Origin: Priapulus caudatus
Taxonomy: Eukaryota
Assembly (NCBI RefSeq): GCF_000485595.1
Contig: NW_014577083.1
Coordinates: 23,196 to 87,195 of the forward strand
Direction of reading: 5' to 3'
DNA: 64,000 bases
The translations under genes were made by a program, and so were the position numbers. The notes under the pieces are model-generated. The model saw only the letters and a program-made list of their open reading frames with translations. It was not told the DNA's origin and searched no databases. Below, piece after piece: positions 1-64,000 of this stretch (position 1 is the first letter of the stretch; every line of letters starts with the position of its first letter).

Positions 1-29
1 CGTGCGTGCGTGCGTGCGTGCGTGCGTGC

Positions 30-70
<41 letters not shown>

Positions 71-1028
71 GTGTTTCCATATGTTGTTCTGCAGCTAGGG
101 GGGTCCGGGGGCATGCCCCTCCGGGGAATTTTTTAAAATTAGGCTATATTTGGTGCATTCTGGTGAATTTTGAGGCCTGTGACCGGTTTCTGGAAACCGG
201 TGCAAACCGGCCTAAATCCGCGCCTGACATGCATAGATTCACAAGGAAAGAGACCTCTTATTCACAGTTCACAGACTATAAAAGCTAAATCACGCTTCAC
301 GCAAAGTGGTCCATTCACAGTTCACAGACAAATTAAATTGCAATTCACAGTTCACGAGGTATAAAAACGGCCGATCCCGTTTCACGAAAATACCCTTACC
401 CACCCTCTTAACTTTTTAAGCCCTGCTTAGGAGGTTTTGAGGTCTGTAGCCTGACGGACGTCACAGTTAACTCATCAATCACTATTTTATCTATTTATGT
501 CTTATTTGGTCGCTTGGTGGCGCGACGAAATTAAATGCTAGTGGCGTAGAGTTCTTCGCATAGAAATCGCAGCCCATTCTCTTCGTACCCGGTACCGAAC
601 TCTACAAACGGTAGCAGCCTGCTTGTAGAAGCTTATATTCGCGTCAGTCCTCTTCTTGATTATATCATATTAACTTAATAAGTTTTCTCATAAACAGCTA
701 TTTTTGTAGTTTTGTAGTCGATATTGTGTGCCTGCGAATCTTTAGACGGGTACCGTGTTTCTACACCATAGCCTATACGCTTGGCCTTGTCGCTATGGTA
801 TATATTTAGAGCAAAGATACAGGGAACCAGTCTAGGTTATGATTCTCGCTTTGTTTGTCGTTAGCAGCGCTAGCTGGCGGTGAGGAACCCTCATTGTACA
901 CAAACCGACGACTTCGCGATCAGCAGGCGGCAATCCAGTGCATTCTGCAATAAATCTGCAACTCTGAAATCTATGTCATTCACCATAACGCCAATGGAAA
1001 GCAGTTTTAGTTGACATTCGGCGTAGTG

Positions 1029-1286
1029 ATGGCAGAGAGAAAAGATGTGTGCCGCTCCAGCAACGCTCTTTATATGCGGCACTCGCAGCTAGTTCAATGG
1101 GATACTTCTGTCACAGCCAAGGAACCAACACAGCTAAGAAGAAAGACGCCAAAAATCAAATTTCACGATGGCTGTGTTTTCCTAGCAGCGTGCAGCTCTG
1201 GAGATATCGAAGAAGTGACGGCCCTTCTCAATCGCAGAGCAGATATTAACACGACGAATGTGGATGGACTCACTGCATTACACCAG
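1029..1286 (+). CDS. PPP1R12A: MYPT exon 1: MyPhoNE-like motif, RVxF motif (KIKF), start of ankyrin repeats
   Basis: MAERKD...RHSQLVQW...PKIKFHDGCVFLAACSSGDIEEV...NVDGLTALHQ, then CAG|gtaatt donor (phase 0). Confidence 0.95.
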
Positions 1287-1321
1287 GTAATTGACTTCCA
1301 CAGCTCACGATTTTATCGGTT

Positions 1322-1831
1322 CAAGGATAGAGAACATGGGTCCCAATAAAACCAATGTAATTTACATCAATATAAATATAATATTACATCAATATAATGG
1401 GTTAGGGTTATGGTTAGGGTTATGGTTAGGGTTAGGGTTAGAGTTAGGGTACTGTACTATCAATGTCACTAACAGTATCACTATCTCGGTTAGCCCGACC
1501 AGGCTGTGCGACGGATGGTATAGGTATTCTAACCCTAGCAATACCGTTTCTTGGAGCTATATCTCGGTCATAAGACTGTATGCAGATTCAAGATTCTAGA
1601 AGTCGTAAGTCTCAAAGCTCATTCTCGTAATGCTGTACCGGGTGTTACTGGATCATGTTATGGTTACTGTTAGTGTGGCTCTGGAGAAATGTGTTGGGGC
1701 CCACTTCCTAGTTACTACTTACTAGTATATGATACAACTATATCAGCTTAAGGATAGAGAGCATGGTTGTGAGAGAAAAGCCGATGTGTTACGCTACATA
1801 GTTGTCAATCTCGCCATGCTCTCTATCCTTG
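1322..1831. mobile_element. MITE-like element with internal TTAGGG-like tract (1399-1450)
   Basis: caaggatagagaacatgg ... ccatgctctctatccttg inverted ends; a further copy of the end motif at ~1750. Confidence 0.4.
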
Positions 1832-4800
1832 TACCACTATATCTTGTACCACAGTATTACTACGCATACATGTGTACACATCATTAGAGATAAGGTTATA
1901 TTATGCCACCCTGATACAGAATGATATTGAACAATTTTTATTGCTACGACACGTTTAATTTTATATTGGTGTTGGGTTTATAAAAATAATGCCGCAGAGC
2001 TGCACTAGAATGCGCCATTGTGAATCTTGAAATATAAACTATTCTTGGGACACATCCACTGAAGCCGAACCTTGTGCAGAAATAGACAGTTGTGTCTTTG
2101 CACTCTTACCGTACTCCTCTCTAACTCTTAGACTGCTGGTGAAGCTGCTAACTAAATTTATAGTAGGTATAATTGAATAAATTGTATAAAAATGTGTTAT
2201 ACATGTAATACAAATATGAAAGAAACATCCAGATATATTCTGTTGTGCAGACACAATTTGCCACAAGCACACAAAGCTAGTGCTACTACACTATGCTAGG
2301 AACAATGCTAGGAAGTTTGCTAGCATAAATTTGCACATAGACTGCTTACCAAGCAGCTCTCCATGTAAAAGTAAGCATGTGACCTATTCTGGTTTTGTAT
2401 TTGGTTTTGAACTGTTTGCATGGTTTCTCACAAGTTCGTACATCTCATCAATTTACAGATTTGTAACGTTTTTTATTGTGCCACTGTTAACGTATCTAAA
2501 AAGCTTGCCTACAAAGCTCAATTCTTCATGTTCCGAATGCATCAGGCAGCACTATTTCGGCATACATTAAAAAGTTATTACAGACAATTTATCTTGGTTG
2601 TTATTGTGTATATTTGTTCCAATAAATATTTAATATTACTTAGACAATTCTTCGTATTATTATTTGAGACAACTTCCTCACAGAAGGTTGAAAATACACC
2701 CAGGCAGCAGCAAATAGCATAAATTGTTTGGGCCCTGGGCATTCTTTAACCCTCGTCTCTGCATAAAGGTTACGGTCTCTCTTCCCGTTTAAACGCCCGG
2801 AAAAAAACCCTGAGCAAGGCACAAGCCGTCGCACAAAACAGACCCGAGGGGCGGAGGATATTTGCAACCTTATGTCTCAGATCGGAGCAGGAGGAGGAAG
2901 AGGAGGAGGAGGAGTAAGTGGTGGAGCAGGAGGAGGAAGAGAAGGAGGAGGAGGAAGAGCGGGACTGACTAACAAAGAAGTGCATATTAAGAAGCGTGTG
3001 CTTCCATAATGAATGCGTAGAATTGTCTTAGCTCTCCTCATTACTGCAGCAAATTTCAACGCATAACAAGAAAAGCTTCTTGTACTAGTAGTGAAAAACC
3101 AAGCATTATTATCAACACCTTCAAGTTTTTACATGATGATATCACAAAACATTGCCTGCAGTATATGTTAGAAACTCAGAAGTGCTGTTCATCACAGATA
3201 TTAATGAACTCGCCTTGTCTTCATGTTACAACTTACATGTTACTATATAATGCACTTTGTAATAGTAAAATAGTAAATAAATATTTTAAGCAGTTATTTC
3301 TCCACTGAATGTGTATCTTCCGTTTGATATACCTATGCCCCTGGTATAGCTATATATCTTTATATTTTATTTGTACCGATTTTAGTTTGAAAACTAAAGA
3401 AGACCAGCCCAGTTGATATGCTAAGTTTAGAAAAGAAACCATTGGGCTTCAGTAACGTTTGTGTACATGTGGACAGCCCGAAGCTGCATAGTACAGCTGA
3501 TGAACACACGTGCAGACGATTCTAGTTAGTAGTACGTGCTGGAGCGTAAGACTGTGGCATAGGGCAGGGGTGGAAGCAACGGATGAGAGGATGTGACCTG
3601 TCATCGTACGTGTATTGTTAAGCCTTGCTAGTCTTCGAACTAGTCAGCATATATCTAATTGCACTTGGTGTTTTCTCTGATGTAGCTATTGTCAAGCTCA
3701 GTTTTTTTTTCATTCAACCCCCAGCTCTAGCCAGGTGATTCCTACCAAATGCCTTCGTCTTCCACCCAGTGGGCACTCAGCATGCGTACTGATACCGAAA
3801 TGTGCACGCACACACGCATACGCACGCACACACGCATACGCACGCACACACGCATACGCACACGCACACGCACACGCACACACGCACGAATGCGTGCACG
3901 CACCCATACACACACACATGCACACACACACGCACGCACTCACACACACACACGCACACGCACACGAACACACACGTTGAGATCTGACATTTTTTAAGCA
4001 TTACACTGAATTAGGCCATAGGCGCAAACTCCTACATGTATTTTCATGTGCCTGCATCTGTATAAGCTGAAATGCCATGGCCGTCAACCCCTGAAGCTGA
4101 GAAGCCATGTCACACACTACGCTGTACTGTATCGTTGCTGCTGCTGCAGCTGGGATGTGTGTAGTAATGAATGTCATGTGCGGCGCACACACCTATATAT
4201 AGCTGGCAATAGAGGCAAAATTTGCGCCTTGTGGTTATTGCAGAATGAAGCCATGAAAAGCTGTTGATGTACGTAAGAAACACTATCCAAGGCCTGGTTG
4301 CTAGCGAATAATGTGTGTCTAACCGTGGATGGTGTTACCATATAGGTTCTGTGTCCGTGACCTAAACTGGTAAATAAGGCCCGTAGGGTCTATGTCTCCC
4401 TGACCTCTGTTTGACCTGGCTCGTTTAGCTATTTCTGACTAACCCTAACCCTAACCCTAACCCTAACCCTAACCATATCAGATAGTTACCAGGGTACGTT
4501 CCGGCAGTACCCAGGGAGACATAGACCTTATCTGCGTAAATAAGCTCAATTGTGTGTTTATGCACATCCTGTGATACAAAATCCTGTTTCGTACGATCAC
4601 TACACACCCACAGGAAGTGAACAACTACATATAAGTAGCAAAGCAAGTTACTGTAAGTGTAACATATCCATTACAACATTTGTAAAGCCTAATAACGCAG
4701 AATTACAACATGTATCTGGATTTTGTATGCATGCTGTATGTTTTATCCTTGACACCAACAAAATGGATAAAGGAAAGAAAAGTGGGGGAAATATACTGGT

Positions 4801-7718
4801 CAATTTGTGTTGGCATTTAATAATAAATTTCTTAGGAGGGAAATGTATTTCCTTGAATTTATTCGTTTTTTTTGCATTGCAGCTGAGTATAGCTTAAAAA
4901 TATCATGATCTGAGTGAGACTGAAAGCTGTCCGTTTCGTTGCTCATTATTTGGTGTTACAGACTAGCTTCGCAATATCTGCCAGATACTAGTAGTCGGTA
5001 CGTGACCTTACGTCATCGTCATGTTATTACAACATGTCATGGGTTACCAAGAGGATATACTGAGCGTAGCTGCATGTGCGTGCATGCGCGGCGTGTGTTC
5101 GTGCGTGTGTATGTGTACATGCACATGTACGTCTGCGCGTGTGCGTGCGTGCGTCCATTTGTCTGTATATGGGTGCATGAACGCATTGATCAGTAGATAT
5201 GTTTGTATCAGGAGTCTATCAATAGATCTATCCTATCTATCAATAGTCTATCAATATTGATAGACTCCTGTTTGTATGTGTGCATGCGCTGCTGGTGTAT
5301 TTGTTCAGTCATTGAAACCCGCTTTCTAGCCGAGTTACTAGTTTTACTCTTGATATCTGTGTGCTGGGGAATGGTAACTAGACCGTGCAACATGGGTACT
5401 ACTATACGGATCCAACAAAAACAGATGTTTATCAAACATGTAAAGAGACCATTGCGCATGTTTGTGATAACTACATGAAACTGCATGCGTCGTGCACATG
5501 TCTTCGTAGACAAAAATATGCCGATTTTCGGTGCTTGAAATTATTACAAATACGTACGTCACGTTTTCGATATACGCCATAAAGCAGGCATAGAGAGGTA
5601 CACATGCTTCTCTACCCTGAGAGTGAACGACAGACTAGGTTCTAATACGAGAAATCGCGTGCTGACCATCTGCTAGTAAGCTCAACACGGCTAGGCTTCA
5701 CAGCTGGTCCCTTATAATCATGAGCCATATGGCGCATGATGCAAGGTGCAGCGTCTGTCCTCCGAGACGAAGGGAAAAGTTTACATGTAACCTATTTGAG
5801 GAGGTAGTTGCCGAAAATGTTCGTTGAAAGTTTAGCTTATAGTTGTTTGCACTATGATGTACATTGCACTGTTGAGTGATGTCTAAACGTTTATACTGTG
5901 TACATGTATATGTAATCAGATATAAATCACGCTGAATTAAAAATACTTATAACGCATATCGTGGTCGTACATGATCAATATTTAATCACACAAGAAGCAA
6001 ATTGAATATGAACAGTTGATGGGCATCTTGCAGAATGTTGGTAAACATCCCGAATGACTTTGATTCGTCATAGAAATAGCTGATATCGAACTGAGGCCTC
6101 CCAGCGTGTGGAGAGATAACCGCCACGTTGCCTGGGTGAAAAAATACCACGCTGCAAAGTTTTTATGTATTTTTTGCTCCTAGTGCCTGAAGCCAGGTTT
6201 TTCCAGTTCCAACACTTGATGAGAGCAGGGGATTATACTGCATGTCCAACAGTTCCACATTTTTCTAAAATGTACAACCATTTAACTTGTTTAGGCTAAA
6301 GCCTACCTCAGATTTTGTACCTTTTCTTTCAATCCACATTTAAGGACAAGCATATATACTAAGCCGTTTAGACCTAAATAAATAAATTTTTGTAGATTAA
6401 TGAATATATTGACTCACTAGTGAAAGTGATACTAAGGATAAGTGAATGTGACAGGCAGGACATTTTTGATAGGGCAAATTTTGTGACAGGCGGGACAGAC
6501 TTTGCACTTACCTGTTGGCTATACAGAAGATATCCAGATATTTTAATGCCGTGTGTTATGAGTAAATGATTGCATTCAGAGTGACTCAAGCATTCAAAGT
6601 AAATATAAAAGCCAAGAAGTTATATCTAAACATATATATACTATTAACATATTATATTAACTAGGGGGAAATATCTTACAATTTTAATCTAAATTTATTA
6701 TGAGCATTTAGAAAAATGTCTCTAAGCATATATATGATCCAGCTTCTAAAAAATATGGATTATAAGATCATTAAAATTATAATGATTTCAAACATTGTAG
6801 TCTATCTAAATAACATAAACCATAAAAGTTGGCTTATAACTACAACTTTAAAATTGAGCAAAAATGAAAGCTTATAATGTGGAATTGATCCTTTATGATA
6901 TATGTGAGCTCATCCAATACACATAAAAAAACTATATATATATATCTACACATAATCTATAATGAGTGGAAAGTGAAATAACCTGTGCTGTNNNNNNNNN
7001 NNNNNNNNNNNNNNNNNNNNNNNNNNNNNNNNNNNNNNNNNNNNNNNNNNNNNNNNNNNNNNNNNNNNNNNNNNNNNNNNNNNNNNNNNNNNNNNNNNNN
7101 NNNNNNNNNNNNNNNNNNNNNNNNNNNNNNNNNNNNNNNNNNNNNNNNNNNNNNNNNNNNNNNNNNNNNNNNNNNNNNNNNNNNNNNNNNNNNNNNNNNN
7201 NNNNNNNNNNNNNNNNNNNNNNNNNNNNNNNNNNNNNNNNNNNNNNNNNNNNNNNNNNNNNNNNNNNNNNNNNNNNNNNNNNNNNNNNNNNNNNNNNNNN
7301 NNNNNNNNNNNNNNNNNNNNNNNNNNNNNNNNNNNNNNNNNNNNNNNNNNNNNNNNNNNNNNNNNNNNNNNNNNNNNNNNNNNNNNNNNNNNNNNNNNNN
7401 NNNNNNNNNNNNNNNNNNNNNNNNNNNNNNNNNNNNNNNNNNNNNNNNNNNNNNNNNNNNNNNNNNNNNNNNNNNNNNNNNNNNNNNNNNNNNNNNNNNN
7501 NNNNNNNNNNNNNNNNNNNNNNNNNNNNNNNNNNNNNNNNNNNNNNNNNNNNNNNNNNNNNNNNNNNNNNNNNNNNNNNNNNNNNNNNNNNNNNNNNNNN
7601 NNNNNNNNNNNNNNNNNNNNNNNNNNNNNNNNNNNNNNNNNNNNNNNNNNNNNNNNNNNNNNNNNNNNNNNNAGTCGTAACCTCTGAACTGACTGTGCTC
7701 TGTTTTAGCTCGGTGCTC

Positions 7719-10692
7719 GGTTTCGGTTTCACAATACCAGCAGCTGATGGAATGAGTGATCGATTTTTTCTGTGTGTGGCAGCACTGTACAGTCAGTGCT
7801 GACAATGTGTGAAGATTGCCGAATTGAGGGGTTTTTCACGGATTTTTCGGTGAGTTTGACGGTTTGGCAGGTTTTTTTCAGCTACGAACACTCCCCGGGT
7901 ATAAGAGATGGCCCTGTGAAAATTGCATCCAGATCGCTTGGGCGGATTGGCCGCCTATAGGGAAGATACATACATACGAACTCAAATATATATTAGATAG
8001 CTAGCCTATTACATTTATATAAATGTTCCATGTTCCATGTTCCAAGAAACGGTATTGCTAGGGTTACAATACCCCTATACTAGACAACCCCTGCTTATAT
8101 AGCAAGCAATTTACTCTACCTACTTCCTGATACTGACAATGACAATGGCAGTGGGAGATTGTAGTGGTAGGGGTGCATTAGTCGACCGACACAGATCGCA
8201 GTAATGGGGGGTGATGATAAACCCGCACCCTCACATTAGCAAAGCGGAGTTATAACGTCTGCATTTGCAGACTAGGGGTGCATATGATATAAGGCAAGGT
8301 CACATAGATGATAGAGATGGCAGATAATGTCTTAATTGTTTATATATACAAAAAGAACCTCGCAGGAAATGATTACATACTATATATAATGCTAATGAAG
8401 TAAGCTGTATTGAAATGCTGCACTTTCGCCTTACTGCTGTCATCGAAAATCCAAAATCAAAATACTAACTCGTTCGTACACTCACGATACCACTGCCACA
8501 ATGCTAACACTTTTTAAAGTGGGCGGAGCTCCAGGGAAATGCAGCGAATGGCAATTCTTAAACAGCGTATGATTTGAAAGAGGTAACTGGGCGCACTATC
8601 CGCGTACTATTTCCTATGACTATTTGATCAAATTTTGCATTAAATAATGGTCCGATTTTTCTTATGTTTAGAACTTTTTATATTTGGAACTTATAGTGAA
8701 AACGCCTAACACCACACGGAAATGGAACCACGGCGAAATCAAAAGCTTTGCTCTCGCCTCCCCCCCCCCATCTGTACGACCCCCCATGTAAGTCGCGAAT
8801 TCCTCCCACGTCCCAAATGTCTGCCCTCTGTGTCCCCCGCTAAAATTGCGGACTGTTCGCTGGCAGCTATGGATCCGTGCGCCGACCTATGGATTCGGAG
8901 CACGGATCCATAGCTGCCAGCGCTGCATACTGTCGTAGGACGTTGCCGCGGTCGCGTGCGCCTTGCCGCGGAACTGCGCGCAAGATCTCCGCTCAGCAGT
9001 TATAGGATCAACATCTTCTTTCGGCAACACTTCTCTGGTATCCCGTCTCATCTGGATTCGGTTGCCAGTGAGTTTATCAGAAGAATACCTGGCTACAGTA
9101 CACGTACGCCAGTTGAGCGCTGCGGCACTTGTTTGTATAATAACATCCCAATTCTTTAGCGGTTAATGTATTAATAGTATGGAAAAAATGATTGGCGTGT
9201 TAAAGTTCTGGTAATATTACGAGGGTGATAATTAATACCTGTCTACATTCTTTCTGCATGCTAATGTACTTCAAATTGCAATATGAATTTATATGTAGGA
9301 AGGAACTTCTGTTTATCGTAACCCACACCGTTTGCTATAGTGTTACGCATATACATGATAACGTTAATATAGCGATGTCATTAAAGTTACACAGCTATAT
9401 CTTTATTACTGTACTACCGGTTTAGCAAAGCCTCAATAGGTGGCGGGAGGGCGCACTTGACGATCTGCAGCCCGGATATCCGCGCGAAGCGCGAAAACGC
9501 CGCGTAGCGGCAAACTAACACAACTTCGCTGCCCCCACTCCAACACCTTTCCAAGGTCCCTTTGGGTATAGGCGAAAGCCCTATTATCGGTGCGTTCAGC
9601 AGTTGTCGCAATTGCAGGACGGCTTTCACTACCCAGGTAGCTAGACATTTGCTAGAAATTCTCGTACAAAATTTTTGGCTATTCGGCGCGCTTTGTTTCC
9701 TGTGAAAAACACTTTTACTATTTTTTTCACATTACTGTACATGAGTGTACATCAGTGTAGTACATATGGCGTGCGATAGATGGCGTAACGAGGCTATATG
9801 CATAGCATTGGCGATTATTTTTTCTGTTAACGCGTCAGCGCTCGCTATGCGTATTGGGAATGCTCGGTGTTGTTTACTCGACTACACAACAAATTGTGTT
9901 TACACAGGTCTTCTAACCCTAGCAAAGACCGTTTCTTGCAGCTAGTAGTAGTACTAGCTCTAGTACTATACTATATAGTATTAGTATTAGTACTAGTAGC
10001 TCTAGTACTATAGTAGTAACTTAGTCTAGTACTTAGTCTAGTAACCCGACCAGGCCGTGTCACTAACGTCAATAAAGCCTATAGGGTATTCTAACCCTAG
10101 AAATACCATTTCTTGCAGCTAGTAGTCTATAGTAGTAGTAACTATAGTACTAGTACTAGTGAGTAGTGGCAGTAGTGCTAGTACTAATAGTAGTACTACT
10201 ACTACTAGTAATTATTGTAACATGTAACTTGTAGTAATACTAATAGTAAGTAATAGAAGTATTCGTAGGTGTGCATACAATTGTATCACCCTTGTATCTT
10301 GTATCTTGTATCTTGGTACCCTCTCTTGTATTTCACAAGGCACTCGATTCTACGAGGTGCGGGGTTTATCTAGAGAAAAGGAGATTATTAATGCCGCCTC
10401 TAGTTCTCTAGATGTTAGTGTTTATAGTCACCAGTATTTTGCGTACATAATCTAACTCTGGTTTCAATAACCTGTGGTTGTCTCCTGTCCAGTTTTCTAT
10501 TCGTTGTCCCTCCTTATATTTATTAGTAGCTGCGGGTACCCGCTGCGCTGGGTAAAATCGTGCTACTAATTCATACTACTAATCATTGGACACAATAGGA
10601 ACATTGGGTAAAAATCAACAATATAACATTGCACACAATATCAATATTTACAAATCAGTGTAATAAGATAATAAGCATGGGGAAAAACTGTT
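7719..10692. repeat. ~3-kb segment repeated in inverted orientation at ~14295-18206 (probable mis-scaffolded contig)
   Basis: colinear reverse-complement match throughout; gap-bounded; second copy has many single-base indels. Confidence 0.85.
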
Positions 10693-10959
10693 NNNNNNNN
10701 NNNNNNNNNNNNNNNNNATCCAATACACATAAAAAAACTATATATATATATATCTACACATAATCTATAATGAGTGGAAAGTGAAATAACCTGTGCTGTA
10801 ACGCAAAGCGTGTGTAAAATTGTGGAATAGTTTTGAGACAGTGTTTCACAATGCATGGGACGAATTGCACGATTTGCACGAATTTGATTACTCCAATTGA
10901 AGGGTATATATTTAATATTTATCCATGATTAAGTGTCTGTCGTTTCTTTTCGTCCATAG

Positions 10960-11090
10960 GCGGTGATCGACAATTCAATGAAGATGGGGCAGTTTCTGGT
11001 GGAGCAAGGCGCTAACCTTGATGCACTTGACAACGAGGGCTGGACGCCGCTGCATGCAGCGTCATCATGCGGATTCCTTAAAATGGCCAA
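10960..11090 (+). CDS. PPP1R12A: MYPT exon 2 (ankyrin repeat)
   Basis: ccatag|AVIDNSMKMGQFLVEQGANLDALDNEGWTPLHAASSCGFLKMA|gtatgt; 131 nt, phase 0-2. Confidence 0.95.
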
Positions 11091-11388
11091 GTATGTTCAA
11101 GTATTATTACATGAATTTGCTTGTTATAGTGGAACTGATAAGGTGTATGGTAGATAGGTGAAAAGGAGAATCATGCATTGTGCATGCATGGATGCATGCT
11201 CGTTCGCACGCACGCACGCATGCACACACACATACACAAACACAATAAAACTCTTTGAAAGTAAATTTATCTGTGAATATCATAATTATTTATTTGAACA
11301 TTGAACTGAAAAAATTTCAGCCTTTTTATTTCACAGAACCGGCTCTATAATGGTTACGTTTTCACGTGCTACGGCTTTTCTTGGATAG

Positions 11389-11507
11389 GTTCTTGATGGA
11401 GGCAGGTGTCAATATCTGTGTGGTGAACAGCGATGGGGACTTGGCCTTGGATGTGGCAGAGTCTGATGAGATGGAAAACCTCATCAATAGTGAGCTGTCC
11501 AGACAAG
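11389..11507 (+). CDS. PPP1R12A: MYPT exon 3 (ankyrin repeat)
   Basis: gatag|(K)FLMEAGVNICVVNSDGDLALDVAESDEMENLINSELSRQ|gtacgt; 119 nt, phase 2-1. Confidence 0.95.
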
Positions 11508-11676
11508 GTACGTATACATTGAAACGTGCAGTGATATTCGGAAAAAGGCTGCGGAAAGGAAAGAAGACTGAGAAAATGAAGTGTGCTGCATGAATCTGTA
11601 AATTTGTGTGCGGTGTGTCTGTGTGTGCGGTGTGTGTGTGGTGTGTGTGTGTGTGTGCGGTGTGTGTGTGTGTGTG

Positions 11677-12104
11677 CAGTGCTCAAAATAAGCGTTGTCC
11701 GGTTGTCCGAGACAACCAGAATTTGCGCCGGACAACCTAACCAGTCTGAGACATTGTCCGGTGGACAACCAAGAAAAATGTGACCAAAAACGCACTTTAT
11801 TTATATTTTTCTGACCGCGGATTGAATTTATTTCGGCTGTCGATCGGCCTTGCATTGCGTCCATAGCTAGTGTTGTTTCACGGCTTCTCATTGGTCTCCC
11901 CATGACCGTCCTGATTCATGCAAAGTATTATGTTTACAGGTTGAAATAAAAAAACATTAGAGATATCGCTCCTACAATATGTTTTTGGGTGTTTTCTGAC
12001 CATTATTATTATGTGATTGAAAATAGGAGATTTGGGGATATTTTTTGGGACAACCTGATTTGATGTCTGGGTTGTCCGCATTTTTTTTCTTATTTCAAGC
12101 ACTG
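11677..12104. mobile_element. hAT-like non-autonomous element inserted in (GT)n
   Basis: TIRs cagtgctcaaaataag / cttatttcaagcactg; 8-bp tgtgtgtg on both flanks. Confidence 0.7.
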
Positions 12105-15100
12105 TGTGTGTGTGCGTGCGTGCGTGCGTGCGTGTGATGTCGAATTTGGGGGTCAAGGGCCAAAGGTCAGGATGTGTCAGATGTGTTAATGGAGGGGAAA
12201 TATTTCTCCCTTAACTTAAGGTATAGGAGGAAATACGGAATTGCAGCACAAATGTCAACGGCTCAAGCTACGCTCTTAATATTCGAGTATAGTGTGATGG
12301 GGAGGAAACCCATCACCAGCGCGAAATTGAAGGTCACAGGTCAAAGGGCAGTGGGGGAAAGGTCAGATATCAGACATTTTCTGAGGACATAGTCTAACGG
12401 ACCGAGTGCAAAACTTTTTTGTTTCAGCACTGACCTACCATTTTTATCACTTTATTGAAAGGACCATGAAATCTACTTTCCGCTGACGTGTGAAGAGTGA
12501 GTGTCTGATAACCTTTTGACCCTCAAGAGGAGGGTTAAACATGGATTTGTTGACTGTTAACAAAGGACTGAACTGCTTTTGCTAGGCTCCTGGGTACTTA
12601 GTAGTACAGTAGTACTTCACCTAGTAATTATTGTAACATGTACTTGTAGGTAATAAAAGATTCGTAGGTGTGGATACCATTCGATCGATGCTCGCATTGG
12701 GGATCGTCGTAGTATAATATGCATATATATATTACCATATCGTTAGCCAGTGCCTGTAGAATCAACGAGGCTGTAACGAGTCGGAGCGACTCCGCGAAAT
12801 TCACTGTGAAATCCTTTTACGGAACACTTACACTTCAGCTTCCCACTGTTCACAGTTTAAGGCACTTCTGCACCATGTTGAAATCTTTAGTTTGATTGAG
12901 GGAGTGTATATGCAGAGATACAATAGCAGATAAGAAGTGACAATGAAACTAAACTGTTTAACTGGATTCTATTACGAATAGCGAAGACATGTTGTATATT
13001 GTTCCATATATATTCGGATCCTTCTACTGCTAGCCAGTCAACGCTACGCATGAGCGCCTATATATTGTTAACAATGTGAACAAAAACTCGTTTACAGCAA
13101 AGAAGCGCGCCTAGTAGCGAACAAAGAAATTGGGAGCATTTCTACGCCAGTTCTCTACCTAACTGGGTAGTTGCGTCCCTCGTGGCAATGGGCAGAACTG
13201 CCTATTCAGCGAAAAGCCGGCTTCAGCTATACCTAGGAGGAAGACCTGAGTAAGGGGGGGGTGAGGTTGGGGAAGAGGTCGCACGAAGTCTGCAAAGTGC
13301 GCCGGCTAGGCCCGGCGTTTGAGCGCCTTCGCGCGGATATCCGGCTGCCAGATCGTCCAGGTGCCAGGGCCAGGTGCCAGGTGTGTCGAGGGTGCGCGCA
13401 ACTGGCGGCGGCGTGTGGTTTACAGTTGAAACGCTTCAAGTGCCTGTGGTTACGACTTGCATTGTTTTATCATAGAGGCTTTTGAAAGAGAAGTGCCCAA
13501 CCATCTCGTACAATGCTGTAGAATACTTTTTCTTCTATTACACCATATTACTATTATGTCTCCAGGGGTTCTACGTTGGGGTTGTGCTGTCATATAAATG
13601 TCGTCGTTTAAAGCCGTTGTTTTTACATGCTTATTACTGATTACACTGATTTTGTAAATATTATATAGAGATTCACTATAGTTTTATTATGAGTATTATA
13701 TAGTTTTGAGAGGTTACAATATGCTCAAAACATCACGCATTAAAGACGCGTACGCAAGTGAGTAAACATTCTTTTTATAATTACAAATTCCCCACTCGCA
13801 TGCCTGTCTGTATACTATATATATCGCTTTTTTTATTCATGCTACATTCAGAATAGCCATTGTACCATTCCGAAAGCCTATGCCTTTCTGATTTCAGTTA
13901 GAAAAATTATTTTATTTGCACCATGGGCATGGTTGCCGCGCCAAGCATTCACTAGACAAATATCCATGACACAGACCCCACTCGCTGGCCTGTCTCTATC
14001 TATACTATATACCACAATTTCGTTAATTCATCCTACGTATCTGACAATGGTAATGCTTGACGTGGTGACTCAAACATGTTCGAGACGCCAGCAATCTCTA
14101 CATATTTCCAACCAGACAACCTAACACGCGCAAAACCTAATGTTTATCAAGAGGTTCTTTCAAATGAAAACTGCAACCATTTCGTAGCATGCTGTTATAA
14201 TAACTTTTTTCTCATTTTCAACCATTATTACGTATTATGTTCAGCACGGGTTTCTAAGTGGGTTCTTGCTGTTCATATAAATGTCCATACGTAACGAGTT
14301 TTCCCCATGCTTATTATCTTATTACCTGCTTTGTAAATATGATATTGTGTGCAATGTTATTATTGTTGATTTTTCCCAATGTTCCTATTGTGTCCAAATC
14401 GATTAGTAGTATGAATTAGTAAGCACGATTTTAGCCCAGCGCAGCGGTACCCCGGCAGCTACTAATAAATATAAGGAGGGACAACGAATAGAACAACTGA
14501 CAGGAGACAACCACAGGTTTTGAAACCAGATTAGATTATGTAACGGAAAATACTGGTGACTATAAACACGTAACATCTAGAGAACTAGAGGCCCGGCATT
14601 AATGAATCTCCTTTTCTCTAGATAACCCCGCCACGCTGTAGAATCGAGTGCCCTTGTGAAATACAAGAGAGGTAACCAAGATACACAGATACAAGTACAA
14701 GGGTGATACAATTGTATGACACACCTACGAATACTTCGTATTACTTTACTATTAGTATTATACAAGGTTACATTTTACAATAATTACTAGTAGTAGATAG
14801 TACTACTATTATACTAGCACTACTCGCCACTACTGACTATACTAGTACTATAGTTTACTACTTACTAGAGCTACTAGCTGGCAGAAATGGTATTGCTAGG
14901 CGTTAGAATACCCTATAGGCTTTATTGACGTAGTGACACAGCTGGTCGGGTTACTAGACTAAGTACTAGACCTAAGTTACTACTATAGTCTAGAGCTACT
15001 TGAAAAAGTTCAAACCGCCCCCCCATTTTGCCCGGGAAATAGCACTTGAGCAAAAAAGTGAACGATGAGGAGGGGCGGGACGGGGGGAAAGCCTATATGT

Positions 15101-18100
15101 ATATCTACTAGGGCTAGTACTACTACTAGCTGCCAAGAACGGGTCTTTGCTAGGGTAGAAGACCTGTGTAAAACACAATTTGATTGTGTAGATCCGAGTA
15201 AACAACCGAGCATTCCCACCATACGCATAGCGAGCGGCTGACGCGTTAAACAGAAAAAATAATCGCCAATGCTATGCATAATAGCCTCGTTACGCCAATC
15301 TATCGCAGCCTATCGTACTACCTGATGTACCTCATGTACGTTATGTGAAAAAATGTAACAGTGTTTTCACAGAACAAAGCGCCGCCGAATAGCCAAAAAT
15401 TTTGTACGAGAATTTCTAGCAAATGTCTAGCTACCTGGGTAGTGAAAGCTCCCTGCAATTGCGACAACTGCTGAACGGCACCGATAATAGGGCTTTCGCC
15501 TATAACCCAAAGGGGACCCTTGGAAAGGTGTGTGGAGTGGGGGCAGCGAAGTCTGTGGTTAGTTTGGGCCGCTACGCGGCGTTTTCGCGCGCTTCGCGCG
15601 CGGATATCCGGGCTGCAGAAATCGCCAGTGCGCCTCCCGCTGCCTATGTGAGCTTTGCTAAACCGGCTAGTACAGTAATAAAGATATAGCCTGCTGTAAC
15701 TTTAATGACCATCGCTATTATAAGTTATATGTATATGCGGCTAGAGCGAGCTGAGCATAGTGGTGGTGGTTGGGGAGGGTGGGGAGGGGAAGGGTGTCGG
15801 TAGGGGCTGGTGGAGGGGGCTCTATANNNNNNNNNNNNNNNNNNNNNNNNNNNNNNNNNNNNNNNNNNNNNNNNNNNNNNNNNNNNNNNNNNNNNNNNNN
15901 NNNNNNNNNNNNNNNNNNNNNNNNNNNNNNNNNNNNNNNNNNNNNNNNNNNNNNNNNNNNNNNNNNNNNNNNNNNNNNNNNNNNNNNNNNNNNNNNNNNN
16001 NNNNNNNNNNNNNNNNNNNNNNNNNNNNNNNNNNNNNNNNNNNNNNNNNNNNNNNNNNNNNNNNNNNNNNNNNNNNNNNNNNNNNNNNNNNNNNNNNNNN
16101 NNNNNNNNNNNNNNNNNNNNNNNNNNNNNNNNNNNNNNNNNNNNNNNNNNNNNNNNNNNNNNNNNNNNNNNNNNNNNNNNNNNNNNNNNNNNNNNNNNNN
16201 NNNNNNNNNNNNNNNNNNNNNNNNNNNNNNNNNNNNNNNNNNNNNNNNNNNNNNNNNNNNNNNNNNNNNNNNNNNNNNNNNNNNNNNNNNNNNNNNNNNN
16301 NNNNNNNNNNNNNNNNNNNNNNNNNNNNNNNNNNNNNNNNNNNNNNNNNNNNNNNNNNNNNNNNNNNNNNNNNNNNNNNNNNNNNNNNNNNNNNNNNNNN
16401 NNNNNNNNNNNNNNNNNNNNNNNNNNNNNNNNNNNNNNNNNNNNNNNNNNNNNNNNNNNNNNNNNNNNNNNNCACGTCACACGCACGCACACATACACAC
16501 GCACGCAACGCACGCACGCACGCACGCATGCACGCACGCACACACACGCACACATGAACGCATGCACGCACGCACGCACCCGCACTCTTACACTATAGCA
16601 AACGGTGTGGGTTACGATAAACAGAAGTTCCTTCCTACATATAAATTATATTGCCATTTTGAAGACATTAGCATGCAGAAAGAATGTAGACACGGTATTA
16701 ATTATACCCCTCGTAATATTACCAGAACTTTTTACACGCCAATCATTTTTTCCATACTATTAATACATTAACCGCTAAGAATTGCGGATGTTATTATACA
16801 AACAAGTGCCGCAGCGCTCAACTGGCGTAGTGTACTGTAGCCAGGTATTCTTCTGATAAACTCACTGGCAACCGAATCAGATGAGACGGGATACCAGAGA
16901 AGTGTTGCCGAAAGAGATGTTGATCCTATAACTGTGAGCGAGAATCTTGCGCGCAGTTCCGCGGCAAGGCGCACGCGACCGCGGCCAACGTCCTACGACA
17001 GTATGCAGCGCTGGCAGCTATGGCTCCGTGCTCCGAATCCATAGGTCGGCGCACGCGATCCATAGCTGCCAGCGAACAGTCCGCATTTTAGCGGGGGACA
17101 CAGGGGCAGACATTGGGACGTGGGAGGAATTCGCGACTTACATGGGGGTCGTACAGATGGGGGGGGGAGGCGAGAGCAAAGCTTTTGATTTCCCGTGGTT
17201 CATTTCGTGTGGTGTTAGGCGTTTTCACTATAAGTTCCAAATATAAAAAGTTCTAAACAAAGAAAAATCCGACCATTATTTAATGCAAAATTTGATCAAA
17301 TAGTCATAGGAAATAGTACGCGGATAGTGCGCCCAGTTACCTCTTTCAAATCATACGCTGTTTAAGAATTGCCATTCGCTGCATTTCCCTGGAGCTCCGC
17401 CCACTTTAAAAAGTGGTAGCATTGTGCAGTGGTATCGTGAGTGTACGAACGAGTTAGTATTTTGATTTTGGATTTTCGATGACAGCAGTAAGGCGAAAGT
17501 GCAACATTTCAATACAGTTACTTCATTAGCATTATATATAGTATGTAATCATTTCCTGCGAGGTTCTTTTTGTATATATAAACAATTAAGACATTATCTG
17601 CCATCTCTATCATCTATGTGACCTTGCCTTATATCATATGCACCCCTAGTCTGCCAAATGCAGACGTTATAACCTCCGCTTTGCTAATGTGAGGGTGCGG
17701 GTTTATCATCACCCCCCATTACTGCGATCTGTGTCGGTCGACTAATGCACCCCTACCCTACAATCTCCCACTGCCATTGTCATTGTCAGTATCAGGAAGT
17801 AGGTAGAGTAAATTGCTTGCTATATAAGCAGGGGTTGTCTGTATAGGGGTATTGTAACCCTAGCAATACCGTTTCTTGGAACATGGAACATGGAACATTT
17901 ATAATAAATGTAATAGGCTAGCTATCTAATATATATTTGAGTTCGTATGTATGTATCTTCCCTATAGGCGGCCAATCCGCCCAAGCGATCTGGATGCAAT
18001 TTTCACAGGGCCATCTCTTATACCCGGGAGATGTTCGTAGCTGAAAAAAACCTGCCAAACCGTCAAACTCACCGAAAAATCCCGTGAAAAACCCCTCAAT

Positions 18101-18513
18101 TCGGCAATCTTCACACATTGTCAGCACTGACTGTACAGTGCTGCCACACACAGAAAAAATCGATCACTCACTTCCATCAGCTGCTGGTATTGTGAAACCG
18201 AAACCGGTACAACAGAGCACAACCAGATGAGACGGGATACTAGAGAAGCGTGCCGAAAGGAGGTGTTGACCCGAAGTGCTGAGCGCAGATCTTGCGCGCA
18301 GTTCCACGGCAAGGCGCACGCGACCGCGGGAACGTCCTACGACAGTATGCAGCGTTGGAGCTATGGATCCATGCGCCCGAATGCTCTAGGCCGGCAGCAG
18401 CGCACCATCAGCTGCAGCGAACAGTCCACAATTTTAGTGGGGACACAGAGGGCACGACTTTGGGACGTGAACAGTTTCACTTGTTATAAAACATAATGTC
18501 TCTGTTTCCGTAA

Positions 18514-18860
18514 CCGAGCTGTGTCACGCGATCCCAGAACGACTGACGAAATTTTCGCGTTCGCGAACCTTGCCAGTAATGGAAATGGCTGCAAGGACAA
18601 AGGCTATATAGACTGGGACTCGCTCCACCTCGATTACCCATCGAGTGACTAAAGCTAAGCCGAGAGGTGGAAGCGAGTGCCAGTCTATGGGCTACAGGCG
18701 GCGCGCAGGCGGCGCAGTGCTTTCCAACTCGCCGTACGAGCCTCGACATTGGAACGTTGCAAAAACGGTGCAGTGTTGTGGCTGAAGCCATTTCCATTAC
18801 TGGGCAAGGTTCGCGAACGCGAGATTCGTCAGTCTTTGGTGTGATCGAGACACAGCTCGG
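18514..18860. mobile_element. foldback/MITE-like inverted repeat
   Basis: ~80-bp imperfect arms including cgcgttcgcgaaccttgccagtaatggaaatggct / agccatttccattactgggcaaggttcgcgaacgcg. Confidence 0.55.
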
Positions 18861-20008
18861 GGCGCGCGGGGGTTACTAGTGGACTACAGCGACATTATTT
18901 TCCTGGGGCTTGGCCGGTATACTTACACAGATCTGGGCGTGGCTGGAACGCGGGTGGGTGCAACGCGACTGTGCTTCAGGGAGAATACAAGATGGAGCTG
19001 TTGAAATGTGTATTCGTGCGGCTCTCGTTGAAAGTTTCAAATGAATGGTGAAGGCTGCGACGTGCGTGTGCGCGTGCGTGTGCGTGCGGTGTGTGTGCGT
19101 GTGTGTGCATGTGTGTATGCGTGTGTGGCCTTGGCCTTGGAACTTTTTATTACATTGATGCCTGCAGTGTGTATGGCTAATCGCCTGGATCTTAGAAGAG
19201 CAGATCTAAACCATATGTCTAAAAAAGCCTTTCCTGCATCATTAGTCATTCACTGCTCAATGATTAGAAATTGCTTGGGGATCTTATATAGTTTAATTGG
19301 TTACATGTATGATTAACTGAGTCTTTAGCTGGGAACAAGAGGTGGATCACCTCGCATAATCCAGTAGTAAAACAACGTTACGGCATACAACTTTTTTATC
19401 AACAGATATTTGCTACATATTTTTGGTACTGCCAAGTTAGTAAATGGTCCAATGTGTTATCATAGTCAAATTTGATAAACTCTTATTTCCTTTATTATTT
19501 CTTCTTTACTTATACCCTAACCCTAATTATACACTGTCTTTGATTACCATCTCAGCAAAGCTGCTTGCTGTTCAAAGCTGGTATATGCATATAAAGACAA
19601 ACAAGCTATGTAATGATGAACCCAAACCTAAACTGCTACACACAATTCAATTTACAGACCTACCTAGTAGATATAGGCATAGTGAATTATATTGGTGGCC
19701 ATTCAAGTGCATTAAAGTATAGATTATGTGTTACCTTATAGATCGTCCTCCTCTTTGCTAGATATGATTTTAATCGTAAATATACATAAATGTATGCACA
19801 CATGCACACACACCACGCACGCACGCACGCACGCACGCACGCACGAGCCTGCATACATGCTTGCCCATACATACACGCATTATGATATATATCTCATAAT
19901 GTTGGTAAATAGTTAAACCACATCAGTGGTGCTAAAGATGTATAAGAACTGAAAACAAAAGTATGCATGTGCTTGCACCAGTGGTTATTTTGAAACTTCT
20001 CCTTGCAG

Positions 20009-20168
20009 GCATTGATGTTGATGCAGCCAGAAATGAGGAACAAAATCTGATGCTGGCTGATGCGAGACAGTGGCTTAACCTGGGAGCAGTCACAGAGCGA
20101 GTACATCCCGTGACAAAGGCTACTGCACTCCATGTAGCTGCATCAAAGGGTTACATAAATGTCATGAT
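20009..20168 (+). CDS. PPP1R12A: MYPT exon 4 (ankyrin region)
   Basis: ttgcag|(G)IDVDAARNEEQNLMLADARQWLN...ATALHVAASKGYINVM|gtaagc; 160 nt, phase 1-2. Confidence 0.95.
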
Positions 20169-20508
20169 GTAAGCAAATAAAGAATATATATAGACTGGCT
20201 CCCCAGTTTCAAGTCGTTGTTGAATTGACATTATAGGGAGCAGCCACAGGGAAGTTAATATGAATTCAGTTTACCATTTTTATATCATGTACATATTATC
20301 AATTATTTTTTATTATTAAAACGTATGACCTTTGCTTATTTCAAGTAACAACAAGGCAAATGCTGCATATTTGCAGTATTGCAAGTAACAAAGCAAATGC
20401 TGCATATTTGCATAACACTGCGCTATCACCATTAGGTCGCAATCAAAACAAAATATATGCTCGCTCCTTAGGTCATTGCTAATACCTTATTGGTGAATCG
20501 TGTTCTAG

Positions 20509-20653
20509 CCTTCTACTGCAGGCAGGGGCTAACACAGAAGCGCAGGACTTGGAGGGCTGGACACCGCTGCATGCGGCCGTATACTGGGGCCAGCGAGATG
20601 CGTGTGAGGTGCTGGCCATGCACCGGTGCAGCATGCGTGCCAAGGACTTCATG
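20509..20653 (+). CDS. PPP1R12A: MYPT exon 5 (ankyrin repeat)
   Basis: ttctag|(I)LLLQAGANTEAQDLEGWTPLHAAVYWGQRDACEVLAMHRCSMRAKDFM|gtatcc; 145 nt, phase 2-0. Confidence 0.95.
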
Positions 20654-21054
20654 GTATCCCTTATTCCACATCTGTTAAATTTGGCATGTTGTTGTTGGAA
20701 TTGGTATGATACAGGAAATTTATTGGAATTAAATCTGATAATTTTGGCAGGAGCAGAAAGTGCAAGTCAGTTTCATAAAAAAAAGTTATATAAAAAATTA
20801 ATAGTATATAAAATATAAATATAGAGATTTGTTTAATAGTTGTTAATATGGTAACAACACTTTTGTTTGGTTTATTGCTAAAATTATTGATGTGAGCAAG
20901 TTTGAATGAAATCAAAAAGGTTTAACCATCAAAATAAGATACACAAATTGTTAATTTTAGATATTACTAATAATATCTGTAACAACGTACAAGTATTCGT
21001 AGGTCAATATAATTTCCTAGATGTTTCAGTTGTTTTTTTAATTTCTTCTTGTAG

Positions 21055-21129
21055 GGCCAAACGGCTTTTGACATAGCAGATTCGGATATTATCATGTTCC
21101 TTTTGCAATTGCAAAGCAAGCAATCGGCA
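21055..21129 (+). CDS. PPP1R12A: MYPT exon 6 (end of ankyrin region)
   Basis: ttgtag|GQTAFDIADSDIIMFLLQLQSKQSA|gtgagt; 75 nt, phase 0-0. Confidence 0.93.
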
Positions 21130-21430
21130 GTGAGTATTTTCGTAGTGTGCAGTGCATGTATGTTTATAAGCGGTATCCATCTGTTATCTGACAATCATCA
21201 CCCTTGAAACTTTTCATGTATGAGATGTATGTTCTTCGTGAAGTGAATTAGCAGCACTACCCTGGGGGCAATCTTTCATGTAGTGTATACTATATTTGAA
21301 TTGCAACAAAATCAACTTTTTATCTAAGGAGTTTTATTGAATTTTCGTTAAGATTTAGATGCTTGGATACATGTGCAGTTGAAACGTGTCCTGCTTGGTA
21401 TTAGATAGTACATAATTAATTTTGTTGCAG

Positions 21431-21492
21431 CTATCTCCGAAGCCTGAACAGGAACTAAAATTCCCCCGACAGATTCTGCCTGTGAAGAGAAG
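21431..21492 (+). CDS. PPP1R12A: MYPT exon 7
   Basis: ttgcag|LSPKPEQELKFPRQILPVKR(R)|gtaaaa; 62 nt, phase 0-2, fits both neighbours. Confidence 0.8.
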
Positions 21493-21904
21493 GTAAAATA
21501 ATAAAAAACCATATAAAAATATGCAAAAAATTATTATTTTACTCTATGGCTTTGTAAGTAACAAAACATTACTCACCACTTTCTAGCAGCAACCTAAAAT
21601 CGAATGTAACATACAGCAGTCCACTGTCAGTCTGATAGGAATTGTATGCAAACCATGTGTCTCCAGTAACCTAACTAGAGAACACTCGGCATGTAAAAAA
21701 TACTACAGATAATGGTCAATTAGTGATCACAAGTTTTCTAAAAAAGAGCTTTCCCTAGTATTAGGGTAAGGTCAGTAACATTTCTTGCTGACTTGCATCA
21801 GAGATTATTAATGACAAATGTTAATAATGAAATAATTAATGAAAATAATTATGAATGGGTTAATAATGAATAATGTCATTATTAACCACTGCTTCCATTG
21901 ATAG

Positions 21905-22053
21905 GACCTCGTTAACGAGAATGAGCGTTGTCGACAAGAGTCACGTGGCTGACAAGGAAAAACAGCAAGAGCGATCACTCCATAATCAGAAACTTGCGCA
22001 GCATGACTTGCATCCCATTCAGAATGGAGATGCACGGATTGCCTCCTGTCCAG
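21905..22053 (+). CDS. PPP1R12A: MYPT exon 8
   Basis: gatag|(R)TSLTRMSVVDKSHVADKEKQQERSLH...IASCP|gtaact; 149 nt, phase 2-1; forms a KRRTS basophilic kinase motif across the junction. Confidence 0.82.
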
Positions 22054-22477
22054 GTAACTTGTTCTTCCGGAGATGGTAACTGACGGAACATCCCAACATC
22101 CTATACTCGTGTGATCAGTAATGTGTTGTTTGAACTTTGATATGGAGTTGATTATTATTGAGTGGAAAGTAGTTTGGGTTTAATACGTTGGAAGATCAAG
22201 TATTGATGAGAAAGACAATGATATGGTTCAATTATAAAGCCGAATTTTAATTCATTAAAAATGCACAGGTAACGAGCTGGTGCTAGTTGGTGTCTAGGCA
22301 GCTAATACATTCATTAAATAAGTTCATTCGGTTTGTAGATAATAGATCTATCTTGGTTAATTTTTACTCAATCGTGTTTGTATAAAACGTACTGCTGACG
22401 TTTCGCCTCCTATCAGGAGGCTTTCTCAAAGCTGACTGAAGTTATCAGTGTGGACGAGTACTCCTGCAAGGAACATA

Positions 22478-23113
22478 AATAAAAACAAAATTGCATATGT
22501 TCTTGAGTGTATTTAATACCTTTATTATTAGCCTATCTTGCACTGAAATTGGTTTACAGCTATCTACTATCGTATTACTGTAAATTGTAATCAAACACTG
22601 TTGATCCAGAGGCTGCTGTCATGTTGTCACATCTATGTAGGCGTATTTAATTTGCGGAGCAATACAAGTGACAACTGCTCCAATCCTCCGCTCAGCAGTG
22701 ATGTGAGAAGCCTAGTGCCATAAACACGTAGTAGTCACATATGCATGTAACCAAAGGCCGTATGCACACAATCGCACTGTGTTGGCAGGCGAATACATGT
22801 CTTACAAGATCGTAGATGCATTGCAAACTAAGGAAATATGTACTTGATGATATTTCTTGCTCGTGAGATCAAAACATTGCAATCCCTGCTGAGTCAAATG
22901 AGGAGGATTGGAGCGGTTGTCGCTAGTGTCGTTAAATAAAATACGCCCACATAGACGTGACAACATGACGAAAAGCCTTCGAATCAACACCGTGTTTGAA
23001 TACAATTTCCAGCAATACGACAGTAAAGAGATAGACATCGATTTCGGTACAAGATAGGCGATTAATAAAGGTATGAAATAAGCTCAAGAACATATACATT
23101 TTTTGTTTTTATT
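22478..23113. mobile_element. foldback element with ~230-bp imperfect inverted arms
   Basis: several colinear blocks match in reverse complement, e.g. gtcatgttgtcacatctatgtaggcgtatt / aatacgcccacatagacgtgacaacatgac. Confidence 0.7.
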
Positions 23114-23219
23114 AATGCCAAAATTTGAAGTGGAACATCGGTAGTAACGTGGGAAAATGCGTGTCAAACTTCTTTGAGTATATGTATATATATATTTTTT
23201 TAATATCTCCTTGTTTCAG

Positions 23220-23284
23220 AACCAAACAATAATCGAATTACACCAGCCCTTCCCAGTCTGTCAGAAGAAAATCATGCCCACCAG
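23220..23284 (+). CDS. PPP1R12A: MYPT exon 9
   Basis: strong polypyrimidine tract, tttcag|(E)PNNNRITPALPSLSEENHAHQ|gtaatt; 65 nt, phase 1-0. Confidence 0.75.
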
Positions 23285-23559
23285 GTAATTTGGTCTCAAG
23301 TGTATTGATTAGCCATTTCTTTTTACAGCTGGATAATTTATTTTATATTCCTTAATCTTGATTCCTAAATATGTTTAGTGAACTTTGTTGACTTCTATCA
23401 ACGTAATATTGCAGCATTATCTGTTGCTATGCTGCATGAACCTCTAAATTTTTGTTGCATGTGATGCTAATAGATATTTGTTACCACTGCCACATTATTT
23501 TCTATCATGCTATTGACCTCAAACAGTCGAAACACTTAAAATTTCAAAAAACAATTTAA

Positions 23560-24165
23560 AGGGATAAACTACACCCTGGAATTTGATGGTATATTATGAT
23601 AGTAAGTGCATAAATAATAGTATATGCCCACAAATTTCTATGATCACACTTTCACATTTGCATAAAACAATAGTCAGTTTCGAAATCTTTATTTTTGACC
23701 AGCGACAAGACACCTCGCGATTGTGACCCTGAGGTCCACCCTGACGAAGTTGCGCTTATGCGAATTTATTTTGCACGTAACAGACCGAAGGCTAATCACA
23801 AAAGTGCAATGATATTTATACCTAACTGCAATTTAACCGAACAATTTTTATTTTAGGACAAATTCGTTCATATTATACGGAAATTAAGAGTTGTGTATAA
23901 GATATCGCAATCCTTCTCCTCTTAAATTAATAAATAAGAAACACCCTCGGTCTGTAACCTACAGCCGAAAAGCCGTGATGCACAACTTTGAAAGTGGATG
24001 CGCTGGTAGTGGCGCCACCGTCGTTGTAAGCAGTGGTATAGGCGTTAGTTTTAAAACATGAAAAAAAAATTCACAATTAATATTGAACAATTGAAATTTT
24101 TAAGTAGCGTAATTTTAACCTATTTTAACTGAAAATAGGTAAGGAACCAAGGGAGATGTGTCCCT
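23560..24165. mobile_element. non-autonomous DNA transposon with TTAA TSD (Kolobok-like)
   Basis: TTAA|agggata ... tgtccct|TTAA. Confidence 0.5.
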
Positions 24166-24279
24166 TTAAGGTTTTGTAATATTATTTCTGCTCATTACTG
24201 CCAGATGTCAGTATAGGTTAGTTCCTTGTCTGTTTCCTTACCGTCGATAAGAAGAGATGTTTGCTCTCCTTTTGTGCAG

Positions 24280-24507
24280 ACCATGCCTCGCATATCTGAA
24301 GTAACAGGCAGTACTTCCGACAAATCTGAATCATCGCGCAGGAGTGCGCCCGTGATCCCTGGTGATATGGCGAATTTGTTAAATCAGAGAGTACGCCAGG
24401 GAGTGCCTGGGCAGAGCTTCCCTGCAAACCCAGCAGTAGGCAGAGATAAGATAGATCAGGTACGTGCAGAAGTACAAACCCCATCGTGCCAAAATGATCC
24501 AGTCAAG
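24280..24507 (+). CDS. PPP1R12A: MYPT exon 10 (alternative in-frame donor at 24459)
   Basis: gtgcag|TMPRISEVTGSTSDKSESSRRSAP...QNDPVK|gtaaat; phase 0-0. Confidence 0.75.
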
Positions 24508-25313
24508 GTAAATCAGAATTATGCTGCATTGTGACTTGTGAGGCTATCTCACCCAATCCCATACATGTGTGTAATGAGAAATGTTACTTTCAGCTTGTAA
24601 CTAAGGGGTGTCATAGTGTAATATGGAATGTTCTATACTAACTCATTTCACACTTGGAAGTATAACTGTAGCAGAAGTACTCAATGCTCATTTATAAAAT
24701 CTGTAAAATCTTTTAAATTTTAATACAATACTGTGATATACTGTGCTCTTTGTTTGTAAATTTACGCAAGAATTGTAACTGCTATGTATTATTCAAATAC
24801 ATAAGTAGAAGCTCTTGTCGAAATAATCAATATTCCAGTTATTAGCTGGCCATTTAATTAGGCTGATGAAAGTAAGAATCCTTACTCTTTTTCTGTCTCG
24901 TGAACAATGGGTCCGGCAGTCAGTTGACCTGTTCTCAACTCACTGATTTTTTTGCCAGATCCACTGATTTTGACCATTGCTGTCAGTAATGGACGCTGAG
25001 TGCCTATTTGTTGAAAAAAGTAGTGTCGGACAATGTGTGTGGCGCGCAAGTAAAATCTGCTGGACCTGCCCAACAGTCCGACCGTTCCTACCAATTTTTG
25101 CATTCTCTGTATTTTGTCCTTTCCACTGCGTGTAGATGGCACTGTATATGTACCGCCTGTGCACAAATCACAGCTATAATGTGTAGATGGCACCATATAA
25201 CTTCAAACCGTTGACAAATCATTATTATAGTATGTATATAGTGTTGCGTACATTCCAGTAGTGTACATATCTTGTTTATAGACTGTATATGGCACTGTAT
25301 ATTGCACCCACAG

Positions 25314-25457
25314 CAGGAGCAGAAACTGGGCTGGAGAAGGACTGATGGTCCCGCCCCTGCTATCGTAGACACTCAGCCGGAAGTCAACAACAACCTCTGT
25401 ACTCCAACACAGTCTGTCGGATCAACCCTCAGCATTCCTGAAGAGACCTCTGAAGAG
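25314..25457 (+). CDS. PPP1R12A: MYPT exon 11 (NAGNAG acceptor; donor position uncertain)
   Basis: cacag|CAG GAG: QEQKLGWRRTDGPAPAIVDTQPEV...PEETSEE|gtacct; phase 0-0. Confidence 0.65.
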
Positions 25458-25736
25458 GTACCTATAGGTCATGTCGATTTTAATCACATACAGTCACCCC
25501 GTTTCGTATCCAGGTCATAACAGGCTGTTGCTGTGTGATTGTTGATGCTCGTGTTTTAGTTGTTGATATGTAAGTCTTGGGGAAACCACACTGAGCAAAT
25601 ATTGGATGCATTATTTTGTGTAGACTATATATGCTGAAACACCTGTTTGTACTGATGAGTGAGTTCCCAGTGTCATAGTGCAGATGTTTAGAGTCTTTAA
25701 GAATTGTATTTTATTGACAACTACTTTTTATTTTAG

Positions 25737-25822
25737 AGAGAACGTAGGCTAGGGCGCCCCACTCGCTCATTGTCATTAGATGTTAGTCCGCAGACATTAG
25801 GCAGTAAAGATGCCCTTATTGG
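25737..25822 (+). CDS. PPP1R12A: MYPT exon 12
   Basis: ttttag|RERRLGRPTRSLSLDVSPQTLGSKDALI(G)|gtaagt; only phase 0 is open; ends phase 2, matching exon 13. Confidence 0.72.
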
Positions 25823-26133
25823 GTAAGTATCTGTATTATTGTAGACAGTGTTCATTGGTATGCTAACACTAACACTGCCAAAATGGAGGCTAGGGTATTA
25901 ATTTTGTGATAATGGAATTTTATTTTCTGGTAACTATTGTAACGTTTGTAGTTTGATCAAAAGTCTTCAGCATATTCAGTCATCTGTGTGTTTCATTTTA
26001 TTGCCAATCTTTAACTGTCATGTGCTGTGACAGAGGTGTTTGTAAAATAGTCAATCTCTCTAATATAACATCATGTAACTGTTTGCTCACAGATGTGTTG
26101 ATGCCTACGCATTCCAAATTGAGCAAAATCTAG

Positions 26134-26244
26134 CATATTTGAGAGTTGTATGAAACTGTATTTGCACATTTTCATGGGCATGGAAAGCGAGGCTCCAATT
26201 ACAGGATCATCTGGCGATACTTCACTGACAACAAGACCGATCAG
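26134..26244 (+). CDS. possible symmetric cassette exon (phase 2-2) in MYPT
   Basis: ctag|..IFESCMKLYLHIFMGMESEAPITGSSGDTSLTTRPI(R)|gttaaa; 111 nt open frame, but both splice sites are weak. Confidence 0.25.
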
Positions 26245-26661
26245 GTTAAACACAAATTTAAAATACGTAGGATGTGCTCTTATTATCACATGCCTGCATG
26301 CATGAACGTGTATTCATTATTGTAATATTATAAAGTCAAATATTCATTGTTAGCGTATAAAAAAAGAAGAAGTTATCTCTTTGAGCAGTTAGCATTGGTA
26401 ATATGGTTGTTTTTGGCTGTCTGAGGCCAAAGGTTTCTGGAGTAGCTTCCTAGAATTTTACCTCACCACCCGCTTTCTTGCGTTAACCATCTTTTTTATC
26501 ATAAATTTTCGTACTTTTCCCCACGCCATGCAGTCAAGGTCATATGTAACATGGTTAATAAAAATGCAACAGTTATAAGCTATGAAGGCCAATAACAACA
26601 ACAACAACAATAATAATAATAATAATAATAGTTTAATTAACAGACTTGACAATTAATGCAG

Positions 26662-27425
26662 GTCGCTGCAGCCACCGTCCCCGGACGATGAAGCGGAGAC
26701 CGTGCGACGGTCTAAATCCCGCCTGGCTCGTCAGACGCGCCGCTCGACACAGGGCATTACGGCTGAGGACGTAGCAGAAGCTCAGGCTCGGATGAGCCAG
26801 CTGAGAAAGACTTCTCAACAGCAGACAGATCAACAGGACGCAGCCACGAAAGAGAAGCAGAAGGAAGTGGGGAGGAGCCAAGAGAAGGATGCAGGGAGGA
26901 TTCAGGATAATGTGGAGGGGCAGGAGAGGGAAGTGGAGAGCAGTCAGAAGAAAGATGTTGGGAGGAGCCAGGAGAAGGAAGCGGTCAGGAGTCAGAAGAA
27001 GGAAGAAGAGAAGCAAGCGGAACTGGAAAAGAAAAAGGAAGTCAAACCGAAAAGCACACCGTTGTCCACATTCACGGCTAAACTTAGAAAGCAGGAATCC
27101 AAAGAGAAGAAGTCGAACCAGGCTCCGCAATCACCAGCACGCAGCTACACTGCGAGGCTGCCACTCACTAAGCGGCCACCACCCGCCAGTACGTCCGGCC
27201 AACAACTGCTGACAGTTAGTGCTCTCGTGCCACCGGCGCGAAAGATCTCACAGGAGTTACCATCGGCAGAAGTGTCTGCCATTCTCTCTCTCACACCGTT
27301 AACAAGAAGGAAGCAAGCATCTGCGCCAACGCCGGACGAAATCAGCAACTCGGTTACAATACAAGTGCGCCGACCCAGTTTACCTGTTACTCCTACCACC
27401 ACGCCATCTACTGGCAGTGGGGAAG
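26662..27425 (+). CDS. PPP1R12A: MYPT exon 13: inhibitory phosphosite region (RRSTQG, T696-equivalent), charged and Pro/Ser/Thr-rich segments
   Basis: atgcag|SLQPPSPDDEAETVRRSKSRLARQTRRSTQGITAEDVAEAQ...GSGE|gtatgt; 764 nt, phase 2-1; RRSTQG at 26738-26755. Confidence 0.93.
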
Positions 27426-27836
27426 GTATGTGGACATTATGCGTGACAATGTATGTCAGTGTAATGGGATTTGTGCAGCATTCGAATTTTATTGCTGATA
27501 TCTGATGGAGGAATTAATTAGTTTGTTTTAAATAAATAAATTTATTAGTAGAGAGTTAAGAATTTGGTTTAACTGCTTATTTGTTTTTAAAATGAAGCTT
27601 ATTCAAGTACATTGAGATATGTTTTGCCTAATTTTAATTAAACAGTCTTTCAGGTTTTGCCATGTTTGTCCATCAAGTTATGATAAGTTGCGAAATAGTA
27701 AAAACTCCTTTTACTGTAGTAAAGCATGTCTGATGAATGTTGCTGTTGTCTCAAAACTTCCGTGAAAGAGAATTTAACTTGCTGTTAATGTCGCACATTA
27801 TTCTTTCCAACTTGGATTCCGTGCTTATTGTTACAG

Positions 27837-28000
27837 GGAAGCACAGCAACAAGAATGAACCGTCGTCAGCAAACCTGGCCAACAAAAAAGAAGATGGAAG
27901 ACAAAAAGAAGCAGAGGAAGAGATGGAACAACGGTTCCAGGAGAGAAGGAGGACTCGCAATGCACGAGCGCAGAAAGCCACAGACAATGCTGCTCCCAGT
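27837..28000 (+). CDS. PPP1R12A: MYPT exon 14 (region positionally equivalent to the T853 site)
   Basis: ttacag|(G)KHSNKNEPSS...EQRFQERRRTRNARAQKATDNAAPS|gtatgt; 164 nt, phase 1-0. Confidence 0.82.
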
Positions 28001-28274
28001 GTATGTACTGCTTGTACTGATCAGCTCATTAAGTATTCACACAGCATTCCCGTTTTTCAGTAGTTTTAGAATAATAGATATATGAGACCATTTTCTAAAT
28101 GTTTTGGTTAGTAACTTAAATTACACATTGAAATGACATATTTCAAGTAATAATTGTAGGTAAGTAATAAACACATAATCAAAGCAGTTGCTGTCTCACT
28201 GTTAAGGTATTTTCGTGCATTCAGAGATATCAGGCAGACAACGTCTGATTCGTGTCTTTCTTCGTAACGTATAG

Positions 28275-28364
28275 AATAAAGATGTGAATAGACCTGATAC
28301 AACTGATCTGTGCCTGCCTGAAGAGAATATCAAGATTAAAGAGGAGGTTAAAGATCAATACAAG
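28275..28364 (+). CDS. PPP1R12A: MYPT exon 15
   Basis: gtatag|NKDVNRPDTTDLCLPEENIKIKEEVKDQYK|gtaggc; 90 nt, phase 0-0. Confidence 0.7.
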
Positions 28365-29505
28365 GTAGGCACAGCAGTAATTTCTCTACAGCTTCCATAC
28401 GTGATGTCAGTAAACCTAGTATTAATTAATTATTTAATTAAATAATTAATAATTATTTAATTAATAACAGTGCTGTAAAAATGTGAAAAGATGGACATGG
28501 CATAGTAAACGGCCACTACATCCCAGTTATTTGTTTCTGTGATATCATTAAGATCAGAAAAGTATTAGTAGCTGTTTAGGTACCGCTGTGGTACTGCACA
28601 CATCTTTTATCAACAGTGACCTCAAACTCGGAAGCTGTTTGCAGAAATTCAGGGTTAATCAATATTCACAGGGCCATGTATACAGAGAGATATTCTATAA
28701 ATGTGTTAATAGTCACCATGTTTAGCTCAGCTTCGTCATGCATAATAACCAGTATGTGCGTTCATCCAAAACAATGCTTGCAGACAAAAAACATTATTAC
28801 ATAATGAATAATATAGGCAGTGTTTTTACTCGCTAATTTTGAAAGCTTCGATTCCCTGTAAGGGGCCCCGATTGCATGTGTGCCAAAGACTAATTAACCG
28901 TTGTGCAGTAACTATTCGCCTAGAATCACCTTCTATACGCATGTTTCCTGTTGCAATATCATTGCATTTGCTATTGGTAGGACCTGCTTTTTAATATAAT
29001 GTAGACAAGAAAGTGTGACATTGGTGATAGTTCATTTTTTACCACATAGCTTAACGATAAATACCTTGCTCGAGGCGCTCAACGTGTGTTTGCCCGTGCA
29101 ATCGCCATGTCAAACTGCGGGCAAATTCAGACAGCTCAGAGGATCATTGTAACCTTGAGAGTAACATTACTGTAATGGTTCTAATTCCTATTTAGGCAGG
29201 TGGGGCGGTAGGGCGGGAAGGGATGGCGATTCAATAAACAACGTACCGACCTTTGAGCGTCTGCCTGATGGCGATGTCTTATCGGTTAACATTGTTATGC
29301 CCATGATCAGTGGCATATTCAGCGACCCACCTGAAATCCAACGTCTGATCAGAAGAGATACGTATAGATCAGAAGTAGATAATAGGGAAATCGCCTTTTA
29401 TCTACTTCTGGTATAGATCGATGCAGCATCTAGATACATATGATCATGAGTCCATAATAGAATTTTGTTAATCTTGAAAGTTCATAGTCGGTTTTCTTCT
29501 AAAAC

Positions 29506-30039
29506 ATTAATAATAACATTGTTCATAGTTAAATCCTTAAATTATTTACCTTGACAGTTTCAGCTGTCGTTCTGACAGCCATCTTCAGAACTTAGTAAGT
29601 TCTTCAGAACTTAGTAAGTTCTGAAGATGGCTGTCAGAACGACAGCTGAAACTGTCAAGGTAAATAAGGCCATAATAAAAATATTGTTTGTTTGTTCTCA
29701 CCCGACCGACCCGCCAAAAATGGGCCGACTCAAACATTTTTATTGATATTTACCATTCTTTTTTTTATACAAATTGTATCACTGTACATTATATAAATCT
29801 GTAGGCAATACATTATATGTACCAATCAAAACAAACATTCAACATAAAAGGTATCTCCACACAAGCACACCCGAGCATGTAGACACTATGCTGAATTTGT
29901 AAAAAGACCCCCCTCAAAAAAAATGTTAAGCCTACCTACCTACCCAAACTTTTCAGCCTGGGTCGGGTGAGGGCAAACAAATATTTTTTTAATTGTGGTT
30001 TAATTTAAGGATTTAACCATGAACAATGATGTTATTAAT
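29506..30039. repeat. long palindrome (Penelope-end-like, hammerhead-like core) interrupted by a MITE
   Basis: arms ttatttaccttgacagtttcagctgtcgttctgacagccatcttcagaactta / exact reverse complement; the right arm resumes at 30001. Confidence 0.75.
29668..30000. mobile_element. PIF/Harbinger (Tourist-like) MITE; second copy at 36217-36547
   Basis: TAA TSD on both sides, confirmed by the interrupted palindrome; ~40-bp imperfect TIRs ggccataat...cacccgacc / ggtcgggtg...attgtggtt. Confidence 0.75.
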
Positions 30040-30651
30040 AGAATTTTGTTATTATGGACTCTTGATATGATACATAGATACCAAGAGTAGGCCCTATATA
30101 ATAGAGAGTCTCTATTATGTACTCTTGATAGATACATAGATGCATATAGATCAGGAGCTAATAATGACAAATTTGTCATTATTAGCTCCTGATATAGATG
30201 CGTATAGATTATTTGATGTACAAGCTGTTGGCTGCTGCCGGGGAAAACTAACCGGCAACGTTGTTACAACATCCTGAACTAGACTGAGAGCAGCTGTGGG
30301 AACTAGGCGTAGCGACAAGCGCGCGGATGTGGCACTTAGGGTGCTACAGCCACTGCTATATAAAACGTTATGTCCTGTCTGATGGGTGTAGGCCTATATT
30401 TAGTTCACAGATGCTATTCAAGTCGGTGAAGTTCAGTTTCCTGCCATCATTGTGTAGGAAATGCGATAAGCGCGCGCGTGTGTGCGCCCGCGTGCGTGCG
30501 CGTGTGTGCGTCCGCGTGCGTGCGCGTGTGTGCGTCCGCGTGCGTGCGCGTGCGTGCGCGTGTGTGCGTCCGCGTGCGTGCGCGTGTGTGCTTGCACGCG
30601 TGCATACTATCGTTGGTCCGTATGTGCATGCATGATGTGTGTATGTATGTG

Positions 30652-30687
<36 letters not shown>

Positions 30688-30772
30688 TGTGTGTGTGCGC
30701 GCGCGTTCGTTCGTGTGGGCATGACGTGTGTCGTTGGTCCGTATGTGCATGCATGATGTGTGTATGTATGTG

Positions 30773-30804
<32 letters not shown>

Positions 30805-30914
30805 TGTGTGCGCGCGCGCGTTCATTCGTGTGGGCATGACGTGTGCGTGTGTTAGCGTGCGTGAGTGCGCGCGCGTGAGGAGCTTGTTTGAATGAGTATG
30901 CATGCATGTGTGTG

Positions 30915-30954
<40 letters not shown>

Positions 30955-33447
30955 TGTGTTTAATTTGTGAATGTGTCTTGTCACTTTTACGAGGTTCTTG
31001 GTTCTTGTTCGACAAACAGCAAGTAATGAGTAGTCAGTGAAATCGTCATATATTATAGCCTACATCAAGTTACACTTGCAATTTGATCCAGCGATCTGTA
31101 TGTAGCAGCACTAACAAGCCAGGTATATATATATATATATTACGACTCGTGATTAAGCGGCTTCGTATTTGTTGTAATTGCTCGTAGTGCAATTACTGCA
31201 GGGATTTGTTTCCAACCTAATTAATACTACCCCGGCATGTTAACTACAGTGCGGAATGTAGCTGGGTAGTGGGTGGGTGGTGATACGGGATACACAAGAT
31301 TGGCGCGTGCGCCTGGGGCGGGGTGTAGCTACTGCATGTGTACACACGCACGCACGCACGCATGCACGCACTCACGCACGCACACACGCACACATGAGTA
31401 TATGTATGCGTATGAGGGTGCCGAGTCTGTGGGGACAAGGGGGTGTGTACGCGTGTGCATATGTTTGTGTATTGTGTGTGTGGTGGTACGGGTGTGCATG
31501 TATATGTGGAGTTATATGGGAGGTTCTGGTAGATGTGCGTTAGGATATGTGACAAAGATGTGTTATGAAGACGTGAAGCTCTATGCTTATGGTCGGTACG
31601 ATTAGTTGTGTACAGTATGAGTGTGTGAGTGTTCGTGGTGAGAATGCTTCGCCTGGGCTGGCGTAGAGGAATTCAGCTGTATGTATCTCTAGCATACCAC
31701 TGCGCGAAGTATGCGCACGTAAATAAACACTCGACGGTTATCGTGTTGATTTCGTTGCACAGTGTGTGCACGGGCCGCCACTTTTCACCTGCTGCTATCC
31801 CTCTATAACCTTGTTTACTCTCCCTTTTTCTCCCCCTCTCCCTATTTCTCTCACTCGCTTCAGTGTGTCCCCGATGGACAAGTCCCATCGCCTAATCGAT
31901 ACTCCTATACCGATTCTGGCCAAAAACTTGCCTAGTCTGTATTTCAAGACAGTGCATCCATCCACCACGCTTGTAAGCAGTGCAGTCCAGTGTGTAGGTA
32001 GGTATACACTGGCTGTAAAATCTTTTTCGAATCTGTAGCCGGCAATAGAATAATTCCAGATGGCGGTTCCTTGAATTCAATAACGTGGCAAGAGAGAGAT
32101 TTACATCGCAATTAAAAGTCTACTAAATCACCTCTCATACGTCTACACGCAAGTGAATTAAAGATTCTTCTTTGCCTTTCCTCATATGGGTGGTCTTTAA
32201 GACGTAAGTTTCGCAGAGGCGGCGTAAACAAAAAATAATATTTAGTGTATATATTAGTAACAGCTCGTAGCTTCTGGCTGTGCGCTAGACTGGATCACAG
32301 GCACTTGAAGCGTTTTAATAAAATATATACGCAGAGGTCGTGTGCTGTGCACGGCGCCAGTTAAATATATAGTTAACTATATATTTAACTGTCGCCGTGC
32401 ATATAGCACACGACCCCTGCGTATATATTTTATTGAAACGCTTGAAGTGCCTGTGGACTGGATCCCCTCTCTCTGGATCTCTCCACCTCGTAATGGATCC
32501 ATGGTTTGTGCAGAAACAACAACCCTGTTTAGCTGTGAGTGTGACCGCTTCATCCCCCCGATCAGCAAGATACGAAGATTTGTACTTTACAATTTTTCAC
32601 CAGCGTATTATAAATGCTACTACGTACACCTTGCGTTGCTGGAGAGCCTATTATTGATATACGCAGGGGTTAATAATGACAAATTATGACAAATTATGAC
32701 AAATAATGACAAATGGAATAATGATTTTGTTACTATGGATATGAATTTGACACTATTAACCCCTGATATACGTTCAGCGGAGTAAATCAACCGCAGGCCA
32801 AGACCTTGAGCTCGTCAAGTTGGTTATTGACATTATGGAATGAGACTATTCATATCGGAAAGCAATGGGTGTGAATCTATGCTGTTTGGCGCTGCCTGTT
32901 TGATAGTTTACTGGGGTGGGGACGGATTGCAGAAAACCGCGGAGCGAAAAAAATGCGACGCTGAAAGTTGTAAGCGGTAGCTTAACAACGTGGGTAAAAA
33001 CGTGGTTGCTGATAGCTGCAGCTCTGCTATATAGACCTATACTAGGGAGCCGGTGGTGGCCTTCGCGCACGGTAGCAGCCAGCCAGCCAGCTACCGCCTC
33101 GGGGCATTGTACGTGAGCTGTGTGTAAATGTTTATCCATGACGCTGTGAGCTGACATATGCCGAGGTGTGATGCGCAGCGACAGATACCGTACATGTGGC
33201 TGCCACGGGGCTATTAAACATTAATTGTGACCAGAAGCTCGAATGTAAGTAGCTACACACCGCCGTAGGAGCCACTGTAGAGCCAAGTGCAATAGCTAAT
33301 CAGATGATGAGCTGTGCTTGTACGTAGTACGACGTTATCAGGAGTCTATCAATATCTATTATATATTATATATTATATATTATATATATATTATATATAT
33401 ATATATATATATATTATATTGATAGACTCCTGACGTTATTGTAATAT

Positions 33448-33482
33448 GGGTTAGGGTTAGGGTTAGGGTTAGGGTTAGGGTT
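33448..33482. repeat. interstitial (TTAGGG)n; similar tracts at 1399-1450, 4438-4474 and 38346-38410
   Basis: gggttagggttagggtt... Confidence 0.85.
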
Positions 33483-34774
33483 GTGGTTTCACCTGGTAGC
33501 TGGCTGGCTGCTTCTGCTGAGAATGCAAATTTATGCATTTCATTTGAATCGCGGCTTGACACGTTTCTGCTGCAGCTGTAGTATCTGGATAGTTCTGCGT
33601 CTAGACTTGCAATAAGCAGCTCCCTGAGCAGAGTGCAAGAGAGGACTGCCCCTCAGATGTTGCATTTGGATGAACGGTGGTCGTTATGACACATAAAGTG
33701 ATCTCTTAGGGGAATGAAAGTGCGCTCACTCCTCCAATCCCTCTCCCTTTCTCCCTATTATTTTCTCTCTCGTGCATATGACAGTGCCTTTTCCTCTAGT
33801 ACGTGTAATATCTACGATAGTATCACAACACACATGTGTGTCATCGGTATCAGTTCGCAGTTAGTGCAGTATAGTTACACGTTAGGGAACAACATAAGTA
33901 GTAGTGTTCTAACCTATTAGGTTTGGTAGTGTAGTAACCCCTTAATAGTAGGAACTGTAGTGAGTTCGTCTGACGGTGCACATAATAAATAATGTGTTTA
34001 AATTAATTAATTATTTAATTTTAAATAGGGTGTTAATTTCGTGATGCCCATTACGAGATTCTCGCACCATTACTGATAATTATCATTAATAATTTCTATG
34101 TAGTTGAGGGCTCAGATGGTTCGTTATAGGATATCAAGAGCATATACATTTACTTTCTAATTATTCTCACATGTCATTAGGTTCTTGTCGATATACCTGT
34201 ATTATTAAGGTAGAGAACGCATTTTTGGAAAAACTCTTCGGGAATACGTCAGTGGGTATATATACATTTATTTACTGTTTAGTGAAGTAAAACAATTTAG
34301 TATATTTGGCTTCGCGTTAGCGGTTAGATGCTTCTTTGTCCTTATCAGAGTTCTTATTCAACTTCTTAGTATTCCTTCTTTGTTCTTATCATGTATTATT
34401 CCTCGCATTATGTTGCAGGGTGTCATGGTTTGTAGTCTTTGGCAGCGATTCACGTTCACTCTTTAACCCATATACTGATAACATACATAATATTGACATT
34501 CACATTGTAAACACTCATGTAAATTAACTGACAGTTAGCAAGTGCGCCGCGCCGAAACGTAAAAGAAAAACAAATATGTGTGTTTATTGTGCGTCTTGTT
34601 CTTCCGCATTTTCTACATTTGGTATTTCTTTTTGTGTTAAAAAACCTATTGACCTATGTCACTATATATAGGTCGGGCAAGATTAATGGTGGCTGTCATT
34701 GGACATGTAAATCTTGCAGCAAGACTGTATGGGGCGCTGGGGAGGTATGCGACGTGCAATGCACATACCACATA

Positions 34775-35225
34775 CAGTAATAACCCGCGTATAAGAACAT
34801 AGATTTTAAGACATGTTACTGTTAGGCTAAATTTCCCATTTAGACCCTTTCATAAGAACCTGTTTTAGGCTCAGATTTTAAAGTAGGTTCTTAATTTTTC
34901 ATGCAGATGAAGACTTAAACAGAAACACGCATCTTTTTGCATGTTGTTTTGTTTCCTTGGATACATACTGTATCATACAGTATGGTAAGCACTGAAAAAC
35001 TTACACTGTAGCCCATCATGGTATTAATTAGCAAAAATTGCAGTTCTTGTAAGAAAATTTTAACACAATTTGAATCAAGTATAAGCGTATACATATTAAA
35101 GTAGAAACAATTAAGAACCTATTTAAGAACCTTTTGAGCCTAATTTTTCAGTAAGCACCATTTATATAAGAACATGTTGAGGCTAACTTGGAAAAATCTA
35201 TGTTCTTATACGCGGGTTATTACTG
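34775..35225. mobile_element. Tc1/mariner-type MITE
   Basis: TA|cagtaataacccgcgtataagaacatagatttt ... aaaatctatgttcttatacgcgggttattactg|TA; perfect ~33-bp TIR. Confidence 0.85.
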
Positions 35226-35276
35226 TAAGCAACCTTTATCAGTGTATGCGCCTTTATCAATGCTCCTCGGAGCTAC

Positions 35277-37200
35277 TTAGCTCAGCTTCGTCATGCATAA
35301 TAACCAGTATGTGCGTTCATCCAAAACAATGCTTGCAGACAAAAAACATTATTACATAATGAATAATATAGGCAGTGTTTTTACTCGCTAATTTTGAAAG
35401 CTTCGATTCCCTGTAAGGGGCCCCGATTGCATGTGTGCCAAAGACTAATTAACCGTTTGCAGTAACTATTCGCCTAGAATCACCTTCTATACGCATGTTT
35501 CCTGTTGCATATCATTGCATTTGCTATTGGTAGGACCTGCTTTTTAAATATAATGTAGACAAGAAAGTGTGACATTGGTGATAGTTCATTTTTACCACAT
35601 AGCCTAACGATAAATACCTTGCTCGAGGCGCTCAACGTGTGTTTGCCCGTGCAATCGCCATGTCAAACTGCGGGCAAATTCAGACAGCTCAGAGGATCAT
35701 TGTAACCTTGAGAGTAACATTACTGTAATGGTTCTAATTCCTATTTAGGCAGGTGGGGCGGTAGGGCGGAAGGGATGGCGATTCAATAAACAACGTACCG
35801 ACCTTTGAGCGTCTGCCTGATGGCGATGTCTTATCGGTTAACATTGTTATGCCCATGTCAGTGGCATATCAGCGACCCACCTGAAATCCAACGTCTGATC
35901 AGAAGAGATACGTATAGATCAGAAGTAGATAATAGGGAAATCGCCTTTTATCTACTTCTGGTATAATCGATGCAGCATCTAGATACATATGATCATGAGT
36001 CCATAATAGAATTTTGTTAATCTTGAAAGTTCATTGTCGGATTTCTTTTAAAACATTAATAACATCATTGTTCATAGTTAAATCCTTAAATTATTTACCT
36101 TGACAGTTTCAGCTGTCGTTCTGACAGCCATCTTCAGAACTTAGTAAGTTCTTCAGAACTTAGTAAGTTCTGAAGATGGCTGTCAGAACGACAGCTGAAA
36201 CTGTCAAGGTAAATAAGGCCATAATAAAAATATTGTTTGTTTGCCCTCACCCGACGACCCGCCAAAAATGGGCCGACTCAAACATTTTTATTGATATTTA
36301 CCATTCTTTTTTTTATACAAATTGTATCACTGTACATTATATAAATCTGTAGGCAATACATTATATGTACCAATCAAAACAAACATTCAACATAAAAGGT
36401 ATCCCCACACAAGCACACCCGAGCATGTAGACACTATGCTGAATTTGTAAAAAGACCCCCCTCAAAAAAATGTTAAGCCTACCTACCTACCCAAACTTTT
36501 CAGCCTGGGTCGGGTGAGGGCAAACAAATATTTTTTTAATTGTGGTTTAATTTAAGGATTTAACCATGAACAATGATGTTATTAATAGAATTTTGTTATT
36601 ATGGACTCTTGATATGATACATAGATACCAAGAGTAGGCCCTACATAATAGAGGTCTCTATTATGTACTATTGATAGATACATAGATGCATATAGATCAG
36701 GAGCTAATAATGACAAATTTGTCATTATTAGCTCCTGATATAGATGCGTATAGATTATTTGATGTACAAGCTGTTGGCTGCTGCCGGGAAAACTAACCGG
36801 CAACGTTGTTACAACATCCTGAACTAGACTGAGAGCAGCTGTGGGAACTAGGCGTAGCGACAAGCCGCGGATGTGGCACTTAGGGTGCTACAGCCACTGC
36901 TATATAAAACGTTATGTCCTGTCTGTAGGGTGTAGGCCTATATTTAGTTCACAGATGCTATTCAAGTCGGTGAAGTTCAGTTTCCTGCATCATTGTGTAG
37001 GAAATGCGATAGCGCGCGCGTGTGTGCGTCCGCGTGCGTGCGCGTGTGTGCGCCCGCGTGCGTGCGCGTGTCGCTGTGTGCGTCCGCGTGCGTGCGCGTG
37101 CGTGCGTCCGCGTGCGTGCGCGTGCGTGCGCGTGTGTGCTTGCACGCGTGCATACTATCGTTGGTCCGTATGTGCATGCATGATGTGTGTATGTATGTGG

Positions 37201-37232
<32 letters not shown>

Positions 37233-37554
37233 TGTGTGTGTTGCGCGCGCGTTCGTTCGTGTGGGCATGACGTGTGCTGTTGTGAGCGTGCGTGAGTGCG
37301 CGCGCGTGAGGAGCTTGTTTGAATGAGTATGCATGCATGTGTGTGTGTGCGTGCGTGCGTGCTCGTGCGTGCGTGCGTGCGTGCGTGCGTGTGTTTAATT
37401 TGTGAATGTGTCTTGTCACTTTTACGAGGTTCTTGGTCTTGTTCGACAAACAGCAAGTAATGAGTAGTCAGTGAAATCGTCATATATTAGCCTACATCAA
37501 GTTACACTTGCAATTTGATCCAGCGATCTGTATGTAGCAGCACTATACAATGCC

Positions 37555-37590
<36 letters not shown>
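35277..37590. repeat. ~2.3-kb direct duplication, copy 2
   Basis: matches 28722-31140 with scattered substitutions and 1-nt deletions. Confidence 0.9.
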
Positions 37591-38252
37591 TTATATATAT
37601 ATATATATATGCGATACTACTATTTGTTCATCATAGATTCCGTCGTGTATTCACAATGCAACGGCTTACAAATAATCATTCCACTACTTGATAATTCTCA
37701 AGTATTATTAGTGGTGAAGCCTATTTTATAGTGAGTTTTCATCATGCATATTGCATGTGTAGCATGAGTCTAACAACCCCACCCCAAGCCTTGCTAATAT
37801 AAGCAAAGCCTGTTATAAAAACCAAAGGAATCCAGGTGCAACGGCACTATATGGTCCATGAAAAGTTAGAAGCTCAAAACATTGCAGCCTATTCTAGTAT
37901 GGTGGCGCAGAATACGCGTTTTCTATGTAAATGTCGATCGTATCTCATATCAAGGAGTTTTGTGAAATATTTTTTGCAGTTCAGTAACAGCTAAACGCCC
38001 GTAAGATGTGCAAGCTATCGCCGTTGATGTAGATACTAGTAGCATATCTCTCCAGTCGACTCTTAACGTAGACTGTGAACTGTAGAAAGGATTTGCAGGT
38101 GCCCAGCTAGTGACTTTCACCGGTATCCAGATAGATGCTCATACGATTGCATCGCATATTTCAATCACTATAAGTAATCGAGAACACCCAATGCTTGGAA
38201 GTGGTAGTCACACTTCAATTGAATTAAGGACATCCATTTCCCTAGACTCATG

Positions 38253-38489
38253 GCAAGAGGTTGAAAGCTTTTTCGTCGCTCAATGACGTCACAAGTGTCG
38301 TCACGTCCGTACGGACTCAAACTCCTGTTTTAAGGTGCATTGTGACCCTAACCCTAACCCTGACCTTAACGCCAACTGGAAACCCTAACCCTAACCATAA
38401 CCCTAACCCTATTAAAAAAAAAATTGAACATTTTGTGCAGTTGACACTGTGACGTCATTGAGCGACGAAACAAGCTTTCAACCTTTTGC
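38253..38489. mobile_element. Mutator-like MITE with internal (CCCTAA)n-like tract
   Basis: 9-bp TSD agactcatg at 38244-38252 and 38490-38498; ~40-bp TIRs gcaagaggttgaaagc...tgacgtcac. Confidence 0.8.
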
Positions 38490-39444
38490 AGACTCATGTG
38501 TAGATTGTGCAAGAGTACTCATGTGTAAGAGTTGCAATCAATAATCTACAAGCGCTTTCTTTGGCTGGTTTGTGAAATAGTTTTCTCATGTGTATGTGCG
38601 TGTGCGCATGCAGCTATGCAGCTTTTAAATAATATAAATACAACGTAGTTTCTACTTAGCGTTCGCTTTAATGGGTCAGTCGCGAATAGCGTTTGAATAG
38701 TCGAATACATCGCGACTGGGCGGTTGCTGTTTACATGCACCGTATGACGTCATGACCAGGGAACTTGCATTGCCTATATAACATTCTCCCTAACGATAGC
38801 TGTTACAAGGCAGCTGGAAATCTATGGTACAGTGGCTGTAGGAAACTCGGGAACTGACTCGCTCTATCTGCTAAAGTCGGCTGTGGTAGTCATGTAATAG
38901 TGACTGGTAGAGAAGGAATGCTGCATGCATATTTGGAGATGGATGCATGGCACTTCTGTGACAGCGTGTAATGAACAGCATTCCAGGCTCATAGTGAAGC
39001 CCTTCTCAAACTCCATCCATGTGTTCGTGCAACACGATGGACAACAACGATGATTTTTAATTGCATAGCCATTCCGAAATTTAGACCGTTAAGTGTCACC
39101 CTGATCACTTTTTTGACCCACGCCCTCACCGCATGGTGTAATCAGGAGTGTATAATATAGACTAATATGGTGTATAATATAGTATATAATATAATGTATA
39201 CTAATGAACAACTGCGTGGCCTCACCAGATATGACATGTTGCTGCATATCCACCATCTCACGTAGATGAACGGATGCCGATAGTATACTATAGTATTATT
39301 AGTATATAATATAATGTATGATATAGTCTATATTATACCCTCCTGGTTTAATAGCTGGCAACGTCACTAGGGCTTCTGTTTTTCTGCTGTGCTGCATGCT
39401 TTGCTAGCAGCTAGACTGATTCTATGCCACTTTCATTCTTGCAG

Positions 39445-39591
39445 AGTCTTTCCGAGCGTTACCGAGCAAGATTTGCGTCTGACCCCTCGCCTGCGTCCTC
39501 CGAGCGCGCCACTCCAGCTTCCAGACCGGTTAGCAGTAGCTTATCCAGCTACGAGCAAATAGAAAATGAATCGAAGAAAGACTACAAGAAG
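39445..39591 (+). CDS. PPP1R12A: MYPT exon 16 (ends DYKK, start of C-terminal coiled coil)
   Basis: ttgcag|SLSERYRARFASDPSPAS...ENESKKDYKK|gtaaga; 147 nt; DYKK|LYE junction is typical of MYPT proteins. Confidence 0.9.
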
Positions 39592-40266
39592 GTAAGAGTC
39601 TTTTGCGTTTTGATGTGGATTGCATTCGGCAGAAAGTAAGGGTGAAACTATTCTTTCTTATGAACTTATGGGGGGAGTGTTATGAAGAGTTAGGTGTGTC
39701 TGGAAAGAAGAAATTTCTACTTGAAGTGCTTTTTTCTGCTTTATACTATTGTGGTCATGTGTCTACCACATCTTTCCACCTAGTCTCTAAGCTTCATGTA
39801 TAAACTATGTTGAAGAATAAGATAAAATATAAAAAGGATGATCAATATTAAAAGGCCTAGAACTATTCTAAAACTACTTCTGCAACAATAAATATTACGA
39901 GTGGTGGAACGAGTGGTGGTTTTACAATGCCAAATTCTGTTTTCCACTGAGATTCACGATTGTTGCTGGAGAATGATTGCGTGGGACAATCTGCCACATT
40001 TAGCACCCACTTTCCATACTGTTTACATATTTTTGTTCTCCGGCGCTGCAAATGATGTCCAGAAAAACAGGGTGTTAGCTGATACTAAAGTGATACCACC
40101 CTCTCGTAGTGTACGATCTAGACGCGAATTCTACATACAAAAAATTCACTTGGCATGAGATCCCCGTGCAACAGCTCCTAGTGAGATATCCTAGCTCCTA
40201 GTGTATCTCATTGTAGTGACTACTATCTGCGTGGGGTTACAGCATTGGTGTAATCTAGTCTACTTA

Positions 40267-40666
40267 AGCGGGGGACACACTATGCGAATTTCACCGCGAT
40301 CAGATCCGCACCCGCATGCGATAAATTGAGCGGACACACTACACGCGATCTATTGTCGCCACACGGCTCCAGCCATGGCTGCAACAGTCATGTGATCTCT
40401 GGTGAAAGATGGCACGTGATTAGCATACTGATCAATGATTCGCTGCATTATAACATCGGCCGGCTCGATTTTCGCTTCCACGGACACAATGCGAATCTGT
40501 ACGCAGCGATAAAAATTCGCAGCGAAAATATCAAACATGTTTGATAGCTGCGAATTTCGGTGCGGATAATATTCGCCAGCGCTTGAGCGCACACACTATG
40601 CGAATTTTGCTGCGATTTTAACAATCGCTGCTGTCGTGCGAATAAATTCGCATGGTGTCCCCTGCT
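40267..40666. mobile_element. PIF/Harbinger-like MITE
   Basis: TTA|agcgggggacacactatgcgaattt ... aaattcgcatggtgtcccctgct|TTA. Confidence 0.75.
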
Positions 40667-40861
40667 TTATCCACCAGCTCCACAGACGTTTAAGAGGGCT
40701 GGTTTGGCTGATCATTATCATCGCATTGTGATCAGTGATTCAATGACATTATCAGTTCATAATTAGGTAATTACCCTTACAAAAATTTAAGCAATCCACA
40801 AGCGATCGAACACATCGATTGCTTGTCGATTGCTTAATAAGCAATCTCATCCTATATCAGC

Positions 40862-41169
40862 ATTAATCAGCATGTATTTTTGGGATAATAATCTATCATG
40901 CAGTTGTGTTTAAATTAATTCATAATTTGAGGAATATATTTTGAGCAAGTTGATGTAAATGAAACTGTTCGCAGCTTCTTCGCTGAAACCACGTAACTGT
41001 GCAGCAGCAGAAATTTTGAATAGAATGATACTGTAAGTACCAATGAGCGTTACACAGAGGTGTATATGGTTTACCAACTTATTACTCAAAATATATTTCT
41101 TGAAATTATAAATTAATTTAAAAACAACTGCATAATAGATTATTATCCCAAAAATATATGCTGATTAAT
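40862..41169. mobile_element. AT-rich foldback element
   Basis: ~80-bp imperfect arms attaatcagcatgtattttttgggataataatcta / tagattattatcccaaaaatatatgctgattaat. Confidence 0.6.
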
Positions 41170-44100
41170 ACAATTCTACATTAGCTCGTTATATGGAGTT
41201 TTCCGTGGCTAGTCTCATGCGTCAGTATGCACATAATGTCTCTATGACGTCTATTGATTCACTCGTTACCTCGCTGCTAAGTAGATATCGTTAACTATGC
41301 AACATGTATCATTATAAAAGTGTCTGGTGTGTCCCGAGCTCTGACGATTAAAGCTGCTAGTATCGGAATGATTAGCGAATGCAAGCGTATGCGAGTTTTT
41401 TGGCACACACGTCTGTTTCGGTATCTTCGTTTACTGAAGCCCTGCTTGGATCTTTTTCTGTCGAACCGCGCGTGCCGATGATTTCACTGCCTTATAGCAA
41501 GTTCTAGTATGCCTGGAAATAGGTAGTGATCTAGATAGTGACAGAAAAAACAAGATTCAATAGCTATGTATGTGAGATAGATGTAAATTGATGCAATAGA
41601 TGTTCATATTTTTTCGTGTCATTTGCCACGAAACATTGCGCAGTTAATATTTTTTGCTACTGCGTTTGTAAAGAAGGAGTGGGGGGAATGTAGAAGCTAT
41701 TCCACAAGCGTCAGGCATGGTGGGCGAGTGATGGATGATATAGAAGGACTGATGGATGACGTGACAGCCGAATCCGCATAAATATGAAAGCATAAACGAA
41801 ATATGAGTGTTTTCTTATTTATTAAACATTAAACAGAAAATATAGAAAAATTAATCTCTCTTCATCATCACCTAGATCTCAAGCGCTTCTTCTTGCCTTG
41901 CTCAAACCTAGCTGCGTCATATATATTATTTATTGGTACCTGACATAATATGACATTATAAATCTGAAGAAGATTACAGTAACATAAAGTTATCTATACC
42001 TTAGTTTGTGGCAACGTATATAAACTTTTTAACCAGAAAATTGCTCATCTGATTTCATGTTATTTGAAGAACTTGTTTGTAAAAACAGTTTCCCCTTGGC
42101 CCCGACATAAAGTCTAGCATGCAACGAAATGTAAATTGATTTGCTCATCCCGTATATAGTTATATCTCGTTATTTCGATGAACTCAGAGAAGGTGTGTGT
42201 TGCTGTGAAGCCATGCTCACTAGATGAGTCATCTTTTGAGTGCTGAGGATGAGGATGCGAGGGAAGCTGTGATGTCACGTGCAGGCATGCCGCCAATTAT
42301 ACATGCGCCTATGTTGTTTTTCAGCGCTACGCGTGCCCACACAGAGTGCTTTTAATTCAGGCTACCAAAAATGGAGTCCATGTCTGGGTATCGGATTCGT
42401 GCCGGATCGGCCCATTCACCGTGTCGGGGGTGGGGGTGGGGGAGTGCGCGCTCCGGGGTGGGCGCATGATGGAGCGTAACAGCAGCGTAATGGACACGTG
42501 CCGCTGGTTTATCCAAATATTTTGTGCGGTGAGAAGCTGTGATGTAGTCGAGATTGCGAGAGTGCTCACTGCCGCCGACCAGACCGCGTAGGAGAGTGAG
42601 CGCAGCGTCGGTATACAATCAGCAGTATGATAGAGACCGCACACATTCACGCCTGATTAGCTGCTGGCGAAACTTCGTACTGGCAATAAATTAGTACAAA
42701 TTACTCGTGGATGCGACAGTGTGAGCGTACACGCCCGAATCGCGTAAAAACTTGATCACGAGTTCGTCTCTGGGTCCGTGTGTATGACGTGTTTTATCAG
42801 GCGTGTATAATATAGAGTATATAATATAGAGTATATAAGAATCTCTATATTATACACTCCTGGTGTTATCGTACGCTGGTTGCGAGGCTGTGTATATGGT
42901 CGGTATATGATTGCGAGTGATTATAATTACTCGTCGCCATATTTCACCCCCCCCCCCGTCGTTGAGATCCTTTGTCATTATCAGGTGTAATAATGACAAA
43001 TATGACATTTTTTTTTGTTTTATTATTTTATTTATTATATTTGTTATTGTATATGCGCCGTATATATATATATACCGCAAAACGGGCGTTACTGATAAAA
43101 AATTCAGTTGTCATAAAAATTATGATGGTGATTGCAATTATGCACACGTAAAATGTCTCACCTCAGTTCAGTCTGTCCCCGTGATACTGGTCTTACTGCA
43201 TGACGTTATGTTTTCTACAGATTCAACGAGATTTATTGGTTAAAGTCTATAAAATTAATTGTTTTCTTGTCTTAAATCACATTTTGGTTTTTTGATATCG
43301 TAGGACATTCCACATTCGTTTTTCGTTTTTCTAGCTTCTGGCTTTTGGATGAGTATTGTACGTGCGTGGGAATAAGTGGTTTCGATCTTTCTTGCTTACC
43401 ATTTCTTGCAATTCACGCGCTCGTATGTTGATTTTTGTTTGTGGTTAAATAGCAGGATTAAAATTGTTTTCAAACTGCCACACAATAAACATTTACCAAT
43501 ATTGCACCATTTAGGACAGTGATATTTTACAAGAATATCAGTTAATTGCGCGTTTATAGCCGTGTTTTGTGTTGTGTATACTTAGACAAACAGCAACAAA
43601 GATTTGCACATCTGGTTTTCGCCGTTTGTAGTATTTGGCCCAAGAGTGTATATAATCAATTGAGAAGGTAAATCGTCTGCCAGTTCGAATTCTTCATAAC
43701 GAAACATTCCACGTTGGTGGAATACGGGTTTGTGGTGAGAACAACGCACGTTGATTTTTGTGAAGTTTAGTTAATAGTTGAATTTTTTAATGACAGCAAA
43801 AAAATGATACTGTGTATATGCGAGCTGGGGCTGCTTTATTGGATCATCACCACGAGTTAGTATAATTTAATTCTTAGAAATGAACGTTGTTATTGAGCGA
43901 TCTAAATAACCATAATCAATGTGCTTCACAATTTACCAATACTCGTGTTCGGATGATCATTCTTTTGTCTTACATAAGATAGCTAAGGTGCCCTCTTAGC
44001 CTTTTTCATCGCGATTTTACAGCGAAGTCGTGACTTTTAATTTGGCAGTACGTACACGCTGTATAAAGCTGGAGATATCGGGTCAGAATAACCGAAAAAC

Positions 44101-44608
44101 TATATAGCAAAGAAGACGGACAATAGTTTTCAGAGAATTCACAGAAAATATTGAGGGTTGCAATTGCGTGCGGTAGAGTTTAGTAACACTAGCTGTGATT
44201 CAACAATAAAGACACCTGATAAATTAACTCGTTCGTATATACATGCTGATGTAAGCTATGCTCCGTACATGCCACCCTATAGAATGTGCATCACCGCATG
44301 TTGCTACACCGACGCATGACTGTCAACAGCCACCATGCTTCAAGCGTTCATATTTACCATTTATGTTTACAGTAATTCTCTCTCATATCAGAATTCCCAC
44401 AAATACATGGGGAGGGTATTGAGGAATGTGTGTTTCGTCACTATATAGATATTAACTGTCGATATGTGAATGCGCAGCTGTACTTGTTTACTATCAATAG
44501 ATAATAATACATGTGTATTGTTACAATACATGCACAATGTATTATTCGCGCTTGTTAATAGTATCTATACTCAATCTGTGAAGCGGTGATGACGCATANN
44601 NNNNNNNN

Positions 44609-44649
44609 TACTACTACTGCTACTGCTACTGCTACTGCTACTGCTACTG

Positions 44650-44681
<32 letters not shown>

Positions 44682-44685
44682 ACTG

Positions 44686-44726
<41 letters not shown>

Positions 44727-44798
44727 GCGAATATGACTACAGCTACTGCTACTACTACTTCTACTGCTGCTGCTGCTGCTACTGCTACTGCTAGTGGC

Positions 44799-44829
<31 letters not shown>

Positions 44830-44843
44830 CTACTGCTAGTGGC

Positions 44844-44875
<32 letters not shown>

Positions 44876-44905
44876 GAATATGACGACAGCTATTGCTACT
44901 ACGAC
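44609..44905. repeat. (GCT/ACT)n trinucleotide microsatellite
   Basis: seen directly; source of the poly-Ala/Thr ORF. Confidence 0.95.
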
Positions 44906-45114
44906 TGGAAATCCCGCGTACTACTACAGCATCCTATCGTGGAGTGATATATGTGATAGGAGGAGCGAGGAAGTAGTTAGGCTAACTTCATCTAACAGGA
45001 TTTCAAGCGGCGTCAGGGGGCTGCAGACCGGGTCGGGGAGGCGCGTACGCGCGCATCCACATGCTATTTGTTTTCAAACGCGGCAGCCGCTGCCCTACAT
45101 GTGTTCCTTTCCCG

Positions 45115-45218
45115 CTAAAAATAGCTCGCCGGCGTCTGGTGTGTGTTGCAGCTGGCTGGCATTAGGGCTTCGCAGTGCCTTGCTTCTTCCACCCGTACGT
45201 CCGGCATTCCTTTCAGTC
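45115..45218 (+). promoter_or_regulatory. candidate muscle enhancer/internal promoter: MEF2 + E-box + M-CAT cluster
   Basis: CTAAAAATAG (MEF2) 45115-45124, CAGCTG (E-box) 45149-45154, CATTCCT (M-CAT/TEAD) 45205-45211, Inr-like TCAGTC 45213-45218, all within a CpG-rich stretch (~45000-45800). Confidence 0.55.
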
Positions 45219-45813
45219 TGCGCCATCTCGTCTTGCGCGTACGGTGGCGCCACCAGCGGTTGCTCCTCGCAGCACTCGGGCTGGCTGCGTGCACGCTACG
45301 CGGTACTGTTCGCGCGCGCTTACAGCGGCTGCACACGTCACGGGGTATGAACACGTTACCCAGGTGTTGTTAATTTCGCGCGTCGTACTTTGCGAGTGCA
45401 CAAGGTGTTGCTACGGTCATAAGCTGCTATTGGACCGAATGAAGACACGTGCTTTTGTTTGGCATCGAGACCGTCATTGCGTTAGCGTGTACGCAGCTTG
45501 ACTCGAGCCACGATACATGGATTGTCAGTTATAGCGTACTGTCAGTGATTTCTGAGGCTGTTTCGTCGAGTGCTTATTAATTCCACGCATCGGACGCGAG
45601 GGACCTGACAAAAAACGAGTTTCGGATAATATAACCAACATCGAAAAATCAATAACGTGCATCATATATTATCAAGCTTGCAGTGTAGTGCTTGCTAACG
45701 GTGTAGCGTGCGTGACCACACACACGCACACGGCTCCGGACGGCGTGGATCGGGGCCAGAGTGCATCCCGGCCTCCAGTCCCGTGTCACAGTTGCTAGCA
45801 TCACCGCTTGACC

Positions 45814-46284
45814 ATGTCGTACGGCCGCTACGGTCTAGGTTCGTCGTACGGGACGGGGAATACATCCAACAAGTACTCACCCAGCAGCTACGGCAGCAGT
45901 AACTACGGCAGCGGCGGCAGCGGTAACAACTACGGCAGCAGCAGCTATGGCAGCGGCAACTACGGCAGCAGCAACTACGGCAGCGGCGGTGGTTACGGCT
46001 CGAAGGCCACCGGCGGCGGCTACTCTAGTCCACTGCTGTCCAGTCTCGGCTCGGGCACGCGCTCGTCGGGCTATAGCAGTCCGTACAGCAGCGGATACAG
46101 CACGCCCAAGTCTAACTCTGGCTACTCGACGCCGACAAACTACGGCTCGTCGTCGCTGTACGGCTCGACGTCGAGTCCCGCAAAGTCACTGAGCGGCGGT
46201 TACACGCCCTACTCCGCCTACGAGAGAGGCTCGGCTCTGTCGAAAGACGCGAGTCCCAGCTATTCGGGATTTGGTTCTGCTAGT
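45814..46284 (+). CDS. PPP1R12A: alternative first coding exon of a short MYPT isoform: 157-aa Gly/Ser/Tyr-rich low-complexity domain
   Basis: ACCATG start with in-frame TAG upstream (45796); strong C-ending codon bias; AGT|gtaagc phase-0 donor compatible with exon 17. Confidence 0.78.
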
Positions 46285-46339
46285 GTAAGCGTTTTTAGTT
46301 TCTCGCTCCTCTCTGGTGTCGTAAATTAAGGGTGTTGGG

Positions 46340-46760
46340 GTGGTAGGGTGTGAGCGTTGGACGGAGGTTAGTGTGCGAGGGGGTAGGGTGTGTGTGGAGG
46401 GGGGTTAGGGTGTGCTTGGTAGGGTGTGAGCGTTGGACGGAGGTTATAGTGTGCGAGGGGGTAGAGTGTGTGTGGAGGGGGGTTAGGGTGTGGTTGGTAG
46501 GGTGTGAGCGTTGGACGGAGGTTAGTGTGCGAGGGGAGTAGGGTGTGTGATGTAGTGTGTGTGTGGAGGGGGGGTTAAGGGGGAGGGGGTAGTGTGTATG
46601 TGCGAGGGGGTTAGGGTGTGTGACGTAGTGTGTGTGTGTGGGGGGGAGGGTTAGGGTGGAGGTGGTGGAGTGTGATGGGGTTAGTGCATATGCAGCAGAG
46701 TGTGAAGAGAGTTAGGGTGTGGATGGTAGGGTGTTAGAGTGTATCAGGGTAAGGGCATGG
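46340..46760 (+). repeat. G/T-rich minisatellite-like tract
   Basis: recurring gtagggtgtgagcgttggacggaggtta and many GGG runs. Confidence 0.8.
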
Positions 46761-47634
46761 GTGATGTTAGGGGCGGGGTTCAGACGTGAGTGGTATAGGG
46801 TGTTGGAATGTGGGTGACCGAGTTTTGAATTGATGGGGATGTGGGTGGTGCAGACCACTGTAGGGGTGGCACCAGATCCAAGCGGCTGTCGTCCTTAGAC
46901 CTAGGGGTGGGGGACTCGCATTGCAAGTTGTCAAACTCTGTACAAAACTAAGGTTTTCCCCTAATTTGAAATTTATAAAAATGGTATCTTTAGCGTTTTT
47001 AACGGGAAATTATTACCACAACCATAACTATTGTATGTAATATATAATATAATGTGTACATATATTAATACATACATACATAATGTAATGTGTTAAAATA
47101 TAATGTAATATAGTAATATATGCTATGTACAGATGAATCAGCCCTTCATCATGGTGATTGGTTTCAAAAGTATTACTGCGACTATAGCGCAACGGTATAA
47201 CAGATAAAAAGCAACTGCAATTTTTTTAAAGATCGTTCGCGCTGAAGCACTACTGTTTTTTCCTGCGGGGGCAAAGCCTACCCGGTGGGGAAGCTGTAGC
47301 ACTCACCCCTTGCACTTCCTCTGGCGTGGTGGGATGCTGGGTTGGAGAGTTGGCTTCTAGATGTAGGTACTTGACGGTGAAGTGGGCGGTGGTTATGTAG
47401 GTGAGGGGGTGTGCGGGCGTTGGTGGGGATGGTAGTTGGAGAGTTGGCTTCTAGATGTAGGTACTTGACGGTGAAGTGGGCGGTGGTTATGTAGGTGAGG
47501 GGGTGTGCGGGCGTTGGTGGGGATGGTAGGGGTAGTGCAGTGGTTATAGGTAGATAAGTGGGGCGGGGCGTTGGTGGGATGGTAGGAGTAGTGCAGTGGT
47601 TATGTAGGTGAGGGGGAGTCGGGGCGTTGGTGGT

Positions 47635-47872
47635 AAGCAATCGACAAGCAATCGAGACTGATCCTAAGCAATCGACAAGCAATCGAGACTGATCTTAAGC
47701 AATCGACAAGCAATTGAGACTGATCCTAAGCAATCGACAAGCAATCGAGACTGATCCTAAGCAATCGACAAGCAATCGAGACTGATCCTAAGCAATCGAG
47801 ACTGATCCTAAGCAATCGACAAGCAATCGAGACTGATCAACAAGACTGATCTTAAGCAATCGAGACTGATCC
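47635..47872. repeat. 31-bp minisatellite
   Basis: unit aagcaatcgacaagcaatcgagactgatcct, head-to-tail with no spacers. Confidence 0.9.
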
Positions 47873-48051
47873 TATATCAGGAGTGAATAATGACAGAATT
47901 GTCATGAATTTGTCATTGAATTGAAATTGTCATTGAACTTGTCAATGAAAATTTGACAGTATTCACCCCTGGTAATATGAACAGCACTTTACAATGCCCA
48001 GGGTTGCTCAAGTATCGAATGATCTGATGTTTACTCTTGGTCGTGCTGCAG

Positions 48052-48150
48052 TTGTACGAAGAAGAGAAACGAACGAACGAAGACTTGAAAGATAAGCTAC
48101 GAACTACCGATGCTGATCTTCAAGCGGTCAAAAAGCAACTTGAAGAGTTG
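48052..48150 (+). CDS. PPP1R12A: MYPT exon 17 (coiled coil)
   Basis: ctgcag|LYEEEKRTNEDLKDKLRTTDADLQAVKKQLEEL|gtaagc; 99 nt. Confidence 0.93.
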
Positions 48151-48292
48151 GTAAGCAGTTCTGCTGGTAAAGTTGCTCGATACCTACGTGGTTATTTTAG
48201 TCGGCACTCTCATTTTCCTGGCCCAGTTTTTACCGTGTTATTTTCGGGAGTTTTTTGTCTAACCGGTGTTTTTTTTCTTGCCACTGTTTCAG

Positions 48293-48328
48293 TTGCGAAA
48301 TGGAGACGCTGGAGGATTGGACGTGAAG
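48293..48328 (+). CDS. PPP1R12A: MYPT exon 18
   Basis: strong polypyrimidine tract, tttcag|LRNGDAGGLDVK|gtaagc; 36 nt, phase 0-0. Confidence 0.82.
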
Positions 48329-48703
48329 GTAAGCAGACACGCTTGTGTTTATTTCTTTGGCTAATAGCTAGTATTCTTGCAAATGCGGTATAACCAGTGT
48401 ATCCTATTACAGCTCACTAAATATATATATGCTGTCTGAGTGAGTGGTCGTTGATAGTGCTGTGCCTGATTGATTGCTTGGTTGGTCTTCTTCTTCATTA
48501 GAGAACACTATTACTGAGATAGTGGCATCTTTCTATGATGCTTCACTAATAATAGCTTCGAGTTGAAAGGTTTAAGTGCGCTTCATAGGTTTGTCTTGTT
48601 GCGATAGTTGCGGTGTGTATAGAACCGGAGATAGCCACTGTGTGGTGTTCATGTGTAGTTGCTAATGGGGGGAAATGGGTAATCTTCGATTTTTTCTCTA
48701 CAG

Positions 48704-48754
48704 GACAAAAGAATCACGGAGAAAAAGATGTCAGAATTGGAGGAGGAAGTGAAG
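48704..48754 (+). CDS. PPP1R12A: MYPT exon 19 (coiled coil)
   Basis: ctacag|DKRITEKKMSELEEEVK|gtgagc; 51 nt; resembles vertebrate ERRALERRISEMEEELK. Confidence 0.92.
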
Positions 48755-48935
48755 GTGAGCTGCAAATACAGGTTATGGTAATGTATAGAATATAGTTTAC
48801 ATGCTACCCTGTACTTCATCCGGTTCATATATCGGGGACCATTCACTCCCTTTGCTAAAATGGATTTTATTTATACAGGTGAACACTGTTCTGACATTTT
48901 GTTTTGTTTTGATGTCAAAAACCTTCTTGTTTCAG

Positions 48936-49022
48936 CAATTGGAAAAATTAAAAGCTGAAAATACGAAATTGAAAGAGGAAAATAGGGCGCTGACGCGAGT
49001 GGTGTCAAAACTTTCCAAGTAA
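48936..49022 (+). CDS. PPP1R12A: MYPT terminal exon 20a (leucine zipper A)
   Basis: tttcag|QLEKLKAENTKLKEENRALTRVVSKLSK*; 87 nt. Confidence 0.92.
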   Translation, partial: QLEKLKAENTKLKEENRALTRVVSKLSK

Positions 49023-50754
49023 CTGGTAAATGTAGTGCTAAATGATGTAATGTTGGCATGAAGAAGTTTCCACGCATAGAGGCTATATAACAGCATGTCC
49101 CTGCCTCAATGTCTGACGCTTGCACGCATATCAGAGTCCCGTACAAACACCAACCAAACAACTAACAACGGATTTTTCGTGAAAACGAACAGGTTTTGTG
49201 GATTAAAATGATGCAAGTTGGTTGAAAATATTACTGCCTCACGTCTACATAATATAACAGCGGCCGGGTTCATTAGTGAATTATTCAATTAGTGAAATCC
49301 TTGCAACTTAAATTCTGCGCATTTTTGAATAGCAACACCCAGCCGAGTCGACCGTCCCGAATCGGCCATCAGTTTTAGTCATCGGGCAAAACTGGAAAAT
49401 TTTCCTTGAACGGTTTTCGAACGAACATGAGTTATATATAAACTCGAGGTGATATAGGCAGCTGTCAACTAGTAAGTCTGCACTTGGTATAAGCAGAGCA
49501 GAAATCTCTGTGAAACAGATATAGCTGTAATTATTTGCAGGGCATTCCCAAGTGCTGACATCGCTACCACGACCCTGAATTAACCGACAAATCTCTAATA
49601 ATAGTCCGAACCTTAACCAGCAGTTTTGCAATAATGATATCAGTTATGATGTGCATTCTGAACAGGAATTCCTCCGTTGCATCTTAATTTCTAAAACGAC
49701 TGTGGTCCATCTCTGGTAGCAAACGTGTTCATGTTAATAGAGACAAAGGTCACAGTATTTTGCTGTGTGCGTGCGTTTGTGCGCGTGTGCGGCCGTACGT
49801 GTGCATGCACGTGTGCGGCCGTACGTGTGCATGCACGTGTGCCAATACTTGTATACATAACCAACCATTAAGTTGTCTGTCAGTTGCCTATGCTTATCCA
49901 GGAGCTTAACCCTGTTCATATGTTGTGTATTTTGCTTGCTTTGTTACCGTTCTGGTACAGGTTGCTATCAGAACATTTTGTGGAGTTCATACTGTTTGGA
50001 CTTCTTGTTATTTCTGTTTGGATTTTGCTTACAACATCTATATTCTAATTCATTTAGTTCATGTGTGCGATAGTATTTGTACGTGTGTGCGTGCATGTGC
50101 GTGTTTGTGAATGTGTGCATCAGTGTGCTTTTATGTATGTGAGTGCTCAACTGCATACGTGTTCGCGTGCATGCGTGCGTTCGTGCCTGCGTGCCTTCGT
50201 GAGTGTGCGTGCCTTCGTGTGTGTGTGCGTGTCTTCGTGTGTGCGTGCGTGCCTTCGTGTGTGTGTGTGCGTGCCTTCGTGAGTGTGCGTGCCTTCGTGT
50301 GTGCGTGCGTGCATTAGGATATATGGAAGTGTGAAACGTGTGTGAAATATCTGCTGTAAATGAAAACTATTTCATGTTTCCTTCAATGCTTGTGTTATTA
50401 TTATGCAAAATTATGCTTTGCAAAAGTCTACTTTGCAAAAGAAAAAGCAAATTTAAATTGCATTCGTAAACTGACTTTATATAATATCATAATCCATAAT
50501 CATCAAATATTAGTGTAAATTTAGGTGAATTGGATGGTCAATGCATTATTTACTGTTTCTTTGTAAAAATCCAAGCTTTCCTAAACCCCCAATTAATTTG
50601 ATCTATAAAAGCATCTATGTATCTGTTCTGTGTATGAAGTGCAATATTATCACATGAATATATATAATGCACTCTTATGTTGATATCTATGTATTAGATC
50701 TTACTACAGGTGTTTAGAGAGGGTCTATAATATACTACATTTGTTTGATTTCAG

Positions 50755-62907: not shown

Positions 62908-63258
62908 ATAATTGTAATAAAATTTGGTCAATTTATTCAACTATGTACTATATAATTGTGTTTAGAATAAAATATTTTATAGATTATTTTATGTATTTAT
63001 GTGTGTGCGTGCGCTCGTGCGATCGTGTGTGTGCGTGCGTGCGTTTGTGTGTGTGCGTGCGTCTGTAATTGTGTCATTCATTGCTAACAATCTATGACCC
63101 TGTCTGTTAAGTGTTAAGAAGGATACATCAGTACTAATATTGGTATATTTTTTGTGTTATGCCCGAGGTCGCCATCTAAAAAGTAAATTCATAGCAATAA
63201 GTGATATAATTGGTATGCGTTAGTGAGAACAAAATACATTCGTGCTGTGTTATTGTAG

Positions 63259-63372
63259 TGTAGTCCACTGTTGGAGCAAGAGAGAGAATCGAATAGGGAG
63301 CTGAGCAGCAGATTGCAGGTGGGAGAGCAGAGAGTTGCAGAACTGGAGTATAAGATCACCACACTGACCACG
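63259..63372 (+). CDS. PAWR: PAWR-like coding exon 5 (coiled coil)
   Basis: ttgtag|CSPLLEQERESNRELSSRLQVGEQRVAELEYKITTLTT|gtatgt; heptad pattern like Par-4 RERQENLRLVRLMQDKEEMIGKLKEEIDLLNR. Confidence 0.82.
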
Positions 63373-63961
63373 GTATGTTTCAGCAGCCGTGACAGGACTG
63401 TAGAACCATTCTTGGCTCAACCGTGGCATAAGTGGTCTTAGTACCAGCAGTGTGACAATATCGTATGGAATCGCTCTATGCTAACTGGGGTAGTAGTACA
63501 CCTACGCGTGGTAGCATGTTAGTAAATTTGCAGTTAGCAATTTTCTTGTCACAAATCTATCGCAAACTATCGGTTCCGCTAATATAGAAGTATAGAGATG
63601 CGTATAGAAGCGTAAGAAAATTAGTAAAGTGTCAGACTGGTAGTAAGTAGTCAGTTCAGTAATCAGTAATAATTTAAATCAATCAGTCACCGATGGGGTA
63701 AGCGCAGAGTTTGTTACCACAAAAACATCGTTTGTTATGTATTGCCAAAAAAAAGAGAATTAATTTGTTTCATTTTTTTATACAAGAATACTTGAGCTAA
63801 CGCAATATGTTGTTTCTCGCAATGGCAATTTAGCAGCTGGCAATGTAATTTCTCAAAATAACCATTACTGATTGATAAGGTTTTTCTTAGTTTAGTACGA
63901 CTGCTGAAATGATTCACCTGTGTGGTAGCGTAATGTTTTGAATATAACCCGCTGCTTGCAG

Positions 63962-64000
63962 ACCATCGAGAGGCTGAGCCTTGAGAATGAGCAACTTCGT
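63962..64000 (+). CDS. PAWR: PAWR-like leucine-zipper exon, truncated by the window end
   Basis: ttgcag|TIERLSLENEQLR...; ENEQL matches Par-4 DLDDIEDENEQLKQEN. Confidence 0.8.

What the first reader, a model, noticed from the sequence alone, without database searches (positions are those of the whole stretch)
45814..46284. Hidden internal first exon predicts an M20/M21-like small myosin phosphatase subunit with a prion-like Gly/Ser/Tyr domain
Seen: intron 16 of MYPT contains a 157-codon frame with an ACCATG start, an in-frame stop 18 nt upstream, strong coding-like codon bias, about 22 Tyr mostly in [G/S/N]Y[G/S] motifs, and a phase-0 gtaagc donor. Splicing to exons 17-20 gives a ~247-aa protein: low-complexity domain + coiled coil + leucine zipper, with no PP1-binding motif, ankyrin repeats or RRSTQG. 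Established: vertebrate PPP1R12B makes the small subunits M20/HS-M21 from an internal promoter, and [G/S]Y[G/S] repeats drive phase separation in FUS-type proteins. Inference: this is an invertebrate counterpart of the small subunit with a condensate-prone N-terminus. It could dimerise through the zipper with full-length MYPT, PKG or Par-4. I do not know of a described equivalent.
Basis: partly seen in the sequence, partly recalled or inferred. Interest (0 to 1): 0.88.

Follow-up and report, generated by a model that had tools for sequence, protein, structure and literature searches.

The report
Ancient short myosin-phosphatase subunit in invertebrates
An unannotated, expressed tyrosine-rich exon inside the myosin-phosphatase gene of a priapulid worm is the likely start of a short, enzyme-less form that recurs in arthropods and probably molluscs and likely works like the poorly understood vertebrate small subunit M20, though its exons look out of order here, probably through an assembly error.

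Summary
The exon is real and expressed, but the predicted junction is wrong. The window holds Priapulus caudatus PPP1R12A-like. One RNA-derived contig joins donor 46284 in frame to the exon at 39445-39591, which lies upstream in this assembly; no 46284->48052 joint was seen. The product is therefore predicted at 296 aa, not 247. In 9 of 9 homologous genomic loci holding both exons, a Met-started Ser/Gly/Tyr exon lies before this 'DYKK' linker exon, and 0 of 51 long MYPT forms carry such a segment. So this is a conserved internal first exon, and the window is probably locally mis-ordered; the same gene shows another scaffolding error. Ankyrin-less MYPT forms already sit in databases, but six literature searches found no described invertebrate M20. 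Binding, muscle expression and condensate formation are untested. The scan earlier noted the vertebrate counterpart in a camelid (e1-9082170).

The parts
45115..45124 (+). MEF2-like site CTAAAAATAG, 222 nt before the point where RNA contigs stop (consensus recalled); CAGCTG E-box at 45149
   Evidence: 26 of 20000 shuffles of the 400-nt stretch hold a strict site, but the window has 8 such sites (1.6 expected) and none was found at a like place in 6 homologous loci; a hint only
45337..45813 (+). 5' leader of the internal first exon, CpG-rich (o/e 1.31), three short uORFs that end before the main ATG
   Evidence: X1 contig 45338-45896 unspliced; X2 contigs 45337-45691. Contigs cannot show a start site
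45814..46284 (+). coding part of the internal first exon: 157-aa Ser/Gly/Tyr head (68% S+G+Y, 22 Tyr, 8 S/T-P sites), phase-0 donor
   Evidence: X1 contigs cover 45814-45896 and 45960-46284, with a break in the 15-nt repeat 45882-45984
39445..39591 (+). shared linker exon (RefSeq coding exon 17) ending in DYKK, the start of the coiled coil; second exon of the short form although it lies upstream in the assembly
   Evidence: one 478-nt X1 contig = 45960-46284 + 39445-39591 + 6 unseen letters; X2 contig joins it to 48052
48052..48754 (+). coiled-coil exons 48052-48150, 48293-48328, 48704-48754 (PRKG1_interact)
   Evidence: (X2 joints, GT..AG)
48936..49022 (+). terminal zipper exon A (RefSeq X1/X3), stop followed by a candidate donor at 49026
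50755..50841 (+). terminal zipper exon B (RefSeq X2)
28275..28364 (+). last long-form-only exon; the true place of the first exon is inferred to be in the intron after it
   Evidence: the X2 contig reaches 39445 from an exon ending in AG, which fits this exon
44599..44608 (.). 10-N assembly gap followed by a (CTG)n repeat, left edge of the block that holds the first exon
28722..37574 (.). direct duplicate 28722-31140 = 35277-37574 in the intron where the exon is expected; the second copy has 13 one-base deletions in 1.7 kb

Best explanation
This expressed exon is the likely first exon of an internal MYPT transcript that splices to the DYKK linker exon and is predicted to give a 296-aa protein (tyrosine-rich head plus coiled coil) which likely pairs with full-length MYPT and tunes myosin phosphatase as vertebrate M20 does; its position after the linker exon is likely an assembly error. 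Shown: the frame, its presence in RNA, use of donor 46284, the in-frame joint to 39445, skipping by the long form, and the same exon layout in arthropod loci. Inferred: an internal promoter near 45337, continuation from 39591 to 48052 in the same molecule, mis-ordering of the scaffold (about 0.8), coiled-coil pairing with long MYPT that breaks MYPT-MYPT dimers and lowers phosphatase output (about 0.6, by analogy with PMC13755552 section 12), muscle bias (about 0.5), and self-association or anchoring through the Tyr-rich head (about 0.3).
For: RNA: X1 contig (478 nt, word depth 15.4, 0 differences over 325 + 147 nt) joins 46284 to 39445 exactly at donor and acceptor; X1 leader contig runs unspliced 45338-45896; X2 contig runs upstream exon -> 39445 exon -> 48052 -> 48293 -> 48704 without the new exon. 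Homologues: of 14 hits under 562 aa, 8 (P0005, 6, 9, 10, 12, 13, 14, 15: beetles, leafhopper, cockroach, wasp, ostracod, spider, one unnamed) start with Met and an S/G/Y-rich head, and oyster P0011 has such a segment after its RRSTG motif. mRNA locus L003 has a 734-nt leader collinear with genomic L027 and encodes 295 aa. 9 of 9 genomic loci with both exons place the head exon upstream of the linker exon; 8 of 9 show a phase-0 donor, 6 of them gtaagc; 4 of 9 also show long-form exons further upstream. 0 of 51 long forms hold an S/G/Y window before the coiled coil, 10 of 87 short proteins start with one. The human MYPT1 coiled-coil structure 5HUZ starts at DFKKLYEQ, residues the 247-aa model would cut. 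Assembly: 7673-10692 between two N gaps is an inverted copy of 14299-18206 and its flanks overlap by about 80 nt.
Against: The key joint rests on one contig of one run, whose organism label differs from the other runs and which differs from the window at 7 of about 560 leader letters. Raw-read runs X3-X5 barely cover the gene and show no exon joints. The 6 letters after 39591 were not displayed. The leader contig and the junction contig are not bridged (45897-45959). There is no N gap between 46284 and 48052 and no overlap marking a misjoin was found. Sequence likeness of the head to homologues is mostly compositional: 3 of 11 heads beat shuffles at z>3, and BLASTP against the oyster protein gives E 0.56. 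The probable vertebrate M20 sequences (P0089, P0151; identity recalled) have no S/G/Y bias.
Confidence: 0.7

Rival explanations
1. The window's order is real and the joint is made out of order: trans-splicing of the internal-promoter RNA onto the 39445 acceptor of a full-length pre-mRNA, or back-splicing into a circle.
For: The RNA joint does run backwards on this assembly; 44609-48052 has no N gap.
Against: Collinear order in 9 of 9 homologous loci; a clear scaffolding error in the same gene; the leader is unspliced across 45799, which a circle would need to use.
Confidence: 0.07
2. The sequenced animal carries a real rearrangement (or a second, collapsed copy of the linker exon lies after 46284), so run X1 and the window differ in gene order; in the window's allele the first reader's 247-aa splice could occur.
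For: X1 has a different organism label and leader differences; the intron holds a 2.4-kb duplicate.
Against: No 46284->48052 joint in 4 runs, though only X1 covers the donor; that product would lack the conserved DYKK start of the coiled coil; one-base deletions in the duplicate look like read errors.
Confidence: 0.1
3. The short form is real but works apart from myosin phosphatase, as a self-assembling cytoskeletal polymer (low-complexity head plus coiled-coil rod, as in intermediate filaments or fly TM1-I/C) or as a PKG/Par-4 adaptor.
For: Head-plus-rod layout; 10 strict [GS]Y[GS] triplets, the FUS motif (27 in FUS; PMC8675291 passages); prion-like score 23 for residues 3-62 against -8 for the best window of the long form (recalled parameters); composition kept across phyla.
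Against: The rod is only about 95 aa and identical to that of long MYPT; many arthropod heads have only 1-4 strict triplets and low scores; N+Q is 6%.
Confidence: 0.2
4. The exon is a cassette included in full-length MYPT through the 45799 acceptor.
For: A phase-0 TAG acceptor exists at 45796-45798.
Against: X1 reads through it unspliced; T-poor tract, 5 T against 5-14 in 19 true acceptors; RefSeq X1-X3 lack it; 0 of 51 long homologues have such a segment.
Confidence: 0.03

Closest known systems
Vertebrate M20 / HS-M21 small subunit (PPP1R12B alternative promoter; human NP_001184060.1 per PMC13755552)
   Same: Made from inside a MYPT gene by its own start; no RVxF, ankyrins or RRSTQG; keeps coiled coil and zipper. 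Two unnamed 183-188-aa hits (P0089, P0151) that I recall as the smooth-muscle M20 type show the same order, unique head + linker + DYKK/NYKK, and begin MSSLY, like the MSY/MSSY starts of the invertebrate forms.
   Different: 296 aa against about 185; head is S/G/Y low-complexity here and not in those hits (z -0.2, -1.1); comes from the gene named PPP1R12A-like, not a MYPT2 paralogue; common descent of the first exons is not shown.
Ankyrin-less arthropod and flatworm MYPT/Mbs database entries (Atlas clusters 'PPP1R12A isoform X7' 363 aa, 'Myosin binding subunit, isoform S' 532 aa, 'putative heart-specific myosin light chain phosphatase small subunit' 200 aa)
   Same: PF15898 only; found with the cockroach short form at scores 0.94-0.96. 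The arthropod short proteins I read share the layout.
   Different: Automatic cluster names; I did not see those members' sequences. The Priapulus form is absent from the protein collection and its head is richer in Gly and Tyr.
FUS-type G/S-Y-G/S low-complexity domains; fly TM1-I/C
   Same: Tyr spaced by Gly/Ser; low-complexity part joined to a coiled coil of a contractile-system gene (TM1-I/C; PMC8675291, PMC11009871 passages).
   Different: 10 triplets against 27, no Gln, no RNA-binding domain; no phase-separation data.

Membership tests
M20/M21 small subunit of myosin phosphatase | own first exon inside a MYPT-family gene | tested here: met
   unspliced leader, upstream stop, donor used, skipped by long form; same in homologues
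M20/M21 small subunit of myosin phosphatase | mapped internal promoter / capped 5' end | tested here: inconclusive
   contigs of two studies stop at 45337 and 45338, but contigs cannot show a start
M20/M21 small subunit of myosin phosphatase | no PP1-binding RVxF, no ankyrin repeats, no RRSTQG | tested here: met
   KIKF (42) and RRSTQG (570) lie only in the long-form part
M20/M21 small subunit of myosin phosphatase | C-terminal coiled coil with or without leucine zipper | tested here: met
   PF15898 on exons 48052, 48939, 50755; 5HUZ match. Which zipper exon the short form uses is not shown
M20/M21 small subunit of myosin phosphatase | about 20 kDa and encoded by PPP1R12B/MYPT2 | tested here: not met
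   296 aa predicted; gene named PPP1R12A-like. So it is not filed as M20 proper, only as working like it
M20/M21 small subunit of myosin phosphatase | binds the MYPT C-terminus in the PP1c-MYPT complex | not tested
M20/M21 small subunit of myosin phosphatase | muscle-restricted expression | not testable with these tools
   only a MEF2-like site and E-box as hints
FUS-type low-complexity (prion-like) domain | many [G/S]Y[G/S] triplets in an uncharged polar stretch | tested here: met
   10 strict triplets, 68% S+G+Y, 1% D+E
FUS-type low-complexity (prion-like) domain | Tyr-dependent phase separation or labile polymers | not testable with these tools
   no experiment; the PLAAC-like score used recalled parameters
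Protostome S/G/Y-headed short MYPT isoform (seen here; database entries only) | Met-started S/G/Y exon, phase-0 donor, joined to a linker exon that ends in DYKK | tested here: met
   against 47, 54, 55
Protostome S/G/Y-headed short MYPT isoform (seen here; database entries only) | head exon lies upstream of the linker exon in the genome | tested here: not met
   reversed in this window; read as a likely assembly error, not resolved

The most novel reading that the evidence does not exclude
M20 is not a vertebrate invention: one internal first exon in front of the DYKK linker exon goes back to the bilaterian ancestor, and in protostomes it encodes a tyrosine-sticker domain that condenses and parks or damps myosin phosphatase on muscle structures. 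Deleting that one exon in a fly would then be a clean genetic test of what the small subunit does. (A bolder side reading, that Priapulus makes this mRNA by out-of-order trans-splicing, is not excluded but has only about 0.05.)
Probability: 0.3. Interest if true: 0.72.

Novelty: new variant of a known kind. Interest (0 to 1): 0.52.

Why it matters
A 2026 review says the role of M20 remains largely unknown (PMC13755552, section 12) and a 2013 paper says no M20 has been identified in Drosophila (PMC3723691, passage). A conserved short isoform with its own first exon in arthropods, priapulids and probably molluscs would bring that question into animals where the exon can be deleted without touching long MYPT. 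The conserved Tyr-rich head is a concrete candidate for the unexplained activity of the N-terminal half. Practically, it shows a RefSeq gene missing an isoform, likely because the scaffold is scrambled.

Tried and rejected
No whole genome was held and no DNA run was listed, so the order could not be checked on DNA. No listed run is on record as an RNA holder; X1 and X2 are read as RNA because their contigs are spliced. X3-X5 raw reads fell mostly on repeats and gave no exon joints. Searches with the head alone found nothing: 0 of 7983 candidates, no Pfam family, no usable Atlas hit, one chance PDB hit, no exact record for 3 of 3 versions. CpG test of whether the 39445 exon groups with exons downstream of the promoter: inconclusive (p 0.29; exons 2-16 against 18-21 p 0.03). 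Search for overlaps marking the misjoin: none beyond dispersed repeats. A 9-nt repeat flanking 40847-47633 was considered as a breakpoint and set aside, since both places are copies of one repeat family. MEF2/CArG sites upstream of 6 homologous head exons: no strict MEF2 site. Linker-exon likeness to 5 arthropod linkers, DYKK removed: none clearly above shuffles. L010 looked like another short form but is likely a frameshifted L011/L012. L028 and L029 look like chance matches and were dropped. The PNAS 2026 M20 paper (PMC13416560) and a 2014 bioinformatic study of myosin phosphatase subunits that I recall (Dippold and Fisher) were not held.

Full report
Observation. The frame is as described: 157 codons at 45814-46284, ACCATG start, in-frame TAG at 45796-45798, phase-0 donor gtaagc, 22 Tyr (15 in [GSN]Y[GS], 10 in [GS]Y[GS]), 68% Ser+Gly+Tyr, GC3 0.77. 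A frame this long came up in 5 of 500 shuffles of the region. The surrounding gene matches Priapulus caudatus PPP1R12A-like XP_014672560.1 exactly. None of the 3 RefSeq isoforms in the cluster holds the new exon, and 3 of 3 versions of the frame have no exact record.

RNA. Five runs were listed, none on record as an RNA holder; four were laid on each of two stretches. X1 has a contig running unspliced over 45338-45896, across the 45799 acceptor, and a 478-nt contig made of 45960-46284 followed at once by 39445-39591 and 6 letters that were not shown. Its loose ends map exactly to the donor and to the 39445 acceptor, and the join is in frame. X2 has leader contigs 45337-45691 and a 660-nt contig that enters the 39445 exon from an exon ending in AG (which fits 28275-28364) and goes on to 48052, 48293 and 48704. 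No 46284->48052 joint was seen, but only X1 covers that donor. Raw-read runs X3-X5 hardly cover the gene. So the exon is expressed, is skipped by the long form, and splices to an exon that lies 6.8 kb upstream in this assembly. The predicted protein is 157 + 139 = 296 aa. Limits: one contig, one run, a different organism label from X2-X5, 7 differences in about 560 leader letters but none in 472 coding letters; contigs cannot show a start site.

Homologues. A search with the last 139 residues among proteins under 562 aa gave 14 hits of 576 candidates. Eight start with Met and a Ser/Gly/Tyr-rich head before DYKKLYE (two beetles, leafhopper, cockroach, wasp, ostracod, spider, one unnamed); one more is a fragment of this kind; the oyster model P0011 has such a segment, starting at an internal Met, right after its RRSTG motif; the other four are mixed or short models. 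A metagenome scan keyed on the coiled coil, not on the head, gave 29 loci. I mapped the 11 genomic loci most likely to span several exons; 9 hold both exons (about 7 distinct sequences), and L021 and L025 do not reach the head. In 9 of 9 the head exon lies upstream of the linker exon ending in DYKK or NYRK, 8 of 9 show a phase-0 donor (6 gtaagc; not located in L018), the 8 checked have an in-frame stop before the ATG, and 4 of 9 show long-form exons further upstream. L003 is an mRNA with a 734-nt leader collinear with L027, encoding 295 aa; its second exon starts SLSDR, against SLSER here. A profile search of 1.84 billion representatives gave 726 hits; of the 144 new ones listed, 87 are short and 57 long. 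Ten short ones begin with such a head; 0 of the 51 long ones in which the coil could be located have such a window. The head is kept in composition more than in sequence: 3 of 11 and 3 of 10 heads beat shuffles at z>3, and BLASTP against the oyster protein is not significant.

Why the order is reversed. The assembly is unreliable here. A 3-kb piece between two N gaps (7673-10692) is an inverted copy of 14299-18206 with many one-base indels, and its flanks overlap by about 80 nt. In the intron where the head exon is expected, 28722-31140 is repeated at 35277-37574, the second copy with 13 one-base deletions in 1.7 kb. The block with the head exon begins at a 10-N gap. Against this, no gap lies between 46284 and 48052 and no overlap marks a misjoin; a CpG test was inconclusive. 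I put mis-assembly at about 0.8, a real rearrangement or collapsed exon copy at about 0.1, out-of-order splicing at about 0.07.

Mechanism. Shown: the product lacks the RVxF motif, ankyrins and RRSTQG and keeps the PF15898 coil, whose solved human counterpart 5HUZ begins at DFKKLYEQ. Inferred: the coil, identical to that of long MYPT, pairs with it. In vertebrates M20 binds the MYPT1 C-terminus, blocks MYPT1-MYPT1 super-dimers and keeps MYPT1 phosphorylated, while calcium sensitisation maps to its N-terminal half (PMC13755552, section 12 read). By analogy the short form would damp phosphatase output, probably in muscle: a strict MEF2-like site lies 222 nt before the contig ends (26 of 20000 shuffles), but the window has 8 such sites and 6 homologous loci showed none. 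The head has the FUS triplet (PMC8675291 passages) and scores 23 in a PLAAC-like test with recalled parameters, against 4.5-30 in 10 homologues and -8 for the long form. Condensation is plausible, untested, and weaker in many arthropods; 8 S/T-P sites offer a phosphorylation role as an alternative.

Known systems and novelty. It works like M20 but fails strict membership on size and gene. Two unnamed hits that I recall as vertebrate smooth-muscle M20 types (P0089, P0151) share the layout and an MSSLY start but not the composition, so shared descent is open. Ankyrin-less forms are already in databases under automatic names, including a fly 'Myosin binding subunit, isoform S' cluster and a flatworm 'small subunit' cluster. 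Six searches (listings and abstract starts seen) found no paper describing an invertebrate small subunit. PMC3723691 (passages) says none has been identified in Drosophila; PMC9367544, PMC3770619 and PMC11009871 (passages) add nothing on this. The library lacks most subscription papers, two relevant ones were not held, and no supplements or FlyBase pages were seen, so the isoform may be noted there. Verdict: real, corrected in its junction, a new variant of a known kind; interest 0.52.

Noticed in passing
window 48936-49025 and 50755-50841: Two alternative zipper exons. In 7 of 8 arthropod-like genomic loci exon A ends in a stop followed directly by a donor, and mRNAs L001-L003 and L008 carry A then B while L004, L005 and L009 skip A: a conserved stop-cassette switch of the zipper, reminiscent of the vertebrate LZ+/LZ- switch (recalled).
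   Followed up: partly
window 58270-58620 (+): ATG frame with a donor near 58619, carrying a basic RRKSSGLV motif like the Par-4/MYPT RRSTG motif. PAWR lies next to PPP1R12A in vertebrates (recalled), so this may be a conserved tandem. No Pfam hit, BLAST against P0011 not significant.
   Followed up: partly
window 6912-18206: Misplaced inverted duplicate contig 7673-10692 in MYPT intron 1, with overlapping gap flanks: a scaffolding error.
   Followed up: yes
window 27837-28364: The RefSeq Priapulus MYPT lacks the second RRSTG kinase-site motif seen in arthropod loci and oyster; it may be lost or sit in an exon missing from the assembly.
   Followed up: no
window 40773-40860 and 47634-47880: Copies of one dispersed repeat with a 31-bp satellite core; present in contigs and reads on both strands.
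   Followed up: partly
P0144 (394 aa, unnamed); L004:1-888: Other short forms with strongly repetitive Tyr heads (29 Tyr, 9 strict triplets; GGSY repeats), as extreme as the Priapulus one.
   Followed up: no
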